This document shows, one piece after another, positions 1-64,000 of a DNA stretch of 64,000 nucleotides; within the stretch, counting starts at the first letter, position 1; each line of letters opens with the position of its first letter. A program made the translations under genes and the position numbers. The DNA lies in the IMG/VR virus record IMGVR_UViG_2784132107_000001. The stretch is one strand, 5' to 3'. Source of the DNA: a virus (taxonomy: Duplodnaviria > Caudoviricetes). Under the pieces are notes generated by a model. It saw only the letters and a list, made by a program, of their open reading frames with translations. It did no database searches and had not been told where the DNA came from.

Positions 1-1
1 C

Positions 2-1003
2 AAGCGGGACGGCAAGATTGTACACTCCGAGGCCCAGACCTTTGAGCGGCGGGCGGTGGCCGCCGCCTGGATCAAACAGCGCGAGACGGAGCTCTCCGCG
101 CCCGGTGCGCTCACCCCCCGGGAGGACCCGCCGCTCAAGGACGCAATTGGCAGATACATCGAGTCCTTCGAGCAGGGCATCGGCCGCACCAAGGCGCAGT
201 GTCTGCGCACCATCGCCGCCTCCGGGCTGGGCACGGTGCGCTGCTCGAAGGTCGACAGCGTGGCACTCGTGGAGTTCGTCCAGGGGATTGACGCCCAGCC
301 CCAGACGCGCGACAACTACCTCTCCCACCTCGCGGCCGTATTCACGATCGCCCGCCCCGCCTGGGGTATCCCCCTCGACAAGCAGCAGGTCGACGACGCC
401 CGCATGGTACTGCGCAAGCTCGGCGCCACCTCCCGCTCAAGGAAGCGCGACCGCCGGCCGACAGTCGAGGAGCTGGGCGCCATCCTCGGCTACTACCTCG
501 AGATGGATGCGCGCGGGCGCGCCGCGATTCCCATGCTCCAGATCATCCCGTTCGCCCTCTACTCCACGCGACGCCAGGAGGAGATCTGCCGCATCACGTG
601 GGAGGACTACCAGGGCGACCGCGTGCTGGTGCGCGACATGAAGCACCCGGGACAGAAGATCGGCAACGACACGTGGTGCGACCTGCCGCCCGAAGCGCGC
701 CGGATCATCGACGCCATGCCGAAGGGCACCGGCCGCATCTTCCCCTACAACCACAGGTCCGTCAGCGCATCGTTCACCAAGGCATGCAAGTTCCTCAAGA
801 TTGACGACCTGCACTTCCACGACCTGCGTCACGAGGGGGCGAGCCGGCTCTTTGAGATGGGGTGGAATATCCCGCACGTGGCAGCCGTGACGGGCCATCG
901 CAGCTGGCAGAGCCTGAAGCGGTACGCCCACCTGCGTCAGGCGGGCGACCGGTGGGCGGGCTGGCAGTGGCTGGAGTCAGTGGCGGCTATGCCGACCGCA
1001 TAA
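2..1003 (+). CDS. int: Tyrosine recombinase/integrase, dusA-associated type (5' end outside window)
   Basis: Frame open from base 2 (KRDGKIVHSEAQTFERRAVAAAW...). Catalytic set STRRQEE, K(HP), HFHDLRH, TGH, KRY is intact. Homologous to the decayed copy at 63300. Confidence 0.93.
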   Translation, partial: KRDGKIVHSEAQTFERRAVAAAWIKQRETELSAPGALTPREDPPLKDAIGRYIESFEQGIGRTKAQCLRTIAASGLGTVRCSKVDSVALVEFVQGIDAQPQTRDNYLSHLAAVFTIARPAWGIPLDKQQVDDARMVLRKLGATSRSRKRDRRPTVEELGAILGYYLEMDARGRAAIPMLQIIPFALYSTRRQEEICRITWEDYQGDRVLVRDMKHPGQKIGNDTWCDLPPEARRIIDAMPKGTGRIFPYNHRSVSASFTKACKFLKIDDLHFHDLRHEGASRLFEMGWNIPHVAAVTGHRSWQSLKRYAHLRQAGDRWAGWQWLESVAAMPTA

Positions 1004-1106
1004 TGTGTGCCCGCGCACACGCGATGGCGGATAACGCCTGGTTGATGTCCGAACCTGGTGGCATTCGTCTGTAGACTCGGTATTGCCAGTTCGACCCCAG
1101 ATTAAA

Positions 1107-1133
1107 GACTGCGGTCCCCTCCGCGGTTTTTTT
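1107..1133 (+). terminator. Rho-independent terminator after integrase
   Basis: GACTGCGG-TCCCCT-CCGCGGTT stem-loop followed by a T run. Confidence 0.65.
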
Positions 1134-1228
1134 GTAGCTCCGGGGTCAACTTTTAGATCCCCCCGGCGGGAATGATGCACTCCGAAGCCCTGCTGAATTC
1201 GCCATGTAAGCCCGGGGGGGTCTCTTTT

Positions 1229-1495
1229 TTACTTCTTCAGCCGCGCCGTGTTCTTCATCTGGTTGTAGGTGTAGTCCGCCGGTTTCTTTCCTGCCGCCTT
1301 CGCGGCACGGTCCCTGGCCCGCTCCGCGGCCGTCATCGAGTTACGCGCTTCGCCCTTCGGGGTGAGCTGCTGCGTACCCTTCTTCAACACCCCATTCTTC
1401 TGCAACGAGGACGTGGCGACCGCCGCGGCCTGCGACTTGCCCATCCCCTTCTTCTCAAGCTGGCCCTCGAGCCGCTCCAGGATCTTCGGCATCAC
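1229..1495 (-). CDS. Small basic hypothetical phage protein
   Basis: 88 aa, Lys-rich; start overlaps the stop of the giant gene; last gene of the late arm. Confidence 0.75.
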   Translation of the reverse strand: MMPKILERLEGQLEKKGMGKSQAAAVATSSLQKNGVLKKGTQQLTPKGEARNSMTAAERARDRAAKAAGKKPADYTYNQMKNTARLKK

Positions 1496-4400
1496 TGCTC
1501 TCCCTGCTGCTGTATGTAAGCACCCCGGCTGCGGCCCGTCTCAACCCCGCCGACGATCGAGTTCTCCCGCCGGCCCTGGTTCATCGGCGCACGCAGCAGC
1601 GTGGAGAACGGCGAGGGCTTCAGGCCGTTGCTGCGCATCTGCTCCTGCATCGTTTTCCACTGACCCTGCAGGTCACGCAGCGTGGCCGAGTCACCGTCGC
1701 GGTAGGCCTTCGCGTACTGGTTGACCATCTGCTGCGAGTGCTGCTGGAAGAACGTCTGCGCGTTGTGGAACTCGGCGGCCCGCCGGTAGCTGTCCTCGAT
1801 CTTCATCGGCGTGACGCCCGCGGCCTGCAGCGCTACATCAAATGCCGAGATGTCTTCTGGCTTGATGATCGTATCGTTGCGGCTGTTGGTGAGGCCATCG
1901 GCCGCGAGGCCATACGCCTTCATCCCGTCGCGGATCCCCGAGGGCACCATCTGCTCGAGCCCGTGGTAGTAGTCGCCCTGCATGATCCTGCCGGCACCGG
2001 TGAGCACATTCGGGAGCGTGGTACCCAGCATCGGCCCCAGCGCGGCGAGCATGTACGACTTGTAGTCATCCGCGGCGGTCTTGCCACCATTCACGTTGGC
2101 GCGACCGAGCGGGTTCAGGATGTCACCGGCCCCGATGCGGTTCGTGAGATCGATGCCGAGCGCAGCCGGGGCACCGTGCAGGATGATATCCGCCAGGAAC
2201 TTGTCGCCGATCACGCGGCGGAAGTACGACTCCGGGTCCTCGGGTACGTCCGAGTCGCTGAAGATCTTCTGGATCGCATAGGCCAGCAGCTGCGCGCCGG
2301 GAATGCCCATCGCGCCGGCCAGCACCCCGTAGTGCAGCGCCATGTAGCCCAGTGCTTTCCCGCCAACCACACGCTCTTCCGGCGAGGCGCCGGTAAACGC
2401 CTGGTGCGCGAGGCGCGCGACGATCGACGTGTGGATGATGTTGAACTTGCGGAACTGCGCCATGAGCCGCACCGGCAGCCCCGGGGCGTTACCCGGCATG
2501 AGGGCGCGCGGCGTGTTGGCCGCCGAGTAGTCCCCGTACGCCTGGCGCACCACGTCACGGGCGAACTTCGTCCCGGCCGCGTGCGCCGCGTCAGCGTCAC
2601 CGCCCCGGTTGAGCGAGTCAGCGTGCGCGAGGCGGTAGGCCGCCAGCGCCGAGAGGGTGCGGTTATAGCCTTCGAGACCGCGCGCGACCATCGTCACCTT
2701 GTTCATCGCTGTGGCACCAGCCCGGGTCAGCTGGTTGCTGGAGAACACCTCCGGCTTGCCGTACTCCGACTCATGACCCGCATCCAGTACCCCCTGCCTC
2801 TGCAGCGTGGTGAGCATTCCACGCTCGTCCCCCACGCGGCTCACGTGTTTGCTCACGTCGAGCTTCAGCGCATTGCCCCCCTTCCCGAGCTTCGCCGTAT
2901 CCTGCGCCGCCCCGATCATCTCCTTCCACGCTGCACCGTAACCGTGTCGGGCGCCCAGTATCGGGTGCGCCATCGTCACAGGCTGTGCGATGTACTGCAG
3001 GTAGTGCGCGGGCGAGGTCAGCAGGCGCCAGGCCGTGTTGAACATCAGCAGGTTGTCCATGACGCGCGACGGCCGGTTGTTCGCCTGCGCGATGGCCCGC
3101 TTCTGGAACTCGTTGACGATGTCGGTGCGCGCGGGACGCTGCGCGCCGCCCTGCTTCGCTTCGTCGGCCATGCCCTTCATCGCGTCGGCGATCTTCGCGC
3201 CGTGCAGCATGGTCGAGACCAGCTGGTTGTGGCGCAGCCCGTTCTGGAAGAACGACTCAAGCCCCTGCTTCGCGATCACGCCAGGAATGTTTTTACGCTT
3301 GAGCTCCCCGGCGCGTGCACTCGTGTCCGCGATGGACTGCAGGTACATGTCCGTGAGCGCGCGGTCCATCGCAGCGGCGTACTCCTTGCCCTGCGGCGTG
3401 CCGGTGTCGAAGTAGTCGCGCATCTTCGCGCGCCACTGTTCGAGTTGCCGCCAGCTCGCACCGTGGCTGTCCTTGAAGTACACGTCCTTGGCCATGGGCT
3501 GCGCGTTGCCGGCACCGTACTTCGCCTCAAGCTCCTTGGCGAGTGCACGCGCTTCGCCCATCGTGCGGGTCTGCGTGTACACGTAGTGGTCCGGGTCCTT
3601 CCTGAGCGTGTCCATGCGCGGCGTGTCTTCCGCCGCTTCCGCTGCCTTGTAGGTGGCGGACTTGGCTTCCACGACATAGTCGCCGTGGCGGCGCAGCGGC
3701 AGGTAGGGGCCGGGCATCTCTGCACCGGCCACCCTGGGGGCGTCGGCCCCCATCATCTTGCGGACCTCTTCCTCGGCCGCGCGCAGCTGCGAGCGCTGCG
3801 CGGCACCGTGCTCGTTGACCGCCTTGATAACCTCCTGCACCGACGCGGGGAGCGCATTGAAGCGGGCCTTCGTGGCAGGGTCCACGGTGACGCCGGACTT
3901 CCACGCGGGGTCATAGCCCCACTTCTGGGACATCGTCGTTTCAGTCAGGAAGGTGCTCGCCATGTCACGCTGCGGCAGCGAGAGCGCCGAGGCCTTCTGG
4001 CCGATTTCACCGAGCTGGTTGTCGAGCGTGCGACGGTAGGCGTCCTGCTCGCCGTGCAGGTCCATGTACTCGCGGGGGGCTTCCATGCCCAGACGTGAGG
4101 ACGCCCAGTCAGCGAGATCGTGACCGAACGTGAGCGCCTGCGTGCCGCGCTTCGCGGCGTGCGCGAGGGTGTCGTAGGTGCGCTGGACCGGCGAGGCGAG
4201 CCCTTCCGGCAGCGCCGAGATCAGACGTTCTGCGCGGGGTCGGCGTTCGTCGACGGAGTCGTGGTCGTAGTCGGGTCCACGGGACTGGAGGCTACGCTCT
4301 GGGCTCCCGGCTGCGTCTGCTGTTGCTGCATCGCCGCTTCCGCCTTCGCGAAGTCGAACGGCTGCAGGTTCGCCGGCTGCGCGATTTTCGAAACCCGTGG

Positions 4401-7400
4401 CGCGCTGTTCTGCGCCATCGCCCGAGCGAGCGAGAAGCGCTTCTGGAGATTGCTGGACATCGTTGGTCACCTCGCGCATGAATGCGGAAGATTCGGGCGC
4501 GTATCGTTCGAGAATTGCACGGCCGCGGGGGTCAGTGTACATCGAACCGAGCTGCGCAAACAGCTCCGCCTGCGCATCCTGGCGGTCAAGGTCAGGGTGT
4601 TGTCCGCGATTGAGCGGGTAGTCGAAGTACTGCTCGAATGCACCGTCCGTGGGGTCGTTGGACCAGAGGTCATGCAGCTCGCGCGCGACGCTGCCTTCCG
4701 GCGCCCAGTCATCGGCGAACTCTTCAAGCCGCATCTCCGGCTGCACCGAATACACCCCGCCATGCAGGGCGTTGTCGATGCCGTGCCAGAGCTCATGGGT
4801 GATCGCGTGCTGCACCAGCGCGGGGCTGCCATGCTGGAGCACCGAGGCGTTGAGCGTGATCTTGACCGTGCCGTCGCGGTTCAGGGTGATCTCACCGCCC
4901 ACCCCATCGGGCAGACGGCTGACCGACCAGTGGTCCACCGAGTCCACCGCGTGGGGGATACCCAGGTGGCGCAGGTTCGCCGTGACGGTCGACACGTTAC
5001 CATAGCGCGCTTCCACCCCGCGGAACTCGGCGCTGCGCGACTGGTACGCATCGGGGTAGTCGTTGGAGTCGAGCCGGTTGACGATCTGTGCCTTGTCGGC
5101 GAGCGTGCCGTTGCCGTTCCCGACGAACTCATCCCAGTCACTGCGCAGCGACTCAGGCAGGTCGTCATAGGCAACGTTGCTCGGCACGGTGGCCTCGTGT
5201 GCCTCCCACGCCTCACGGCCCCGGTCCTCGGAGGTCTTCCAGGCGTCGGGGTTCTGCTTCGCCTGCGCTTCGAGCTCGGCGACTTTCGTCCTGGCCTTGA
5301 GCCACTTGTCCCTGTCGACGCGCGAGCCGTCGCCATTGGCGACTAACGCGTCCCAGTCGTTGCGCAGGGCTTTCGGCAGGTCGTCATAGGCGACGTTGTC
5401 CGCCGAGGTGGCTCCGTGCGCATCCCACGCCTCACGGCCACCGTTCTCGGAGGCGTTCCCGGCGCCGGGGTTCTTGCCCGCCGGTGCCTCGATCGCAGCG
5501 AGTTTCTTCTGGGCCTTGAGCCACTGGTCGGTCAGGTCGCCCGTGTCCTTCCACTTCGACTGCGAGCCACCGGCCGACTTGACGACACCCATGCTCTGGG
5601 TGACGCCACGGTCCTCATCGCCATGCAGCTCGTTGCCCTCGACGCGCATCTCGTCCGCCGAAGCGGGCGTGGCGTCTTCGGCCTTCGCCGCGTGCTCGTT
5701 CTCGTCGTAGGCCGTCTCCCCGGTCGGCACATCGGCAGGCTCTTCATGCATGAGCTGCATGATGTCTTCCGGCGTGTAGCCGAGCCGGTTGGCTGCCGCG
5801 ACCACCTTCGGGCCGAGGCTCTTCTCGCCGACGATCTGTGTGATGCGCGAGTGATCAAGCCCGTACTTGTCGCCCAGCTCACGGTGCGACATGTCGTTGA
5901 CGAAGTGATCCTGCAGGATGTTGAAATCCCGCTCAGCGTTCTTCGTGCCGGCCAGCGCCTCGCGCCACAGCCGGTCACGCGCCTCGTTCTTCTGCGCCGA
6001 GTCAGCCGTTGTTGCCGGTGCGGGTTTGACGGCTGGTGCTTGCGGCGCTGCAGGAGCGGGCTCGGACAGAACCTGTTTCTGGATCTTGACGAAGCCGGGG
6101 CTGCGGTCCGGGACCTCGTGGATGTTGGCGATATTGTTGCGATCGAGGTAGCGCAGCAGATCCGCGCCGATACCTCTCCCCCGTGCGTCTTCTGTGACTG
6201 CGATGGAGTCGAGCATCCCGCGTTTGATATGGGCGGCACCGACCACGTTGTCGCCATCCAGTATCTGCACCCGCGTGTTACCCGCCTTCGCTGCATCCAC
6301 CCGCGCCGTCAGGCCGTTGCCCAGATCCTCGGTGTGGGTCAGCACGGGGTCAGTGGTGAACTGCTTCGGATCTGCGTTCGCGCGGTCAAACATCTGCGCG
6401 CGAAACTCGGCCTGCTTCTGGACAGCAGTCTTCCCCCCGAGGGTGTCCTTTACGTTATCCGCAAAGTTCGAGAACAGCTTCCCTACCGGCGTACCCTTCG
6501 GTTGCGTCCTGCCTACGGTACGCCCTGCACCCGGCGCCTGACCCGCAAATGTGTTGTTCTTCTGCGCCTGCGCGAGCGCATCCGTTACTTCCTGGGCTTC
6601 GGTCCCGCCAGCTGCATGTCCGCCACCAGGTACAGCGGCATCCCCAGCCGGGCTGCTATCCGCTGCTCCCGCGCCTCGTACGCTGCTGTCTCGTGCGGCT
6701 CCTGCTTGCTCGTCAAGCGGTTGTCGCAGCTCACCTGCTGGTCGAACTGGTACGGGTCCCACGCCTGCGGGTCGTCCAGCAACGTCCCCGGCAGCGGCTT
6801 GCTGTTGCTGTCCATTTCCACCTCTCCGTTTCAGTTGGATGAAACCGCCCGTCTTCTGGACAGGCGGCGTTACAGGCTGTTCTTGCCCGGCTTGGGCAGA
6901 TCCTGGCTGTACATCTGCCGGTTGTTGTCCTTGAAGTTGGGCGACTTCGGCGGCTTGGGCGCTTTCGGCGGGGCTGCTACCTTCGGCGGCGGCGGGGCCT
7001 TGAGGGCCTGGGGCGCTGCTATCCTGGGCGCTGCCGGCACCGCGATTTTCGGGGCCGACACTTTGGGTCCCGCCAGGTTGGGCGTTGCTATCTTGGGCGC
7101 CGCTGGCATTGACACCTTCGGTCCCGCTCCGATCTTGGCCATTTACATCTCCATGAAGAATCTTGTTGCGCCACGCAGTCAGGATCTGGACCTTGTCCAG
7201 CGACGTCTGGGCCTTTGAGTTCGCCAGGCGGTTGATCGCCATGTCGATCTTCGCCGCCGCCTGTGCGAGCGTCGGCGCTTCGTTGACACCGGTCAGCCTC
7301 ACCAGCTTGTCGATGTCACTCATCGCCGGGTACGGACCCGGTTCGGTGCTGCGCTGGTCGGGCGCGGCGACGCGGTCTTCGCGCCAGGCATCCGAGAGCA

Positions 7401-8934
7401 GCTGTTCGGCGTCGTGCTGCACCGGAGACTTCTGCGCCTCCTTCGTGAGCAGCTTGTCGACGTACCTGTTGTAGTCCGGCGTGGTGCCATGCTCCTGGCC
7501 GTCGAACGCGTGCGCGCCGACCACCACCTCGCCAAGTGCCGGGTGCACCAGGTCTGCGCGCGGGCCGACCTTCGCAAAGAGGCTCTGCAGCAACCCCTCG
7601 CGCGCCTGCGCGCTCTGGGCCTGCTGGGCAGCGGCCTGGGCCTGCGGCTGCTCACGTATATCGAACAGGTTGCCCTGCGTCATCGGCCCCTGTTCAACCT
7701 GGGTCTGCGGCTCGTGCAGCGTGAACGGCGTCTCTTCGCCAAGCGCTGCCTGCACGTCCTGTTCAGTGGTCGCGGGCGGACGGCCGATGCCGAGGTTGCG
7801 ATCGATCATGTCCTGCACCGGCAGGCCCTGCCCGGGACGGATGACGGGCACCCCGTTCGACGGCTGGGTGTCGTACAGGTCACCCTGCGGGCCTGCGTCA
7901 AGCGCCGTATCGTGGCCGGCGTTGAGTGCGTCAACATGCCCGCCAACGTTGTACGGGTTGATCGGGAACAGGTCACCCTGCTGCCCCTGCGATGGGTCGA
8001 GCGCTTCCTCGACAGGATCCGCCGTAGGCGTCCGCTCGTTCGCACCGGGGAGCGCCGAGCGCTGGCCGTGGAACATGCCCATGCCGACACCCGCGAGCGC
8101 ACCGCCGACAAAGCCACCGAGCGCGGACGAACCGACACCCTGGCTCCATGGCTTGCCTTCACCGACGTTCTCACCGGCCGTCGAGCCGGCGTTCATCGCC
8201 GCACCCTGCACACCCTGATCGACTGCGTTGGCGGTGGCACGCCCGAGGAAGTCTCCCGCGAAGCGCGTGCCGAGTGCAGTCGCGGCGGGCGTGAGGAACC
8301 TGCTGCCGAGCCCCACGGTTGCAGCGGACACGGTGCCAGCGACACCGGCAGCCTCGTACATGCCCTTCGTGTTGTTCGGGTCCTGGTCGAGCACGTTCTG
8401 CCCGGCTTCACCGGCGGACTGCGCGCCGAATACGAGCGGTGCGGCGGGGCCAGCGGCCATCCCTACAGCGAGGCCCGGCGCCATCTGCAGCGCGCGACCG
8501 GCGAGCGTGCTCGGGTTGCGCAGCATCGCACCGGCCGTCTGGCCGAATCCATGCGCCTGCTCAACCTGCTGCTCGGCCTGCTGGCGTGCGGCCGAATAGT
8601 CACGTGAGAGGTCCGCCTGCTGCTGGGCACCGTTGAGGTCCTGCGGCAGCGGCATGCCGTGCTGCGCGAGCATCTGGCGATAGTCTTCCATCGCCTGGCT
8701 GGACGTGTTGCCCGAGGCTTCGCTGCCGAGACCCTTCAGCGCCTGGCCAAGCCCCGAGACGCCCTTGAGCACATCCACGCCGAGATCCGCCACGCGACGG
8801 AACGGGCTCTGCCGCGGATGGTCGTCATCGTCCCCCGCATCGACAGGCTGGAACCCCTGCAGCACGCCACCGGACTGCTGGTCAGACTGGGCAGGGCCGG
8901 CGCCTACCGGCTGGAACCCTTCAAGGATCGGCAC
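1492..8934 (-). CDS. Giant internal virion/ejection protein of large polyvalent type (GNAT-like, HTH, HExxH peptidase-like, PLxRFG-like C-terminal region)
   Basis: 2480 aa. Motifs: DSIAVTEDARGRGIG (GNAT motif A-like), MSHRELGDKYGLDHSRITQI (HTH), ITHELWHG (HExxH), PYLPLRRHGDYVV. Last large gene after the other ejection genes. Confidence 0.8.
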   Translation of the reverse strand: MPILEGFQPVGAGPAQSDQQSGGVLQGFQPVDAGDDDDHPRQSPFRRVADLGVDVLKGVSGLGQALKGLGSEASGNTSSQAMEDYRQMLAQHGMPLPQDLNGAQQQADLSRDYSAARQQAEQQVEQAHGFGQTAGAMLRNPSTLAGRALQMAPGLAVGMAAGPAAPLVFGAQSAGEAGQNVLDQDPNNTKGMYEAAGVAGTVSAATVGLGSRFLTPAATALGTRFAGDFLGRATANAVDQGVQGAAMNAGSTAGENVGEGKPWSQGVGSSALGGFVGGALAGVGMGMFHGQRSALPGANERTPTADPVEEALDPSQGQQGDLFPINPYNVGGHVDALNAGHDTALDAGPQGDLYDTQPSNGVPVIRPGQGLPVQDMIDRNLGIGRPPATTEQDVQAALGEETPFTLHEPQTQVEQGPMTQGNLFDIREQPQAQAAAQQAQSAQAREGLLQSLFAKVGPRADLVHPALGEVVVGAHAFDGQEHGTTPDYNRYVDKLLTKEAQKSPVQHDAEQLLSDAWREDRVAAPDQRSTEPGPYPAMSDIDKLVRLTGVNEAPTLAQAAAKIDMAINRLANSKAQTSLDKVQILTAWRNKILHGDVNGQDRSGTEGVNASGAQDSNAQPGGTQSVGPENRGAGSAQDSSAPGPQGPAAAEGSSPAESAQAAEVAQLQGQQPADVQPGSAQAGQEQPVTPPVQKTGGFIQLKRRGGNGQQQQAAAGDVAGRPAGVGPVPVRPAGELRQPLDEQAGAARDSSVRGAGAADSSPAGDAAVPGGGHAAGGTEAQEVTDALAQAQKNNTFAGQAPGAGRTVGRTQPKGTPVGKLFSNFADNVKDTLGGKTAVQKQAEFRAQMFDRANADPKQFTTDPVLTHTEDLGNGLTARVDAAKAGNTRVQILDGDNVVGAAHIKRGMLDSIAVTEDARGRGIGADLLRYLDRNNIANIHEVPDRSPGFVKIQKQVLSEPAPAAPQAPAVKPAPATTADSAQKNEARDRLWREALAGTKNAERDFNILQDHFVNDMSHRELGDKYGLDHSRITQIVGEKSLGPKVVAAANRLGYTPEDIMQLMHEEPADVPTGETAYDENEHAAKAEDATPASADEMRVEGNELHGDEDRGVTQSMGVVKSAGGSQSKWKDTGDLTDQWLKAQKKLAAIEAPAGKNPGAGNASENGGREAWDAHGATSADNVAYDDLPKALRNDWDALVANGDGSRVDRDKWLKARTKVAELEAQAKQNPDAWKTSEDRGREAWEAHEATVPSNVAYDDLPESLRSDWDEFVGNGNGTLADKAQIVNRLDSNDYPDAYQSRSAEFRGVEARYGNVSTVTANLRHLGIPHAVDSVDHWSVSRLPDGVGGEITLNRDGTVKITLNASVLQHGSPALVQHAITHELWHGIDNALHGGVYSVQPEMRLEEFADDWAPEGSVARELHDLWSNDPTDGAFEQYFDYPLNRGQHPDLDRQDAQAELFAQLGSMYTDPRGRAILERYAPESSAFMREVTNDVQQSPEALLARSGDGAEQRATGFENRAAGEPAAVRLREGGSGDAATADAAGSPERSLQSRGPDYDHDSVDERRPRAERLISALPEGLASPVQRTYDTLAHAAKRGTQALTFGHDLADWASSRLGMEAPREYMDLHGEQDAYRRTLDNQLGEIGQKASALSLPQRDMASTFLTETTMSQKWGYDPAWKSGVTVDPATKARFNALPASVQEVIKAVNEHGAAQRSQLRAAEEEVRKMMGADAPRVAGAEMPGPYLPLRRHGDYVVEAKSATYKAAEAAEDTPRMDTLRKDPDHYVYTQTRTMGEARALAKELEAKYGAGNAQPMAKDVYFKDSHGASWRQLEQWRAKMRDYFDTGTPQGKEYAAAMDRALTDMYLQSIADTSARAGELKRKNIPGVIAKQGLESFFQNGLRHNQLVSTMLHGAKIADAMKGMADEAKQGGAQRPARTDIVNEFQKRAIAQANNRPSRVMDNLLMFNTAWRLLTSPAHYLQYIAQPVTMAHPILGARHGYGAAWKEMIGAAQDTAKLGKGGNALKLDVSKHVSRVGDERGMLTTLQRQGVLDAGHESEYGKPEVFSSNQLTRAGATAMNKVTMVARGLEGYNRTLSALAAYRLAHADSLNRGGDADAAHAAGTKFARDVVRQAYGDYSAANTPRALMPGNAPGLPVRLMAQFRKFNIIHTSIVARLAHQAFTGASPEERVVGGKALGYMALHYGVLAGAMGIPGAQLLAYAIQKIFSDSDVPEDPESYFRRVIGDKFLADIILHGAPAALGIDLTNRIGAGDILNPLGRANVNGGKTAADDYKSYMLAALGPMLGTTLPNVLTGAGRIMQGDYYHGLEQMVPSGIRDGMKAYGLAADGLTNSRNDTIIKPEDISAFDVALQAAGVTPMKIEDSYRRAAEFHNAQTFFQQHSQQMVNQYAKAYRDGDSATLRDLQGQWKTMQEQMRSNGLKPSPFSTLLRAPMNQGRRENSIVGGVETGRSRGAYIQQQGEQ
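4221..4460 (-). CDS. Candidate overprinted (+1 frame) gene nested in the giant gene
   Basis: GAGGTG-7nt-ATG; 79 aa; overlies a low-complexity linker of the host protein. Confidence 0.5.
   Translation of the reverse strand: MSSNLQKRFSLARAMAQNSAPRVSKIAQPANLQPFDFAKAEAAMQQQQTQPGAQSVASSPVDPTTTTTPSTNADPAQNV
6585..6815 (-). CDS. Candidate overprinted (+1 frame) gene nested in the giant gene
   Basis: GGAGAGG-TGGAA-ATG; MDSNSKPLPGTLLDDPQAWDPYQF..., protein-like composition. Confidence 0.55.
   Translation of the reverse strand: MDSNSKPLPGTLLDDPQAWDPYQFDQQVSCDNRLTSKQEPHETAAYEAREQRIAARLGMPLYLVADMQLAGPKPRK
6870..7142 (-). CDS. Candidate overprinted (+1 frame) Pro/Lys/Ala-rich basic protein nested in the giant gene
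   Basis: GGAG-7nt-ATG; repeated PK(V/I)xxP units; GC-rich third positions in this frame. Confidence 0.6.
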   Translation of the reverse strand: MAKIGAGPKVSMPAAPKIATPNLAGPKVSAPKIAVPAAPRIAAPQALKAPPPPKVAAPPKAPKPPKSPNFKDNNRQMYSQDLPKPGKNSL

Positions 8935-8943
8935 GCGCGCTCC

Positions 8944-10356
8944 TTAATAGTTCGCGTTGTCGTAGAGACCCGGCTGCGTCGGCATGCCCGCAGGCAACGG
9001 TGCACCACCCCCGCCCTGCGGGTTATAGCCCGGCGGCGGCAGCGGCGGCGGGTTGCCCCCTTGCGGTAAGGCCGTCTGACGCTGGGGCGTGAAGGTCGCA
9101 AGGGCTTCCTGCTCGCTGCCGTACCACTGGCCATCCGAGCCCTGATACCCCGTCTGCCCCTGCGCGTTCTGTGCGGTCGGCACGCCGTTAGGGGTGGTCT
9201 TGCCACCGGGCGCACCCATGCCCTGCCCGAGCTTCGTGACCTTCATCTGGCCGTTCTTGCCCATCTGCACGACGGTGCCGCCGTTCTGGTCCAGATACGT
9301 GTTCGGGTTGTTCGGGTCGGCCATCCACTTCGGGCGGTTGCCCTGGGCCTGCACGCGCGCGGCGGCCGTATTGGCACCGCCATAGGCACGCGCGTAGGCC
9401 ATGCCGTTGGGCGACGAAACCATCAGGTATTTCTGCACGAGCGCCTGGCCCTGCGGCGAGGCAAGCTGTTCAGGCGTGAGTGCGTTGAGCTGGTCACGCA
9501 GCTGACCGGCGGCCCGGGCGGTGCCGAGGTTGACGTCCTCGAGGTTGGTCTGCGCATTAGTGAGGCCCGTGCGCGCCTCCATCTCGCCGGCCTGGGCGCC
9601 GTACATCTGGCCGCGCTGCGGAGCAATCAACGCTTCCGCGTTCGACTGGTTGGCAGCGCCCGTGTTGCGGGCGATCTCGGACGGCGCCATCGAGGCGCGC
9701 GTGCCTGAGTCCTGCAGCGCGGCCTGCCCGTGCAGCATCGACGCATCGGCCGTCTGCATCTGCGGCAGCAGGGTCGGGTCGGCGGCCAGCAGCGAGTTGC
9801 GCAGGATGCCGTTCTGCAGCGCGCCGGCCCCCGCGAGCAGCGTGGGCGCATGCGTGAGGTCGTAGGTCTGCCCGCTCGGCTGGCCATTGGGGTTCATCAG
9901 CGCGAGCGAGTTGCCATCGGGCGAGAGCTGATACTTGATGCCCTGCAGGTCGGCCTGCGAGAGCAGGGTCTTGCGCGCCGTGGCGATGTCGCCCGAGCTG
10001 ACCGCCGAATCCACGCTGTTATAGAAGTCGTGCGCCGCCTTGCCGGCATCCATGATGCCCTGTGTCTTCGTGTTCGCGAGGTTGAGCCCCGTCGCCTGCG
10101 CGCCCTCGCGGCCGTACTGCATCGCCTGCAGCGGCTGGCCGTGACGGGCCATCGCCGTCTGGACATCCTGGTTATAGGTGGGCGAGTTGGGGTCGAGCTG
10201 CGAAAGGTCCTGCTGCAGCCCCACCGTCTGCTGGTACTGGTTGTTCTGGACGTTGTACTGCAGCTGCCGCAGACGGTTCTGCTGCATCTGGTCGTAGACG
10301 TTCATGCCGCTGTTCATCGCGGCACCCGCTGCAACCCCCCAATCGATGTGGCCCAT
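8944..10356 (-). CDS. Putative internal virion (ejection) protein
   Basis: 470 aa, Gln/Ala/Gly-rich; lies between the pilot-like gene and the giant gene. Confidence 0.65.
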   Translation of the reverse strand: MGHIDWGVAAGAAMNSGMNVYDQMQQNRLRQLQYNVQNNQYQQTVGLQQDLSQLDPNSPTYNQDVQTAMARHGQPLQAMQYGREGAQATGLNLANTKTQGIMDAGKAAHDFYNSVDSAVSSGDIATARKTLLSQADLQGIKYQLSPDGNSLALMNPNGQPSGQTYDLTHAPTLLAGAGALQNGILRNSLLAADPTLLPQMQTADASMLHGQAALQDSGTRASMAPSEIARNTGAANQSNAEALIAPQRGQMYGAQAGEMEARTGLTNAQTNLEDVNLGTARAAGQLRDQLNALTPEQLASPQGQALVQKYLMVSSPNGMAYARAYGGANTAAARVQAQGNRPKWMADPNNPNTYLDQNGGTVVQMGKNGQMKVTKLGQGMGAPGGKTTPNGVPTAQNAQGQTGYQGSDGQWYGSEQEALATFTPQRQTALPQGGNPPPLPPPGYNPQGGGGAPLPAGMPTQPGLYDNANY

Positions 10357-10368
10357 ACTCGCCCCTGC

Positions 10369-11730
10369 TTACGTGTAGCCGGCGCCACTGAGGGCGCCAG
10401 AAGAAGGATTCGTCCAGCTGTAGCCGCCGAACGAGCCGGTATTCAGCGACGACCCCGCGCCCGAGTCACTGCCGAGGCCGGTCGTGAACCCATAGGGGTT
10501 GCTGCCTGTGGTGCTGGACCCATAGGGGGTGCTGCCTGTGGTGCTGGAGCTGCCGCCACCGCTGTGGCTGAACGCACCGAGAATGCCGCCGCCGACCGCG
10601 CCGATGGCCGCGCCCCAGGGGCCGAACGCCGAGCCAATCGATGCACCCGACATCGCCCCGCCGGCAACGTTGCTGAACGTGCTGCTGCCGCCCCCACTGC
10701 TGCCGCCCCCACTGCTGCCGCCCCCACTGCTGCCGCCCGAGCCGCCCGAGCCGCCCAACGACCCCAGCATGCCCATACCGCCGCCGAGCAGCGAGCCAAT
10801 GCCGGCCGAACTCGCCTGGTTCGCCTGGTTGTACGCCTGGTAGCCCTGCAGGTCGCCCTGGTACTGGCCAAGCCCGAGCTGGCCCACGCCCGCCGCGAGG
10901 CTACCCGAGGTTGAGTACGCCTGATTGTTAGCACTGCTCGCGTTCAGCGCGTTGTTCACGCCAAGCTGTCCGGTGTTGGCGGCCAGGCCGCTCGCGTTCA
11001 GCCCGAGTGCGCTCGCGTTCTGGGCGAGCGACTGGGAGTTCAGTCCGAGCGACGTGTTCTGTGCGGCGTAGCCGGGAAGCGTCTGGCCAAGCGAAGCGGC
11101 CTGGCTCTGCATGTTCCACCCGAGCTGCTGGGCAGCGACGCGCGCACGCGAGGCCGCGGCGGCCTGGTTGGCGGCCTGGTTGATCTGGTTGGCGTTCCAC
11201 ATGCCCTGGTAGGCACCCGAGGCCGGGTTGACGCCGGCCTGCTGCATCTGCATCTGGGTGGCCTGGTTCGCCGCGTTGTAGCTGGCGTTGACGTCGCCCA
11301 CCGCAAGCTGCGCCTGCTGGTTGTAGTTGCCCTCGGTGTTGTAGTTGTTCGCCTTGTCGACCATGTTCTGCATCAGCGGCATGTACGTGTTCTGGTACGC
11401 GCTGTTGTAGGTGTTGGCCGTGCCATTCAGCGCCTGCTGCTGGGCGACCATCGCGTTCTGCTGGTTCGCGAGGACCTGCTGCTGCTGCGTGTCGTAGGCT
11501 TCCTGCGCCTGCGTGTTGGTGTTCTGCGCCTGCAGTGCCGACTGGATCTGCGGCATGTACGTGTTGGTGTACCCGCCAATCTGGTTCTGCTGCAGCTGGC
11601 CGAGCTGCTTCTCCGCGCCGGTGATCCCCGGATTCGGCGACGGCGGGGTGGCGGCACCCGACGAGCCCTTGCCGTGGGGCCTGGCCCAGATACCGTACTT
11701 CGCGTTAGCAAGTTCTCGCAGCAGGTTCAT
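10369..11730 (-). CDS. Putative DNA pilot/ejection protein
   Basis: 453 aa, Gln/Asn/Ala helical region; C-terminal glycine zipper GAMSGASIGSAFGPWGAAIGAVGGGILG. Confidence 0.65.
   Translation of the reverse strand: MNLLRELANAKYGIWARPHGKGSSGAATPPSPNPGITGAEKQLGQLQQNQIGGYTNTYMPQIQSALQAQNTNTQAQEAYDTQQQQVLANQQNAMVAQQQALNGTANTYNSAYQNTYMPLMQNMVDKANNYNTEGNYNQQAQLAVGDVNASYNAANQATQMQMQQAGVNPASGAYQGMWNANQINQAANQAAAASRARVAAQQLGWNMQSQAASLGQTLPGYAAQNTSLGLNSQSLAQNASALGLNASGLAANTGQLGVNNALNASSANNQAYSTSGSLAAGVGQLGLGQYQGDLQGYQAYNQANQASSAGIGSLLGGGMGMLGSLGGSGGSGGSSGGGSSGGGSSGGGSSTFSNVAGGAMSGASIGSAFGPWGAAIGAVGGGILGAFSHSGGGSSSTTGSTPYGSSTTGSNPYGFTTGLGSDSGAGSSLNTGSFGGYSWTNPSSGALSGAGYT
10491..10548. repeat. 30-bp tandem repeat x2 (SSTTGSxPYG)
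   Basis: CATAGGGGxTGCTGCCTGTGGTGCTGGA twice. Confidence 0.8.
10682..10756. repeat. 15-bp tandem repeat encoding (GGGSS)n linker
   Basis: CTGCTGCCGCCCCCA x3-4 plus GAGCCGCCC units. Confidence 0.85.
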
Positions 11731-12139
11731 CAGAGATCCATCGGCATTCTTCGCGCAGCATCCCGTACACGATCAGGTCGGAGCCATCCTCCATTCCACG
11801 GCGTAGCAGCCCTTCCTGCACAAACCCCACATGCTCGTCGAACCTGCGCGCCGCATGGTTGTTCGCGCCGACCAGGCCGGTCACGCGACTACACTTCAAC
11901 TGCACAAACGGATAGACGAAGAAGCGGAACATCGCCTGTTTCGTGGCCCATCGCGCGCCGGGCTCCGCTGCCACATGCATGCAGATGTCGTTGCCCGTGT
12001 AGCGGTCATAGACCACCCCAGCGATCAGCTCCCCGTCGCGCTCCACGCCAATCGCGGTGGTGTCGCCGAACTTCACGCCGATCCGCCTGGCGACCCATGC
12101 GGTGACGCGCGCGTCCTCGCCGTAAATGAAATCGATCAT
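11705..12139 (-). CDS. GNAT-fold protein of the podovirus tail/ejection region
   Basis: 144 aa; N..ARRFDEHVGFVQEGLLR and DLIVYGMLREECRW; typical position before ejection genes. Confidence 0.8.
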   Translation of the reverse strand: MIDFIYGEDARVTAWVARRIGVKFGDTTAIGVERDGELIAGVVYDRYTGNDICMHVAAEPGARWATKQAMFRFFVYPFVQLKCSRVTGLVGANNHAARRFDEHVGFVQEGLLRRGMEDGSDLIVYGMLREECRWISDEPAARTC

Positions 12140-12179
12140 ATCTGCTAACTTTAAAGCATTAACCTGCTCACGTTAAACA

Positions 12180-12395
12180 CTATGCGCCGGCCGCGTTAAT
12201 ACGTTGGATGATGGTGTTGATCGCCGCGATGATCTGCGCCGTGCTCGCGGTCGAGGACAGCTGGGTGAGTACGGGCGAACCCGGGCGCACCCCGGTCATC
12301 AGCTCGACGTTCTCCTTCAGCGGCCCGATGATGCGGCCGAGCTGCGCATCGAGCGACAGCACACTCGGCACGGCCGGTTTCTTCAGGGCGGTCAT
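12180..12395 (-). CDS. Hypothetical virion protein
   Basis: 71 aa; coupled to the upstream tail gene. Confidence 0.65.
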   Translation of the reverse strand: MTALKKPAVPSVLSLDAQLGRIIGPLKENVELMTGVRPGSPVLTQLSSTASTAQIIAAINTIIQRINAAGA

Positions 12396-14203
12396 GCGCG
12401 TCTGAGCTCCCCAACGGTGGTGGCCATCGTGAACCGGCGCACGGCCGTATTGCCGGTGATGAGGATCTCCCAGGTCGTCGCCTTGAACCCGGCGGGCATG
12501 CGCACCGGGTCATTGGAGGTCATGCCGGCTTCGAACACCTGCACGCCATCGGCGAAGATGGTCACCTGGATGCTGCGCACGTCTTCGGTCGCGATGATCG
12601 GGATCAGGCTGCTGCCGTCGACCGTCAGGGCGTTGTTGACGGTGTTGTTCAGGCAGCCGCCCAGCGAGGTGGAGGCGTCCGCGGCGAAGGTCGCCGCGTT
12701 GGAGGCCTCGTTGGCAAAGATCTGGTTGTTGTAGGCGATGCCCCCCTGGATGTAGCTGTAGTCCGCCTTCACCTTCAGCGCGCCAAAGTTGGTCGGCTCG
12801 GTCATCTCGTAGAGCCGTGAGCGCCACTGGTAGATCGTCGCGTTCTGGGGGTCAGCGTCAAGCTGGTAGATGTTGTTGTCGACGCTGGACACCGCATAGA
12901 TCCTGCCAGTCAGCCGGTCGACATAGACACAGCTGGCGGGGAAGTCGTAGGTCGCGAGCGGCGGCGTGTCCGCACGCGAGAAGACGAACGCCGAGGTCGG
13001 CCCCGTGCCGTTGTTCCAGAAGCCGATGTACATGTTGTTGTACAGCAGGCCCACGATCGAGGCCGGGCTCAGCGGCTGCCACTCGTCGCGCGTGTACAGC
13101 GACTGCGTGATGACGTCCTGGATGCCGGGGCCAATCGCGAGCAGCCCGTTCGGGCTTGCGTAGACGACGCCCCACTGGTCACCGACGATCGAGCGCTTCG
13201 AGACGCACGGCTGGAGGATCGGCAGCTTTTCCTGCGACACCGACGAGGGCGTGGTGCCGGTGATGAGGTACGGGTTCTTGGTCGTGCCGACAAAGAGCGA
13301 GTTGCCAAACACCCCCAGCCCCACGATCGGATACTCGGTCACCTGCTGGTAGGTGACGGGCCACGCGTGCGGCTTGTAGGGCTCGCAGAACCACACCTGG
13401 TTGCCAACAAACCCGGCCAGCATGCCGTTGGGCATCTCGACCAGGCCCTGCAGGCCCGAGGGCGGCGGGGTGTAGTAGGTCGACTGGAGCACCTGGCCGA
13501 GCTGCGTCACCGTCAGCGCATCGACGTAGGATGCCGTGCCGATCGCGATCTGCGCGACGAACTGGTACGAGACCGTGCTGGTGCCCGCGACCGACCGGTA
13601 GATGTTGATGTACTGGAAGTTGTAGTTGCCCGCCGGGGGCGCGGTGAAGCCGTTCACCGTCACCGTCGCGCCGGTGCTCGAGACGTTCACCGTCGCCGCA
13701 GGGCTGGGTGCCGATTCTTCCTGGATCGCCCCGAACACGGTGACGTAGGTGTACACGTACGCGCGCGTCTCGGCAGGCGCGGTGGTCGAGCTCGGCGTGA
13801 GCGTCGGGCCCCCCGTGGGAGCCGGTACGCCGAGCTCGTAATAGGCGGCCGGGTACGGACCCATGCCCGTGCTCGCGAGCGCCCAGTTGGTCTTGCGCGG
13901 CGCGAAGGTGGCGCCCGTGTAATAGATCCGGTAGTCGCCGTTATCCGCAAGCACCCCCGCCACCACATCGACGTCACAGTTCCACGTGAGCCAGCGCGTG
14001 TTGATCGTCGGGCCCTGCAGCAGGTAGATCGCCTGCACGGCCGTGGTCAGCGGCGTATAGGCGACGACGGGCTTCTGCCAGGGGCGCAGCTCGCCGGACT
14101 GCATCTTCACGTTGCTCGCCAGCTGCGCGTTCATCGGCCCGAGCCGCGAGGGCCCGAGTCGAGGGACGATGCCGGAGAAGCCTTCGATGGCGATCGTGGT
14201 CAT
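12392..14203 (-). CDS. Tail nozzle/stabilisation protein (tail tubular B-like)
   Basis: 603 aa, beta-rich; NGMLAGFVGNQVWFCEPYKPHAWP; position in the tail block. Confidence 0.7.
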   Translation of the reverse strand: MTTIAIEGFSGIVPRLGPSRLGPMNAQLASNVKMQSGELRPWQKPVVAYTPLTTAVQAIYLLQGPTINTRWLTWNCDVDVVAGVLADNGDYRIYYTGATFAPRKTNWALASTGMGPYPAAYYELGVPAPTGGPTLTPSSTTAPAETRAYVYTYVTVFGAIQEESAPSPAATVNVSSTGATVTVNGFTAPPAGNYNFQYINIYRSVAGTSTVSYQFVAQIAIGTASYVDALTVTQLGQVLQSTYYTPPPSGLQGLVEMPNGMLAGFVGNQVWFCEPYKPHAWPVTYQQVTEYPIVGLGVFGNSLFVGTTKNPYLITGTTPSSVSQEKLPILQPCVSKRSIVGDQWGVVYASPNGLLAIGPGIQDVITQSLYTRDEWQPLSPASIVGLLYNNMYIGFWNNGTGPTSAFVFSRADTPPLATYDFPASCVYVDRLTGRIYAVSSVDNNIYQLDADPQNATIYQWRSRLYEMTEPTNFGALKVKADYSYIQGGIAYNNQIFANEASNAATFAADASTSLGGCLNNTVNNALTVDGSSLIPIIATEDVRSIQVTIFADGVQVFEAGMTSNDPVRMPAGFKATTWEILITGNTAVRRFTMATTVGELRRA

Positions 14204-14692
14204 TTACCAGAACTTGAATGAGAGACACACGGGCGCGCGGTGCGATGGTCCCCAGCTGTATGCGGGTGCCGCCCACGCATCGTTCTGCCAGTACGCCCAG
14301 GCCTTCCAGCCCAGCTTCAGGCTGAGTACGCCAGTGCCCTGGTACTTGAGACAGAACGCGCCATAGCGCGACCAGGCGAAAAACCAGCTGGCCGAGTTGG
14401 TGACGACCGTCCAGTGCGCTGCATCGAACGCGATACCAAACGGCCAGTAGTCAAAGCCATACCCGGGGTTGCGCCGCAGCCACTGCGTGCGCGTGCTCTC
14501 GAGCGAGCCCGTCCAGCTGAAGGGTGGCTTGCGGCAGTCATCGAGCGTCGCGTCGAACGTCTGGAACCAGTAGAGGTACGTCGGCAGGTTGCCGTCCGCG
14601 CCGGTCGTCATCGCGAGGAGCGGCGCGAGGAGCCACGTGAGGCCCCCCATCAGGACCGAGCCCAGCGCGAAGAATGGGTAGAGGAGCAGCAT
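14204..14692 (-). CDS. Hypothetical Trp-rich protein with N-terminal TM segment
   Basis: 162 aa; LYWFQTFDATLD and WLRRNPGYGF; downstream of the holin. Confidence 0.7.
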   Translation of the reverse strand: MLLLYPFFALGSVLMGGLTWLLAPLLAMTTGADGNLPTYLYWFQTFDATLDDCRKPPFSWTGSLESTRTQWLRRNPGYGFDYWPFGIAFDAAHWTVVTNSASWFFAWSRYGAFCLKYQGTGVLSLKLGWKAWAYWQNDAWAAPAYSWGPSHRAPVCLSFKFW

Positions 14693-14694
14693 GG

Positions 14695-15039
14695 CTATTC
14701 CCCATCGGGGATGATGGCGCGGCGGCCCGCGTCGGCCACGACGGACTCCGCGCAGTGGTCAACCGGCTTGCCGGCGATGAGCGTCGCGACCCAGCCCAGG
14801 AACGCGCAGAGCACGCAGCCCCACCCGCGGCCGGCGGCACGTGCCTTGCCAGCGCGGCTGCTGATCGTCTCGCGCGGATCGCCGAACGCGCTCGCGTTGC
14901 ACAGGCAGTCGAAACTGTAGGCCACGCTATGCAGCCAGCCATCGCCGTTCGGGCGGTAGAGGAACACCAGCGCGCCGGCGAAGTACCAGAGACCGATGAA
15001 GAGGTTCGAGACGTACAGCGTGGCGATCGCGATCATCAT
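14695..15039 (-). CDS. Hypothetical membrane/Cys-containing phage protein
   Basis: 114 aa; GDPRETISSRAGK..CVLC..DHC. Confidence 0.7.
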   Translation of the reverse strand: MMIAIATLYVSNLFIGLWYFAGALVFLYRPNGDGWLHSVAYSFDCLCNASAFGDPRETISSRAGKARAAGRGWGCVLCAFLGWVATLIAGKPVDHCAESVVADAGRRAIIPDGE

Positions 15040-15620
15040 TACCCCCGGTTATCGGTCGGGACGCGCGGGTCGGCCTGCATCTTGCCGCGGAAGTACGAAG
15101 CGATACCGAGGACAGCCGTCTGCACGCCCATGATCCCGGCCATCGACCCCAGCATTGGCGGGAGGTAGCTGAGCACGTTTGCATCGACGTGGAAATACAT
15201 CACACCGACGTAGGCCATCAGCACGACGAGCGAGGTGAGCAGCCCCTCGACGCCGTAGCAGAACCCGACGAACGGGCGCCACGTGTAGGTCGGCCAGTGA
15301 TCGGCCTTCGCCTCGACCTGCATGGTCGCGTTGACCGTCTGCGCGTCGGTGGTGTCGGCGCTCAGTTCGGCCTCTTCCTGCTGGGCCGCGATCTGCGCGA
15401 GCTGCACCTGCTGGTCGAGCATGGCCTTCTTGAACTGCAGCTCGAGGTTCGGGTCCGCCTGGATGGCAGCCAGCGCCGCATCCGGCGCGGACTGGCCTGT
15501 GACCTGCTGCGCGATGCCCACCACCTTGGTGGCGACGTCTGCGGCCTTCGAGCCACCCAGCCAGTTGGCGATCATCGGCACGAAGTTAGCCAGTGCCATG
15601 GCGATCGGGATCAGCGGCAT
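15039..15620 (-). CDS. Holin (GTA 3TM-like family)
   Basis: Start MPLIPIAMAL at 15620 overlaps the endolysin stop (TAATG); WRPFVGF motif followed by TM helices. Confidence 0.75.
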   Translation of the reverse strand: MPLIPIAMALANFVPMIANWLGGSKAADVATKVVGIAQQVTGQSAPDAALAAIQADPNLELQFKKAMLDQQVQLAQIAAQQEEAELSADTTDAQTVNATMQVEAKADHWPTYTWRPFVGFCYGVEGLLTSLVVLMAYVGVMYFHVDANVLSYLPPMLGSMAGIMGVQTAVLGIASYFRGKMQADPRVPTDNRG

Positions 15621-16102
15621 TACAGCGCTCCCTTGAGCAGGTTGTTGGCGATGCGGTTGATCCACCCCTTGCCGAAGGTGACCCACGCCCTGAGCGAGAC
15701 GTAGTAGCGCAGGCGCAGCGCGTTCCAGCGCATCATGAATTTCAGCGGGTCCGTCTTCGAAACCGCGATGATCGTGTGGGGTCCCAGGAGGCCGTCCACC
15801 GCCGAGCCCGAAGCGCCCTGCATCCAGATCACGCAGTGGCCGCCGTTGTAGTTGGCGTCCAGGATCTGGAAGGCGACGCGCGGGTCAAACTCGTCCAGGT
15901 GCAGCGGGTCCCAGTACAGCTTTTTGGCGATGGCCTTCGCGGTGTCCTGCGGCAGGTCCTGCATGGCGCCGGTATAGCCCGAGGCGCGTGCCACCCGCTC
16001 GGTGACCCCCCACATCGTGGCGCCGCCGGGGTCTGCCGGGTTGTCGACATACTTCCCTTCGTTGCCGATCAACGCGGTGAAGGCGTCGTCAAAGCTGCTC
16101 AC
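15620..16102 (-). CDS. Endolysin, glycoside hydrolase family 108
   Basis: EGKYVDNPADPGGATMWGVT catalytic motif; C-terminal FGKGWINRI peptidoglycan-binding motif. Confidence 0.92.
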   Translation of the reverse strand: MSSFDDAFTALIGNEGKYVDNPADPGGATMWGVTERVARASGYTGAMQDLPQDTAKAIAKKLYWDPLHLDEFDPRVAFQILDANYNGGHCVIWMQGASGSAVDGLLGPHTIIAVSKTDPLKFMMRWNALRLRYYVSLRAWVTFGKGWINRIANNLLKGAL

Positions 16103-16314
16103 TTCTTGGCCTTTGCCTTCGCATCAGCGATGGCCTGCTCGGCCGCGATGCCTTCTTCCAGCTCGCTGGCGATCAGCAGGCCTTCCTCATTCAGCGTGAA
16201 GGTCGGCGCGGCGTCGCCCACGATACGGCGGTCTTCCTGAATGCCAAGGACGAGCCGGCCGCCCACCATTTCTGCGCCGGTCTTTGCAACGAAGTCTTCC
16301 AGACTGATCGACAT
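16099..16314 (-). CDS. Hypothetical protein
   Basis: 71 aa; GGAG SD; overlaps the endolysin start. Confidence 0.7.
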   Translation of the reverse strand: MSISLEDFVAKTGAEMVGGRLVLGIQEDRRIVGDAAPTFTLNEEGLLIASELEEGIAAEQAIADAKAKAKK

Positions 16315-16342
16315 ATGTGCTCCATGTATCTACAAGGGGGTG

Positions 16343-16663
16343 CTACTTGTTAACCTGTGCCTCGATGCGTGCGATGTGATTACGCAGGTCTTCGCGGAAC
16401 AGTTCGATGTACTCCTTCATGTCGGCCTTGAGCTCCGCATGCAGCTCGCGCAGGTCGCCCTTGCGCATGTACTCGCCTGCGACCGTCACCTTCAGCGCAC
16501 CGTGCGCGTCCTGGAGGTCATCCAGCTCCTGCCTGACGTCCTTCAGGTCGTCACGGGTGTTCTTGACGTACCCGCCGACGACCGCGAGGATGGCGGTAAA
16601 CAGAAGGGTCGCAACCAACGAAACCCAGTAATAGACTGCCATCGGATCACCCATGTTAGCCAC
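16343..16663 (-). CDS. Single-TM plus coiled-coil protein (possible lysis accessory)
   Basis: 106 aa; N-terminal hydrophobic helix then heptad pattern. Confidence 0.6.
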   Translation of the reverse strand: MANMGDPMAVYYWVSLVATLLFTAILAVVGGYVKNTRDDLKDVRQELDDLQDAHGALKVTVAGEYMRKGDLRELHAELKADMKEYIELFREDLRNHIARIEAQVNK

Positions 16664-16704
16664 TTCACGAGGTTTTGTTAGCTGGTTAAAGTTTACAGGC
16701 GTAC

Positions 16705-17625
16705 CTAGCCGGTGTACATGATGTAGGCCAGCGCGTAGTAGGGCGGCCGGTTCTCGATCGACGAACCGCTACCGGTGTTCTGGATCGAGATGCTGGTGCC
16801 CGCCCCGTAGATCCCGATGTTGCTGCCCGCGCCCAGGATCGAGATGTTGGTGCCGTGCGCCGCAATGCTGATATTTGCTGATGCGGCGTTCATGGACGTG
16901 CCGCGATTGACGGTGCTGCCGCCCGAAAGACCGCTGCCGCCACCCGAATAGGCATAGACCTGGGCTGAGCCGTCCGACCATCCGTGTACGTGGCCGGGAT
17001 CGTTGACGCCGTGGACGTGGCCGGGGTCGCTGATGCCGTGCCCGTGACCGGGGTCGTACACGCTGTGCGCGTGGCCGGGGTCGCTAACACCGTGGCCGTG
17101 CGCCGGCAGCTGGCTGACTGTGAGGCTGTAGGTCGCCGCCCCGCCGGTGGCCGCCACCGCGTAGGTGCTGCCCGCGCCGACGATAAACCTGTTGCGCAGG
17201 TCAGGCGTGCCGGTCGTGCCGTCGCACAGGTGCCAGTGCGCGGGGATGGTGGCCACCGACCCGCTCCACAGGGCGATGATCCCGGTGAAGAGCGGCGCGA
17301 TCGTCGCGTTGAACGTGGCGATGTCGAGATAGTCGTGAAAGAGCGCGGCCGGCGTGCGCAGCTCGAACTTGTCGCCCGCGGTCCACGCCAGGCCCGCGGT
17401 GTTGTCCTGCCCGCGCAGCACTGTCAGGGCGTCGCCCGCGAGGGCCGTCACCTTGACGATCTCGATGTTGTTCGCCGCGTTGTTCAGCGTGCCCCAGAAC
17501 CAGTCGCCGGGCTGCAGCACCGGAAAGCGTGCCCCCTGCCCCGCCGCAAGCGTGATCGTCGTCTGCGAGCTGGTGAGGTTACCGGCAAGCGTGCCGAACG
17601 CGTTGTTAGCTACTTTGACAACCAT
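16705..17625 (-). CDS. Short tail fibre with tail-collar domain and HxH repeats
   Basis: GIIALWSG..IPAHWHLCDG..TPDLRNRFIVGAG collar; (DPGHxH)n; ENRPPYYALAYIM end. Confidence 0.85.
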   Translation of the reverse strand: MVVKVANNAFGTLAGNLTSSQTTITLAAGQGARFPVLQPGDWFWGTLNNAANNIEIVKVTALAGDALTVLRGQDNTAGLAWTAGDKFELRTPAALFHDYLDIATFNATIAPLFTGIIALWSGSVATIPAHWHLCDGTTGTPDLRNRFIVGAGSTYAVAATGGAATYSLTVSQLPAHGHGVSDPGHAHSVYDPGHGHGISDPGHVHGVNDPGHVHGWSDGSAQVYAYSGGGSGLSGGSTVNRGTSMNAASANISIAAHGTNISILGAGSNIGIYGAGTSISIQNTGSGSSIENRPPYYALAYIMYTG

Positions 17626-17632
17626 AAGGTCC

Positions 17633-18823
17633 TCACTGTTTGCCCGGCTGCCAGAGCCGCTGATACCGGCTCTTGTTGACCAGCGTCAGGTTGTTGACGC
17701 GATACGTGCCCGGGATGCTGGCGGAAATCGCCACCTGGATGTACTGGACCCCGGCGGGGATGACGAACTCGTGCTGGTAGATCTTTTGCTCGGGCTCCTG
17801 CCCGTTGTTGACCATCGACACCAGCTGGGACCAGCCGCTGCCGTTGTTGGTCATGATCTGCACCAGCAGCCCCTGGATCTCCGAGGTGACGGTCATGCCG
17901 CTCGTCGCGATGCACCCGCTGAAGGCGAGCGTGTCGCCCGCCGCAAAGCCCCCATCGGCCACGCCGATCGCGTTTGAGTTGAGCAGGTAGGAGTTGGCGG
18001 TGCCGGGCTTCGTGTAGACGAACGTCTTCCCCGTGTAGGGGTAGCCCAGCGTGGGCTCGTAGGTGACGGTGCCGTTGCCCGTGTCGGACGTCCAGCCGGC
18101 CAGGTTGGGGCCGATGAAGTTCACGAAATTGCCGTTGATGAGCATGTTGGCCGGCGCACTGTCCGTGGTCTCCGGGAAGATCCCGAAGTACGGCAGCCGG
18201 CGGAACTGGTACGGGTTGCGCAGCAGCGCCGCCGTGGGGCGGGCGATCTCGTCCGTCCCTGCCGCGTTCGGGTGGGTACCGTCGATCGTGTAGGCGGTGA
18301 CGTAGCCGCCCAGCGGATCCGCTGCATTGATGGTCGCGGTGCACGCATCGACCAGCGGCACGCCATAGCGCTCCGCGAGCAGGTAGTAGAAGTACCGGTT
18401 CATGTACGCGTCCGGCACGCCCGTCTTGGCGGGCGGCACGACGATGAACGGATACACCCCGCTGTTGATGCAGCCGTGCACGATCTGCTCGATGTAGTTC
18501 ATGTACGAGGCGGCGGCCACCGTGCCGAACGTGTTCACCGGCACGTCGTTGGTGCCGGCCATGATCGTGATGCAGTCCGGGCTGTAGGCGAGCACGTCCG
18601 ACTGCAGGCGTGCGGCGATCTGGTAGCTCTTCTGGCCGAAGATCCCGGCGTTCGAGATCAGGCGCAGGCCCGCGCGCCACGCGGCCTTCTCGGCGAAGCT
18701 GTTGCCGAACTGCCAGTAGCCATTGGTCTCGCCCGAGTTCGCCTGGGTGATCGAGTCACCGAGCGGGATCATGGTGCGCAGGACCGGCTTGAACGCCGGC
18801 GGCGTCGGGTTATTGAGCGCCAT
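17633..18823 (-). CDS. SGNH/GDSL esterase plus C-terminal beta-sandwich domain
   Basis: GDSIT, NAGIFG, GTND, DGTHP blocks. Confidence 0.88.
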   Translation of the reverse strand: MALNNPTPPAFKPVLRTMIPLGDSITQANSGETNGYWQFGNSFAEKAAWRAGLRLISNAGIFGQKSYQIAARLQSDVLAYSPDCITIMAGTNDVPVNTFGTVAAASYMNYIEQIVHGCINSGVYPFIVVPPAKTGVPDAYMNRYFYYLLAERYGVPLVDACTATINAADPLGGYVTAYTIDGTHPNAAGTDEIARPTAALLRNPYQFRRLPYFGIFPETTDSAPANMLINGNFVNFIGPNLAGWTSDTGNGTVTYEPTLGYPYTGKTFVYTKPGTANSYLLNSNAIGVADGGFAAGDTLAFSGCIATSGMTVTSEIQGLLVQIMTNNGSGWSQLVSMVNNGQEPEQKIYQHEFVIPAGVQYIQVAISASIPGTYRVNNLTLVNKSRYQRLWQPGKQ

Positions 18824-18826
18824 CGT

Positions 18827-19363
18827 CTAGCCCTCGTAGATCGTGACGGGCTGGCCGGCGGCGGGGCCATACACACTGATTGCGCCGCTGTAGGGCAGCG
18901 GCGGGACCCAGCTGCCGCCGGGGTAGACCGGCAGGCTGCCAGGTCCATTGGCCGCGGCCGTGGTCGTCGGGCTCACCCACAGCACCTGCGAGCCGGGGTT
19001 GACCACCTCGAGCGACTTGCGCGACGTGTTCGAGCTCACCATCGAGGTCGCGACACCCAGCCACGTCAGGATGAACTGCGCGCCGGTACCGCCCCCGCTG
19101 CTCGAGACCTGGCTCACCGGGTTGGCCGGGATCGAGCCGGAGGCAAGCGAGCCGGGAGTCAGCACGGTGGCGGCGGTCACCCCGCCCGAGGCGACGGTCG
19201 TGACCTTGATCACCGCCCCGCCGACAAACGTGATGGTGTCGTTCACCGCGTAGCCGCTGCCGGCCGCCGAGACAGCCGCCGCGCCGAGACAGCCGTTGAC
19301 GGTGCCGCTGCGGTCGGTCGGGGTGGTGTTCACCGGGGTGCTGACGACAGGAAAATTGGCCAT
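18827..19363 (-). CDS. Small beta-rich virion protein
   Basis: 178 aa; AGSGYAVNDTIT; directly upstream of the SGNH gene. Confidence 0.65.
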   Translation of the reverse strand: MANFPVVSTPVNTTPTDRSGTVNGCLGAAAVSAAGSGYAVNDTITFVGGAVIKVTTVASGGVTAATVLTPGSLASGSIPANPVSQVSSSGGGTGAQFILTWLGVATSMVSSNTSRKSLEVVNPGSQVLWVSPTTTAAANGPGSLPVYPGGSWVPPLPYSGAISVYGPAAGQPVTIYEG

Positions 19364-19366
19364 GGC

Positions 19367-19660
19367 TTATGCGTCCTGAACCATTGCGAGCCAGTAGCGG
19401 TGGGTCGCGGTGAAGAAGTACATCGATGGCGTGCCGCCCTTCGTCTCGTCGGCGAGCACGAGGTAGATCCCCTGCGGGGTCGCGGGCAGCGCGGCAAAGG
19501 TCGCCACGGTCACCATCGCGATCACATGGCCGCCAGCGGTCGCGCCGTCGTGCACATGGATGCCGTAGGTGTCGGTGTCGACCGTTGCCTCGCCCTGCGC
19601 GCCGGTGAAGGTCTGGTGCTGCGCGAGCGTGCCGCGCCGCAGCTTGAACTGGGTGCTCAC
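19367..19660 (-). CDS. Stand-alone Mtd-N/hyaluronidase-N-like tail domain
   Basis: QFKLRRGT..FTGAQGEATVDTD..VHDGATAGGH. Confidence 0.75.
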   Translation of the reverse strand: MSTQFKLRRGTLAQHQTFTGAQGEATVDTDTYGIHVHDGATAGGHVIAMVTVATFAALPATPQGIYLVLADETKGGTPSMYFFTATHRYWLAMVQDA

Positions 19661-19959
19661 GGTACGGTCCCCATGTCAAAGTTGCCGTAGACCGTATCGG
19701 TCAACGTGCCGCAGTCCATCGCCGCGCCCGAGTTGAAGGCAGCAGCCACCGCAGCAGCGGCAGCAGCGGAAGTCGCAGCGGCAGCGGCAGAGTTGGTCGC
19801 GCCGGCCAGCACCGCGGCGCTGTCGGAGAGCTCTTTCGCAAACGAATTCACGGGGCCACCGGCGGTCGTGACGACCGTGGTCGCGCTGCCGTTGACGATC
19901 TGGTGTGCGAGACCAGCGTCCGTGATGAACTGCGAAACCGAATCGGCAAGGCTCGTCAT
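19657..19959 (-). CDS. Short paralog of the tailspike N-terminal attachment domain
   Basis: TDAGLAHQIVNGSATTVVTTAGGPVNSFAK vs TDVALAHSIVHGDATTTVTTNGGPVRSFAK in 19956..21674. Confidence 0.7.
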   Translation of the reverse strand: MTSLADSVSQFITDAGLAHQIVNGSATTVVTTAGGPVNSFAKELSDSAAVLAGATNSAAAAATSAAAAAAVAAAFNSGAAMDCGTLTDTVYGNFDMGTVP

Positions 19960-21674
19960 GAGTAGGTCCGGTTATCCATCAGCACCCAGTTCGCGCCCCC
20001 GGAGGCCTCGCGATGCCAGGCCACCTCGACGACGCCCTTGCTGCCGGCGGCGATGGTCGCGACCGTTGCGCCCGTAATCGAGTTGATGGTGAGGGTGTAG
20101 GCCGAGGTGTTGGTCTTCGTGAACCGGTAGCGGCGCCCGCTGAAGAGCTGGTTGGCCGTGACCCCGCGATGCTCGGGCAGCGTCACCACGCGCGCGGCGG
20201 TGAGCGGTGCGTCGAACACCTGATGCAGCGGATCGCCATAGGCCACCGTCACGCTCGTGTCGACGTTCATCTGCATGCGCGAGGGGTCGTTCCACGAGTC
20301 GACCGCGATGTAGTCGGCCGTCATCGACGCCACGTTGTCGCACAGCTTGCAGGTGGTCGAGAACGGCACGTCCACCACCCCGATGCGCGAGGTGAGCGGG
20401 CCGGGCGTCGAGCAGATGAGGAGGGTGCCGTTGTTCGCCGCGAACGAGTCGATGCGGTAGTTCTTCACGTCGAAGTACGAGTGGTTGGCGGCGGCCTGGA
20501 ACGTCGTCACGGTGACGCCCGCGCCGATCGTCAGCGTGTTGGTGTAGACCGCGCTGGCGAGCAGCACGCCATTGGGCACGTTGAACAGCACCGTATTGGC
20601 GTTGTATGTCGCTACCTCGAGCGCGAAGTGCTCGATGAGGTGCACCCCGCCCCCGCCGTCATAGATCATCGCCGCGCCGCTGTTGGCCGCGTTGACCTCC
20701 ACGCCGTCATAGGTGGCGACCACCGAGTTGTGGTTGAACAGCACCTGCGTCGCGCTCTGGCACGAGATGTACATGCGCTCGAAGCGGTTGTTCGGCTTGC
20801 CGGCCGCGCCGCTGATGTTGTTCACGCCCCCCGCGAAGTCGCCGAGCCACATGTCGCGGTACGTGTTGCCCCACCACTGGATGGTCGGTGCGTTCGTGAA
20901 GTAATAGAAGTTGCGCGACCAGAGGTCGGTGAACACGCAGTTAAAGATCGAGCCGTTGCTCGGCCCGTCCACCTGGAACACCGCCGAGGCGGTGTTGCCG
21001 GTCTGCATCGTCGAGTAGATGATCTGCATCGACGCCCAGACGAGCGTGTGGATCGCAAGGCCCGTCAGATGGAAGATGGGCATGTTGCTGCCCGTCTGCG
21101 TGAGGATCGTGCCGCCGCGCGACTGGCCAGTAATGCGGATGCCGGTGAAGACCGAGGTGTTGTTCGCGCCGAGCGTGAGCGGCGCGGAGAGGATGTAGTT
21201 GCCATCGGGGACATAGAGCCCCTGGGTCGGCCCGGCCACCAGCGCGTTCATCGCGAGCTGGAAGGCGGCCGTGTCGTCCGTGACGCCGTCACCCTTCGCG
21301 CCGAAGTCCTTCACGCTCAGCATGTCGGCAAACTTGCCCTGGGCGGTGCGCGCGAGCGTGCCCGAGGTCCCCTGGGCGATGCCGAGGAAACTGCCGAGCA
21401 GCCACTGCGCAAGCGTCGAGAGCGTGGTCTGCAGGAGGCCCGCGCCGCGCGTCACCGGAACAATGACGCTGCCCGTCAGCGTGCCCGCGTCCGAGTTGGT
21501 GCCTGCACCCAGCGCGCTGAACGTCGTCTGGTTGTCCGCCTCCAGCTTCGCGAACGAGCGCACCGGGCCCCCATTGGTGGTCACCGTCGTGGTGGCGTCG
21601 CCATGGACGATCGAATGCGCCAGCGCCACATCGGTCTGGAACGTCGCGAGCGCCTGCTGGACCGTATCCGTCAT
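19956..21674 (-). CDS. Tailspike/depolymerase (pectate-lyase-like beta-helix)
   Basis: SVKDFGAKGDGVTDDTAAFQ..LYVPDGNY motif; 572 aa. Confidence 0.85.
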   Translation of the reverse strand: MTDTVQQALATFQTDVALAHSIVHGDATTTVTTNGGPVRSFAKLEADNQTTFSALGAGTNSDAGTLTGSVIVPVTRGAGLLQTTLSTLAQWLLGSFLGIAQGTSGTLARTAQGKFADMLSVKDFGAKGDGVTDDTAAFQLAMNALVAGPTQGLYVPDGNYILSAPLTLGANNTSVFTGIRITGQSRGGTILTQTGSNMPIFHLTGLAIHTLVWASMQIIYSTMQTGNTASAVFQVDGPSNGSIFNCVFTDLWSRNFYYFTNAPTIQWWGNTYRDMWLGDFAGGVNNISGAAGKPNNRFERMYISCQSATQVLFNHNSVVATYDGVEVNAANSGAAMIYDGGGGVHLIEHFALEVATYNANTVLFNVPNGVLLASAVYTNTLTIGAGVTVTTFQAAANHSYFDVKNYRIDSFAANNGTLLICSTPGPLTSRIGVVDVPFSTTCKLCDNVASMTADYIAVDSWNDPSRMQMNVDTSVTVAYGDPLHQVFDAPLTAARVVTLPEHRGVTANQLFSGRRYRFTKTNTSAYTLTINSITGATVATIAAGSKGVVEVAWHREASGGANWVLMDNRTYS

Positions 21675-21892
21675 TACCAGTACCCCGGCGACGGCAGCGT
21701 CGTGTTGATGAGCGTGTGCAGCTGCTCACGCGCGATGAAGTCCTGCTGCGTCTGCGTGTCCTGCTGGAACACCGTGCACTGCAGGACGATGTAACTCGCC
21801 GAGGCCATGGTGTCGATCAGCTGCGTCGCCACCGCGATCGTGGCTTCGATCTCGGTGAGCGTGGCATTGATGAGGCTGGCATTGACCGTCAT
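21674..21892 (-). CDS. Hypothetical protein
   Basis: 72 aa; translationally coupled on both sides. Confidence 0.6.
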   Translation of the reverse strand: MTVNASLINATLTEIEATIAVATQLIDTMASASYIVLQCTVFQQDTQTQQDFIAREQLHTLINTTLPSPGYW

Positions 21893-22230
21893 GCTGCCCG
21901 CACCCTGAACTTGAGCAGGTCATACACCGTCTGCACGTTGCCGTTGCCAAACGTGATGACGACCTGCCCTTCGTACTGCCCCGCGGGCACGGCCAGCGTC
22001 GTGCCGGGGAAGTTGAACGTGATCTTGCCGTCCGTGCCATCGGTCACGAACATGCAGGGGATGATCGAGAGCGGCGACGTACCAGCACCATTCAGGATAC
22101 GGAACAGCACCACCGCGGAGGTCCCCACCGGCGAGAGGTCGATCGGGTTGCCAGTCGCCGCGTCGGTGAGCTGCAGGCCGATGAATGGCAGGTTGTCGCC
22201 TGCCACCAGGTCAATGGTCGCGATGGTCAT
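21889..22230 (-). CDS. BppU-N-like Ig-fold tail adaptor
   Basis: GDNLPFIGLQLTD..PIDLS, GQYEGQVVITFGNGNVQT. Confidence 0.65.
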   Translation of the reverse strand: MTIATIDLVAGDNLPFIGLQLTDAATGNPIDLSPVGTSAVVLFRILNGAGTSPLSIIPCMFVTDGTDGKITFNFPGTTLAVPAGQYEGQVVITFGNGNVQTVYDLLKFRVRAA

Positions 22231-22889
22231 ACGAACCTCTGGAATTCGACCCGGTCGGACGTCCGCGTGAGCGACTTGTCGACCTTGATCTTTGCCTTGT
22301 CCATGGCCGTGCGAAAGAGCCGCGCGTAGAGCGCCGCGGCCTTCTCGTCCGAGTAGGGCTGGTTGTGGGTCGCGTACAGCCGCGCGCGGGCGCCCTGCGC
22401 AATCTCCTCGAGGTAGTGCTCGTAGAGCGCGCTGTCCACCGTCGTACTTGAGCGTGCAGGTGCTAACGCCACGCGCATGGTGAGTGCGTTCGAGAGGGTC
22501 GAGACGGGGTACGGTACGAGCAGCAGCTCCGGCTCGATGATCCGGGTGTAGTACGCGGGGTTGCCCTGCAGCGTGCGCCAGTCAAGCGTGCGGTAGATGT
22601 ACGCCAGCTGGTCGATCGACTTCGGGATCAGCAGCACGTTGTTGTACCAGGCCTCGACCACGTCGACCACCACGGTGTTCGGTGGCGTATCGATCTCGTA
22701 GTTCGACACGTTGATGACGCCGGTCACGGGGTCGAGGTCCTGCTGCCAGTAACGCGTGCGGCGGCAGAACTCAATCACCGCGTTGCGGATCGCGTTGATG
22801 GCGACGAACTCCGGCACGTCCGGGATGTACGGCGTGACTTCGGTCAGGAAGTTGTCGAACGGGACGGCAAAGCCGTAGGTCTCGCTCAC
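22227..22889 (-). CDS. Head-tail adaptor (tail tubular A-like)
   Basis: 220 aa; AIRNAVIEFCRRTRYW; position after the capsid block. Confidence 0.65.
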   Translation of the reverse strand: MSETYGFAVPFDNFLTEVTPYIPDVPEFVAINAIRNAVIEFCRRTRYWQQDLDPVTGVINVSNYEIDTPPNTVVVDVVEAWYNNVLLIPKSIDQLAYIYRTLDWRTLQGNPAYYTRIIEPELLLVPYPVSTLSNALTMRVALAPARSSTTVDSALYEHYLEEIAQGARARLYATHNQPYSDEKAAALYARLFRTAMDKAKIKVDKSLTRTSDRVEFQRFV

Positions 22890-23575
22890 GAGGTCGCTCC
22901 CGGCTCAGGCTGGCCCTTGGCCGGTCCCAGCGTCTGGTTGACGTTGTTCGTCGTCTCGGCCTTGTCCTTGGCGCCCAGCGCGGCGGTGAAGGCGGTCCAG
23001 TAGCCCTGGGCGAGCTGGAAGCCGGGCGCGTACTCCGCATCCTTGCTGTTCGCGCGGAACAGCACGTAGTCGAGCAGCGTCGTCTCGAGCACGTCGTTCA
23101 CCGCAATCGTGCTGGCTTCCGTCGTGAGGTCCGCCGGCACCCGCGAGTAGTTGACCTCGACGTAACCGGTACCGTCACTCGGCGGGTACACATAGAAAGC
23201 GGTCTGGTCCTGGATGTCGTAGACGTAGTTCTGCGCCGTGGACGAGGCGGCCGACGCGTGCCACGTGGGCATCTGGGCGTCGATCAGCTGGCGCGAGACA
23301 ATGCGCACGACGCGGCCCGGGGTCGCGCCGTTGGTGCCCATGTTGCGGTAGATGTCGAGCAGCAGCCAGCCATCGACAGGGATGGCCTGGCGCGTGCCCG
23401 CCACCAGCCGGACCGCAACCGTCGTGCTGTTCGAGTTCGGCTGCATCAGCACGACCTGGCGTTGCGCGTCATTAAGCCAGCCGAGCAGCTCCGTCCGCGT
23501 CCATCGGGTGTTCGCGGTGTCGAGCAGCTGCGTGGCCGCCTTGTTGATGATCGCCGTGCCAGTGATCGTGCCCAT
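22886..23575 (-). CDS. Head-tail adaptor/neck protein
   Basis: Probable start MGTITGTAII at 23575; RWTRTELLGWLNDAQR. Confidence 0.65.
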   Translation of the reverse strand: MGTITGTAIINKAATQLLDTANTRWTRTELLGWLNDAQRQVVLMQPNSNSTTVAVRLVAGTRQAIPVDGWLLLDIYRNMGTNGATPGRVVRIVSRQLIDAQMPTWHASAASSTAQNYVYDIQDQTAFYVYPPSDGTGYVEVNYSRVPADLTTEASTIAVNDVLETTLLDYVLFRANSKDAEYAPGFQLAQGYWTAFTAALGAKDKAETTNNVNQTLGPAKGQPEPGATS

Positions 23576-23584
23576 GATGCCCAG

Positions 23585-23610
23585 AGAAAACGGGGGGCCA
23601 CGCCCCCCGG
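23585..23610 (-). terminator. Rho-independent terminator
   Basis: CGGGGGGC-GTG-GCCCCCCG then TTTTCT on the minus strand. Confidence 0.6.
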
Positions 23611-23613
23611 ATA

Positions 23614-23988
23614 TCAGGTCGAATGCGTCGCGAACCAGTTCAGGCCGTCCGGCGACTGGAACAGGCAGTTCTTGCCCACCGCCACCGAGAACGCGACGTT
23701 CACCGTGCCCTGGTTGACGTTGCCGCCGACCGGGGGATAGACCAGCAGCGCGTTGGCGCCGCCATTGAACACGTTGATCTCGGCGCCGCCGCCGGCCGGC
23801 AGGATCGCGCCAGCGTTGGCGGCCACCGTCGAGAAGCACACGTAGTCCGAAAGCGGGATCACGGCCGCGTTGGCCTGCGAGCTGGTGCCCGCACCCGACA
23901 GCCCGGTCGTGAGAAGGCTGCCCACGATGGACTTGGCGGTGTTGTCCCAGATGCCGCCCTGGCTCACCAGGTTTTGTTCGATAGTCAT
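23614..23988 (-). CDS. Probable capsid decoration protein
   Basis: 124 aa, beta-rich; immediately after the major capsid gene. Confidence 0.6.
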   Translation of the reverse strand: MTIEQNLVSQGGIWDNTAKSIVGSLLTTGLSGAGTSSQANAAVIPLSDYVCFSTVAANAGAILPAGGGAEINVFNGGANALLVYPPVGGNVNQGTVNVAFSVAVGKNCLFQSPDGLNWFATHST

Positions 23989-24006
23989 GAAATTCTCCGT
24001 AGTCCG

Positions 24007-24031
24007 AAAAGAGCGGGGTTGCCCCCGCTCC
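24007..24031 (-). terminator. Terminator after major capsid gene
   Basis: GAGCGGGG-GCAA-CCCCGCTC-TTTT on the minus strand. Confidence 0.75.
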
Positions 24032-24035
24032 CCGA

Positions 24036-25040
24036 TCAGTTCGCTGCGAGGAGCAGCGCGAGACCGGCCGGCTGCGTGACCTGGTAGCCGTAGATGTTCA
24101 GGCCGCGGACCAGGTTGCCGAAGTCGTTCGGGTTCTGCAGGCTCTCGACCTTGGCGATCTGCGAGGCGAAGCTGATGGCCGACTTGTGGCCCGCCACGAT
24201 CGAGTGACGCTTGGCCGTGCCGCCCGAGACGCCGCCGAAGAAGTCGTGACCCGAGGTCGCGCGCGGCGTGAGGTTGCTCACATACACCGTGAAGCGGTCG
24301 ATCTGGCCGATCTTGCCGTTGCGCAGGATCGAGCTGCCGTCACCCATGAACTGCGCCTGGGCGAGGTTCGATTGCATCAGGATCTGACGCTCGGTCGGGG
24401 TGATGATGAGCCAGCGGTCCGTCTCCGGCACGTTGTTCTCGTCGAGCACCGAGCTGAGCGAGGTGATGTACGACAGGATGTTGGCCGGCGTGAGCGCGAC
24501 CGGCGCCGTGTCAGTGCCGAGGTTGTACGCACCCGAGATCGCACCGGCGGTCGCGCCCATGTTGGCCGCGGCACCCTGGTTGTACGTGCCAAGCAGCACG
24601 TCCTTGTCCACCGCGATTTTCATCTGCATGCTCGCGTCGTTGGTGAACATGTCCATCAACTTGGGCTTCGCCTGCAGTTCGAGGACGTTATTCACGTTGA
24701 CCCCGAAGTACTTGCCCTTGTTGATCTGCAGGGTGATCGTCGACGGCGTCGGCACGTCGTAGTTCAGCGACTGGCCGATGCTGTAGTTGTAGATGTTGAT
24801 TGTCGGGATCGTGTTGATGATGACCGTGTCACCAAGACCCGAGATGTCGCCCTGCCAGTCCGTATTGGCGATCTCGCCAAAGACGGTGGCGGCATAAAAT
24901 TTCTGCGCCAGCTTGCCCGACCAGAGGGCCGGGATGAAGGTACCGGAATACGCGGTGCCTGCGTAGGCAACCTGTCCGGCCGGCGAGTTAAAGCCGCCGG
25001 CGTTGATCGGGTAGACTGCGCCCGGGGTGATGGTGGTCAT
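24036..25040 (-). CDS. Major capsid protein
   Basis: 334 aa; FIPALWSGKL, NTDWQGDI..GDTVII, LDENNVP..RWLI, VRGLNIYG; follows the scaffold gene. Confidence 0.88.
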   Translation of the reverse strand: MTTITPGAVYPINAGGFNSPAGQVAYAGTAYSGTFIPALWSGKLAQKFYAATVFGEIANTDWQGDISGLGDTVIINTIPTINIYNYSIGQSLNYDVPTPSTITLQINKGKYFGVNVNNVLELQAKPKLMDMFTNDASMQMKIAVDKDVLLGTYNQGAAANMGATAGAISGAYNLGTDTAPVALTPANILSYITSLSSVLDENNVPETDRWLIITPTERQILMQSNLAQAQFMGDGSSILRNGKIGQIDRFTVYVSNLTPRATSGHDFFGGVSGGTAKRHSIVAGHKSAISFASQIAKVESLQNPNDFGNLVRGLNIYGYQVTQPAGLALLLAAN

Positions 25041-25088
25041 GCTAAAACTCCTGGCTCAAAAGTTTGGGTGAGCCACCATCGACGGGCA

Positions 25089-26066
25089 CTACGCTCGAAC
25101 GCGTCCCTCATCGATAGCAGCGTAAAGGTCTGCTTCCAGTCGAGCCGCCTCGTCCGCGGGGATGACGCCACGCCGCAGGTCCCGGTAGAACTGTTCGATC
25201 CCCTGCTGTGTCCAGTTGATCTTTTGGGCTTCCTGAGGCGTCGCGCTCGCACGGGTGCGGGGCGGGGTGACCTGACGCTGGAGTTCTGTCGTTCGGTTGC
25301 TAACGTTCGGTGCAGGAGGAGCTAACGTGGCCTTGTACATTTCGAAGATGCGGGCGGTGCGCTCGACATCTCCGTTCTGTGCTGCGTTGTCCAGCGCCGC
25401 CTGGCGCGGGAGTCCGTAGACCGGGTCAACCTCTTTCAGCCATGTGAGGAGGCCGGGGTCGACGTTCAGCCTGTCGACATCCGGCAGCCGCTGGGCGAGG
25501 CGCACCATGAAGGTGTCCTTGCTGGTCATGGTCTGCTGCTGCGAAACGTTGCCCACCTGCGACCTGAGCTGGACGTTCTCCCCCTTCAGGCGCTCGAGTT
25601 CGGTCTGCAGTGGCGCAGTGGCCGCCTTCGTGGCGCGTTCGATGAGGTTGACGAGATCCGGCCCGAAGGCTTCCTTGTCGTGGTCGGTGAGTAACGGCTG
25701 CGGCTGCGGCGCGGGCTCCGGTGCCTTGTGGGTCTTGAGCTGGGCGTTCTCAGCAAGCAGCTGCTGAACCTGCCCGGACAACTCCCGTACGGCGGTGTTC
25801 AGGCGCGGAACCTCCGCGTCGAACATCCCCTTGAACGTGTGGTACTTCTGCTCCCACGTCTGCTCGGGGATCGGGTTCTGCGCTGCCGGCGCGGCCGGCG
25901 GCGTTACCTGTGGCGCTGCTTCGGGGGGCGTCGGCTGTGCCGGTTCAGGTCCCGCGATCGGTTCGCCGGTCTCCGGGTCTACTGCCCCGGTCCCTGCGCC
26001 CGAAAACTGGGCCATCCATGCGTCGGCTGCGTCGGCCTGCTCCTGGACTGCGCGTGGCAATGCCAT
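25089..26066 (-). CDS. Capsid scaffolding protein
   Basis: Start MALPRAVQ at 26066; disordered N-terminus, coiled coil, ends AIDEGRVRA. Confidence 0.75.
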   Translation of the reverse strand: MALPRAVQEQADAADAWMAQFSGAGTGAVDPETGEPIAGPEPAQPTPPEAAPQVTPPAAPAAQNPIPEQTWEQKYHTFKGMFDAEVPRLNTAVRELSGQVQQLLAENAQLKTHKAPEPAPQPQPLLTDHDKEAFGPDLVNLIERATKAATAPLQTELERLKGENVQLRSQVGNVSQQQTMTSKDTFMVRLAQRLPDVDRLNVDPGLLTWLKEVDPVYGLPRQAALDNAAQNGDVERTARIFEMYKATLAPPAPNVSNRTTELQRQVTPPRTRASATPQEAQKINWTQQGIEQFYRDLRRGVIPADEAARLEADLYAAIDEGRVRA

Positions 26067-26195
26067 GGTCACTACTCCCCCGCTCCGACTTGGGTTCGGC
26101 GCTCCGGCTTGACGGTCTGCGCTTTCGGCCTCTACGGTCTGCGGCAATAACTTCGTTTCGTACTTCTAACCGGCCCCGGCTTTACGGTCGGCCCG

Positions 26196-26432
26196 TCAGA
26201 GCTTGTGATTCCGGTTGAAGAGGAGGTTTTCGCCCTCTTCAATGAACTGCAAAATCGTTTCGAGGATGTCGATCTGCCCCTGCGAGAACGCTACGTCGTA
26301 GCTCTCCCGGGCGCGCTTGAGCGTCTTGCAGTGCTCCGCGCTCGACTCCCTGAGGTGGGCAACCAGCGCTGCGAAGTCCGCATGCTGCAGCCGCGCGTAA
26401 GCGCGCAGCGCCGCGTCGGACGCGCGCTTCAC
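26196..26432 (-). CDS. Hypothetical protein
   Basis: 78 aa; SQGQIDILETIL pattern seen in small genes after portals. Confidence 0.65.
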   Translation of the reverse strand: MKRASDAALRAYARLQHADFAALVAHLRESSAEHCKTLKRARESYDVAFSQGQIDILETILQFIEEGENLLFNRNHKL

Positions 26433-26635
26433 TTCGACAGTCCGTCGCCCTTGTTGACGATGAGACTGATCTCACCGCCGCCCGGACGGTCATGGAACTT
26501 GTTGCCAATCGAGCTGGAATTCGTCGGCGTGCTGGCGCCGGCCGGGCCGCCACCGCGGCTCACCTGGCCCATCTCGCCCTTACGGCCTTCCTGCAGCGCA
26601 GCCATGCTGCCCGAACCGCTCTTGCCCTTGGACAT
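26429..26635 (-). CDS. Hypothetical Gly/Ser-rich protein
   Basis: 68 aa; AGGGA SD; coupled to the next gene. Confidence 0.55.
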   Translation of the reverse strand: MSKGKSGSGSMAALQEGRKGEMGQVSRGGGPAGASTPTNSSSIGNKFHDRPGGGEISLIVNKGDGLSK

Positions 26636-26712
26636 TTCGTATCCCTAATGTGTGTAGGTACTAACTACCATCTGCCTACATGCTAACAACTGGTAAACCG
26701 TGTGTGAAGGGG

Positions 26713-28953
26713 TCAATTTCCAAAGTGGTTCGTGACCGGGGCGCCGGTCGCGAGCTGCGCGCCGGGACCGGGTCGCGGCGGCGGTACCATCCCGGGGCCG
26801 GGCGGCGGCGCACCGCCTGGGCCCACCAGCATCTGGGCCATCTGCTGGGCACCCTGCACCTGCTGGGCCGCGGGCATGGTCGGCGGGAACACGCCGTGCT
26901 TGAGCATCATCTGCTGGGCGAACTGGCGCTCGGCCTGCGCGAGCTGGGCCTGCTGCATCTGCTGCTGCTGGGCGGCCTGCTGGGCCCAGCGCTGCTTGAG
27001 GATCGGCAGCGGCGCGACGATCTCGTCCACGTTCATGTCGAGCGTCTTCGCCGCGTTGCGCAGCAGCTCCGCAATGCCTTCCTGGCCGACCACCTGCTGC
27101 ACGATCTGGTTCGACAGCGCGATCTGCAGGAACTCGTTCTGGCGCTGCTGGGCCGCCTCTTTCTGCATGAGCGAGGCTGCGCCGCGCGCGACGACGTTCA
27201 CCGCCCCCTTGAGGTCCGGGTCGTTCGAGTAGCGCATGTTGTAGTAGTAGAGCCGGTCCACCGCGGGCTCGGTGACGCGGTCATCGATGTTCGAGATCAC
27301 CTGCTTGACCGCCTTGCCGGCGTTGGTCATCAGCATCGACATGCCCGAGGCCGTCCGGCCGGCGCCGCCCGAAGGCGAGTCGCCCGTCATGTAGCGCGGG
27401 ATGCCCGTGTACTCGTCGGCGAGCGTGGCGAACTTCTCGTAGATCTGCATGAGCTCGCCCGCGATCGACTGCGGCTGCATGAACTGCATCGGCGGCTGCG
27501 AGCTCGAGAGCGGGTCGCTCGTTACCTGCCAGATTTTCCACGGGTAGAGTTGCGTGATTTTTTCGCCTTCGGGGAGTCGATCGACGTTGTAGACGACCTG
27601 GGGGCCGCTGGCCAGTCCCATGTTGTTGACCAGAGCACGAGCGGCAGCATTACAAATGTCCTGTGTATCTCGGCACAGATCCGCCACGCTGTTACCCCAA
27701 AAGGCTCCTGGTACTTCTTCATAGCTTGCCTTGTAGTACGGTTTGCGACCCAGCGGGTCGGGATTGATGACGGCCTTGATGACCCAGTTACCGATCAGCC
27801 ACGCTTCAACCGGGTATTCAAGGAGCGGGTCATCGATCTCAGAGTCGTCCATGCCCCAATCAAGGAGCATCTGACCCTGTACCGATCCCCAGAACTGCAG
27901 CGCGTCAATAAGTTCGCTGGGGTTCGTCGCAACACCAATGGTCGCCTTACCCTCTGCAGTGGCCTGCGCCGTATCAACATAGATCCACTCCCGAAGGCCC
28001 CCCTTGCCGTAGGCGTCGAGCACCCCACGGATCGCCTGGTCCGAGTAGCCATCCACCCCGAGGAGCGCCACCAGGTCAGCACGATGCAGCTTGTGACGCT
28101 CGATGAGCCAGCCGTCCTCGATGGTCGAGGCATCGGGCGCCGGGTACATGTGGAACGGGTCGACCCGCTCCCACTCCATCACGAGCTCGTCCTGCACGTC
28201 CGGCGCAAAGCCGCCGGGACCCTGCACCCACTTGAGCTTCGGACGGCGGCGCACGACCGGGCCCTTCATGAAGGCGCTCGGGAACGTGGTGATGTCGTCA
28301 ATGAATTCGCCGAAGGCGCGCACCCAGCCCCCCTCGATGAGCTGGGTCTGCATCTTCTTTTCCATCCGGTCGGCGTCCTGCTGCGCGAGCTCCTGGAGCT
28401 GCGCGAGCGCCATGTCCTTCAGCGCGAGGAGCATCTGCCGCACGTCGAAGTCAGACGGGTTCTGGCCCTGCCCGTACATCTGCTGGATCTGCTGCTGGGC
28501 GATCTGCATGACCTCGGCCAGCAGGTCCGGCGGCATGTCCGCAACCGGCGGCGGACTGAGCGACCAGGGCTTGTCCTCGGCCGTTGTCACCAGCACGTCG
28601 CGGATCCATGAGGCGGCAGCCCGGCACTTGTTGCTCGTGAGCATCATGTAGACGGTCGTGCTGCCCTGCTCGGCGAGGATCGCGAGCTTCTCCGGGTCGT
28701 ACTCGCCGCGGCGCTGGCGCACCGACTTGAGCATCTTCAGTTCGGAGGTCATTTCCTTGGCCTGGCGGGCCTGCCACCAGAGCTTGCGGATGTGGGCGGC
28801 GAAGCCCTGCACCACCGGCTCGTTGTTGGCCGCCTGGGCGGCGGCCCTGTCCTCGGCCAGCAGCTGCGAGACCGACTTCACCGGCATGATGCCGCCGATG
28901 TTAGTACTGCCAGGCGCGACGCCGGAGGTGATGTTCAGGGCTTGCTGTGCCAT
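26713..28953 (-). CDS. Portal protein
   Basis: 746 aa; ERVDPFHMYPAP, GAFWGNSV, ADEYTGIP, GRTASGMSML; Gln/Pro tail. Confidence 0.88.
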   Translation of the reverse strand: MAQQALNITSGVAPGSTNIGGIMPVKSVSQLLAEDRAAAQAANNEPVVQGFAAHIRKLWWQARQAKEMTSELKMLKSVRQRRGEYDPEKLAILAEQGSTTVYMMLTSNKCRAAASWIRDVLVTTAEDKPWSLSPPPVADMPPDLLAEVMQIAQQQIQQMYGQGQNPSDFDVRQMLLALKDMALAQLQELAQQDADRMEKKMQTQLIEGGWVRAFGEFIDDITTFPSAFMKGPVVRRRPKLKWVQGPGGFAPDVQDELVMEWERVDPFHMYPAPDASTIEDGWLIERHKLHRADLVALLGVDGYSDQAIRGVLDAYGKGGLREWIYVDTAQATAEGKATIGVATNPSELIDALQFWGSVQGQMLLDWGMDDSEIDDPLLEYPVEAWLIGNWVIKAVINPDPLGRKPYYKASYEEVPGAFWGNSVADLCRDTQDICNAAARALVNNMGLASGPQVVYNVDRLPEGEKITQLYPWKIWQVTSDPLSSSQPPMQFMQPQSIAGELMQIYEKFATLADEYTGIPRYMTGDSPSGGAGRTASGMSMLMTNAGKAVKQVISNIDDRVTEPAVDRLYYYNMRYSNDPDLKGAVNVVARGAASLMQKEAAQQRQNEFLQIALSNQIVQQVVGQEGIAELLRNAAKTLDMNVDEIVAPLPILKQRWAQQAAQQQQMQQAQLAQAERQFAQQMMLKHGVFPPTMPAAQQVQGAQQMAQMLVGPGGAPPPGPGMVPPPRPGPGAQLATGAPVTNHFGN

Positions 28954-28960
28954 GGGCGCG

Positions 28961-30130
28961 CTACGGCGTGAGGAAGTTGAACAGGGCGTTCGCGAGGATC
29001 ACGCTGCCCTGCGGACTCGGATGGGTCGTATCACCGAGCAGTCCGCCCGCGCCGCTGGTAGCCCCGGAATTGATGCGCGAGCGCGCGTCGAAAATACACA
29101 CGTTCGGGTCCGCCCGGGCGATCGAATACATCGCCGCGATGAAGTTGGCCCAGGTGTCGACCGGCGTGACGCCGCCCGCAGGGTTGACCTGCCACTCGGG
29201 GATCAGCACGATCGAGGGATGTGTGGTCGTGTTGGTGTAGATGCCGCTGATGATCGTCAGCAAGTTTGCCTTGAACTGCGCGGCGGTCTGCGGGCTGGGA
29301 TTATTTGCGCCCCAGTCGTTCACCCCCAGCATGACCGTGACCAGCGATGGCTGCACCTTGGCGAAGTCGCTCAGGAAGCCGGCGCTGGTGAGCAGCGCCG
29401 CAGCCGATACGCTCGACTGCCCGGCGTCCCAGAACCGCAGCCCCGCGGCTTCATCGCCGTTGTACTCCATGAAGCCGTCGATGTAGGCGCCGTTGCCGCC
29501 CGTGCCGCTCACCCAGTCCACCTCGACCGTGTGCGCCGTGCCGCCGAGGCCCGAGATGCGCACCGAATGCATGGCGTCGGTCGCGCCTCCTGCCGTGACC
29601 GTCGTCGCACCACCCCCGTCGAGCTTGTAGCTCCACGAACCGACCACGGCGTTCTGGTAGTAGAAGATGTCGACCGCCGTCACGTTGCCCGTCGTCAGCA
29701 CCAGCTTCTGGCCGGCGCCGTTGAGGAGCGCTGCCTTGGCGCCCATGCCGTCGATGTTCGACAGGGTGGTGCCGGTGGCCGCCACCGGGTAGTCCGCCGG
29801 CGTGCCGATCGCCTGCATGGCGGAGAAGTAGCCCCGCCCGCCGGTGACACCAGCGGGCTGGAACTTCGCCCGCAGCAGCGTGCGCAGCAGCGTCTGCCAG
29901 CGATTGGCGATGTTCAGTGAAAAGCCGGTGGTGATCGAGTCACCCACGAAGACGAGGTCGCACGCCGCGCTGCCGGCGTTACCGAGCTGGTAGTAAAAGC
30001 GCTGCAGCGCGGCGGCTTTCGAGGGCAGCAGGCTGTCGCCGAAGGGCGCGCTGCCTGCGTAGGACTGGAACTGGGCGAGGCCGGCCGAGTCGGTGAGGAC
30101 CGGCGCGGAGGCGTTGGCGCGGTACCCCAT
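28961..30130 (-). CDS. SGNH/GDSL esterase
   Basis: GDSITTG, AGQS, LGVND, DTTHP. Confidence 0.85.
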   Translation of the reverse strand: MGYRANASAPVLTDSAGLAQFQSYAGSAPFGDSLLPSKAAALQRFYYQLGNAGSAACDLVFVGDSITTGFSLNIANRWQTLLRTLLRAKFQPAGVTGGRGYFSAMQAIGTPADYPVAATGTTLSNIDGMGAKAALLNGAGQKLVLTTGNVTAVDIFYYQNAVVGSWSYKLDGGGATTVTAGGATDAMHSVRISGLGGTAHTVEVDWVSGTGGNGAYIDGFMEYNGDEAAGLRFWDAGQSSVSAAALLTSAGFLSDFAKVQPSLVTVMLGVNDWGANNPSPQTAAQFKANLLTIISGIYTNTTTHPSIVLIPEWQVNPAGGVTPVDTWANFIAAMYSIARADPNVCIFDARSRINSGATSGAGGLLGDTTHPSPQGSVILANALFNFLTP

Positions 30131-30423
30131 TACGTTCCCCAGCCGAAGGAGATCGAGAGGGCCGCCGTGCCCGAACTGGTGATCGCCGCGAACGCGGCCT
30201 GCTGCGCAATGCTGAAGACCTCAACGTACCCGGGCGGGACCGGCACGCCGGCCGTGGTGGCCGCGGTGCCGGCCGCGCCCGCCGCGACGTACGCGAGGGA
30301 GGGTCCGGCGTTGTACACACGCGCCGTCAGGCATCCAGCGGGGATCGTGACGTTCGACGTCACCCCCGTAGCCGCCAGCGACTGGGTCTGCGTGTTCTGA
30401 TTCAGCTCGAAAGGGGTGTCCAT
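30130..30423 (-). CDS. Small beta-rich protein
   Basis: 97 aa; ARVYNAGPSLAYV..GVPVPPGYVEVF; coupled to the SGNH gene. Confidence 0.7.
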   Translation of the reverse strand: MDTPFELNQNTQTQSLAATGVTSNVTIPAGCLTARVYNAGPSLAYVAAGAAGTAATTAGVPVPPGYVEVFSIAQQAAFAAITSSGTAALSISFGWGT

Positions 30424-30526
30424 TGAGGCATCGCCAGGATCCGGTCAATGCACTCACATATATCATACAACCTGCTAACTGTTAAGCCCGCCCCGGGGCA
30501 AGCGGGGCGGGGTCCTGCTCACTGGA

Positions 30527-31708
30527 TCAGCTGTTGAGCAGCTGGCCCGGCTTCCAGATCGCCTGGGTGGCGGTCTTGTTCCACAACGTCATGTTCGCAC
30601 AGGTGTACGAGCCCAGGTCCATCGTGTACAGCGTCGGCGTCAGGCCGCCGGACACCTGGCTGGCCGGCATCACGAACTCCTGCGAGAAGTCGAAGGTGCC
30701 AACGGTCAGCTGCCCGGAGAACGGCCGCACGTGGTCGCCCGTCATGTCCAGCGCCAGCGTGAACCCGCTCATTGTCGCGGGCGTGGGGCCCGAGACAATG
30801 AGCCGGCCCGAGAACACCAGCGTGTCGTTGGCCGAGTAGCCCGTCGTGATGCCCGGGGCGTACAGCGCGTAGGCGGGCGCCGTCGTCAGCGTGTAGGCGA
30901 ACAGGTTGCCCGTGTAGGGCTGCGCGGCCGGGGTGAGCGTCCACGAGCCGTACGTGGTGCTGACCCCCCAGTGGTCGGGCGTGCCGGGGATCGTCTGCTG
31001 GGCAAACGAGCCGTTTGCGATCAGGTTCGCCGGCTGGCCGGTCGAGGTCTCCGAGTACGCGGCGAGGTAGGTCGGCGAGAAGTAGCTGTCGATATTGGCC
31101 AGCACCAGCGAGGCCTGCTGCGCGATTGCCTGGATGCCCGCCGGACCCGGGTGCGTGCCGTCCGGCGAGTAGCCCGTCAGGTAGTTGCCGGTGGCCGGAT
31201 CGACCGTCACGCGGTAGGTGTCGATCAGCGGCAGGTGGTAGTAGTCCGCCAGCAGGTAGTAGAACAGCTGGACCTGGCGGCTCTCCGGCGCGGCGGCGTT
31301 GCGCACGGGCGGCGTCACGAGCACCGGCATGATGTTCGCGTTCAGCAGCCGCAGGATGATCTTCTCGATGTTGTTCATCATCGAGGCCATCGCGGCGCCG
31401 GTCATGCCCGACGTGATGTCGTTGGTGCCCCCCATGAAGAGCACCACGTCGGGTGCGTAGGCGATGACGTCGGACTGCACGCGCGCCAGCATCTGCGCGG
31501 TGGTGTTGCCCGGGATGCCGGCGTTGCGCACGAACTGGTACTTCGGACCGGCCATGCGGATGGAGGTCTCGGCGTAGCCGGTGGACTGGTACCAGATACC
31601 GTCCGCGGACGCCCAGGAGGTGCTGGCGGTAATGGAGTCGCCGAAGGGGATGATGCGTCGCAGGTTGTTATGGATAATCGGGAAGCCGCTACTGGTGATG
31701 GTCGTCAC
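30527..31708 (-). CDS. SGNH/GDSL esterase, paralog of 17633..18823
   Basis: GDSIT, NAGIPG, GTND, DGTHP; collinear similarity with 17633..18823 to the C-terminus. Confidence 0.88.
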   Translation of the reverse strand: MTTITSSGFPIIHNNLRRIIPFGDSITASTSWASADGIWYQSTGYAETSIRMAGPKYQFVRNAGIPGNTTAQMLARVQSDVIAYAPDVVLFMGGTNDITSGMTGAAMASMMNNIEKIILRLLNANIMPVLVTPPVRNAAAPESRQVQLFYYLLADYYHLPLIDTYRVTVDPATGNYLTGYSPDGTHPGPAGIQAIAQQASLVLANIDSYFSPTYLAAYSETSTGQPANLIANGSFAQQTIPGTPDHWGVSTTYGSWTLTPAAQPYTGNLFAYTLTTAPAYALYAPGITTGYSANDTLVFSGRLIVSGPTPATMSGFTLALDMTGDHVRPFSGQLTVGTFDFSQEFVMPASQVSGGLTPTLYTMDLGSYTCANMTLWNKTATQAIWKPGQLLNS

Positions 31709-31819
31709 GAATGAATCACTCCGAAGGTAGGGTTGACCTGTTCACGTACTGCGGGACAGATGCTAACACCTACGCATACACACGGCAACCACCTGCTAAC
31801 ATTTTTCTCTCATGCCCTC

Positions 31820-33220
31820 TCAGGCCCAGTGCCACGCCACCTTCTCGACCGGCTGCACCTTCGAGCGCATGCTGCCCCCTGTCAGGTTCCCGTCCGCATG
31901 CAAACAGGCGTACTGGTGCGCGTCGGCGATGTGACTGTGCATGTTCTTCTCCGGCTTGTCCTCCATCTCGCCGTTGGTGCGCAGCTTGTAGCGGTACCCG
32001 CCGCGCAGCGCCGCGATGAGCGCGCGGCACCGCGGATCGATCAGGTGGGCCGGCTTGCTGTCCACCATGCGGGTGAGCCACGAGTCGACCGCGCTGATGC
32101 GCGCGGGAATCGCGTTGGTGCGCGCCGGGATGACCCGGAAGCCCTCCTGCTTGAGGATGTCGAACACGCTGCGCTCATCGGTCTGGGCGCGCTGCTGGCC
32201 GGCCGGGTCGCCGATCACGAGCACGTTCATCCCGGCGAAGCGCTGCGCGAGCAGGGGTTTCAGCTTCTCGCGGCAGAAGCGCAGCGCCCCCATGCCGTCC
32301 GAGGTGAGGTTGTCGTAGGTGAGCAGCCGCCCCTGCGGATCGATCTGGTTGATCGTGCAGGCCGGCGTGAGCCCGAAGTCAAAGCCGATCATCAGCGGGT
32401 GGGTGCTCATGCGGATCGGCCGCAGCTCGTTTTTCGCGACGTGGATATCGCGGTCGAACGCGCGGAACACCGGCTGGCCGGCAAGCGACTTGCCGAACTT
32501 CGCATGCACGTAGACATCGATCCAGTCCTGGCTCTTGCCCTCGCAGAGGTTTTCGTAGTAGTCCGTCTTCAGGTACTCGAGCCAGTCCGCCTCCGGGCTC
32601 ATGCCCGAGGGCTGGATCCACGCATCGGCGTTGGACGGCGGCTCCGAGATGAACTGCTCCCAGAACGTGTCGGCGTCGGGCGGGTTACTCATCCCCCAGA
32701 ACTTGTCGATCGCGTGGCCGAAGTCATCCTGGCACCCTACCCCGTTGTCCGCCTTCGACGGGTAGCGCCCGAGACGCGCCTGCAGCGCGCGGAACACGTC
32801 CGGGTTCAGCTCCCGGAACTCGTCGGCGATGCCGAAGGTCGCCTGCAGCGACAGCAGCCGGCGCACGTCGTTCGAATCATCGAGCCCGCGGAACAGCACC
32901 TCGCACTCCACGTCGGCGAATTTCAGTGTGAACTTGTAGTTCGTCTTCTCGAAGGTGCCGGCCACGCCGTCCGGGAACCAGCGAAGCCAGTCTGGTATCG
33001 ACGTGTCGCGCAGCTGCTCGCGCGACTGCCGGATCCAGATCGCCCGGGAGCGCCGGATACCGTCCCGGCACGCCTTGATCTTCCTCGCCTCGTGCGCGAC
33101 CTTGAGGATGCCGGCGGTCGTCTTGGTCGACCCCACGGGGCCAATCACCAGGTTGATGAACTTGTTCGACGTGAAGAAGTCGACCAGCGACGGAGGGGGG
33201 GTGTAGACGAGACCGGTCAT
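31820..33220 (-). CDS. terL: Terminase large subunit
   Basis: Start MTGLVYTPPP at 33220; Walker A GPVGSTKT, Walker B IADEFRE, nuclease GFDFG, GDPAG, HIADA. Confidence 0.93.
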   Translation of the reverse strand: MTGLVYTPPPSLVDFFTSNKFINLVIGPVGSTKTTAGILKVAHEARKIKACRDGIRRSRAIWIRQSREQLRDTSIPDWLRWFPDGVAGTFEKTNYKFTLKFADVECEVLFRGLDDSNDVRRLLSLQATFGIADEFRELNPDVFRALQARLGRYPSKADNGVGCQDDFGHAIDKFWGMSNPPDADTFWEQFISEPPSNADAWIQPSGMSPEADWLEYLKTDYYENLCEGKSQDWIDVYVHAKFGKSLAGQPVFRAFDRDIHVAKNELRPIRMSTHPLMIGFDFGLTPACTINQIDPQGRLLTYDNLTSDGMGALRFCREKLKPLLAQRFAGMNVLVIGDPAGQQRAQTDERSVFDILKQEGFRVIPARTNAIPARISAVDSWLTRMVDSKPAHLIDPRCRALIAALRGGYRYKLRTNGEMEDKPEKNMHSHIADAHQYACLHADGNLTGGSMRSKVQPVEKVAWHWA

Positions 33221-33678
33221 TCGACGAGAGGTTTGGAGGGGGTGATGTCGATCTCGCGCGGCTTCGAGGTGTCCGGCAGGTTGATCGTGATGGAGAAGCC
33301 CGTGCCCTGCTGCGCCGTGGCGGACTGTTTGGGCTCCTTCCACTTGACCAGCGCCTCGGTGAGCGCGAGCTTCTGCATGAGCGGCACCTCGGAGGACAGG
33401 CCGATCTTGCCGATGTCGTCGAGCATCATCTCGGCGAGCAGCCCCGCCTTGGCCCGGAAGGTCCACCCTTCCGCCTCGAGCTCCGCGCGCTTTTTCTGCA
33501 CCGCGTCGAGAAACGGCTTCCACTGCACGAGCGCATCCCACCGGGCGCCCTTGAAACCAAAGCGCCGGGCGATCTCCACCGGGTCCTCGATCCCCTTCGC
33601 CATCTCGGCCACCATCTCGGCCGGCACGTTCAGGTTCGCATCTTCAAGTGGGTCGAAGGTGACCAGCTTGTCACTCAA
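33217..33678 (-). CDS. Probable terminase small subunit
   Basis: GGAG-8nt-TTG start; helical; ends GFSITINL; directly upstream of terL. Confidence 0.65.
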   Translation of the reverse strand: MSDKLVTFDPLEDANLNVPAEMVAEMAKGIEDPVEIARRFGFKGARWDALVQWKPFLDAVQKKRAELEAEGWTFRAKAGLLAEMMLDDIGKIGLSSEVPLMQKLALTEALVKWKEPKQSATAQQGTGFSITINLPDTSKPREIDITPSKPLVE

Positions 33679-33947
33679 AATCGCAGCTCCGAAATGGACG
33701 TGACAGCCGCCATCGGGATGGTCATGAGGTCGCACCACTCAGACGAGCACTCATCCGCGCCGCGGGAGAGCGCAAGCGTGATGGCGTGCTCGTCCATGTT
33801 GACGAGATACCCCACCGTCTCGCAGTACGACGGCTCGAACATGTAGGGTTCCGCAGTGCGCCGCCAACCCCCTACCGTGCAGGAGTCGGTCCACTCCACG
33901 AGGTAGATCTTCGGGCGCGGGCGGCGGTGGTCAGTTTGCTTGCCCAT
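33675..33947 (-). CDS. Hypothetical phage protein
   Basis: 90 aa; YLVEWTDS..W..CETVGYLV. Confidence 0.7.
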   Translation of the reverse strand: MGKQTDHRRPRPKIYLVEWTDSCTVGGWRRTAEPYMFEPSYCETVGYLVNMDEHAITLALSRGADECSSEWCDLMTIPMAAVTSISELRF

Positions 33948-34125
33948 TGCCCTTGTGCCCGTTCTCGAGAAAGTCGGCGAGGCCGCGCAGGCCCTGCGCG
34001 ATGCGCCAGTTCATCTGCTGGTCGGTCAGGTCGCCGGCCGCGCTCACATCCAGCACGCCACCGTCGCCGATGAAAAAGTCGATGTGGAAGAACGACTCGG
34101 GCTCCGTCTTTTCGGCATCGCTCAT
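33931..34125 (-). CDS. Hypothetical protein
   Basis: 64 aa; coupled to the RHH gene. Confidence 0.6.
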   Translation of the reverse strand: MSDAEKTEPESFFHIDFFIGDGGVLDVSAAGDLTDQQMNWRIAQGLRGLADFLENGHKGNGQAN

Positions 34126-34271
34126 TTCGGGTCCTTCAGGTAGTCCGCCAGCGCACGGCGCACGTGCTCCGCGACGGGCGTGCCGGTCTCGGCCGCCTTG
34201 GCCTGCAGGGCCTCGTACAGTTTTTCAGGAATGAAGAAATTCCTGCGGGTCATCGGTTCGAGCTTGGACAT
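34122..34271 (-). CDS. Ribbon-helix-helix (CopG/Arc-like) DNA-binding protein
   Basis: Translated by hand (below ORF-track cutoff): MSKLEPMTRRNFFIPEKLYEALQAKAAETGTPVAEHVRRALADYLKDPK; first gene of the late arm. Confidence 0.8.
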   Translation of the reverse strand: MSKLEPMTRRNFFIPEKLYEALQAKAAETGTPVAEHVRRALADYLKDPK

Positions 34272-34579
34272 GGCTGGGCGTGGAAACAGCGGGCAGGTGT
34301 GCTCACTGACAGGGTCATGTTAGCAAGTTGTCGTGTGTATGTGAAAGGGTTGCCGTGAGGTGCGTAGGGTGTGTGTAGGTAGTGAAAATGGCAGGCGCTC
34401 TACATGTGAGGGGTAAGCGAGGACCCCACCCCCTGGCAGGTGGTCCATCCCCCCCATACCCCCGCCCCCGTCGACCGTACCGCGTCTCATTCGCGTTGCG
34501 GCGCGGTGAATTCACCGATCGACCCCCCTTAAGGGACCCTTTTCGTCCTGAGCAAAGCGGTAGCGTGAAAGGTAGTGCG

Positions 34580-35145
34580 TAGCAGCGGGTTCGAGTGGTA
34601 GCGCAGCGGAAACCTGGGGTCTGTTAGTTGGTTGTGACCCCAGGCGAGTAGCGAGCGGATAGTGTCCCCCTTGTGGAACGTGAGGGGGCATGGGGGAGTG
34701 CGTTTTGTTAGCACTCCGGCCCAAAACACGAAACCACCATAACGGACAACGTACCCCGCTGCAAAACACTGGCGAGTATCGGCTAGCGCCCGGATGGTCG
34801 GACCAAGCGCCAGACAAGCGCCCGGATAATCGCCGCCTAGGAATCGTTCACTCGCCGAAACTAAGTGATCCGTGGCATACGGGTTTAAGCGCCCGTATGC
34901 TGGCAATATGTGCGCCGTTTGTCCAAACGGGTTCAAGCACCACAGGGTTTCCCCTTGTGGTTGTGGCGACCTAGTAGCGAACGAGCAAGCGCATGCACAA
35001 AGCGTAGTGCGTTGCACATTGTCAGTCACCAATTTTCCATAGGTCTGGATGGTCAAACGGTGACGAGAGTCGCAATTGTTTTCATCCCCTGCATACAACA
35101 GGGGTGGACAATTGAGAACACCTAGCTATGCTGGGTTTTCTCTGT
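34580..35145 (+). ncRNA. Candidate large structured RNA/leader of unknown class
   Basis: More than 10 hairpins plus long-range closing stems (e.g. 34582-89 with 34755-62), G-U pairs on the + strand, no credible ORF. Confidence 0.55.
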
Positions 35146-35177
35146 TGTTCAACTTCAATCATTTAGGAGTGTGAATC

Positions 35178-35711
35178 ATGTCAAACGCTAAACAAGCAAA
35201 GGTTGCCCTTTTGTCCAAAGATGAAGCGCTGAAACTCATTAAGACAAACGGAAACCGTATCGTTTCGTTGCGCGATGACTTGCAGCGCATTGCCGTTGCT
35301 GCCATTGGCTATGCGAACGTGCATGGTGATGTGACTATCGCGCAAGCGGCCGTCGCAGTCATGACAAAAGGTGTAACGGCGTCGAAATTCATAGCGTACC
35401 TATGCGCGCATGGTCAGCTTGAAAAAGATGACAAGCTGGGGGTTCGGTACATCAAACGCGATGATGTAACCAAGGATGTCGCTGAACTGGTTACCACATT
35501 GGCGGATAAAAAGTGGTTCGACCATACCGCGGCGCGTGTCAAGAAAGAGGAATACGACGCCAAGGATGAACTGCAGCGCGTCATTACCCGGCTGCAAAAG
35601 GCAGCGAAGAAAGAAGGGGTTGTCGTCCACTATGAAACCCTGCTTGCGCAGGTGGCGTTGGTGGTGGCGAAAGGTGTCGACGTGGAATTGCCCCTGCCGA
35701 AAGCAGCGTAA
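35178..35711 (+). CDS. First early gene, hypothetical protein
   Basis: TAGGAG SD; 177 aa; HGDVT motif; lower GC than the late arm. Confidence 0.85.
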   Translation: MSNAKQAKVALLSKDEALKLIKTNGNRIVSLRDDLQRIAVAAIGYANVHGDVTIAQAAVAVMTKGVTASKFIAYLCAHGQLEKDDKLGVRYIKRDDVTKDVAELVTTLADKKWFDHTAARVKKEEYDAKDELQRVITRLQKAAKKEGVVVHYETLLAQVALVVAKGVDVELPLPKAA

Positions 35712-35725
35712 GTGCAGTAACCCTC

Positions 35726-35747
35726 CCCCGGGCGCAAGCCCGGGTTT
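35726..35747 (+). terminator. Terminator-like hairpin
   Basis: CCCGGGC-GCAA-GCCCGGG-TTT. Confidence 0.6.
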
Positions 35748-35836
35748 AAACAGCGCATCCAAGTTGTACATGTGTGTGCTGTTTAAACCAAAGTACCACG
35801 AACATCGCCGGTTGCCCGCTAAGCCTTGTCGGGCGG

Positions 35837-36165
35837 GAATTGGACAAACTCTGAAAAATGTTCCATCCAATTGTCCAATTCGGTTTCTATATTCCACGCG
35901 GGTTTGCGGGTCGTTTTGGTGAATTGGATAAATGGATGTAAAAAAAGAATGGATACGTACGCGAGGCCAGCCATCCGTGGATCCATGTGCGACATACACA
36001 CACATTCCGCGCGTCTCATTAGAGTGAATGTTTTTTTTGCATCCAAATTGCCAATTCACCCTCTCGATCGCCCGCAATCCCTTACCCAGCATGGCTTACA
36101 AGAATTGGACAAAGCTCATCCAATTCAAAATAATTCCATCCAATTCAACCGATTTTGTCCAATTC
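35837..36165. repeat. AT-rich RTCCAATTC repeat cluster with large inverted repeat (candidate origin)
   Basis: About 8 copies in both orientations; imperfect IR 35918-35946 / 36032-36060. Confidence 0.7.
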
Positions 36166-36443
36166 AACCGCGTGGCACCTATCACAAACAAACTGCGCAC
36201 ACGCGTACAGCTTGTTTAAGCTAGAAACTTGTGCCAACTTGTTTTTCTGCATTGTACGGTCTGTTCGGGACTTTCAGCGATCCCCCCCACGTACAAACGT
36301 GGCAACAGAACCCACAATGCAGATTATTAAGTTGGTACACGTTTCTAACTTAACACGTAGCACATGCATGTATAGCTTGATGTTTAAGTTAGACATTGGC
36401 GTGCTGTTTGTTCCAGCACCACTAAACCACTAAGGAGTGAGCC

Positions 36444-36566
36444 ATGAAAGCGGTGATGATTGTCTTGTTTGTCGTCGTGTGCATCGTGGGGGCGTTCTTC
36501 GGGTCTGCGGTGGGATACATGCTCGCAGGCAAATTCGGCGCACTGGTCCATGCACTCTCACTCTGA
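36444..36566 (+). CDS. 40-aa membrane peptide
   Basis: TAAGGAG SD; MKAVMIVLFVVVCIVGAFFGSAVGYMLAGKFGALVHALSL. Confidence 0.65.
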   Translation: MKAVMIVLFVVVCIVGAFFGSAVGYMLAGKFGALVHALSL

Positions 36567-36678
36567 GGGCCGGGTTTAATTTCCCCTTGACTACCTACTA
36601 ACATACACATATCTTACGCACTCAATCCCCTAACTTTTGATTCAACCATCTAACATGTAGACAACTTGAGGACGTGCC

Positions 36679-36933
36679 ATGACCCCCGAAGAACTCCAGC
36701 AACTCGTGGAAGCTGTGCGTCAGGCCAACGCGGAAGCCGCGGTCGGACTCGAGCAGCAGCACGACGAGCACTGCAAGGTACGTTGGCGCCGCCGGCTGAT
36801 GGTGTGCGCTGTCGTGGCGGCTGCGCTGTTCGCATGCGGCCACCTGTTCCACATCGAAGAACTGTTCAAGGGCTGGGAGCTGCTCGCCGCTGCCTGCGTG
36901 GACAAGTTCGTGTTCGGTATCGCAGAAGCGTGA
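36679..36933 (+). CDS. Hypothetical membrane protein
   Basis: GAGG SD; 84 aa; one TM segment. Confidence 0.7.
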   Translation: MTPEELQQLVEAVRQANAEAAVGLEQQHDEHCKVRWRRRLMVCAVVAAALFACGHLFHIEELFKGWELLAAACVDKFVFGIAEA

Positions 36934-36948
36934 ACCAGGGAGAAAAAC

Positions 36949-37173
36949 ATGATCGTTTGTCACGACCGGATTATCGCCAAGGCGCGCGGACGCATCCAGG
37001 CCGAACTCGCTGACTGGAGACATGCAGCTGATGCTCGCACGGGACTGAACTATCTATGGTCATACTGTGAAAAGGAGGACCACAACTACATCCGGCAATC
37101 CTGCCGGGATACGCGAACGATCGTCGCAGACGCTGCGCGTGAGATCGCTGAGATCAACTGCATCGAGTTGTGA
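36949..37173 (+). CDS. Hypothetical protein
   Basis: GGAG SD; 74 aa. Confidence 0.65.
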   Translation: MIVCHDRIIAKARGRIQAELADWRHAADARTGLNYLWSYCEKEDHNYIRQSCRDTRTIVADAAREIAEINCIEL

Positions 37174-37246
37174 CTCCAGCTTGGAGTTGATCCAGCCTCT
37201 GCGTTCCCTCGGCTACCTGTAACCCCACACTATATAGAGGTGCGTC

Positions 37247-37351
37247 ATGCGTAGCTCCGCTCCATTCATCCTCGCCACCATCGGCCAGCTCGGGCTCGCC
37301 CTGATCGTGGAGTTCACCAAGCTGGTGGTCTTCACGCAGCCGGTGTTCTGA
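37247..37351 (+). CDS. 34-aa hydrophobic peptide
   Basis: GAGGTG SD; MRSSAPFILATIGQLGLALIVEFTKLVVFTQPVF. Confidence 0.55.
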   Translation: MRSSAPFILATIGQLGLALIVEFTKLVVFTQPVF

Positions 37352-37353
37352 TC

Positions 37354-37473
37354 ATGATGTTCCTCTTTGGATTGATCCTCGGCTGCATCCTGGGATTCAT
37401 TGTCTGTGCCTCGCTGGCCGAGGACGATGACGACGATGACGACGATGACATGGAGTGGGATGGAACCCTGTAA
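37354..37473 (+). CDS. 39-aa TM peptide with poly-Asp tail
   Basis: MMFLFGLILGCILGFIVCASLAEDDDDDDDDDMEWDGTL. Confidence 0.6.
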   Translation: MMFLFGLILGCILGFIVCASLAEDDDDDDDDDMEWDGTL

Positions 37474-37512
37474 CCCACACACCCCAACCCCGCAACACAC
37501 AAGGAGTTCGTC

Positions 37513-37833
37513 ATGAGTAGCACCCATAGCAGCACGTATAGCAGCACTTATAGCGTCAACTCGAAGATCGACGCGCTGGTCGAAGAGAACATGAAGCTCA
37601 AGGCGCAGCTCGCTGACCGCGACGACGACCTCAACGATGAGATCGAACAGCTGCGTGATGTGATCGTAGCGCAGGCCATCAAGATCACAGGACTTGAGCG
37701 GAGCGTGGACGAGCTGGCAATTGATCTGGCACGTGAGTCGAACGCACACGAGGCAGCTAAGGCCAGCCGCTCACCCCACACAGTATATAGAGGTGGATCC
37801 GGCGTAGCTCCGCTCCCTTCGCCCTCGCCCTGA
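37513..37833 (+). CDS. Coiled-coil protein
   Basis: AAGGAG SD; 106 aa. Confidence 0.7.
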   Translation: MSSTHSSTYSSTYSVNSKIDALVEENMKLKAQLADRDDDLNDEIEQLRDVIVAQAIKITGLERSVDELAIDLARESNAHEAAKASRSPHTVYRGGSGVAPLPSPSP

Positions 37834-38081
37834 TCGTGGAGTTCACCAAGCCTTCATAGGCGTGCGCCTTAACGGCTGCTCCGGCCATCCGAGTCAACCA
37901 AGCTTCTGTCATAGGCACGCCACCCGCGCAGGGGGATGAGGTGTTCTCTGGTTCTCATCCCAGCGCCACATCTGTGCGGGCGTTAGCACAAGTAACGGAA
38001 GCAAGCCGGATTCAAGGACTGCTCCACGCCCTCGGGCGTGGAGTCAGGCCGGAACCTACTAACTTGTTATGAGGTGACACC

Positions 38082-38402
38082 GTGAATGACGCAGTCAACC
38101 AGCACATGGATGTGCTGATCGAGAAGAACCTGGCCCAACACGACCGGATCGTGTCACTTGAGGAGACCAACGCAGCGCTGCGCCACCTGCTCGCCGAAGC
38201 CTCCAAGGAGATCGCCACGCAGGGCGACATGATCAAGGAGCTTGAGGTGATCACCGAAGCGCAATGTGGAAAGCTCACCGAAGCCCACATCGAGATCGTC
38301 CGCTTGCGCACGCTGATCGCCGAAGCCTCCAAGGAGATCGTCCGCCTGCGCAAGCTGATCGCCGAAGTCTACAACATAGTCAAGAGAAGAGGTAAGCCAT
38401 GA
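38082..38402 (+). CDS. Coiled-coil protein with internal repeats
   Basis: GAGGTG SD; L(L/I)AEASKEI and EIVRLR repeated. Confidence 0.7.
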   Translation: MNDAVNQHMDVLIEKNLAQHDRIVSLEETNAALRHLLAEASKEIATQGDMIKELEVITEAQCGKLTEAHIEIVRLRTLIAEASKEIVRLRKLIAEVYNIVKRRGKP

Positions 38403-38521
38403 GAACCCGAGGTCTGTTCCTGGTGCTGGCCACCACACTGGTGGCGCCGCATCTGTCGCTCAACACGGCCCTCGCGCTCGGCGCGGTGTGGATCGTGCTG
38501 TGGTTTCTGTCATGGATCTGA
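38399..38521 (+). CDS. 40-aa membrane peptide
   Basis: GAGGT SD, ATGA coupling; MRTRGLFLVLATTLVAPHLSLNTALALGAVWIVLWFLSWI. Confidence 0.55.
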   Translation: MRTRGLFLVLATTLVAPHLSLNTALALGAVWIVLWFLSWI

Positions 38522-38532
38522 GGAGCATGGGC

Positions 38533-38856
38533 ATGAGCACATTCCGTAACATCAGGGTGTTCGTCGACCCCAACATGCCAGCGACATTCCGCTGGGTGAA
38601 CGTCATAGATGGGCCGACCGTTGGCTTCGATGGCGAGATGGTCGTGGCGGTGTACTTCGGTATGGGTGCGCGTAACTCGATCTGGGTGCTCGCTGAGTGG
38701 CGCGAGGCGATCGAGAAAACCCCCCTCGCCACCATGCGGATCGGCCCGGAGCATACACCCATCGAGACAGTACCGTGGACTGACCTGATCGCGAAGATCG
38801 ACGCGCTCACGGTTGATGCTGTGGTTCAACTCGTGCGCGAACGCATGGAGGTGTGA
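38533..38856 (+). CDS. Small early protein, ends LVRERMEV
   Basis: AGGAG SD; cassette array 1. Confidence 0.75.
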   Translation: MSTFRNIRVFVDPNMPATFRWVNVIDGPTVGFDGEMVVAVYFGMGARNSIWVLAEWREAIEKTPLATMRIGPEHTPIETVPWTDLIAKIDALTVDAVVQLVRERMEV

Positions 38857-38857
38857 G

Positions 38858-39133
38858 ATGGACGATATAACGGATGACCTGAAGAAGAAGCTGAACCCAG
38901 GCTACTGGGAGCGCGACCATAGCGAGGTCCTGTTCAATGCCGTCGTCATCGCCTACCACATGGGCAGGCTGCTGCAGGATGAGCGGCTGATCAATATCGA
39001 CATGGATGTGTACGACTGGGCGGTGCAGTTCGAGATCGAGTGGCGTGCGATCGAGGGATACCGAAGTGATCCATGGGTGAAGCTGCGCGAGTTCACCTCG
39101 CTCAAGCTCGTAGAGAAACGCATGGAGGTGTGA
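38858..39133 (+). CDS. Small early protein, ends LVEKRMEV
   Basis: GGAGGT SD; flanked by 23-bp direct repeats. Confidence 0.75.
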   Translation: MDDITDDLKKKLNPGYWERDHSEVLFNAVVIAYHMGRLLQDERLINIDMDVYDWAVQFEIEWRAIEGYRSDPWVKLREFTSLKLVEKRMEV

Positions 39134-39134
39134 G

Positions 39135-39404
39135 ATGGATGAAGATGCGATCAACGAGTTGTGCACCAACGCCATGCAGATCGGGTTCTTTCTTGCGCAG
39201 TATGGCAAGGGCAGCATCGAGGACGTGAAGGCCGACGTGCTCGACATCGCGCGCCAGTGTGAGAGCGCATGGCGCGCGTACTGTGAGGAGTGCCACGACG
39301 AACGGGCCAAAGGCGGAACACCTGCGCAGATGACGTTTGTCGACTGGTGCAGCGAGTGGTGCGCCGTGCAGGTTGTGCTCGAACGCATGGGCGTGTCGGA
39401 GTAA
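39135..39404 (+). CDS. Small early protein, ends VVLERMGVSE
   Basis: GGAGGT SD; 89 aa. Confidence 0.75.
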   Translation: MDEDAINELCTNAMQIGFFLAQYGKGSIEDVKADVLDIARQCESAWRAYCEECHDERAKGGTPAQMTFVDWCSEWCAVQVVLERMGVSE

Positions 39405-39460
39405 CGCACCTATCACGCGCGCAAAACGTCAACATTTTTAAGGTGCAGAGGAGAAGGACG

Positions 39461-39640
39461 ATGAGTGACATCGACAACACTCTGAAAAACCGCCGCTGGT
39501 ACATGCGGCAGCGCATCACGTGGCTGACCAACGCCATCGAGCGGGTCGAACGCGGTGAGCCGTACAGCATCACGCTGGACGTGCTGAAGCGCAACCTGGC
39601 GGACAGCGTGGTGATGCTCATGGAGATGGAGGAAACATGA
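39461..39640 (+). CDS. Small early protein
   Basis: GAGGAGAAGGA SD; MSDIDNTLKNRRW. Confidence 0.7.
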   Translation: MSDIDNTLKNRRWYMRQRITWLTNAIERVERGEPYSITLDVLKRNLADSVVMLMEMEET

Positions 39641-39978
39641 AGAAGAACCTGTGCGAGTTGAAGCCGATCCTCGTCGAGCTGGAGGACGGGGATGGCCACG
39701 AGGTCGACGGCTACCACTGGGTCAAGCTGTTCGAGAACATGCTGTTCATCCTGTTCGACCCGGAGTATGAGCTGTGTGGCGTATCGCAGGAGGGCAGCGG
39801 CGGCACTACCTACGTGACGGAGGACTTCTTCCCGATGGCTGACCTGAACTGGGGCAGCGGCCGGGGCGAGAGGCCCCAGGACACAGTCGTGGCGGTCTCG
39901 CAGGAGGAGCTTCAGCAGCTCGTCCACGAGCGCATGTGCCAGCACACCATTGAAATGCTTCAGGAGCGCATGACATGA
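39637..39978 (+). CDS. Small early protein, ends MLQERMT
   Basis: GGAGG SD; ATGA coupling. Confidence 0.75.
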   Translation: MKKNLCELKPILVELEDGDGHEVDGYHWVKLFENMLFILFDPEYELCGVSQEGSGGTTYVTEDFFPMADLNWGSGRGERPQDTVVAVSQEELQQLVHERMCQHTIEMLQERMT

Positions 39979-40241
39979 GCAGCCACGCAGAGCGGGAGCA
40001 CGACGATCAGTTGCTGATCGAGAACGCGATCGAGATCGCGCTGTGGGTTGGGCACACCGGCTACAGCCCGGGCAGCGAGGCGCTGGACGAAGCCGGCGGC
40101 ATCAGCGCGTGGATACAGGATCGCGCGGTGCAGTTCGAGAAAGAGCACAAGGACGCGGACTGGGACGACCTCCGCGGATACTACGATGCGATCGAGGACT
40201 GGATCACGGCGTATGCCGTTGCGCAACGCATGGAGAACTGA
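39975..40241 (+). CDS. Small early protein, ends AVAQRMEN; resembles 38858..39133
   Basis: Shared ERxH..L..NA..IA..G and AVQFE segments. Confidence 0.75.
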   Translation: MSSHAEREHDDQLLIENAIEIALWVGHTGYSPGSEALDEAGGISAWIQDRAVQFEKEHKDADWDDLRGYYDAIEDWITAYAVAQRMEN

Positions 40242-40242
40242 T

Positions 40243-40419
40243 ATGGCCAAGTCATTCGTATACAACCGGTTTGATATCGTGCCAAGCGGCAACGAGATCC
40301 CCGATGCAGAAGGCGAGTGGGTCAAGGCACAGGACGCCCTCGATCGCGAAGCCGTGCTGCAGGCGAAGATCCGCACGCTCGAAGTCCAACTGAAGGACCT
40401 CAAGGAGGGTGAGGCGTGA
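40243..40419 (+). CDS. Small early protein
   Basis: MAKSFVYNRFD..GEWVKAQDA plus coiled coil. Confidence 0.7.
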   Translation: MAKSFVYNRFDIVPSGNEIPDAEGEWVKAQDALDREAVLQAKIRTLEVQLKDLKEGEA

Positions 40420-40580
40420 ACCCCTACCAGCTGCGTGAGCTGCTGGCCAGCAGCAACATCCACACCCACGACTACGAGCCGACAGGCTGCCTCGATGCGC
40501 CGGACCTCATACCCGATGGCGCGACCCGGCTGCTGACATGGTGCGAGCCTCGCAGGATGGGCAACCGGGAGGGAGCATGA
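40416..40580 (+). CDS. Hypothetical 54-aa protein
   Basis: GTGA coupling; GGAGGG SD. Confidence 0.5.
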   Translation: MNPYQLRELLASSNIHTHDYEPTGCLDAPDLIPDGATRLLTWCEPRRMGNREGA

Positions 40581-40669
40581 ACGACATTAGAGTGCTTCTC
40601 ATTACGGCGCTGGTGATGCTCGCCATCAGTCTGGATCTGATCCTCATCTTCCTGCATAACCTGTTTTAA
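40577..40669 (+). CDS. 30-aa membrane peptide
   Basis: MNDIRVLLITALVMLAISLDLILIFLHNLF; ATGA coupling. Confidence 0.5.
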   Translation: MNDIRVLLITALVMLAISLDLILIFLHNLF

Positions 40670-40675
40670 TTTACT

Positions 40676-40702
40676 TGCTAACAGGACATACACACGTTAG
40701 CA
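40676..40702. promoter_or_regulatory. Operator-like inverted pair TGCTAAC-N13-GTTAGCA enclosing CATACACAC
   Basis: The same elements recur at 31761-31800, 34319-34341 and 50807-50854, all in or at the edge of intergenic gaps. Confidence 0.6.
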
Positions 40703-40728
40703 TCTAACCTACATTTCGTGAGGTACTT

Positions 40729-40947
40729 ATGGACCCGGTGCTCAGGCGGTTTACAGCCGTTGACTGGATCGGCGTCATCGCCACGGTGGCAATGGCGTTC
40801 GTGGTTGCGTGGTCGTTCTGGATGCGCGACTGGATCGGTGTGGCGGCTCTCAGCATCTCGCTGGCGATGTGGACGTTCGCTTGCTGGCGCACGTACGTGC
40901 GGCGCAAGAAGCAGATGCTCGAAGAGATTTTCAACAGGATCATGTGA
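40729..40947 (+). CDS. Two-TM membrane protein
   Basis: GAGGT SD; 72 aa. Confidence 0.7.
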   Translation: MDPVLRRFTAVDWIGVIATVAMAFVVAWSFWMRDWIGVAALSISLAMWTFACWRTYVRRKKQMLEEIFNRIM

Positions 40948-40950
40948 GCC

Positions 40951-41094
40951 ATGGACAGCGAACCGAAGGACCCGGAGCGGCAGGCGAAGATCAGGAGCAT
41001 CCGGCTGGTACTGCGCCGCGAGTGGCTCACGCCGGCTGAGCGGCTGGAGCTGGAGGCTGCACTCTTACGGCTGATCGGCCACCAGGAGAAGTGA
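40951..41094 (+). CDS. Hypothetical 47-aa protein
   Basis: MDSEPKDPERQAKIRSIRLVLRREWLTPAERLELEAALLRLIGHQEK. Confidence 0.55.
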   Translation: MDSEPKDPERQAKIRSIRLVLRREWLTPAERLELEAALLRLIGHQEK

Positions 41095-41400
41095 ATGTCC
41101 TCGCCAAAAAGACGTATCGCCCAGGTGTTCCCGGCGGAACTGGACGACCTGCCCGACCTCAACTGGATCGGCCTGTTCGAGAACAGGGTGCTGGTCCTCG
41201 TCAGTAAGGACGGCCCGGTCGCCGTGACCCGCGGTGGAGCATGCGACGACACGCTGGTGACAGCGGAGTACGCCGTGCCGCTGACACTGCGCTTTGAGGA
41301 CGACATCATCAAGACCGTTCCCCCCGACGAGCTGGCGGAGGCCATCAACGAGCGCAGCCGGGAGGCCATGCTCGAATACCTGTCCAGCCGATTCGATTGA
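41095..41400 (+). CDS. Small early protein
   Basis: AGGAG SD; 101 aa. Confidence 0.7.
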   Translation: MSSPKRRIAQVFPAELDDLPDLNWIGLFENRVLVLVSKDGPVAVTRGGACDDTLVTAEYAVPLTLRFEDDIIKTVPPDELAEAINERSREAMLEYLSSRFD

Positions 41401-41480
41401 CTGCTTACTTAGGAGTGCGACACGTCAGGTTTTGGTTCATCCCCCCAGCAGTAACTTACTAACCAGGTTAGGAGCATCAA

Positions 41481-42488
41481 ATGAAATTCGCAGACATCCA
41501 TACGTCGGTCATGAAGCAGTTCGCCACCACCAACCGCATCGTGCCGTTCATCCTCGGCAAGCCCGGCGGCGGCAAGACGGAACTTGGCCGCAAGGTAGGA
41601 CGTGACTTCGCGTTCGCAGATGGCGGCGGCTTTGACAAGGTGATCGAGTTCAACGCATCGCTGCGCGATCCGGTCGACCTGCTGGGCACGCCGAACAATA
41701 CCGGCGAGTGCACCGTGTGGGTGCCGCCGAAAGAACTGTATGACCTGCGCCAGGGCCGCAACCTGCTGATCCTCGAAGAGCTCAGCGACGCGTCGGTGCC
41801 GATGCAGAACGGCCTGTGCGGTCTGATCCATGACCGCAAGCTCAACGAGCTGCACCTATCACGCGACACGTACATCATCGCCACGGGCAACCGCACGGAA
41901 GACAAGTCCGGTGCGAACCGCATCACGTCGAAGCTCGCCAACCGGACGCGGCGCTTTGACTTCGACGAGAACATCGACGACTGGTGCGAGTGGGCGCTCA
42001 ACGCGGGCATCGACATCATGCTGATCCAGTTCCTGCGCTTCAAGCCCAACCTGTTGTCCGACTTCGATCCGAACCGCTTCCAGAACCCCACTCCCCGCTC
42101 GTGGGAGCGCGTGTCGCTGATCCCGGAGGACCTCGATGCGGACCTGTTCTACGGCAACGTGGCGGGCGAGGTGGGTGAAGGCGCGGCGGCTGAGTTCACG
42201 GCCTTTCGCAAGGTAGCCGCAAACCTGCCGAACATCGACAACATCATCATGAACCCGGCGACGGCACCCGTGCCCGAAGGCGACCCGGCGGTGATGTATG
42301 CGCTGACCGGCGCAATCGCACAGCGCACGTCCAAGGACAACCTGGACCGCATCAACGAGTATATGGACCGGTTGCCGGTGGACTTCTCCGTGCTTTTTAT
42401 GAGTGACGTGGTGAAGATGAAGCCCGAGGTGAAATCGACAAAAGCCTTTGTGGGCTGGGCGGTAAGGAACGCCAGTGTCTTAGTGTGA
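41481..42488 (+). CDS. MoxR-type AAA+ ATPase
   Basis: Walker A GKPGGGKT, Walker B LLILEEL, sensor-1 IIATGNR, Arg finger LANR, PTPRSW. Confidence 0.88.
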   Translation: MKFADIHTSVMKQFATTNRIVPFILGKPGGGKTELGRKVGRDFAFADGGGFDKVIEFNASLRDPVDLLGTPNNTGECTVWVPPKELYDLRQGRNLLILEELSDASVPMQNGLCGLIHDRKLNELHLSRDTYIIATGNRTEDKSGANRITSKLANRTRRFDFDENIDDWCEWALNAGIDIMLIQFLRFKPNLLSDFDPNRFQNPTPRSWERVSLIPEDLDADLFYGNVAGEVGEGAAAEFTAFRKVAANLPNIDNIIMNPATAPVPEGDPAVMYALTGAIAQRTSKDNLDRINEYMDRLPVDFSVLFMSDVVKMKPEVKSTKAFVGWAVRNASVLV

Positions 42489-42492
42489 TGCC

Positions 42493-42804
42493 ATGAAACG
42501 CCACCGTTACCACATGGACATCCAGAAGGGGCTCATCCTGGTCAACGGTGGCGTGTCCCACCCCAACGGCTGGATGATCCTGCGCAGCGGGGACTTGAAC
42601 AAAGCATGGCGCCGCTACTACCCGCCGGGCTACAACGAGAGATTCGCCGGGAGGGACGACGCGAGGGCCACGCTGGTGCGCCACTACACCGGCAGCCAGG
42701 AGTGGTGGGTCTCGTGGGTGAGCGGCCCGGAGACAGGCAGTGAGATCGGTCCGTTCCCGAGCAAGGCAGCGGCGTGGGCCGCGTACAAACTGTTAACGAG
42801 TTAG
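42493..42804 (+). CDS. Small Trp-rich protein, GPFP family
   Basis: Ends EIGPFPSKAAAWAAYKLLTS. Confidence 0.7.
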   Translation: MKRHRYHMDIQKGLILVNGGVSHPNGWMILRSGDLNKAWRRYYPPGYNERFAGRDDARATLVRHYTGSQEWWVSWVSGPETGSEIGPFPSKAAAWAAYKLLTS

Positions 42805-42813
42805 GAGGTTGGT

Positions 42814-43314
42814 ATGGGTACAGATATCCACATGGTGCTCGAACGCGAGCACAACGGTAAATGGGTGGGCGTGCACAACTTCGACAGCAGGCACATGGAA
42901 TACAACGAGGCCACGCGGCAAGCAGTGGTGGCGTACAACGCCACGCTGGGGAGTGATGTTGAGTACGGCCTGCGCGCACAGCTGCCCATGTACTGCGACT
43001 GGGGTGTGCGACACCGGAACTACGCCCTGTTCGGTTCGCTGGCGAATGTGCGGCGGGATGGCGATGGCGCACCAGATCCGAAAGGCGTACCGGACGACGT
43101 GTCCGACCTGGCCAGAATGGAGATCGATGGCTGGGGCATCGATGGACATAGCCACACATGGTGGACGCTGCGGGAAGCGCTGCCGGTGTTCGCCGCGCAT
43201 ATATGCCCCGAAGACCTCCTGGGCGAAGAGCGCAAGAGGCTGTCGAGCAGGCTGTTCGAGGTCGACGAGGAGGATGTAGACCAGTACCGGCTGATCATCT
43301 GGTTCGACAATTGA
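42814..43314 (+). CDS. Conserved phage hypothetical protein
   Basis: MGTDIH, RNYALFGSLANVR, HSHTW, RLIIWFDN. Confidence 0.8.
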   Translation: MGTDIHMVLEREHNGKWVGVHNFDSRHMEYNEATRQAVVAYNATLGSDVEYGLRAQLPMYCDWGVRHRNYALFGSLANVRRDGDGAPDPKGVPDDVSDLARMEIDGWGIDGHSHTWWTLREALPVFAAHICPEDLLGEERKRLSSRLFEVDEEDVDQYRLIIWFDN

Positions 43315-43323
43315 GGGTCAATC

Positions 43324-43638
43324 ATGAAGATCACCTTCAAGCATCGCAATGGCAGGCATGATGACGTGCCCGGCTGCATCCCGTCCAACCTCACAACGAT
43401 CTTCTACGATGAGCAGGGGCAAGGCGGCCGGATGATGTGGCTTTCGGTACTCCATGATGCACCCACGTGGCTGTACTGCGGCGGGGATAGCCCGGACCTC
43501 TGGGAGCGTACCGTGGTTCGCCATCCGGGCGGGGGCTGGTATATCCATGCCTGGGACACCAGGTTTCCCGGCGAGCCGTCCCAGCGTTTCCCTTGCCGCA
43601 AGGCAGCCTTCACGGCTGCGCGCGTGCTGGGGTTCTGA
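43324..43638 (+). CDS. Small Trp-rich protein, GPFP family
   Basis: Starts MKIT, ends RFPCRKAAFTAARVLGF. Confidence 0.7.
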   Translation: MKITFKHRNGRHDDVPGCIPSNLTTIFYDEQGQGGRMMWLSVLHDAPTWLYCGGDSPDLWERTVVRHPGGGWYIHAWDTRFPGEPSQRFPCRKAAFTAARVLGF

Positions 43639-43639
43639 G

Positions 43640-43969
43640 ATGAAGATCATCAAGAAGGTCCACAGGCAGGTCCAGACCGTGGCTGAGCGGTCCTACTACC
43701 TGATGGAGGATGAGGACGGCGGCAGGTGGGAGACCGACTTCCGCAACGATGCGATGCTGGTGTTTCCTCCCCGATGGCTCGCCAGTAACGGCACCCATAT
43801 CTGGATGATTGCGCGGTGGCGCGGTGGCGGCTACTGGCTGTGCCATTCATTCACCGAGGCATGGGTCGTCGACGACCGTCTCCGCAAGCAGTCCGAGCCG
43901 ATCCCCGAGATCGGTCCGTTCCCCACACGCAGGGCGGCGATCGCCGCGATGAGGGTGTTGCATTCATGA
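43640..43969 (+). CDS. Small Trp-rich protein, GPFP family
   Basis: Starts MKII, ends EIGPFPTRRAAIAAMRVLHS. Confidence 0.7.
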   Translation: MKIIKKVHRQVQTVAERSYYLMEDEDGGRWETDFRNDAMLVFPPRWLASNGTHIWMIARWRGGGYWLCHSFTEAWVVDDRLRKQSEPIPEIGPFPTRRAAIAAMRVLHS

Positions 43970-44196
43970 AGATCATCGAGAAGCAGGTTGAGACGGAGAG
44001 CTGCTACCCCACCATCAAGCTGGAGAACGGCTGGACGATCGTGTTCCGCGGCGAGGTGACAGAGGTGTGGGTGGACCAGAAGATCTTCGCCCTCAAGGAC
44101 GAATCGGGCTGGCGCCCTTACCGGCTGTCCGCAAGATGGAGCAGCGACGAACGCTACCCGTCCCGCCTGGCGGCGATGGTGGCAGCGAGGATGTAG
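43966..44196 (+). CDS. Small protein, GPFP family
   Basis: Starts MKII, ends RYPSRLAAMVAARM. Confidence 0.7.
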   Translation: MKIIEKQVETESCYPTIKLENGWTIVFRGEVTEVWVDQKIFALKDESGWRPYRLSARWSSDERYPSRLAAMVAARM

Positions 44197-44237
44197 GCAG
44201 TAAACCCCCCACTACTGAATAACTTAGGAGCAGCATC

Positions 44238-45128
44238 ATGGACATGCGTGCAACCCCCCTGTGCGCCAAAGCAATGCTCGTCAAACTGACGATCCGCCGC
44301 GCGAACCTGTCGCGCCGGGACGCTGCGGCCGAGACGCTGATCCAGCAGACGCTGGACGACGCCAGCCTGATCGTCAGCAGCAAGCTGTTCCGCGACAAGG
44401 CCAACCCCGTCAACCGGATCATGTCGACGGCCGCCGAGGTCTACACCTATCACAAAAAGCATACGCTACCGTGGGCCGACAAAGGTCCGCGGCTGCTGCC
44501 CAACGGGCTCTACTTCGAATACCGTGACGCCATGCGCCACCGCATCGCCCAGGTGGACGCGATGCTCAACGAGCACATGCCGCACTACGACTCGTATGTG
44601 AGCACGGACATCGCCTGCCGCAGCAAGTCACTCGGCGCGGCCTCGCGTGCCCAGGTGGGGGACTACCCTTCGGCGGAACAGTTCAGGGAGCGTATGGGGT
44701 TTGACCTGCGCTTCTCCCCGCTGCCCGACAGCCAGCACTTCCTGTTCGATCTGTCCGCCGAAGACCAGGCGGGATTCGAGCAGGCGCTCACCGATGCGCG
44801 CATCGGCGCACGCAACGATGCAGTGCGCAGGATGTTAGAACCTACCCAGCATCTGGTTAGCAGGTTGAACGTCCCAATCGGCGAAAACGGGAGTATATTT
44901 CGTGACTCGGCGCTCACCAATGTGGTGGAAGGGATCGACCTGGCGAGGAAGCTGACGCTGGACGAAGACCCCGATATCACGGCGGTGACGGAAGAGCTGG
45001 CGAAGGCGGTGCGCAAGTGCGTGGACGGCAAGGAGCTGCTGCGTGAGTCGCCTGCCACGCGCGAGGCGGCGGTGAAGAAGCTCGAGCAGCTGGCCTCGCA
45101 GATGAGTGCGTTCATGGTGGGAGTGTGA
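44238..45128 (+). CDS. DUF3150-like helical protein associated with the AAA/VWA pair
   Basis: 296 aa; HTLPWADKGPRLLP, DYPSAEQFRERMGF, IFRDS; TTAGGAG SD. Confidence 0.65.
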   Translation: MDMRATPLCAKAMLVKLTIRRANLSRRDAAAETLIQQTLDDASLIVSSKLFRDKANPVNRIMSTAAEVYTYHKKHTLPWADKGPRLLPNGLYFEYRDAMRHRIAQVDAMLNEHMPHYDSYVSTDIACRSKSLGAASRAQVGDYPSAEQFRERMGFDLRFSPLPDSQHFLFDLSAEDQAGFEQALTDARIGARNDAVRRMLEPTQHLVSRLNVPIGENGSIFRDSALTNVVEGIDLARKLTLDEDPDITAVTEELAKAVRKCVDGKELLRESPATREAAVKKLEQLASQMSAFMVGV

Positions 45129-45313
45129 CCGCCGCCGAGTGGTCGGCAGCGCTGCTGGTTCGCGCCCGGCTCGCTGGCATGGATGAAAACGTGATACGCG
45201 AGTGGCGCTGGCAGCTGGAGTGCGACAACTGGTATGAGGCGCAGTTGCAGCTGGAACTGGCGCTGCTGCAACTTGAAGAAGGAGGACCCGATGCGTTCAT
45301 GGTGGGAGTGTGA
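45125..45313 (+). CDS. Small protein flanked by 22-bp direct repeat
   Basis: AALLVRARLAG; ends AFMVGV, identical to the end of the upstream gene. Confidence 0.65.
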   Translation: MTAAEWSAALLVRARLAGMDENVIREWRWQLECDNWYEAQLQLELALLQLEEGGPDAFMVGV

Positions 45314-45314
45314 G

Positions 45315-45587
45315 ATGAAGGATGCAATCATGCGCTGGCGCCTGTCGCCGGCCGCCTATGTGGTGTGGGTGGCGCTGGGCGACCCTGCGCAGTGGGACTT
45401 CGACTCCGAGTACACGATCGCGCACCGCAATGGCACGCGGTTCCGGGTGTCGGCGGGCGCGGGTGGCTTTCGCCCCGAGGGAGCAGTCGTGGGCCTGAAT
45501 TTCGGGTTCTTCGAGCGACGCATCCTGTGGGCGCAGTACCAGAAAGCGCTGCACCTGACGCTGATCTCCAAGATGTTGCGCATGTGA
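45315..45587 (+). CDS. Small early protein
   Basis: GGGAG SD; ends LISKMLRM. Confidence 0.7.
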   Translation: MKDAIMRWRLSPAAYVVWVALGDPAQWDFDSEYTIAHRNGTRFRVSAGAGGFRPEGAVVGLNFGFFERRILWAQYQKALHLTLISKMLRM

Positions 45588-45594
45588 GGATGTC

Positions 45595-45819
45595 ATGCCC
45601 TACAAAGCCAACAAGCGGCTGCCGATCCATGAGCGGTACACGGCGGCGATGGTGGAGCTGCGGTTAGCGGGTGCGAACGAGCACGTCATCAACCGGTTCC
45701 GCACACTGCACCCGAAGAGGATGCGCCAGTTCCTGCCGGACATCCGCTACATGCTCGACAACCCGCGGCTGCTTCGGAGTGACCCACCGCCGCCACCAAG
45801 AGGATGGGACAAGGTATGA
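45595..45819 (+). CDS. Small early protein
   Basis: GAGGA SD; AAMVELRLAG. Confidence 0.7.
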   Translation: MPYKANKRLPIHERYTAAMVELRLAGANEHVINRFRTLHPKRMRQFLPDIRYMLDNPRLLRSDPPPPPRGWDKV

Positions 45820-46049
45820 AGAAGCTCAAACGCAGAGCGCTGCAGGCGAAGCGCCAGCGTTACAACCTCTTCCTCGCCACGCAGTACCAGGTCGCCGCAG
45901 GGATGCTGCGCATCGTAGGAGGCTTTGACGACAGCGTGGAGTTCATCGGCACCCTCGACCACGAGCTGCGCAAGAAGAATCGCAGCTGGGTGCAGCACAC
46001 GCTGGCCACGGCGGGGCTGCCGCAGATTGACCTGTGGGGCAAGCCATGA
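45816..46049 (+). CDS. Small early protein
   Basis: ATGA coupling; basic N-terminus. Confidence 0.65.
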   Translation: MKKLKRRALQAKRQRYNLFLATQYQVAAGMLRIVGGFDDSVEFIGTLDHELRKKNRSWVQHTLATAGLPQIDLWGKP

Positions 46050-46249
46050 GCGACGACGCTGTTAGCACCCTCTCCCCCGTAGAGGAGCGCATTTACCTGC
46101 TGGTGCGGCTGCGCATGCTCGGCGTACGCCCTCCGCCCTCCGCATATGGGGTGACACCAACCCGCATGACTTTGAGGACATGGCCAGGCTGCGCAAGCGT
46201 GTCCAGCTTGAAGAGATGTGCCAGGAAGCACTCGTGCAGTACCCACTAA
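46046..46249 (+). CDS. Small early protein (C-terminus possibly frameshifted)
   Basis: YLLVRLRMLG; ATGA coupling. Confidence 0.5.
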   Translation: MSDDAVSTLSPVEERIYLLVRLRMLGVRPPPSAYGVTPTRMTLRTWPGCASVSSLKRCARKHSCSTH

Positions 46250-46274
46250 CTGACTTACCCACCGGAGCAAAGTC

Positions 46275-47417
46275 ATGAGAAACGTTAGCAAGCTGGACAA
46301 GGCCAAGGCCGCCATTGTTCTCGATAACCCGTTCTTCGCCAGCATCCTGCTGCGCCGCCCGATGGTCGCGCGCGAGGACATCCCGCTGTTCGCGATCAAC
46401 CAGCGCGGCACGATCTATTACAACCCGAAGAACATCGAGGCGCTCCCCGTGCCGCAGATCGTCTGGGGCCTGTGCCATGAGTGCATGCACTACATGGGCC
46501 AGCACGCTGCGCGCCAGCAGGCCCGCAAGCACAAGAAGTGGAACTACGCGACGGACTACTTCATCAACGACACGCTGACCAGCGCCAAGGTCGGCGAGCC
46601 GATCCCGGCGACGCTGCAGATGGACGGCGCGAAGGACAAGAGCTGCGAGGCGATCTACGACGAGATGCCGGACAACGACGACAACGGCAGCGGCCAGGGT
46701 GACGGCCAGGGTGACGGCGGGAACCAGGGCGGCATGGGCGACGACATCCTGCAGGAAGGCACGCCGATGACTGAGTCGGAGATCAAGGAGCAGGCCGCGC
46801 AGACCAAGATCGAGATCGCTGAAGCGGCGCAGGCCGCGAAGATGCGCGGCAAGCTGCCGGCTGCACTCGCCGAGTATGCGGCCGACGTGCTCGATGCAAA
46901 GACCCCGTGGCACGACATCCTGGAGCGGTTCATGGTTGGCATGACCAACATGGACTCCACCTGGGCGCGGCCGAACCGCCGGTTTATCCCGAGTGGCGTG
47001 TACCTGCCGTCGATGGCCAAGCAGCCAACGATGGGTGAGCTGGTGGTGCAGATCGACGTGTCGGGCTCGATCAGCAAGCAGGAACTTGCCTACTACAACG
47101 GCCATCTTAAGCGCATCGTCTCGCAGTGCAACCCGGAGAAGGTCCACGCGATCTATGTGGACACCCAGGTGCAAAAGCACGTCGTGTTCGAGCAGGGCGA
47201 AGAGGTCGACCTCGAGTTCTATAGCGGCGGCGGCACGCACATGCCGGCGGGGTTCGACTGGGTCGAGGAGGAAGGCATCGAGCCCGATGCGGTGGTCGTG
47301 CTGACCGATGGCTATACCGGCTGGGGCGAGCAGCCTGACTTCCCGGTGATCTGGTGCATCAGCAGCGACGTGCAGGCGCCGTATGGTGAAAATGTGCACT
47401 TCGAGATGGAGCACTGA
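46275..47417 (+). CDS. Metallopeptidase-like (HExxH) plus VWA domain protein (DUF2201-like)
   Basis: LCHECMH..WNYATDY.IN; MIDAS IDVSGS, GGGT, LTDG. Confidence 0.88.
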   Translation: MRNVSKLDKAKAAIVLDNPFFASILLRRPMVAREDIPLFAINQRGTIYYNPKNIEALPVPQIVWGLCHECMHYMGQHAARQQARKHKKWNYATDYFINDTLTSAKVGEPIPATLQMDGAKDKSCEAIYDEMPDNDDNGSGQGDGQGDGGNQGGMGDDILQEGTPMTESEIKEQAAQTKIEIAEAAQAAKMRGKLPAALAEYAADVLDAKTPWHDILERFMVGMTNMDSTWARPNRRFIPSGVYLPSMAKQPTMGELVVQIDVSGSISKQELAYYNGHLKRIVSQCNPEKVHAIYVDTQVQKHVVFEQGEEVDLEFYSGGGTHMPAGFDWVEEEGIEPDAVVVLTDGYTGWGEQPDFPVIWCISSDVQAPYGENVHFEMEH

Positions 47418-47418
47418 A

Positions 47419-47628
47419 GTGGGCGACCGCGGCCCCAGGCCAGATGGATGGGAGCAGATCGCGCCGGACGTCTGGCTATATACCGCATCCGGCACGTCGC
47501 GCGCGATGGTGTGGAAGGGGCCGTGGGCCACGGTGTGGAACGTCACCCCGTCCGACCCGCCACTCATGGAACCTGATCTCGAGACGGCGTGTGCGCTCGC
47601 GGTCGCGCTGTACCGGCTGGGAGGCTGA
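47419..47628 (+). CDS. ~69-aa cassette protein
   Basis: GGAG SD, GTG start; ends DLETACALAVALYRLGG. Confidence 0.65.
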   Translation: MGDRGPRPDGWEQIAPDVWLYTASGTSRAMVWKGPWATVWNVTPSDPPLMEPDLETACALAVALYRLGG

Positions 47629-47629
47629 G

Positions 47630-47833
47630 ATGGAATGGACGCTTGATGTCACGGACTATGACCTGCGCGACGGGAATGGCACGCTCCTCGCCTTCACCTA
47701 TACGCCGGCAGGGCAGACCACCCGGTCATTCGCGCTGTGTGGGCCGTACAGCGATGGGCACGGGTTCGCAACCGAGGCCGAGGCGCGCGAGGCATGCCTT
47801 GCCAGCCTCGTCGCCGCACGCATGGAGGCCTGA
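47630..47833 (+). CDS. ~67-aa cassette protein
   Basis: MEW...FATEAEAREACLASLVAARMEA. Confidence 0.75.
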   Translation: MEWTLDVTDYDLRDGNGTLLAFTYTPAGQTTRSFALCGPYSDGHGFATEAEAREACLASLVAARMEA

Positions 47834-47834
47834 G

Positions 47835-48047
47835 ATGGAATGGCGAGTGCTTAACGCCTCCCCGGAGCAATGGGAGCTGGTTGATGACGGGCGGTTCCAG
47901 CTCGCGATCGTGTACCGCAGAGAGTTTGCCGGGAAGTACAGCTTTGTCACCGCGCACCGCCTCGGCGGGAATCCGTACTTCGAGACGCCCGAGGAAGCCA
48001 TGCAGGCGGCCCTGGTCGCTGTCGTTGAAGGGAGGCTTGAGTCATGA
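47835..48047 (+). CDS. ~70-aa cassette protein
   Basis: MEW...FETPEEAMQAALVAVVEGRLES. Confidence 0.75.
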   Translation: MEWRVLNASPEQWELVDDGRFQLAIVYRREFAGKYSFVTAHRLGGNPYFETPEEAMQAALVAVVEGRLES

Positions 48048-48253
48048 GATGGAATCATTCCGGCCTCACCCCGTACGACGAGTGGTACCTCCTCGACGAT
48101 GCGGACAATTCCCTCGCCCGTATCTGGCGCGCTCACATGGCTGACGGCTACGCGTGCCTTGTACGCACGGGGGTGTGCCTCTATGAGCCCACGCTGGAGG
48201 CCGCCATGGAGAAAGCCGTTGTCGAAGTCGTTACAGGGAGGCTTGAGGCATGA
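48044..48253 (+). CDS. 69-aa cassette protein
   Basis: MRW...PTLEAAMEKAVVEVVTGRLEA. Confidence 0.75.
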   Translation: MRWNHSGLTPYDEWYLLDDADNSLARIWRAHMADGYACLVRTGVCLYEPTLEAAMEKAVVEVVTGRLEA

Positions 48254-48438
48254 CCACCAGAAGTGCTGCGATCGAGGTAGAGGTCATCACGCGCTCGGAG
48301 CGTGTGGGGCCGCCGAAGTATTTCGTGAACATCAACGTGAACCGCACCCCATGGAAGTCCCTGCCGGTTGACGAGCCCATCACGATCGTCGAGGCGTTGT
48401 CGTTAGCAGCTGTCGAGTACAAGTTAGCCCATTCATAG
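48250..48438 (+). CDS. 62-aa cassette protein
   Basis: Ends TIVEALSLAAVEYKLAHS. Confidence 0.7.
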   Translation: MTTRSAAIEVEVITRSERVGPPKYFVNINVNRTPWKSLPVDEPITIVEALSLAAVEYKLAHS

Positions 48439-48448
48439 GAGATAAAAG

Positions 48449-48682
48449 ATGGACAAGAACCTTGAACTGCTGCGCACCGTGGTGATCGCGAAGCTCGTGT
48501 ACTGGGACGCGCTGGGCGAGCTGGAGAAGCGCCTGGCCCCCGATGGCGAGTTCTCCGACCGCGCGAACAACGATGTGATTGACGAGATCGCCACGCTGGC
48601 TTCCGCGCTGCACGGTCCGCATGACGTAGGCGCCATCACGCAGGAACACCTGAGCGAGATCGAAGAGCTCGCCAGGCAGTAA
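48449..48682 (+). CDS. Hypothetical protein
   Basis: TAGGAG SD; 77 aa. Confidence 0.75.
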   Translation: MDKNLELLRTVVIAKLVYWDALGELEKRLAPDGEFSDRANNDVIDEIATLASALHGPHDVGAITQEHLSEIEELARQ

Positions 48683-48716
48683 CGCAGTACCCCCCACTGA
48701 CTAACTGGAAATCAAA

Positions 48717-49451
48717 ATGTACACATACGCAGAGCTTAAGGCGTTCTTCGACGGTCGCCGCTTCAAGGACCGCAACTACCGCAACGGCCTGGAGAGCGGG
48801 AGCATCGCCATCCATGAGGAGACGGTAGGCGGCAGGAGCTACATGTCGGTCTACCTGTACAACACCCGCATCGTGATGATGGAGCCCGACAACACATGCA
48901 CCATCCACATAGGCGGATGGGACTCGCCCTCCACCCGCAAGTACATCTGGTGGTTCGCCCGGGTCAACCTCTCGCACGACAGAGACACCACGGGGCTGAA
49001 CAACCGGCTGCGCGTGGGCTGCTCCAAGGCGGGCAGCCTCCCCTTCATCGACGGTCTCAGGTTCCGCAACGGCGAGTGCCTCAACCCGGAACTGTGCCCG
49101 CCCGATGAGATTGCCCGGGTCAAGCGCTCGGCCATCACGGAGGTCCAGCGCAAGCTGCGCCCGCTGAAGTCGCTGATGCTCGCACTGGCGCGGTTCGACG
49201 CACTCGAGCGGAGCCAGTCCAGCTACATGTGCGTAATCCCCAGCGACGAGGAACTGGCCGAGCCCACCGTGGAAATGGCGAGCGCGCTGTATGAGCGTGG
49301 CCTTGCTATGACCCCCGGCTGGCTGGTCAAGCAAAAGGTAGCCATCGAGAGCGGACTGCGCTGGCTGCGTCACGAGCTCTACAACAGCGACCCCAACAAC
49401 TTCAACGTCGAGGTGACCTGCCATGGGCACGATCTCAGAAAAGCTGCTTGA
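48717..49451 (+). CDS. Hypothetical phage protein
   Basis: 244 aa; LYNTRIV..PDNT..I..GGWDSPST. Confidence 0.75.
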   Translation: MYTYAELKAFFDGRRFKDRNYRNGLESGSIAIHEETVGGRSYMSVYLYNTRIVMMEPDNTCTIHIGGWDSPSTRKYIWWFARVNLSHDRDTTGLNNRLRVGCSKAGSLPFIDGLRFRNGECLNPELCPPDEIARVKRSAITEVQRKLRPLKSLMLALARFDALERSQSSYMCVIPSDEELAEPTVEMASALYERGLAMTPGWLVKQKVAIESGLRWLRHELYNSDPNNFNVEVTCHGHDLRKAA

Positions 49452-50046
49452 TGAGTACCGCAACATCAACGTCGAGCACGAGGAGTGGTGGGGCTGCGTC
49501 TACTCCGACTGGATCGAGAAGCTCGCGGAGAAAGGCATCACCACCAGCGCTGACCAGATGCAGTTCAGCGGGTTCTGGAGCCAGGGCGACGGAGCGAGCT
49601 TCACCGGCCACATCAACCTGCAGCGTTTCATGGAGGTGCATGCGCTGGTGGATGAATACCCCGGGCCGTACCACTTCGCGAAGCGGGACGAGGTGATCGC
49701 GGACCTCGTGCGCAGCCGCTCCTCCCACTACTGCCACGAGCAGACCGTGCATGCCGAGCTCGACGACGACTGCCAGGTTGACTGGCGGGCGGCCGAGGAA
49801 GGCGAGCTGCGCGCGGTGGTCGATGCAGCGATGTTCGACCAGTATGAGGAGAGCGATGACGGGCTCACGGACGACATCGACCGGATCTGCCGGGGTTACA
49901 TGCAGGAGTTCTATCGCGAGCTCGAGAAGGAGCATGACTACCTGACGAGCGACGAGGCCGTGCGCGAGTGGCTGGAGATCAACGAGATCTTCGATGACGA
50001 AGATGAGGAAGATGAAGAAGAAGTAACCGGGGTGGTCGAAGCATAA
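49423..50046 (+). CDS. Highly acidic conserved hypothetical protein
   Basis: FSGFWSQGDGASF, YRELEKEHDYLTSDEAV; Asp/Glu tail. Confidence 0.8.
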   Translation: MGTISEKLLDEYRNINVEHEEWWGCVYSDWIEKLAEKGITTSADQMQFSGFWSQGDGASFTGHINLQRFMEVHALVDEYPGPYHFAKRDEVIADLVRSRSSHYCHEQTVHAELDDDCQVDWRAAEEGELRAVVDAAMFDQYEESDDGLTDDIDRICRGYMQEFYRELEKEHDYLTSDEAVREWLEINEIFDDEDEEDEEEVTGVVEA

Positions 50047-50086
50047 CGCACCTATCACGCAATCACTTACTGACGGAGCATCGCCC

Positions 50087-50431
50087 ATGAGCATCCAGCA
50101 AAGAGCAGTCGAGTTCGCCATCGCCCGGCTGCAGGCCGCCGGCGCATCGTTTCATATCCGTGACGCAGACGGCGTCGAGTACGGGGAGCCGATCCCCAAG
50201 AAGCGCACCCGCATCGCGCAGGTCAACGGCCCATCGCTCCTGCATCTGTACCAGGACAAGATCGGCGCCATGGTCAACATGGGCGACGTGTGCGCGATCG
50301 ACATCCCCGAGGGGGTCGATGCCAGGCGGCTGAAGCACAACGCGGAGTCCTATGCCCGCAACCGCTACGGGCATGGCTCGGTGATGGGATGTATAGAAAA
50401 CAATCAGGTGCAGCTGATGCGCCTGAAGTAA
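50087..50431 (+). CDS. Hypothetical protein
   Basis: GGAG SD; 114 aa. Confidence 0.75.
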   Translation: MSIQQRAVEFAIARLQAAGASFHIRDADGVEYGEPIPKKRTRIAQVNGPSLLHLYQDKIGAMVNMGDVCAIDIPEGVDARRLKHNAESYARNRYGHGSVMGCIENNQVQLMRLK

Positions 50432-50481
50432 ACGCCGCAGTGGGGAAAACCATGAACGGATCAGGATGAAGGAGCATTGAA

Positions 50482-50700
50482 GTGAACAACACCGACCACA
50501 AGCGGCTTGCCCGAGTGGAATCCAGGCTGGTCCAGCTGATGCTGCACCTGGGCCTCGACCCGCATGAACGCCTCTACGAGACCCCGAACGATGGCAAGGA
50601 CCCTGAATATCCAGCACACCTTAGAACGTATCTACGCCGCCCAAGAGAGGATCCCCCATGTCGACGACCTGAAGAAGAAGGAGTTGCAGCTGGCGATTGA
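50482..50700 (+). CDS. Hypothetical protein
   Basis: AAGGAG SD, GTG start; overlaps the next ORF. Confidence 0.45.
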   Translation: MNNTDHKRLARVESRLVQLMLHLGLDPHERLYETPNDGKDPEYPAHLRTYLRRPREDPPCRRPEEEGVAAGD

Positions 50701-50812
50701 CGCCGCGGTCTCGGTGGTCGTTATCTACCTGAAGCTGGGGCGCGAGCCGGCCATCAAGGAGAAGCACTGGGCCGGCGTGAAAAAGCTGGATTCGGTTATG
50801 GAAAGGTGCTAA
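50591..50812 (+). CDS. Hypothetical protein
   Basis: MARTLNIQHTLERIY...; GC-rich third positions. Confidence 0.55.
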   Translation: MARTLNIQHTLERIYAAQERIPHVDDLKKKELQLAIDAAVSVVVIYLKLGREPAIKEKHWAGVKKLDSVMERC

Positions 50813-50886
50813 CTTAGCCACCCATGTTAGCGTGTGTATGGGAATAAGTTAGCAACACAAATGTACTTTGTCTGGAGTCCCGCACA

Positions 50887-51312
50887 ATGTGGCCTTTCCG
50901 TAAAAAGGAGCCCGAAGTGAGCAGCAACGACCCGAACCTTCAGCCGAACGCGGTAGCGCAGATCACCGGCCAGCAGTTGCAGAACCAGTTGCAGAACCAG
51001 ATGCAGAGCTCCGGCCTGGCCAACCAGGCCGCCCAGGGCAGCCTGTTCGGCGCAGGGATCGGCGTGTACGACCCTGGCCACTCCCACAGCATCCTGACCT
51101 ACCCGTATGGTGGCCAGGGGGTTCAGGCGCCCATCACGCAGCAGCCCCGTCCCGACTCGTGGAGCGTCAACATCGAGCGCACCGAGAACGGCTTCCTCGT
51201 CGACCTCCTCGACCGGCAGAGCTCGCGCACGCGGCGCTACATCGCGGCCTCGCTGGATGAAGTGCTGGAGAACATCGCCGCCGGTTTCGCGACAGCAGCG
51301 CTGGAGAAATGA
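50887..51312 (+). CDS. Hypothetical protein, paralog of 51314..51619
   Basis: NIERTENGFLV..RYIAASLDEVLE. Confidence 0.75.
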   Translation: MWPFRKKEPEVSSNDPNLQPNAVAQITGQQLQNQLQNQMQSSGLANQAAQGSLFGAGIGVYDPGHSHSILTYPYGGQGVQAPITQQPRPDSWSVNIERTENGFLVDLLDRQSSRTRRYIAASLDEVLENIAAGFATAALEK

Positions 51313-51313
51313 G

Positions 51314-51619
51314 ATGTCGAACGGGATGTACAGGCCGTTCTCCCGGGAGGAGGCCACACACATACTCGACGCCATGGGCCTGAGCGGCCCGGCAGCGCTG
51401 CCCATCCCCTCACCCCCCAGAACGGAGGTACAAAAAGTGGCAGCAGGTGATTTCAACATCACGCTCGTGAAGGTCGAGAACGGCTACATCGTCTCGGTCA
51501 TCCCGATGGGCAAGACGGTGGAGTACGCGAGGAAGTTCGTCGCGCACGAGCTGAAGGAAGTGCTGGAGCTCACCCTCGCGGCCATCGCGGCCGAGCGCAT
51601 GACGTCACCCCCGGGGTGA
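51314..51619 (+). CDS. Hypothetical protein, paralog of 50887..51312
   Basis: TLVKVENGYIV..KFVAHELKEVLE..IAAERM. Confidence 0.75.
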   Translation: MSNGMYRPFSREEATHILDAMGLSGPAALPIPSPPRTEVQKVAAGDFNITLVKVENGYIVSVIPMGKTVEYARKFVAHELKEVLELTLAAIAAERMTSPPG

Positions 51620-51622
51620 TCC

Positions 51623-53518
51623 ATGGATCTGGTGACGGTGGATTGGGAGACGTACTATGACAGACAATTTAGCCTCTCGAAGCTCACGACAGAAGCCTAT
51701 GTGCGAGACCCGCGTTTCGAGGAGATCGGCTTCGCCTGGCAGATCAATGATGGCGAGCAGTACTGGGTCACCGGCGGCTACGACGAGATCCACCGTGCGG
51801 TGAAGGACCTGAAGCTTGAGAAGCGCGCGGTGCTGTGCCACCACACCGCGTTTGACGGACTCATCCTGTCGCAGCGGCATGGGGTGGTGGCATCCCAGTA
51901 TTTAGACACGCTCTCCATTGCACGATCGGTGTTTGGGGCTAACGGGGGTTGTTCGCTGGCGGCGCTCGCCAGGCGGTTCATGCTGGAGGACAAGGGCGAT
52001 GAGTTGCTCGGTGCGCTGGGCAAACATCGCGCTGACTTCACGCCGCACCAGCTATTCAGGTACGGTGAGTACTGCAAAAAGGATGTCCGCATCACCCATG
52101 CCCTCTTGCAGATCCTGCGCCAGTTCAGCACGCCGCAGGAGCTCTATGTCATCGACCTGATGCTGCGCATGTATGTGGACCCGGTGCTGGAGCTGGACCC
52201 GGCGGTGCTGTCCGCGCACCTGCAGAGCGTGAAGGAGAAGAAGGCAGCGCTCCTCAAGCTGGTCGAAGAGACCGCCGGCAAGGACGCATTGATGTCCAAC
52301 GACCGGTTCGCCGGCCTGCTGGTGGAGCTCGGCGTCGTGCCACCGATGAAGAAGTCCGAGGCGAAGAGCAGGACCGCCGGGCATGACGTCTTCACGTATG
52401 CGTTCAGCAAGACCGATGAAGGGTTCAAGGCGCTGCTCGAGCACGATGACCCGCGCGTGCAGGCGCTGGTGTCGGCCCGGGTCGGCGTGAAGACCACGAT
52501 CGAGGAGACGCGCACCGAGGCATTCATCGGCATCGCGATGCGCGGGGCGCTACCCGTCCCCCTCTCCTACTACGCGGCGCACACCGGCCGCGCCGGTGGG
52601 TGGGACAAGATCAACATGCAGAACCTGCCCCGCAAGGGGGCACTGCGCCGCGCGATCCGTGCACCAAAGGGACACAAGGTAGTGGCCTGCGACTCGTCCC
52701 AGATCGAGGCGCGCGTCGTCGCATGGCTCGCGGGTCAGACCGATCTCGTTGAAGCGTTCGCGCGCGGCGCGGACATCTACTCTGAATTTGCAGGAGACGT
52801 GTATGGCTACCCGGTTGACCGCAAGGCGACGGCCTTCCACCCTGACACTGGTGAGGAGTACACGCCTCATGATGAAGAGGGTCGTGTTGGGAAGACATCA
52901 ATTCTCGGGCTTGGGTTCGGCATGGGCAAGGACAAGTTCGATGCTTCTCTCAAGAAGGCGGGAGTCCGAAAGGGCCTGGCGTTCTCGGAGCGCGTCGTCG
53001 ACCTCTACCGCACCAAGTACGCAATGATCAGGAAGCTGTGGAAGTCGGCTCAGACGGCGCTGGAGAGCGTCTGCAACGGGTATGTCGCCGAGATCGGCGT
53101 GGGCATCCGGTTGCGCTGGGACCAGGACGGCATCCACCTGCCCAACGGCATGCTGGTCCGCTACAAGAACCTGCGCCGCACTGAAGATGGTGACTACGTC
53201 TATGACGGCCGCAACGGCGCCACGAAGATCTATGGCGCCAAGATCGTGGAGAACGTGGTGCAGGCGCTCGCACGCATCATCGTCTTCAACCAGATGTGCA
53301 TGATCGACCAGAAGCTCAAGCCGCTTGACCGCACCGATGGACGGTACAAGGTCGTGCTGACGGTGCACGATGAAGTGGTGGGCATCTGCCCCGACCACTT
53401 CGCGCCGGCGCTCAGGGAAATGATGGTCACGGCCATGCGGGTGATCCCCCGGTGGGCCACGGGGCTGCCGATTACCTGTGAGGCAGCGGGAGGCGAGTCG
53501 TATGGAGACTGTAAGTAA
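51623..53518 (+). CDS. Phage family A DNA polymerase with 3'-5' exonuclease
   Basis: ExoI DWET, ExoII HHTAFD, ExoIII YCKKD; motif A DSSQIEAR, motif B KTSILGLGFG, motif C VHDE. Confidence 0.93.
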   Translation: MDLVTVDWETYYDRQFSLSKLTTEAYVRDPRFEEIGFAWQINDGEQYWVTGGYDEIHRAVKDLKLEKRAVLCHHTAFDGLILSQRHGVVASQYLDTLSIARSVFGANGGCSLAALARRFMLEDKGDELLGALGKHRADFTPHQLFRYGEYCKKDVRITHALLQILRQFSTPQELYVIDLMLRMYVDPVLELDPAVLSAHLQSVKEKKAALLKLVEETAGKDALMSNDRFAGLLVELGVVPPMKKSEAKSRTAGHDVFTYAFSKTDEGFKALLEHDDPRVQALVSARVGVKTTIEETRTEAFIGIAMRGALPVPLSYYAAHTGRAGGWDKINMQNLPRKGALRRAIRAPKGHKVVACDSSQIEARVVAWLAGQTDLVEAFARGADIYSEFAGDVYGYPVDRKATAFHPDTGEEYTPHDEEGRVGKTSILGLGFGMGKDKFDASLKKAGVRKGLAFSERVVDLYRTKYAMIRKLWKSAQTALESVCNGYVAEIGVGIRLRWDQDGIHLPNGMLVRYKNLRRTEDGDYVYDGRNGATKIYGAKIVENVVQALARIIVFNQMCMIDQKLKPLDRTDGRYKVVLTVHDEVVGICPDHFAPALREMMVTAMRVIPRWATGLPITCEAAGGESYGDCK

Positions 53519-53641
53519 TCATGCAAGGAAAACCTTAGGACCGGGTAAGGATAACCTGCTAAAAGAATCGGCAACGTATTAACACAAATCCAATTACCAT
53601 GTTGTACACTTCGCGGGGAATTACATCACTGGGGAACTAAA

Positions 53642-54274
53642 ATGAAATACGACCTGGAGCGGGCAAGGCTTGCGGTCGAATACCTGATCAGCACGCAGTA
53701 TTTCCCGCAGCGCGTCAAAGGTCTGAGACATGCTGTGAGGAAGCCGCGTGCACTGCCGTATTCGGGGGAGGCCGAGCCGCTCAACGAGCTCCTTGTTATT
53801 GGGAGACAAAACGAACAGGCCATGGAGAACCTGATCTCGGTTGCGCAGTACAAGCGCGGCGCACAGAGCCGCGGCGAGTACCAGCGCCGGTTCATGAAAC
53901 AGCAGCGCGACCGCTGGGCCAAGGCTGTACAGCTGGAGGAGAGACTATTTGGGAAGAAGCTTTCGCTGGATGAAAGAAACATCCTTACACGCGAGGTGCA
54001 GGCGACGTGGATGGAGGAGCGCGATGCTTATATCGAGATGCGCGCGGCGCAGCAGAAGATCCAGTTTGGGACGGACGCCTCGTTCGAGGATCGCCACATG
54101 TTCATTGATCAGTTCTGGGACCGTAAGGACAAGGAACTGGATGCGATGCTAAATGAATCGCCGGCGCAATCACACCATATACGGCGTAAGAAACGCACCG
54201 TCGTGGTGAAAGAAAATAACAAGGATGGTGCAATGCAACAGGCGTTCAAAAAACTGATTGACAGACCGAAATGA
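53642..54274 (+). CDS. Hypothetical helical protein (possible regulator)
   Basis: 210 aa; own AT-rich upstream region; lower GC. Confidence 0.7.
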   Translation: MKYDLERARLAVEYLISTQYFPQRVKGLRHAVRKPRALPYSGEAEPLNELLVIGRQNEQAMENLISVAQYKRGAQSRGEYQRRFMKQQRDRWAKAVQLEERLFGKKLSLDERNILTREVQATWMEERDAYIEMRAAQQKIQFGTDASFEDRHMFIDQFWDRKDKELDAMLNESPAQSHHIRRKKRTVVVKENNKDGAMQQAFKKLIDRPK

Positions 54275-54353
54275 TCCGGCAAAACTGCATGCTCGTACCG
54301 GTGTTACAAGCAGTTACACCTCGTTACCGGCGTGCAGTCATTGAGAGGTAAGA

Positions 54354-55016
54354 ATGACCACGCTAAGGGGAAAACCATGGACTTATTCAGCGCTCGAAGC
54401 GTTCGAGACCTGCCCTCGGCAGTTCCACGAGGTCAAGGTGCTGCGCCGGTTTCGCGACCGGCCGAACCCTGCGGGGGACTGGGGCGATCGGGTCCATAAG
54501 GCGCTTGAGGACTTTATGGAGACGGGCGCTGCTTTGCCGGAAGGCATGCAGCAGTGGCAAGTGTTAGCTACCACACTGAAAAATCTCCCTGGGAGGAAAC
54601 TAACTGAAGTCAAACTGGCTGTCGACAAGTGCTTCTCACCCACGCCATGGGGCGACGCATGGAGTCGCGGCAAGGTCGATCTGGTAGTGCTGAATGGTCG
54701 TGAGGCCGCCGGCTTTGATTACAAGACCGGCAAGCCCAAACCATCCGAGCAGCTGATGCTGTATGCGGGTTACATGTTCGCCACCTGGCCCGAGCTGGAG
54801 AAGGCTCAGACGGGGTTTGTGTGGCTGAAGAATCGCAGGATCGAGCCCGCTACGTACTACCGGAAAGACGTGCCACGGATCTGGCAGGAGTTCGCGCCGC
54901 GGGTGCACCGGATGGAGCTGGCCCAGGAAAAGGATGCATGGCCCCCCCGACCAAGCGGGCTGTGCAACGGCTGGTGTCCCGTTACTGACTGCGAACACTA
55001 CAAGAGCAAGTCATGA
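54354..55016 (+). CDS. PD-(D/E)XK exonuclease (RecB/Cas4-like)
   Basis: CPRQF, GKVD, DYKTGK, QLMLY, C-terminal CxxCP..C. Confidence 0.85.
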   Translation: MTTLRGKPWTYSALEAFETCPRQFHEVKVLRRFRDRPNPAGDWGDRVHKALEDFMETGAALPEGMQQWQVLATTLKNLPGRKLTEVKLAVDKCFSPTPWGDAWSRGKVDLVVLNGREAAGFDYKTGKPKPSEQLMLYAGYMFATWPELEKAQTGFVWLKNRRIEPATYYRKDVPRIWQEFAPRVHRMELAQEKDAWPPRPSGLCNGWCPVTDCEHYKSKS

Positions 55017-55183
55017 TCGAAAAACAGACAGAGTTTTCGTCCTTGAACAATGAGGACTTTGTGGACTTTGCATCGTCGCATGCGGGGACGTCCACCCTTC
55101 TGGCCGAGGCGCTCTTTCGTCTCATCGTGGCCATGGATATGGTGAAGGAACTGCAGGAGGTGTTGAATGTCGTCAACACCTGA
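55013..55183 (+). CDS. Hypothetical 56-aa protein
   Basis: ATGA coupling; fills the gap to VRR-NUC. Confidence 0.5.
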   Translation: MIEKQTEFSSLNNEDFVDFASSHAGTSTLLAEALFRLIVAMDMVKELQEVLNVVNT

Positions 55184-55529
55184 AGGGAAAGTCAAGAAGG
55201 ACATCAAGAAACTTCTTGACGAAGCGGGGTTCTGGAGGGCTGGTGCCAAACAGCCCGACATACCCGTCGCCGGATCGTATTACATGCCGGTACAGAACGG
55301 AATGGGAGTGATTGGCATTCCTGATTTTGTGGGGGTCGCGTGGGGGGGAAGACGGTTCGACATCGAGGCCAAGGCCCCGGGCGAAGCGCCCACCCCCAAC
55401 CAGCTGAAACGCCATGAGGAAATCGTTGCAGCGGGTGGTATAGTCCTGGTTGTTGATGATGTTAGTAAGTTGGCCGAATTTTTTAATGACCACCCTCCTA
55501 ACGAACCCTGGGAACCACCATGCAGATGA
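55167..55529 (+). CDS. VRR-NUC domain nuclease
   Basis: TPEGKVK, GIPDFV, IEAKAPG..PTPNQ. Confidence 0.88.
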   Translation: MSSTPEGKVKKDIKKLLDEAGFWRAGAKQPDIPVAGSYYMPVQNGMGVIGIPDFVGVAWGGRRFDIEAKAPGEAPTPNQLKRHEEIVAAGGIVLVVDDVSKLAEFFNDHPPNEPWEPPCR

Positions 55530-55936
55530 ACCTGCCCGAGATGGTCGAGCTGGATGCGACCGATGGCGACGCCGAGCACGTGCCGTATCGCAGGCTGTTT
55601 GCGTCGGTGCTGCTGCAGGCCGTGCGGGACTACGATGCAGCCCGGCGCGGGGTGGTGCCACCGATCAACAGCAACTACGGGTTCTCGGTGCCCAAGCTGC
55701 ACAGCTGGTTTGTTAGCACCTCCATGGAGGTCTGTTCGTTTGAGTGGATCTGTGCGCTGCTGGACATGGACGCCGGCGTGCTGCGCCAGCGGATTGGCAT
55801 CGGCCCCTACCCCCCGAGGGACACATCGGCTAACCGGAAACTGAAAGGAAAGTATAAAGCTGCTAACGGATTACCTGAATTACCTCTTAGGACTGAGGCA
55901 AGACATGAAAGACACCCCGTCGAAGAAACGCTATGA
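55520..55936 (+). CDS. Hypothetical protein (possible transcription activator)
   Basis: RRLFASVLLQAVRD..WF..SFEWICALLDMD. Confidence 0.6.
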   Translation: MQMNLPEMVELDATDGDAEHVPYRRLFASVLLQAVRDYDAARRGVVPPINSNYGFSVPKLHSWFVSTSMEVCSFEWICALLDMDAGVLRQRIGIGPYPPRDTSANRKLKGKYKAANGLPELPLRTEARHERHPVEETL

Positions 55937-56177
55937 TACAGCCTACGAAGCCCGTCCCGAGCAGGTCAAGCATCGCGAGGAGCGCAACCGTGCGCGAGCC
56001 GAGATGGCGAAGAAAGGGGCGGTAAAGAAAGGCGATGGTCGAGACGTCGATCACAAGCGGCCACTTGAGAATGGCGGCAGCAGCGCGCCAGGCAATACGC
56101 GTGTGGTGAGCGAGACGACCAACCGCGGGTGGCGCAAAGGACAGAGTGGGTACGACCCTTCAAAGCAGAAGAAATAA
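55905..56177 (+). CDS. Small HNH-like protein
   Basis: DVDHKRPLENGGS..N.RVVS..NR. Confidence 0.75.
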   Translation: MKDTPSKKRYDTAYEARPEQVKHREERNRARAEMAKKGAVKKGDGRDVDHKRPLENGGSSAPGNTRVVSETTNRGWRKGQSGYDPSKQKK

Positions 56178-56178
56178 C

Positions 56179-57747
56179 ATGCTCGTCTACAAACCGAAGA
56201 AGGCCCTGTTGTTCAGGCTCAAGAATCCAGGGCGCATCACCACCGTCATTCCGACCGCGAAACTCGTCAGGCATCAGGGCGAAGTTCTGGTGGCCGTTCC
56301 GCACCGCCCGGATGAGACGCAGGTGCTGCGCAACCTCGGCTTCGAGGCACCGGACAGCATGCCGCTCTACTACGAGTGGCCCGGTCCCGATACGCCGTTC
56401 GCCACGCAGCAGCAGACCTCCACGTTTCTCACACGGCACCGCCGTGCGTTCGTGCTCAACTCCATGGGCACCGGCAAGACGCGCAGCGCGCTGTGGACCT
56501 ATGACTATCTGCGCGCGACGAAATGCGTCAGGCGTGTGCTGGTGGTCGCCCCGCTCTCGGTGCTTGAGCGCGCCTGGGCCGATACCGTCTTCAGGGCCTT
56601 TCCGCATCTGTCCTGCTCGGTGCTTTACGGATCCGCCGCGCGCCGCAAGAAGCTGCTCGCACGCGAAGCCGACGTGTATGTGATCAACATCGATGGCCTT
56701 AAGGTCATCAAGGCCGAGCTTAAGGCGCGCACCGACATTGACCTCGTGATCGTCGATGAGGTGGCGATGGCGCGTAACCAGGGCACGGACCGCTGGAAGA
56801 CCCTGAACGAAGTGATCAACAAGCAGTGCCCACGCAGGGCATGGGGCATGACGGGCACACCGACCCCGAACGAGCCCACCGATGCCTGGGCGCAGGCGAA
56901 GCTGATCAACCCGACCAACCCGGACGTGCCGAAGTACTTCAGCGCGTTCAGGGACCGTGTCATGCGGCAGACGAGCCAGTACACGTGGGTGGCGCGGGAG
57001 ACCGCGCTCGAAGAGGTGCAGAAGGTCCTGCAGCCCTCGATCCGCTTCTCGCTCGATGAGTGTGTCGACCTGCCTCCGCTCACTATCCAGGATCGTGACG
57101 TTGAGCTGACCGACGAGCAGCAGAAGGCCTACAACGACATGGCGCGGCAGCTCGCGGCCGAGTATGCAGGTGGCCAGATCATCGCGATGAACGAGGCAGT
57201 CAAGGCCAACAAGCTGGTGCAGATCGGCTGTGGCATTGCGTACGACCTCGCCGGCGATGATGTGGTGCTACCCGTGGGGCCGCGCATCAATGAGCTGATG
57301 GACGTGATCGAGGAGAGCGAAGGCAAGGTCATCGTGTTCGCGCCCTTCACGTCGGTGGTCAAGCACGTGGCCTCAGAGGTCGCCAAACGCTGGTCAGTCG
57401 CCATGGTCTATGGCGAGGTCAAGAAGAACGCGCGCGATGACATTTTCAAGATGTTCCAGAATGCTCAGGAGCCCCATGTAATTGTGGCCGACCCCGGCAC
57501 CATGGCGCATGGTCTGACACTGACGGCCGCCACGACGATCACGTGGTATGCCCCCACCAACAGCAACGAGCACTACGATCAGGCCAACGCGCGCATGCGA
57601 CGACCCGGGCAGACACGGCCCACGGTCATCGTGCGGCTGGCGGGCTCGAAGGTAGAGAGAAAGATGTACGCAAGGCTGGACCGGAAAGGCAGCATGCAGG
57701 GCCTGCTGCTGGACATGTTCGAGGATCAGGAACCCCTGACAGAGTAA
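56179..57747 (+). CDS. SNF2-type superfamily 2 helicase
   Basis: MGTGKT, VDEV, TGTP, HGLTL, QANARMRRPGQ. Confidence 0.9.
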   Translation: MLVYKPKKALLFRLKNPGRITTVIPTAKLVRHQGEVLVAVPHRPDETQVLRNLGFEAPDSMPLYYEWPGPDTPFATQQQTSTFLTRHRRAFVLNSMGTGKTRSALWTYDYLRATKCVRRVLVVAPLSVLERAWADTVFRAFPHLSCSVLYGSAARRKKLLAREADVYVINIDGLKVIKAELKARTDIDLVIVDEVAMARNQGTDRWKTLNEVINKQCPRRAWGMTGTPTPNEPTDAWAQAKLINPTNPDVPKYFSAFRDRVMRQTSQYTWVARETALEEVQKVLQPSIRFSLDECVDLPPLTIQDRDVELTDEQQKAYNDMARQLAAEYAGGQIIAMNEAVKANKLVQIGCGIAYDLAGDDVVLPVGPRINELMDVIEESEGKVIVFAPFTSVVKHVASEVAKRWSVAMVYGEVKKNARDDIFKMFQNAQEPHVIVADPGTMAHGLTLTAATTITWYAPTNSNEHYDQANARMRRPGQTRPTVIVRLAGSKVERKMYARLDRKGSMQGLLLDMFEDQEPLTE

Positions 57748-57832
57748 GTATCTGGCTATTTAACCCAACCGTTGTACCCCAAGGCAGTGCTCGCTGAAGT
57801 GGCCCCCCAGTCAGTCACTACAGGAGCAGGAA

Positions 57833-58216
57833 ATGAAACTCAATGAAGTAGTGAGCACGTACATCGCGCTCAGGGACAAGATCGCCGCACGCAAGAAGGC
57901 CCACAAGGAAGAGCTCGAACCGATCGAGCAGGCGATGGAGCAGATCGAGGCAGTCCTCCTCAGGACCTTCGATGCGACCGGTCTCGAGTCCGCCAAGACC
58001 GAGAAGGGCACCGCCTACGTGTCCACGCGCACCAGCGCCACGGTGGCCGACCGTGAGGTCTTCCTCGACTTCATCAAGGCGAAGGAAGAGTGGCCGCTCG
58101 CCGACATCCGCGCAGCCAAGACCGCCATCGAGGTGTTCAAGGACAGCAACGGCGGTGAGCTGCCACCAGGTATTAACTGGCGCGAGGAGCGCACCATCAA
58201 TGTGAGGAGGTCATGA
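57833..58216 (+). CDS. Conserved replication-module coiled-coil protein
   Basis: AGGAG SD; KTEKGTAY, ELPPGIN. Confidence 0.75.
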   Translation: MKLNEVVSTYIALRDKIAARKKAHKEELEPIEQAMEQIEAVLLRTFDATGLESAKTEKGTAYVSTRTSATVADREVFLDFIKAKEEWPLADIRAAKTAIEVFKDSNGGELPPGINWREERTINVRRS

Positions 58217-58376
58217 CTGTCCAGCTGTTCACGGTCGATCTCGTGGCACTGCTCGCTGTCCTCGCGGGCAGGCCGGAGCTGGGCCTTGTGCTGGCGGCGC
58301 TCGCCTATCTGTCCCCCGCTTGACAACTTGCTAACCGGAACTGGTTGGCGTAATCTACATCGTCCCCATCGGAGTC

Positions 58377-59387
58377 ATGCAAATGGCAAACATCATCCCG
58401 TTCGATACGAACGGCAAAAACCTGCCGGCGTATCTGAAGTCCTTCAGCAGCGAAGTGACTAACGCGCTCGCGGCCCACCACTCGATCACCTTCCCGGTCA
58501 TCTCGATCAAGGGCAAGGTCTGGACCATCAAGCGGGGTGGCGAGAAATTCATCATTCCAAATCCGAAGGATCCTGAGAGCCCGGCTACCTACGTCGACGT
58601 CGTGATCATCAAGGCCAACCCGAAGAAGTCCAAGGTCTGGTATGCCAATGGCTGGCAGGACGGCGTCGAGAACGGCAAGCCGGACTGCTCCAGCCGCGAC
58701 AGCGAGAAGCCCGACGCGGACTGCGAGGCGCCGCAGTCGAAGCTCTGCGCGACCTGCAAGCACAACCAGTGGGGCAGCAAGATCAACGAAAAGGGCGTGG
58801 CCACCAAGGGCAAGGCCTGTCAGGATACGATCCGTCTGGCGATCTCCACGCCCGACCGCCTGAACGACCCGCACCTGGTGCGCGTGCCACCGGCATCGAT
58901 CAAGGCCGCCGGCGAGTATGGCGAGATGCTGCAGAAGCGTGGCGTGCCGCTCGAGTCCGTGGTGACGCGGCTCTCGTTCGACCCGGAAGAAGCCACGCCG
59001 AAGATCATGTTCAAGGCGATCGGCTTCCTCGACGAGAAGGAGTTCGCCGAAGCGCACGAGATCGCCGACTCGGAGCTGGTCGAGAGCATCCTCGGTACCG
59101 CCTACGTGCCGGACGCTGACGATGGTGAAGGCGAGCCGGAAGCCGCCGCAGCAGCAGCCAAGGCCGTGCGGACCGCGAAGTCCACCTCGAAGGTCGAGAT
59201 CAGCAAGGACAAGACCGTCACCGCCGACGAGGTGAAGGCCGCCATCAAGGCGGGTGAAGCCGGCGAGACGGTGGCCGAGGCGAAGGTGGTCCAGGCCACG
59301 CCGGAGCCCGTGCCGGCTGCGGTGTCCGTGGAGTCCATCGATGTGGATGGCATCCCGGACCTGTCGAAGATCTCGTTCGACGACTGA
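58377..59387 (+). CDS. Probable ssDNA-binding/annealing protein
   Basis: 336 aa; PDCSS, CATC..N.WGS, KAC; acidic C-terminal tail ending FDD. Confidence 0.6.
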   Translation: MQMANIIPFDTNGKNLPAYLKSFSSEVTNALAAHHSITFPVISIKGKVWTIKRGGEKFIIPNPKDPESPATYVDVVIIKANPKKSKVWYANGWQDGVENGKPDCSSRDSEKPDADCEAPQSKLCATCKHNQWGSKINEKGVATKGKACQDTIRLAISTPDRLNDPHLVRVPPASIKAAGEYGEMLQKRGVPLESVVTRLSFDPEEATPKIMFKAIGFLDEKEFAEAHEIADSELVESILGTAYVPDADDGEGEPEAAAAAAKAVRTAKSTSKVEISKDKTVTADEVKAAIKAGEAGETVAEAKVVQATPEPVPAAVSVESIDVDGIPDLSKISFDD

Positions 59388-59408
59388 TCCCCCCGCTGTC
59401 CATGCAGG

Positions 59409-59434
59409 GCCCGCCTGAGAACCAGGCGGGCTTC
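59409..59434 (+). terminator. Terminator-like hairpin
   Basis: GCCCGCCTG-AGAAC-CAGGCGGGC-TT. Confidence 0.55.
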
Positions 59435-59459
59435 CACTCGTTTACTTCCGAAAAATACC

Positions 59460-59711
59460 ATGGCCTACCATATCGACAAGCAGAAGGTCGCGGGAGTGCT
59501 CCTCGAGACCAATCTCGCGCTCACGGGCAAGGACTTCAACCACGGGGAAGTCATCATCGGCCTGGGTGAGCTGATCGGCCGGGTGATCGTCGAGGCGTCA
59601 AATGGCCCGCTCCAGTGCCAGGAGATGGTCAAGGTCGTGGTCGCGCATCTGGACCGCACGGTCAAGGCGGGCTCCGCCGCGCGAGGGAAGCTGCTGGTCG
59701 ACCCGGAGTAG
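59460..59711 (+). CDS. Hypothetical protein
   Basis: 83 aa; precedes the primase. Confidence 0.7.
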   Translation: MAYHIDKQKVAGVLLETNLALTGKDFNHGEVIIGLGELIGRVIVEASNGPLQCQEMVKVVVAHLDRTVKAGSAARGKLLVDPE

Positions 59712-59714
59712 CGC

Positions 59715-62699
59715 ATGGACACGCTCGAATTTTTCAGGGCGATCCTGCCGGAGACCGGACCCTACTATCTCGCGTACTTCAAGGGCGAGACGCCCTACCC
59801 GTACCACGTCCTGTACCCCACACTCGAAGTGCTCGCCGAGAAGGCGCTGGAGCTCGACGCGCCGGGGACCAACGCGGTCTACCATGCCTGCGCGTCGTAC
59901 CGGGAAGCGTACGTCATGCTGCCCGACCCGAAGAAGCCGGGCGAGCTGAAGAAGTGCTGGCGGGTGGCGGAGAACCTGGGCCGCATGAAGTCGTTCTGGG
60001 TGGACATCGACTGCGGGCCCGAGAAGGCCGCGGCGGTACCGCCCAAGGGCTACGCCACGAAGAACGACGCGCGCGACGCCATCATGGCGTTCTGTGGCGC
60101 GCGGGGCCTGCCCTACCCGCTGATGGTCAGCTCGGGCAATGGCCTGCACTGCTACTGGCCCCTCACCAAGTCAATCGGCCCGAAGTCATGGCAGGCCGTG
60201 GCGCAGCGCCTGAAGGCCGCGCTCGCCGCGCACGGCATCCTCGCCGACCCGACCCGCACCGCTGACGCGGCCTCGATCCTGCGCCCGCCGGGCACCTATA
60301 ACCGCAAGGGCGAGCCCAAGCCCGTCAAGGTGGTGTATCCGGGCGGGCAGATTTCCCCCGAAGACTTTCTGGCTGCGCTAGAATCCGTTAGCACCTTGAC
60401 CGCGTTTAGTGAGCAGAGTGCCCCCGCCTATCTCGCCACTTATCTCGCCACCGCCGAGGTGTCGAGCTGGGCGCTTGCCGGGCACGCCGCATACAGTGGC
60501 CCGCCCGCCTCGGCGCGCATCGTGGCCGAGCACTGCAGGCAGGTCAGGCACATGCGGGACACGCTGGGCGACGTGGGCTATGAGGTGTGGCGCGGGGTGA
60601 TCGGCATCATCAAGCACTGCACGGAAGGCGAGACGCTGGCGCAGGAGTGGAGCGAAGAGCGGGCCAACACCGGGCATGAGTCGCTCGACTGGCAGCGCCG
60701 TTACGACACGTGGGACTCGGGTCCGACGACCTGCGGGTTCTTCCTGCAGCATAACCCCACCGGGTGCGATGGCTGTCCACACCGCGAGAAGGAGGGTGCG
60801 CCGAAGGTCACGTCACCTATCATGCTGGGCTTTTCGCTGCCGCCAGCCGAAACGTCGCCGGTCGTGATCGAGGTGGATGACGCCGGCGGGAAGCTGATCG
60901 TGGAGGTGCCCCCGAAGCCTGAAGGCTACGTGTGGGAGGACGAAAGGCTGTACCGCTACCTGAAGGACAAGGACGGCATCGTGCAGCGGTTCTCGATGTC
61001 GGACAAGCATTTTTACCTGACGCACTGGATCGCGACGGAAGCGCGGGATTTCTCGGCGGGCGTGCGCCTGCATATGCCACGGGGCAGCCTGGTGGACTTT
61101 GCGGTCACGGCGCGCGACATCGCGGCGCCCTCCGACATGCTCAAGGCGCTGGGCAGCAAGTCCATCTTTCCGACGCACAACAAGGACGCAGCGATGCACC
61201 TGCACGCATACATCAAGGACTCACTGCAGAAGATCCAGGCCGAGGCCGAGGAGATGAGCACGATGACGTCCTTCGGCTGGCGCCACGATAGCTCGGGGTT
61301 CCTGGTCGGTGACCGGCTCTACCATCGCGACGGCACGATCCGCAAGGTGCTGGTGGGCGGCTCCGCGCACACCCTGCTGGAGGCCTTCCCTGACCCCCGT
61401 GGGACGCTTGACGGGTACTGCAGGGCGGTCAACTTCGTCTACGCCCGGGCGGGCATGGAGCCGCTGCAGTATGCGCTGTGCAACGCGTTCGGCTCGATCC
61501 TGACGCCCTTCTCCGGCGAGGCGCTCTACAACGGGGTGCTGTTCGCGCTGATCGGCGAGCGCACGGCGCGCGGCAAGACCACGGTGGCGATGGCAGGGCT
61601 GTACGGGTTCGGCGATGCACGGCTCATGACCCATACGCGGGAGTCGACGGTCAATGCCCGCTACGCGCTGATGGGCGTGCACAAGAATGCGCCACTGCTG
61701 TTCGACGAGTTCACCGACATCCCGCCGGACCAGCTCTCGTCGTGGGCGTATTCCACCTCCGAGGGGCGCGAGAAGTCCCGGCTGCAGACCGGCGCCCACG
61801 CGGGGGTCAAGCTGGCCCAGGGCACCACCTGGGCGCTCGCGCCCTACGTCACGGCCAACACGAACCTGCACGCCCGGCTCACGCAGCACCGCAGCAACAC
61901 CGCGGCCGAGGCCGTGCGGATCGTGCAGGTCGACGTCGACCGCTACCAGCTGCCGCAGCTCGAGCCCGCAGAGGTGACCCAGGCGCTCGCGCGCATGGAG
62001 CGCAACATGGGCCACGCCGGTGAGCAGTTCGTCCAGTACGTGGTGACCCACCAGGAGGACGTGCTGGAGCTGGCTGGCAAGATCAAGGCCAGCGTGGACG
62101 CCGAGATCCAGGGGCCGGAGTACCGCTACTACCGGGCGCACGCCACGTGCACGCTGACCGCCGCATCGATCATGGTCCAGCTGGGGCTGGTCGACTTCGA
62201 CTTCGACCGGCTCTTCGACTTCACGATCGGCCTGATGCGCGAGCTCAGTTTCGAGGTCGCCGAGAACAACACGGTGCCACCGGAAGACCTGTTCTCCCAG
62301 ATGGTCAACGCGCTCGCCCCCCGCATCATCACCACGTACGGCTATCAGGACAACCGGATGCACGCGCCAGAAGAGGTGCGGATCTACCAGGAGGTCGTGG
62401 GCCGCTACGTGGTCGGCAACGCGCAGACCAGCAAGGCGCTGCACGGCCGGCTCTGGATCACGGTCGCCGCCGTCAAGCAGTGGTGCATCGAGAACCGCGT
62501 GCCGGTCGCCACGATCAAGGGGTTCGCTGACCCGGTGGTGATGCCCGGCACGGACGACGCCCGGGTGGTGCTGACCCGCGGCACGAAGATGGCCGGTGCG
62601 CGGGCGCACTGCTTTGCCTTTGACATGAAGAAAATGGGCGTCGATTCGTCGGCGCTCACGCTGGTACATGGTGGCGACGCGCAGGACGCCACGAACTGA
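59715..62699 (+). CDS. Primase-helicase (AEP/RepB-like primase, PriCT-like, DUF927-like ATPase)
   Basis: WVDID, SSGNGLHCYW, ILRPPGTYN; FGW; RGKTT, LFDE. Confidence 0.85.
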   Translation: MDTLEFFRAILPETGPYYLAYFKGETPYPYHVLYPTLEVLAEKALELDAPGTNAVYHACASYREAYVMLPDPKKPGELKKCWRVAENLGRMKSFWVDIDCGPEKAAAVPPKGYATKNDARDAIMAFCGARGLPYPLMVSSGNGLHCYWPLTKSIGPKSWQAVAQRLKAALAAHGILADPTRTADAASILRPPGTYNRKGEPKPVKVVYPGGQISPEDFLAALESVSTLTAFSEQSAPAYLATYLATAEVSSWALAGHAAYSGPPASARIVAEHCRQVRHMRDTLGDVGYEVWRGVIGIIKHCTEGETLAQEWSEERANTGHESLDWQRRYDTWDSGPTTCGFFLQHNPTGCDGCPHREKEGAPKVTSPIMLGFSLPPAETSPVVIEVDDAGGKLIVEVPPKPEGYVWEDERLYRYLKDKDGIVQRFSMSDKHFYLTHWIATEARDFSAGVRLHMPRGSLVDFAVTARDIAAPSDMLKALGSKSIFPTHNKDAAMHLHAYIKDSLQKIQAEAEEMSTMTSFGWRHDSSGFLVGDRLYHRDGTIRKVLVGGSAHTLLEAFPDPRGTLDGYCRAVNFVYARAGMEPLQYALCNAFGSILTPFSGEALYNGVLFALIGERTARGKTTVAMAGLYGFGDARLMTHTRESTVNARYALMGVHKNAPLLFDEFTDIPPDQLSSWAYSTSEGREKSRLQTGAHAGVKLAQGTTWALAPYVTANTNLHARLTQHRSNTAAEAVRIVQVDVDRYQLPQLEPAEVTQALARMERNMGHAGEQFVQYVVTHQEDVLELAGKIKASVDAEIQGPEYRYYRAHATCTLTAASIMVQLGLVDFDFDRLFDFTIGLMRELSFEVAENNTVPPEDLFSQMVNALAPRIITTYGYQDNRMHAPEEVRIYQEVVGRYVVGNAQTSKALHGRLWITVAAVKQWCIENRVPVATIKGFADPVVMPGTDDARVVLTRGTKMAGARAHCFAFDMKKMGVDSSALTLVHGGDAQDATN

Positions 62700-62718
62700 G
62701 TAGTTGTTGGGGGCCTTA

Positions 62719-62746
62719 CCCCGGGCTTCGGCCCGGGGATTTTTTT
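62719..62746 (+). terminator. Rho-independent terminator
   Basis: CCCCGGGC-TTCG-GCCCGGGG-ATTTTTTT. Confidence 0.85.
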
Positions 62747-62757
62747 CGGGGAATTCC

Positions 62758-63033
62758 ATGAAGACAATCGACATCCTCGTGCAGCAGTTCAACGCTGCCT
62801 TCATCCCGCTCGAGGCCGTGCGCCTCGCCTACTTCCCGCACCTGTCAGCCGACCTGATGCAGCGCCGCGCACGCAATAACGAACTGGGCCTGCCGGTCAC
62901 ACGGTTTGACCGCTCGCAGAAGTCCGCCCTTGGGGTCCACGTGGAAGACCTGGCGAGCTACCTGGACGGCCGCAGGGCCGAGGCGCGCAAGGAGTTCAGC
63001 GCAACAAAAGATCAAGTGCAACAGTCTGCCTGA
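62758..63033 (+). CDS. PrtN (pyocin activator)-family protein, probable excisionase
   Basis: IPLEAVRLAYFPHLS..LPVTR..SQKS..GVHVEDLASYLD; adjacent to att. Confidence 0.8.
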   Translation: MKTIDILVQQFNAAFIPLEAVRLAYFPHLSADLMQRRARNNELGLPVTRFDRSQKSALGVHVEDLASYLDGRRAEARKEFSATKDQVQQSA

Positions 63034-63086
63034 GCGCAGGAATTCAGTGCAACGCAGTGCAACAGAAGTGCAGCAGTCTGCCTGAG
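63014..63086. repeat. AGTGCA(A/G)C repeats x4 (candidate integrase arm sites)
   Basis: 21-bp direct repeat 63014-34 / 63066-86 (1 mismatch) enclosing CAGTGCAAC x2. Confidence 0.7.
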
Positions 63087-63093
63087 AGGCCCG

Positions 63094-63159
63094 TCAAATA
63101 AGGCGATCGGTCCAGTCCATCATCGGTGCGACGGACACGCGGCGGGGCGTTGATTTCAT
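63094..63159 (-). pseudogene. dusA: Stranded 5' fragment of tRNA-dihydrouridine synthase A containing attR
   Basis: Translates MKSTPRRVSVAPMMDWTDRLI*; VAPMMDWTDR is the DusA N-terminal motif; divergent from an integrase. Confidence 0.85.
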
Positions 63160-63299
63160 TGAATTTTGCTGCAATTTCATAATCTTGCGGATGAATGCTG
63201 AACGTCTTGTTCAAGTCCGTTTTCTGTGATTTTTGCTCGTTTTTTTGCCCGAGTGCTACGACGTAGCACGGAAAAACCTCGTGTAACACCGGGGGAGCA

Positions 63300-64000
63300 A
63301 TGGGAACGATCACGGAGCGCGTTCGCAAGGACAAGAGTATAGGCTACACCGCCAAGATCCGCCTGAAGCAAGGCGGCAGGGTCGTACATACTGAGGCGAA
63401 GACCTTCGACCGTAGACCGGCGGCACAGGCGTGGCTCGACAAGCGGGAGCGCGAGTTGGCGCAACCCGGCGCACTCGAAACAGCCAAAGTGGAAGATCCG
63501 ACCTTAAGCGAGGCGATCGGTCACTACATCCGGGAATTGAAACGGAATCCCGGTCGTACGAAGAAACCCCCCGCAAGGTGCTGAAGCGGCTCGGTGCTTC
63601 GGGAAAATCCGCCATGCGCCAACATCGCCCTCCCCTCGACGAACTCGACCGGATCCTGACCCATTTCGAGAGAATCCGAAAGCGCCGCCCGGACAGTGCC
63701 CCGATACGCGACCTGACGGCGTTCGCCCTCTTCTCTACACGAATCCAGGAAATGCTCCGGATCGAATGGAAGGATCTCGACGAAAGCGGAAGCCGCGTGC
63801 TCGTACGCAACCTGAAACACCCAGGTCAGAAAATCGGCAACGACGTCTGGTGCGACTTGCCTCTGGAGGCGTTCCGGACCGTCAAGGCGCAGCCGCAACT
63901 GGATGATCGAATTTTTCCGTATGGCACCGACGCCGTCGGCGCGGCGCTTTCAGCGCCTGCCGGTTCCTGCAGATCGAGGACCTGCCCCCGCAAGACATGA
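63300..64000 (+). pseudogene. Decayed dusA-associated integrase of a second, tandem element
   Basis: Homologous to 2..1003, but ~70 codons are deleted with a frameshift near 63570; second frameshift near 63950; HFHDLR replaced by PPQDM. Confidence 0.85.

What the first reader, a model, noticed from the sequence alone, without database searches (positions are those of the whole stretch)
4221..7142. Three same-strand +1-frame genes overprinted inside the giant virion gene
ORFs 6870..7142, 6585..6815 and 4221..4460 all lie in the +1 frame of the 2480-aa gene. Each has a well-spaced strong SD (GGAG-7-ATG, GGAGAGG-5-ATG, GAGGTG-7-ATG). Each coincides with a low-complexity G/A/Q/S linker of the host protein, where host-frame codon bias breaks down. 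The first encodes a repetitive PK(V/I)xxP basic peptide with histone-H1-like composition, which is unlikely by chance. Inference: the polyvalent protein grew by reading through small genes that are still translated, giving nested products such as chaperones, inhibitors of the adjacent enzyme domains, or DNA-condensing peptides.
Basis: partly seen in the sequence, partly recalled or inferred. Interest (0 to 1): 0.8.

Follow-up and report, generated by a model that had tools for sequence, protein, structure and literature searches.

The report
Hidden small genes inside giant phage gene
Three small genes lie hidden, one base out of step, inside the flexible linker stretches of a giant prophage virion gene, and comparison with distant relatives shows that both readings of the DNA are kept by selection.

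Summary
ORFs 6870..7142 (A), 6585..6815 (B) and 4221..4460 (C) lie in the +1 frame of the 2480-aa gene 1492..8934 (-), a DarB-like/PLxRFG giant protein of a Bcep22-like podovirus prophage.

In this one sequence, +1 openness is not beyond chance at about 66% GC. The rest of the evidence favours real genes:
- Inside the three ORFs the codon-position GC pattern flips to the +1 frame, and host Gln codons are CAA:CAG 17:9 against 4:138 elsewhere.
- An unbiased codon-model scan flags only these spans.
- Six diverged lineages (36-48% host identity where measured) keep the ORFs. 20 of 21 starts are ATG and 20 of 21 have an SD, built from host codons that are otherwise rare.
- The +1 peptides are better conserved than the host frame for A and B.
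- In a close pair, 13 of 19 substitutions are silent in +1 and none is silent in the host frame.
- The host frame also stays open against expectation.

Confidence is about 0.9 for A and B and about 0.65 for C. Translation was not shown directly and the functions are unknown. Similar unannotated +1 genes turned up in the giant genes of five published phages.

The parts
1492..8934 (-). Host gene: 2480-aa giant polyvalent virion-type protein. The C-terminal third is DarB-like/PLxRFG, with an HExxH domain near aa 1380 and a GNAT-like insert at aa 787-958.
   Evidence: ORF. (phrog_10089, aa 1854-2433, E=1.6e-45). (C-terminal matches to DarB-like/PLxRFG genes of 33 phage records). (GNAT-like module). 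(invariant H1380, E1381, H1384).
6870..7142 (-). Nested gene A, +1 frame, 90 aa: a P/A/K-rich polycation (pI 10.8, net charge +12.5) with the conserved C-terminal motif NFK.NNRQMY(S/A)QDLPKP.K.
   Evidence: conserved in 6 lineages. (GC phase .62/.55/.81 in its own frame). (+1 identity above host identity). (pI and charge).
7149..7152 (-). SD-like GGAG, 6 nt upstream of the ATG of A. It is made of the host codons GGA-GAx.
   Evidence: GGAG at 6 nt in WIN, L005, L007, L008 and L009. GGA is 0.5-3.7% of Gly codons elsewhere in those genes.
6585..6815 (-). Nested gene B, +1 frame, 76 aa from the ATG (78 aa from GTG 6821). It is the best-conserved of the three, with core WD..QFDQQVSCDNR..SK.EPHETAAYEAREQRIA.RLGMPLY(V/L)V and a predicted helical hairpin at aa 40-67.
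   Evidence: 26 invariant columns in 11 sequences. (called as separate 77-88-aa proteins P0025-P0032). (no fused form found). (AF2 model, pLDDT 68). (GC phase .65/.43/.92).
6821..6827 (-). SD-like GGAGAGG, 5 nt upstream of the ATG of B. It is made of the host codons CGG-AGA-GGT.
   Evidence: CGG-AGA in WIN, L005, L007, L008 and L009. AGA is under 1% of Arg codons elsewhere.
4221..4460 (-). Nested gene C, +1 frame, 79 aa. It has the conserved N-terminus MS.N.QKRF.(L/M)AR followed by an S/T/P/A/Q-rich tail of variable length, and it starts at the end of the HExxH domain. It is less certain than A and B.
   Evidence: present in 6 lineages, 66-116 aa. (GC phase .60/.54/.84). (flagged by the frame scan). 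Against: identity .37 in +1 versus .38 in the host frame; no called protein in the database.
4468..4473 (-). SD-like GAGGTG, 7 nt upstream of the ATG of C. It lies in the conserved host residues (R/K)-E-V.
   Evidence: It may be a by-product of host conservation.

Best explanation
The giant gene 1492..8934 (-) is dual-coding at three places. Three small genes sit in its +1 frame: A (90 aa), B (76 aa) and C (79 aa). Each is translated by its own internal initiation at an ATG preceded by a Shine-Dalgarno motif.

Ribosomes that started at the giant gene's own start read the same DNA in the host frame. There it gives a low-complexity, stop-free linker that joins the large folded modules (N-terminal part, middle part with the HExxH domain, C-terminal DarB-like/PLxRFG part).

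Selection acts on the residues of the small proteins. On the host frame it acts only to keep the frame open. The arrangement is cheap in GC-rich DNA. The host frame is the -1 frame of the small genes, so host codon position 1 is the small gene's G/C-rich wobble base and rarely T, which is the first letter of every stop codon.

Shown here: the two-frame selection pattern, the conserved start signals, and recurrence in six lineages.

Inferred: that the peptides are made; that the small genes are the older reading and the giant ORF arose by fusing neighbouring large genes across them; and their role. My best guess for the role is accessory partners of the packaged, ejected giant protein, made from the same late transcript. 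On this guess A is a disordered polycation that binds DNA or another polyanion, B is a small helical domain, and C is a partner of the HExxH domain that it always follows.
For: 1. Codon phase. Inside A, B and C the GC-richest position moves from host position 3 to host position 1, which is +1 position 3. In their own frame the ORFs read .62/.55/.81.65/.43/.92 and .60/.54/.84, like real genes (.71/.48/.81). The same holds in L005, L007, L008, L009 and L010. Host Gln CAA:CAG is 17:9 inside and 4:138 outside. Of all same-strand ORFs inside the gene, only these three pass a coding GC-phase filter.

2. Unbiased scan. A codon model flags only +1 windows over A, B and C in WIN, L005, L007 and L009, over A/B and C in L010, and over A and B in L016. 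It flags nothing else in about 2200-2900 codons each. With a model trained on 20 other window genes it flags the giant gene only at aa 586-751 and 1466-1536. In the controls 31 of 1697 windows are flagged, and 29 of those lie at over-extended 5' ends.

3. Starts. 20 of 21 starts (7 contigs x 3 ORFs) are ATG, and 20 of 21 have an SD of 4 nt or more at 3-11 nt. The SDs of A and B use GGA and AGA, which make up 0.5-3.7% of Gly codons and under 1% of Arg codons elsewhere in WIN, L005, L007 and L009.

4. Conservation. The +1 identity exceeds the host identity on nested-guided alignments: B .69-.81 versus .58-.67, and A .47-.62 versus .29-.37. It also does so on host-guided alignments: B .75 versus .60, and A .46 versus .35. 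In five control regions the host frame wins by .06-.15. NG86 dN/dS is below 1 in +1 and above 1 in the host frame for A and B.

5. Close pair L007/L008. Inside the nested ORFs there are 19 nt differences. 13 are silent in +1. 0 of the 18 differing host codons are silent. Outside the nested ORFs the counts are 99 silent and 89 not (Fisher p=4.4e-6).

6. Host frame maintained. The probability that the host frame stays open, given the nested peptide and typical codons, is .002-.46 per case. The product over 15 cases is 1.6e-16.

7. B has been called independently as a small protein eight times in public data.

8. A sixth lineage, L016, has a different host architecture (2879 aa) and still carries A, B and C in +1.
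Against: - No direct evidence of translation. No RNA run was listed, and no Ribo-seq or MS data were available.
- Openness of the +1 frame is itself expected. Given the host peptide, the product of probabilities over six lineages is .06 (A).11 (B) and .02 (C).
- C is weak on conservation.37 versus .38 on the host-guided alignment and dN/dS near 1 in distant pairs. Its ATG, SD and stop fall in conserved host motifs, so they may be by-products. No C-like protein is on record. In L016 the scan did not flag C.
- L010 A has no SD at the first ATG.
- The lineages are related, so the multiplied probabilities overstate independence.
- dN/dS estimators are biased in overlapping frames.
- No function could be assigned: there are no Pfam, PHROG, NCBIfam, PDB or Atlas matches. 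The AF2 model of B is of low confidence.
- The database calls of B are gene-finder predictions, not evidence of expression.
Confidence: 0.82

Rival explanations
1. Programmed ribosomal frameshifting. The +1 stretches are not separate genes. They are alternative C-terminal ends, or internal detours, of the giant protein, reached when ribosomes slip from the host frame. This would give truncated isoforms.
For: SD-like motifs inside genes can stimulate frameshifting (recalled: prfB, dnaX). In phage POI1126 an analogous +1 peptide matches the in-frame C-terminal end of a large PHROG family (phrog_938, positions 2086-2183 of 2185, E=3e-25). Such modules can therefore be the C-terminus of a big protein.
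Against: A start codon is conserved at the head of each coding-signal span (20 of 21 ATG, 1 GTG). Frameshifting does not need one. The +1 frame is closed by a stop 0-5 codons before the start in 9 of 21 cases. In the window the distances are 0 codons for A, 5 for B and 2 for C, which leaves no room for a shift site upstream. I saw no conserved slippery heptamer in the upstream sequences printed, but this was by eye and not a formal scan. SD spacing of 5-8 nt is that of initiation.
Confidence: 0.07
2. Chance ORFs of a GC-rich genome. Off-frame ORFs are long and common at 66% GC, and the reader picked three that happened to have SD-like motifs.
For: There are 13 stop-free +1 stretches of 81 codons or more, and antisense ORFs reach 786 aa. 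The +1 frame stays open in 35-82% of synonymous shuffles. 15 of 52 +1 ATGs have an SD of 4 nt or more.
Against: The codon-phase flip is specific to these three spans. The longer +1 ORFs are not flagged. Starts, stops and peptides are conserved in six lineages at 36-48% host identity where measured. Substitutions are silent in +1 and never in the host frame.
Confidence: 0.03
3. Relic frames. A, B and C were once in-frame domains or separate genes, and the giant ORF now runs over them. Their coding signature is a fading remnant and the peptides are no longer made (out-of-frame remodelling).
For: Out-of-frame remodelled gene families are described in bacteria (PMC8788219; search listing and abstract start only). 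The function of the peptides is unknown.
Against: The signature is equally sharp in lineages whose host proteins share only 36-48% identity where measured. The recent divergence between L007 and L008 still shows purifying selection in +1 (13 of 19 substitutions silent). The SDs are kept with rare codons.
Confidence: 0.04
4. The giant ORF is not one protein. The real genes are several large genes plus A, B and C between them, and the host-frame bridges are rarely or never translated through.
For: The host-frame bridges have non-coding-like codon usage, and their residues are not conserved beyond what the DNA imposes.
Against: There is no host-frame stop in any of the 7 contigs, although the chance expectation of staying open is .002-.46 per bridge. 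A ribosome in the host frame has nowhere to stop. Indels in the bridges keep the host frame.
Confidence: 0.04

Closest known systems
Embedded spanin genes Rz/Rz1 of lambda-like phages (Rz1 lies wholly inside Rz in the +1 frame). The embedded Rz1 class is mentioned for Bcep22-like phages in PMC9144972 (passages seen). PEp14 annotates rz/rz1 this way.
   Same: A small gene lies entirely inside a larger same-strand gene in the +1 frame. It has its own start and SD, and both frames are kept.
   Different: The host here is a giant virion protein, not Rz. There are three nested genes, not one. None has a signal peptide with a lipobox. The nested genes coincide with host linkers, and the host reading looks like the derived, unconstrained one.
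Classical overprinted genes of small phages and viruses (phiX174 B/K/E and MS2 L, recalled; review PMC8227390, abstract start only).
   Same: One DNA stretch is read in two frames. One of the two readings is compositionally odd and low-complexity.
   Different: In the usual case the nested frame is the novel one. Here the nested frames carry the genome-typical codon usage and the host-frame stretch is the atypical one. The setting is a large dsDNA prophage, where there is no obvious pressure on genome size.
Polyvalent proteins of phages and conjugative elements (Iyer et al. 2017, PMC5512222; abstract start and two passages seen).
   Same: The host gene is of this kind. It is a multi-domain giant protein with a DarB-like/PLxRFG C-terminus and a mobile GNAT-like module shared at 56-61% identity with other polyvalent proteins.
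   Different: In that paper 'frameshift' and 'overlapping' occur 0 times, and 'reading frame' occurs once in another sense. Nested out-of-frame genes are not part of the described concept. The weak LPD22 hit of B falls below Pfam's cut-off.
Phage P1 Dar antirestriction system, in which packaging of DarB needs several small accessory proteins (mentioned in PMC9144972, passage seen; details recalled).
   Same: A giant DarB-type virion protein works with small accessory proteins. This is the model for my functional guess.
   Different: There is no sequence relation of A, B or C to any known family. In P1 the accessory genes are separate, not nested. The analogy is untested.

Membership tests
Nested (embedded) out-of-frame phage gene | Lies wholly inside a larger same-strand gene in another frame | tested here: met
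   (8934-start) mod 3 = 1 for all three ORFs.
Nested (embedded) out-of-frame phage gene | Own start codon with a ribosome-binding site, conserved in relatives | tested here: met
   20 of 21 starts are ATG and 20 of 21 have an SD of 4 nt or more at 3-11 nt; the SDs are built from rare codons..
Nested (embedded) out-of-frame phage gene | Purifying selection on the nested frame | tested here: met
   for A and B. Inconclusive for C alone.
Nested (embedded) out-of-frame phage gene | Both products are actually made | not testable with these tools
   No RNA run was listed. No Ribo-seq or MS data were on hand.
Programmed ribosomal frameshift site | Alternative frame open upstream back to a conserved slippery site, with no need for a start codon | tested here: not met
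   a +1 stop lies 0-5 codons before the start in 9 of 21 cases (window: 0, 5 and 2 codons), and a start codon is present in all 21. No formal scan for slippery sites was run.
Pfam LPD22 (PF18834) for peptide B | Score at or above the gathering cut-off (28.6 bits) | tested here: not met
   14.4-14.5 bits, E about 0.045, 3 of 6 members; a profile search of 1.84 billion representatives found only two small-protein clusters.
Rz1-type o-spanin | N-terminal signal peptide with a lipobox Cys | tested here: not met
   Sequences. A and C have no Cys. The Cys of B lies in QQVSCDNR, far from the N-terminus, with no hydrophobic leader. This was read by eye; no SignalP was run.
Histone H1 / linker-histone-like DNA binder (peptide A) | Match to a linker-histone or other DNA-binding family | tested here: not met
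   no family hit; only a P/A/K-rich enzyme linker at E=0.54. The likeness is compositional (pI 10.8, P/A/K-rich).
DarB-like / PLxRFG polyvalent virion protein (host gene) | C-terminal PLxRFG/DarB-like domain; virion-module context | tested here: met
   (phrog_10089, E=1.6e-45). (33 phage records). (neighbouring internal virion protein, virion structural protein and tail fibres). Presence in the virion is inferred from relatives (JC1 gp69 by MS; PMC9144972, passage).
Spurious off-frame ORF of GC-rich DNA | Off-frame GC phase (ORF position 2 or 1 richest) and no conservation of start, stop or peptide | tested here: not met
   The other +1 ORFs of the gene (254, 151 and 121 aa) do fit this description.

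The most novel reading that the evidence does not exclude
Nested +1-frame genes in the linkers are a general, so far unannotated layer of the giant polyvalent (DarB-like/PLxRFG) genes of many phages. On this reading the giant ORFs were built by fusing neighbouring large genes across small genes, through the -1 frame of those small genes. That frame is nearly stop-free in GC-rich DNA. The small genes stayed functional, so each giant gene hides one to three extra proteins that co-inherit with the modules they serve.

The same scan found such +1 ORFs, always +1 and never +2, in POI1126 gp30, Atu_ph08 gp21, PEp14 gp27, PBC5 gp21, Skulduggery gp28 and contig L004. Two nested families recur across phages and show higher nested-frame than host-frame identity. 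No nested CDS is listed inside the giant genes in the five RefSeq feature tables I saw.
Probability: 0.55. Interest if true: 0.85.

Novelty: new variant of a known kind. Interest (0 to 1): 0.78.

Why it matters
Out-of-frame nested genes are known in phages, but mostly as single cases in small genomes or lysis cassettes. This case differs in three ways:
- A giant virion gene carries three nested genes, each placed in a linker.
- Selection acts on the residues of the small proteins and only on the openness of the big frame.
- The pattern recurs in six lineages of this family, and apparently in other phage families.

Four consequences follow:
- Genome annotation misses whole families of phage proteins. 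B appears in databases only where a gene finder met a short contig. The window's own B and all C homologues are not on record.
- The low-complexity linkers of polyvalent proteins may be by-products of another gene's wobble positions rather than designed spacers.
- It offers a concrete route by which giant multi-domain proteins can grow, namely fusion through the stop-poor -1 frame of intervening genes.
- The hidden proteins are candidates for packaging cofactors, partners or immunity-like regulators of injected anti-defence proteins. Such functions are being sought in phage-host conflict research.

Tried and rejected
Searches for function that led nowhere:
- Pfam, PHROGs and NCBIfam on A, B, C and their homologues gave nothing above threshold. 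B's LPD22 hit (E about 0.045, 14.5 bits against a 28.6-bit cut-off) is rejected.
- PDB profile searches: none for B. For A, only a compositional match at E=0.54.
- ESM Atlas for A and B: no usable hit.
- AF2 of B: mean pLDDT 68.4, with only a helical hairpin at aa 40-67. I did not run fold search on so weak a model.
- Profile of B against 1.84 billion representatives: 2 clusters, both small proteins.
- Profile of C against the 5.8-billion collection: none of 5414 candidates passed.

Searches for more DNA:
- megablast of the gene against phages: no match.
- Genome-contig scans with P0001 and with A5: none confirmed.
- Metagenome-contig scans with A1 and with A5: none confirmed.
- Viral-contig scans with P0003 and P0006: none.
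- tblastn of B against phages and plasmids: no match.
- The genome search: P0001 matched in 2 of 61 relatives (the own genome plus a 94-aa fragment). A5 matched in 1 of 213 genomes of the genus (the own genome only).

I therefore had DNA for 7 contigs (6 lineages). I had no DNA for the closer protein homologues P0003, P0004, P0006 and P0007.

Expression and signals:
- No RNA holder was listed for window:4221-7142.
- No sigma-70-like promoter was found in 4000..7500 (0 found, 0.3 expected).

Rows dropped:
- L006 was left out of the nested-ORF tables and tests from then on, because its +1 peptides were identical to those of L005.
- L008 was left out of the multiplied probabilities and the identity means as a near-duplicate of L007. 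It was kept for the close-pair test.
- L010 was left out of the A and B identity and dN/dS tables as too diverged to align.
- The L007/L008 position count over the first 1700 nt was unaligned and is disregarded. One search replaces it.
- Two scoring slips were corrected by hand: three differences lay just past the nested stops. The corrected counts are 19 differences inside, 13 of them silent in +1.

Literature. Searches found no paper describing nested out-of-frame genes in DarB-like, PLxRFG or polyvalent genes. This covers only the held library. Supplements, including the domain tables of PMC5512222, were not seen.

Rejected readings: chance ORFs, a relic frame, a split giant gene, an o-spanin, and true H1 homology (see Rival explanations and Membership tests).

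Full report
WHAT IS THERE

The window lies in a 9.2-Mb, four-contig bacterial genome with local GC of 0.60-0.71. On the minus strand, 1492..8934 is one ORF of 2480 codons.

Features of the host protein:
- Its last third (aa 1854-2433) matches PHROG 10089, 'DarB-like antirestriction', at E=1.6e-45.
- By tblastn it matches the C-terminal part of giant DarB-like/PLxRFG genes in 33 phage records. All matches are below 30% identity and cover 18-25% of the query.
- A GNAT-like module (aa 787-958) is shared at 56-61% identity with otherwise unrelated polyvalent proteins. It is missing from the closest homologues.
- An HExxH motif is invariant (H1380, E1381, H1384).

The neighbours are an acyl-CoA N-acyltransferase, virion structural proteins, an internal virion protein (phrog_511, E=6.8e-153) and tail fibres. 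This is the layout of Bcep22-like podophages, as seen in Skulduggery. The DarB-like protein of one such phage, JC1, was found in virions by mass spectrometry (PMC9144972, passage seen).

THE OBSERVATION

Peptide A carries PK(V/I) five times.

In this sequence alone, however, an open +1 frame means little:
- The +1 frame has only 46 stops in 2480 codons and 13 stop-free stretches of 81 codons or more.
- In 1000 synonymous shuffles of the host gene, the +1 frame stays open over A, B and C in 35%, 70% and 82% of trials.
- 15 of 52 +1 ATGs have an SD-like motif of 4 nt or more, although B and C have the two best.

What is real in the single sequence is the codon-bias break. Host-frame GC at positions 1/2/3 is .80/.62/.55.91/.66/.42 and .84/.59/.54 in A, B and C, against .71/.48/.81 overall. 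Read in the +1 frame, the three ORFs show the normal coding pattern. Host Gln codons are CAA:CAG 17:9 inside and 4:138 outside.

A GC-phase filter passes only these three same-strand ORFs inside the gene. A codon-model scan flags only aa 586-751 and 1466-1536, always in frame +1. It does so whether the model is trained on the gene itself or on 20 other genes of the window. In those 20 control genes 31 of 1697 windows are flagged. 29 of these lie at the over-extended 5' ends of two ORFs that overlap their upstream neighbours.

COMPARATIVE EVIDENCE

Protein searches found full-length homologues at 39-62% identity (alignment A1). For these I could get DNA from seven viral contigs. L005/L006, L007/L008, L009 and L010 came, with 48, 41, 39 and 36% host identity. 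L016 came and has a 2879-aa host ORF of different architecture. Together these make six lineages.

In every lineage the +1 frame over the aligned spans holds an ORF with the same start and stop places and a related peptide:
- A is P/A/K-rich with pI 10.8-12.0 and ends in NFK.NNRQMY.QDLPKP.K.
- B has a core that looks like a real folded peptide, WD..QFDQQVSCDNR..SK.EPHETAAYEAREQRIA.RLGMPLY.V. Here the host frame reads A/G/R/P/V-rich filler.
- C starts MS.N.QKRF..AR and continues as an S/T/P-rich tail of 66-116 aa in all.

Starts: 20 of 21 starts are ATG, and 20 of 21 have an SD of 4 nt or more at 3-11 nt. The SDs of A and B are spelled with host codons that are otherwise avoided. GGA is 0.5-3.7% of Gly codons and AGA is under 1% of Arg codons elsewhere in WIN, L005, L007 and L009. 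Yet GGA-GA. and CGG-AGA stand at these sites in all four.

Conservation favours the +1 frame:
- On alignments guided by the nested peptides, B scores .69-.81 in +1 against .58-.67 in the host frame, and A scores .47-.62 against .29-.37. NG86 dN/dS is below 1 in +1 and above 1 in the host frame.
- On the alignment guided by the host protein, which is biased the other way, B scores .75 against .60 and A scores .46 against .35. In five control regions the host frame wins by .06-.15.
- C is a tie there (.37 against .38).

The cleanest test is the close pair L007/L008. Inside the nested ORFs there are 19 nucleotide differences. 13 are silent in +1. None of the 18 differing host codons is silent, and the differences fall 13/5/2 on host positions 1/2/3. 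Outside the nested ORFs there are 99 silent and 89 non-silent codon differences, falling 58/55/139 on positions 1/2/3. Fisher's test gives p=4.4e-6.

BOTH FRAMES ARE KEPT

I kept each nested peptide and redrew its codons from the host gene's normal usage. Under this null the host frame stays open with probability .002-.46 per case, and the product over 15 cases (5 lineages x 3 ORFs) is 1.6e-16. The lineages are related, so this overstates the significance, but the direction is clear.

Conversely, +1 openness given the host peptide is unremarkable, with products of .06.11 and .02 over six lineages.

So the residues of the small proteins are under selection. The host reading is under selection only to stay open. 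Its composition (codons beginning with G or C, giving G, A, V, D, E, P, R, Q) follows from the small genes' G/C-rich wobble positions. That also explains why the nested frame is +1: the host then reads the small gene's -1 frame, where T at codon position 1 is rare, and so are stops.

WHAT IT IS AND HOW IT LIKELY WORKS

The most likely reading (confidence 0.82) is three independently initiated small genes inside the linkers of a giant ejected or packaged protein.

Frameshifting is unlikely as the route into the +1 frame. A start codon is always present, and a +1 stop lies 0-5 codons upstream of the start in 9 of 21 cases (0, 5 and 2 codons in the window).

The +1 frames have genome-typical codon usage and the host bridges do not. 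That is inference.

Function is open. No family, structure or atlas match exists. The LPD22 hit of B is below threshold and is not backed by a profile search of 1.84 billion representatives, which found only two small-protein clusters and no in-frame fused form. AF2 gives B a helical hairpin at aa 40-67 with mean pLDDT 68.

My working guess is accessory partners of the giant protein made from the same late message. This is by analogy with the small proteins that phage P1 needs to load DarB into heads (recalled; mentioned in the passage seen). On this guess:
- A is a disordered polycation (net charge +11 to +22).
- C is tied to the HExxH domain that it follows in all six lineages.

B has been called as a separate 77-88-aa protein eight times in public data, once in an NCBI genome. 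The window's own B, and all C homologues, are not on record as called proteins.

WIDER PATTERN (noticed, partly followed)

The same scan on giant DarB-like genes of published phages flags +1 ORFs with coding signature and SD+ATG. The flagged frame is never +2.
- POI1126 gp30: one.
- Atu_ph08 gp21: two, plus one marginal.
- PEp14 gp27: two, plus one weak.
- PBC5 gp21: one.
- Skulduggery gp28: one.
- Contig L004: one.

Two nested families recur across phages, with nested-frame identity of .38-.54 against .22-.36 in the host frame. No nested CDS is listed inside the giant genes in the RefSeq feature tables I saw. One of the nested peptides matches the in-frame C-terminal end of PHROG 938 (E=3e-25). 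Such modules can therefore also be fused. That fits a functional link with the giant proteins, and it is the main lead for the frameshift rival.

NOVELTY AND VERDICT

Nested +1 genes are a known kind (Rz/Rz1, phiX174). Several features make this a new variant:
- three conserved nested genes placed in the linkers of a giant polyvalent virion gene;
- the host reading as the unconstrained one;
- recurrence across lineages.

My literature searches found no description of it. They cover only the held library, and supplements were not seen.

A and B are real with a probability of about 0.9 and C with about 0.65. Translation and function remain to be shown.

Noticed in passing
L019 6385-6699; L021 6247-6552 and 12835-13041; L022 5740-6054 and 3421-3729; L018 12841-13041; L020 8884-9333; L004 1436-1624: Giant DarB-like genes of published phages (POI1126, Atu_ph08, PEp14, PBC5, Skulduggery) and of a viral contig also hold unannotated +1-frame ORFs with coding-like codon usage and SD+ATG. 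The frame is never +2. Two nested families recur across phages and are better conserved in the nested frame than in the host frame. One matches the C-terminal end of phrog_938 (E=3e-25).
   Followed up: partly
window 1492..8934 (-) and the homologous genes in L005-L010: The giant protein has no cysteine at all in 2157-2513 residues in the six full-length genes (the partial L006 gene, 1872 codons, has none either). The nested peptide B carries a conserved Cys.
   Followed up: no
window 5094..5529: There is a tandem duplication of a 219-nt unit (2.0 copies, 77% matches) inside the giant gene. It encodes two copies of a ~73-aa module (W.KA...EA.AK.NP.AW...E.GREAW.AH.A....VAYDDLP..LR.DWD). The close homologues have one copy.
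   Followed up: no
window 6061..6576 (host aa 787-958): A GNAT-like module is an insertion relative to the closest homologues. It is shared at 56-61% identity with otherwise unrelated polyvalent proteins P0014 and P0015. It looks like a mobile cassette.
   Followed up: partly
L018 6501-8300 (Sinorhizobium phage PBC5): The 1.6-kb 'gap' annotated between the two DarB-like CDSs gp22 and gp21 is one open frame continuous with gp21. It looks coding and has an NPPF methyltransferase-type motif. gp21 is therefore probably longer, or the two CDSs are one gene split by a frame change.
   Followed up: no
window 22886..23839 (-) and 31820..33541 (-): The first 60-120 codons of these longest-ORF calls carry the codon signature of another frame. 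They overlap the coding-like upstream ORFs 23614..23988 and 33217..33738, so their true starts are probably further downstream.
   Followed up: no
window 1738..4098 (+), 4120..5346 (+), 5416..7218 (+): Antisense ORFs of 786, 408 and 600 aa lie opposite the giant gene. Shorter antisense ORFs opposite the gene show the usual antisense GC phase, with position 3 high because it mirrors host position 3 and position 1 below position 2. The long ones are taken as GC-rich artefacts.
   Followed up: partly

Follow-up and report, generated by a model that had tools for sequence, protein, structure and literature searches.

The divergent gap between the structural and the replication genes of a prophage, in which inverted repeats are densely packed, raises the question whether such DNA is mere spacer, a set of DNA sites, or the template of a structured RNA, and, in the last case, what this RNA does at the head of a long arm of replication genes. 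The prophage is carried within a 64-kb stretch of a 9.2-Mb bacterial genome, and this whole stretch of 64,000 nucleotides is termed the window here. Its two gene arms and the elements between them are listed in Table 1. The primase-helicase of the replication arm is P4-alpha-like, fragments of integrases are located at both window ends, and the nearest cultured phage, as judged by the portal protein, is Rhizobium phage RHph_TM3_14A (37.6% identity), followed by phages of the HMO-2011 type. An earlier note on this DNA, made without database searches, had proposed that positions 34580-35145 form a non-coding, multi-hairpin, RNA-like element of about 560 nt on the + strand which heads the rightward arm.

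Table 1 Features of the window in and around the divergent gap. Positions are those of the window
Feature	Position	Strand	Remarks
Structural/packaging arm	left side of window	-	annotated genes
Giant DarB-like protein	1492-8934	-	structural/packaging arm
Major capsid	24036-25040	-	structural/packaging arm
Portal	26713-28953	-	structural/packaging arm
Large terminase	31820-33541	-	structural/packaging arm
RHH/Arc-like gene, 49 aa	34122-34271	-	RHH_1 Pfam match; last gene of structural arm
Divergent gap, 906 bp	34272-35177		between structural and replication arm; contains the folded stretch
Leftward sigma-70-like promoter (by consensus match)	34317-34345	-	TTCACA-17-TAACAT with TG; before gene 34122-34271
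5' multibranch domain	34580-34770	+	closing stem 34582-89/34755-62; hairpins 34613-44, 34663-92, 34695-717
20-nt block CAAGCGCCAGACAAGCGCCC	34804-34823	+	identical in otherwise diverged L005 (blastn-short 20/20, E 8e-6)
Hairpin b	34848-34868	+	stem TCACT/AGTGA, conserved loop CGCCGAAAC, then conserved linker TCCGT
Hairpin c	34875-34900	+	GCATACGGG/CCCGTATGC, 8-nt loop; perfect 9-bp inverted repeat I22
Middle hairpins	34910-34960	+	GTGC[CCGTTTG..CAAACGG]GTTCAAGCAC, then CCACAGGG/CCCTTGTGG
Hairpin D	34985-35015	+	contains GCGTAGTGCGTT
Hairpin C	35025-35064	+	GTCACC/GGTGAC
3' module	35073-35164	+	R1 match; just upstream of PHROG-1448-like gene
Segment 1	35073-79	+	followed by U-rich TTTTC
Hairpin A	35083-35106	+	3' module
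Segment 2	35105-35114	+	can pair with segment 1 or segment 3
Hairpin B	35114-35142	+	irregular; ~20 bp with 2:3 extension
Segment 3	35144-35151	+	3' module
Segment 4	~35156-35163	+	abuts ribosome-binding site
Shine-Dalgarno AGGAG	35165-69	+	before ATG 35178
First gene of rightward arm	ATG at 35178	+	177 aa, PHROG 1448, function unknown
Replication arm, 28 kb	from 35178	+	ATPase, HNH endonuclease, DNA polymerase, helicase, primase-helicase

The leftward promoter-like site at 34317-34345 marks the left edge of the shared control region. In the relatives described below, an equivalent (TTTACA-17-TATATA, read off the alignment) lies next to the minus-strand gene. A consensus scan of the gap revealed no convincing rightward promoter; the sole sigma-70-like match on the + strand, at 35105-35132, is not conserved in the relatives. 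The gap was also scanned for tRNA and tmRNA genes, and none was found. The 177-aa protein encoded by the first rightward gene belongs to no Pfam family and has no match among the PDB sequences (best E 0.81); with its AF2 model (pLDDT 74.7), Foldseek retrieved nothing from the PDB at E ≤ 0.001, and VIA-align gave generic helical matches only, with a best Z of 5.6. Distant homologues of the gene are present in cultured Autographiviridae, in which it ranks second among the genes from the left end and follows about 950 nt that carry no annotated gene.

The stretch 34580-35145 is non-coding, and its stems are real and go beyond chance. The candidate protein-coding genes in the gap were rejected for their composition and their lack of Pfam families: the ORFs show a flat codon-position GC content (0.52-0.66), compared with a GC3 of 0.84-0.86 in the neighbouring genes, one of them (34529-35098, 189 aa, - strand) having values of 0.57/0.53/0.58, and none of the five gap ORFs tested matched a Pfam family. 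Every stem listed in the earlier note was recovered at its coordinates, in the sequence itself, among the inverted repeats (I5, I21, I22, I25, I7, and I23), and in the MFE structure. On the + strand, the 566 nt fold with -229.8 kcal/mol versus -200.4 ± 6.7 kcal/mol for shuffled sequences (z -4.40), and 0 of 100 dinucleotide shuffles were as low; this comparison had been set beforehand as one that could refute the structure. The - strand of the same stretch, with a z of -5.14 against dinucleotide shuffles, folds equally well, and energy alone therefore cannot pick the strand. As 34272-34579 has no structure (z +0.8 on the + strand and +2.0 on the - strand), the fold begins near 34580. Within the folded stretch, z is -2.65 (+ strand) and -3.71 (- strand) for 34580-34770 and -5.38 for 34771-35165, and six coding controls of 190 nt each ranged from -0.88 to +1.97.

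A similarity search with the DNA of the gap found no relative, either in phage records or in 100 related genomes, and relatives were reached through the downstream 177-aa protein, which they share at 35-43% identity. This search yielded five viral contigs and seven metagenome loci (one partial, two identical over the region); a scan with the RNA motif added L148 and L154, six of its 20 pattern matches belonging to the family and 14 being due to chance. The family is thus a small one of 13 distinct members including the window, the 12 others being uncultivated relatives (L005-L016, L148, L154). Wherever enough upstream DNA is present, a gap of 683-927 nt with few ORFs lies ahead of the gene, and in the largest subgroup a 209-aa ORF and the large terminase follow on the opposite strand beyond the gap, which is the synteny of the window. 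Conversely, the gene lies downstream in all six loci that were recovered by the RNA motif alone. In the uncultivated podophage relatives, the RNA family occupies a syntenic position, where the terminase/structural arm meets the replication arm. Two other probes were discarded: a scan for CTAGTGCATA..TGTAG returned at least 117 stretches, of which two were family members, both already known, and the rest chance matches, and a 17-mer common with L005 returned six stretches, of which one, L005's own contig, belongs to the family. The first-gene protein was not found in 396 genomes of the bacterial family (four not scored) and has no match in a collection of species-representative genomes.

Three covariance models were built from the relatives only, with the window left out: R1 for hairpin A and the long hairpin B (8 seed sequences), R2 for the D/C three-way junction (7 seed sequences), and R3 for hairpins a, b, and c (10 seed sequences). 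In the alignment of the last 220 nt, three successive hairpins stand at fixed positions with differing stem sequences. R1 matches the window at 35070-35164 on the + strand (31.4 bits, E 3.2e-4) as well as the non-seed members L011 and L015, and with filters off it gives weak matches in L016 (E 0.021) and L005 (E 0.029). The R3 match, which covers hairpin b only (model positions 33-65), lies at 34838-34870 of the window, also on the + strand, with 17.8 bits and E 0.0012. The two window matches are collinear, lie on the same strand, and are the sole ones in 64 kb. Over 150 genomes of the genus, R1 had no match at a threshold at which the window's own genome gave none either, and neither R1 nor R3 matched three cultured Autographiviridae that carry the distant gene homologue.

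Covariation among homologues, on which the earlier note had made its proposal depend, was found in all three structural regions. In the alignment of the 3' module (A8, 11 sequences), 92.2% of the cells are paired, compared with 68.7% after shuffling and 40-51% when the structure is slid, and 17 of 25 pairs have changed on both sides; the corresponding values for hairpins a-c (A13, 11 sequences) are 94.8%, 65.8%, and 34-45% with both-side changes in 19 of 25 pairs, and those for the D/C junction (A11, 7 sequences) are 97.0%, 83.8%, and 24-49% with both-side changes in 23 of 39 pairs. The shuffle counts cannot be read as probabilities, because the alignments were fitted to structure and seven to eight of their sequences are closely related; even so, given the slid controls and the large number of independent pair types, a conserved fold is the only reasonable reading. 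The three alignments pooled contain 123 G-U/U-G cells versus 3 A-C/C-A cells; had selection acted on helices of the opposite strand or of double-stranded DNA, this asymmetry would be reversed or missing. The folded molecule is therefore the RNA of the + strand, which runs in the same direction as gene 35178, and the G-U argument for RNA rather than DNA cruciforms, raised previously from the window, holds throughout the family.

Of the family's elements, the 3' module and hairpin b are present in the window, with order and strand preserved; it also has hairpins where the family has c, D, and C, but these are not detectably homologous. Hairpin b with its CCGAA loop, detected by R3, is a family feature that the window possesses: its region gives a 25-nt match with L015 (92%, E 5e-4), and the family helix is 90.9% paired with six of seven pairs changed on both sides. 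The stem GGCGAGT/ACTCGCC (34771-77/34850-56) of the earlier note is present, but it overlaps the 5' arm and the loop of this conserved hairpin and is therefore probably not a functional pairing. Hairpin c lies, by alignment position, where the family has a hairpin with the loop TGTAATGG, and it is missed by R3; this loop and hairpin a (loop CTAGTGCATAG) are absent from the window, which has a simple 9-bp hairpin at the position of c and shares another block with L005. The CAAGCGCCAGACAAGCGCCC block is situated within three AGCGCCCGGAT-like repeats (34785, 34817, and 34888; repeat family D1). Hairpins D and C are placed where the relatives carry the three-way junction. R2 finds its seven seeds only, the other non-seed members staying undetected, and the window does not match it although hairpins exist at 34985-35015 and 35025-64; with filters off, the best score at the expected place in the window is 3.5 bits (E 2.2). 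In the alignments, the first of the middle hairpins resembles by eye the family element ...GGGTTCGTGCGTAGTGG.

The 5' multibranch domain (34580-34770) has no homologue in phage records, in 100 related genomes, or in the family relatives and is specific to the window, so that folding energy is the evidence for its fold. The proposed element of about 560 nt is borne out as a folded stretch, and homology to the family is demonstrable for about 34838-35164 of it. What the + strand specifies between about 34580 and 35165 is a large structured RNA, whose conserved core covers at least 34838-35164 (about 330 nt); the full element probably measures about 590 nt.

Within the 3' module, the window forms 22 of 23 non-gap consensus pairs. 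Helix 1:2 includes six pairs at 11/11 paired, three of which covary (5-49, 6-48, and 9-45), and helix 2:3 includes five pairs (43-99 to 47-94) at 11/11 paired, one of which covaries (45-96), and was found by eye in all 13 members; helices 1:4 and 3:4 are 92% and 84% paired, respectively. Helices 1:2 and 2:3 share columns 44-47 of segment 2, beyond which each of them extends, and they are mutually exclusive. Both are apparently selected, which argues for two alternative conformations, and, as expected of an attenuator or riboswitch platform, each of the exclusive helices is kept by compensatory change. Exclusive covarying pairings suggest, as far as can be judged from sequence comparison, a conformational switch; a static three-way junction (1:4 with 2:3) may also be compatible with them, and the a/a'/a/a' order of the segments allows two complete nested folds.

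The distance from the end of the long hairpin to the ATG is 24-29 nt in all 10 members visible in the alignment. Hairpin B and its 2:3 extension together give about 20 bp of duplex, interrupted by a conserved internal loop, a geometry that fits an RNase III site. In the window, a simple terminator scan also scores at 35120-35136 plus TTTCTCTGTT. With a strict rule that allows no bulges, terminators at the position of B were found in 2 of the 13 members, the window and L148, and attenuation by termination would therefore not be family-wide. A leader-peptide attenuator was rejected, as the ORFs of at least 15 aa that start in the last 130 nt differ among the 13 members in start, frame, and length; L014 has no such ORF.

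The whole reading that we favour, with a probability of about 0.6, is that of an undescribed structured leader RNA which acts as a cis switch into the replication arm. The rightward operon would have this RNA as the 5' leader of its transcript, and the RNA would act in cis; the 27 nt between hairpin B and the ATG are too few for a promoter, and from this we infer leader transcription. In the last 95 nt, hairpin A and the irregular hairpin B of about 20 bp would work within the frame of four mutually complementary segments, segment 2 pairing either with segment 1 or with segment 3, and the switch would sit 24-29 nt before the start codon. According to the fold adopted, hairpin B would be either a long closed helix or a shorter hairpin with a U-rich tail, terminator-like in some members. 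By this means the 3' module may set the amount of transcription, processing, or translation entering the arm, and the upstream multi-helix domain with its invariant loops could be the platform for a phage or host factor. Among the mechanisms considered, a cis-acting switch is the best supported, and it is in this sense that we infer the function. A caveat to the leader reading is that 450-600 nt with many invariant loops are more than typical cis leaders contain.

This excess of structure speaks for a free-standing, stable, trans-acting non-coding RNA, either ornate like ROOL and GOLLD or a partner of the 177-aa protein, for which expression of the gene would be a by-product. Such an RNA would end at hairpin B or be cut there, for example by RNase III on the hairpin of about 20 bp. 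The needs of an attenuator are exceeded by a conserved core that measures over 330 nt in the window and about 440 nt in the relatives, with at least seven covarying helices and the invariant single-stranded loops CTAGTGCATAG, TGTAATGG, CCGAA, and GCGAAAC; hairpin B forms a long, irregular duplex whose internal loop is conserved, and in the window and L148 it resembles a terminator, and the co-occurrence of RNA and gene in six of six loci fits an RNA-protein pair. However, the 27 nt leave no room for a separate promoter, and the gene would have to be read through from the transcript of the RNA. The fixed spacing to the start codon and the position of segment 4 directly at the ribosome-binding site likewise count against a free RNA, no large-RNA family of Rfam matches, and the 177-aa protein has no recognisable RNA-binding fold. 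We consider a free RNA possible, though on balance unlikely.

Processive antitermination of the HK022 put type, which corresponds to the RNA antiterminator suggested in the earlier note, would have hairpins A and B bind the elongating RNA polymerase and render it terminator-resistant over the 28-kb arm. In all 13 members the two hairpins are separated by only 0-1 nt, and they head a long co-directional arm, among whose annotated genes there is no N-, Q-, or NusG-like factor. The module is located, however, at the 3' end of a long leader and not just after a promoter, and a further 300-500 nt of conserved structure as well as alternative pairings are foreign to put as we know it. Moreover, the relatives lack the ops-like word found upstream, and no clear RfaH is encoded by the host. 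A put-type function is accordingly rated as decidedly improbable.

A DNA-level element, i.e. operator or iteron sites, an origin, or packaging or terminal sequences with the inverted repeats as half-sites or cruciforms, would account for the equally good folding of the - strand and for the four segments, which look like two copies of a palindrome ATTGT..ACAAT; in addition, segment 2 of the window resembles an iteron repeated at least nine times just after the gene, and the gaps contain recurrent G-rich GGGGGTGGGG words in both orientations. Against this, each helix differs in sequence by lineage while its complementarity is kept, the invariant parts are loops rather than stems, the segment-2 word of the relatives is not repeated downstream, and an excess of G-U over A-C of 123 to 3 is an asymmetry not expected for double-stranded sites or cruciforms, so that a role as DNA is very improbable. 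That the stretch is a GC-rich spacer with functionless hairpins, as the good folding of high-GC DNA in general might suggest, is scarcely credible in view of the shuffle z-scores and the contrasting unstructured neighbours, the two independent model matches (R1 and R3), and the covariation in the family.

The window RNA represents an undescribed RNA family that is new relative to Rfam 15. Its 4227 families gave no match at gathering score over the whole window, in agreement with the earlier statement that no known class is recognisable. At E values up to 10, five sub-threshold matches were obtained for 34200-35250, the best one being JUMPstart with 17.3 bits against a cut-off of 35, and the relatives have no Rfam match inside their gaps. 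The RNA is therefore not ROOL, GOLLD, DicF, STnc100, pRNA, a riboswitch, or a known ribozyme. The parts of the literature available to us on noncoding and intergenic RNA of HMO-2011 and on GOLLD and ROOL in phages contain no description of the element. Further known systems were considered individually and rejected. For JUMPstart/ops-RfaH, an ops-like word at 34556-34567 agrees in 11 of 12 positions with the consensus as it is known to us and is the sole site in the window, and it is absent from the 12 relatives; the only NusG-family match of the host genome scores 51.9 bits against an RfaH cut-off of 144.5. The boxA of rrn and lambda is represented by a single CGCTCTA at 34395, which is not conserved in the relatives. 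A type III toxin-antitoxin system would combine short RNA repeats in tandem with a ToxN-like toxin; in place of a tandem array there are just three dispersed 16-nt copies, and the downstream protein has no Pfam family.

Several known phage RNAs share individual traits with the window RNA. Like ROOL and GOLLD, it spans several hundred nucleotides with many helices, is phage-borne, has no known function, and was found by covariation. ROOL and GOLLD tend to sit near tRNA genes; unlike them, the window RNA is fixed directly upstream of one gene, has a switch-like 3' end, and matches no Rfam model. With the dicBF/DicF leader of Qin and with STnc100/PasD it has in common a long, ORF-free, hairpin-dense head of a prophage early operon with separately conserved modules; it shows no similarity to them in sequence or model, the Rfam models of DicF and STnc100 giving no match, and it differs in its phage lineage, that of HMO-2011-type/RHph_TM3_14A-like podophages. 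In T7, about 0.9 kb of non-coding DNA precede the first early gene, and the early leader carries the RNase III site R0.3, with a long and irregular hairpin placed some 30 nt ahead of the start codon. The window RNA may be compared to this leader by analogy, as a non-coding leader with a long irregular hairpin shortly before a start codon, whereas extensive conserved structure upstream of the hairpin sets it apart from T7.

In the immunity system of P4 (CI RNA; seqA, seqB, and seqC), one leader segment is complementary to an upstream and a downstream segment, and the alternative pairings decide on continued transcription. A similar logic, with one segment and two partners in the leader of a replication operon, might be seen in the window, whose arm includes the P4-alpha-like primase-helicase. 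In contrast to P4 and to attenuators in general, there is no conserved leader peptide, no sequence relation was seen, and nothing supports an action in trans. In HK022, the leader of a long phage operon includes the put RNA, a pair of neighbouring stem-loops that make RNA polymerase terminator-resistant. Hairpins A and B can be likened to the put layout, as we know it, in that they abut; the window element is far larger, has this module at the 3' end of the leader, and includes alternative pairings.

To our knowledge, RNAs that are large, structured, and strongly covarying are rarely found, and almost all of those studied have led to new biochemistry. The present family offers useful properties in this respect: its genomic position, heading the replication arm, is fixed, the protein encoded next to it is conserved and of unknown fold, and its 3' module has two exclusive pairings. 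A bolder reading, which we regard as quite unlikely, would see in the family a class of large (about 450-600 nt), ornate phage RNAs that give the 28-kb replication arm of a temperate podophage an RNA-only licence and decide on its expression, as a sensor-plus-switch or as a modifier of RNA polymerase and with no dedicated protein antiterminator, perhaps also as a stable processed RNA working with the 177-aa protein. For the podophages of the HMO-2011 type and those resembling the Rhizobium phage, our findings suggest that the gating of early and replication genes at the level of RNA may extend beyond the paradigms of lambda and HK022.

The stretch directly 3' of the 177-aa gene (ATG at 35178), the first gene of the replication arm on the + strand, is, like the gap preceding that gene, poor in ORFs. 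In this part of the window (35712-36450) the GC content is lowered to about 50%, and the folding energy calculated for 35705-36460 amounts to -278.9 kcal/mol as against -200.2 kcal/mol for shuffled sequences (z -11.3). Within it, an iteron-like word (CCAATT; GAATTGGACAAA; CATCCAATTCAA) occurs in at least nine copies and in both orientations between 35837 and 36167, and a large inverted repeat is also located in this stretch (see table). No translated similarity of 35712-36450 to the downstream DNA of the relatives was found. We regard this region as a candidate for an origin of replication or an array of operators.

Repeated elements are also present in the gap upstream of the 177-aa gene, where the promoter-proximal part contains two to four copies of GGGGGTGGGG-type runs in the window and in every one of the uncultivated relatives having a similar gap. 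The orientation of these runs switches from lineage to lineage: the + strand carries the C-rich version in the window, L011, and L015, and the G-rich version in the remaining relatives. A further block, AGGTGCGTAGGGTGTGTGTA (34358-34377), shares 95% identity over 20 nt with a similarly placed block of L011 and adjoins the leftward promoter-like site (34345-34317, - strand); it may be part of a divergent promoter or operator region. The gap of L007 (= L002) carries in its promoter-proximal part, about 100 nt inside the gap, an insertion which contains, in reverse orientation, a word resembling a tRNA T-arm and may be an attachment-site remnant.

At 34556-34567 (+ strand), 13 nt 5' of the structured region, a probable leader RNA, the word AGCGGTAGCGTG was found, which agrees at 11 of 12 positions with the consensus of the RfaH-loading ops word. 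It is the sole ops-like site in the window, and the Rfam JUMPstart match at this position (17.3 bits, E 0.96) stays below the cut-off. The word is absent from the relatives, and no clear RfaH was found in the window's own genome. It is probably a chance match.

Features of the window and of two relatives
Feature	Location	Strand	Remarks
GGGGGTGGGG-type runs	34423-34470		C-rich on + strand
Inverted repeat, 50-nt arms	36216-36265/36304-36353		within 35712-36450
tRNA-Asn(GTT), 89 nt	9636-9724	+	ARAGORN call
Phage-integrase domains at both window ends; PrtN homologue at right end of replication arm	56-1003, 62704-63033, 63431-64000		
Lipase/esterase-like gene 1	17633-18823	-	inside virion-gene arm
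Lipase/esterase-like gene 2	30527-31708	-	inside virion-gene arm
Type II hammerhead match	L154 2017-2072		35.8 bits, E 4.7e-4; gathering score 37
Type II hammerhead match	L009 2980-3039		24.6 bits

Elsewhere in the prophage, the tRNA-Asn(GTT) call falls inside a - strand ORF of the structural arm (8944-10356) and, because of its unusual length and its position within a coding region, may be false. The C-terminal part of a 2480-aa protein encoded in the same arm is similar to DarB-like antirestriction proteins, and the replication arm has a homologue of PrtN, a pyocin activator, at its right end.

A search of window positions 35600-37300 for a hammerhead ribozyme gave no match. In two relatives, L154 and L009, matches to the type II hammerhead ribozyme are located directly 3' of the 35178-like gene, the homologue of the 177-aa gene, and these matches suggest that the RNA of the 35178-like operon undergoes self-cleavage in these relatives.
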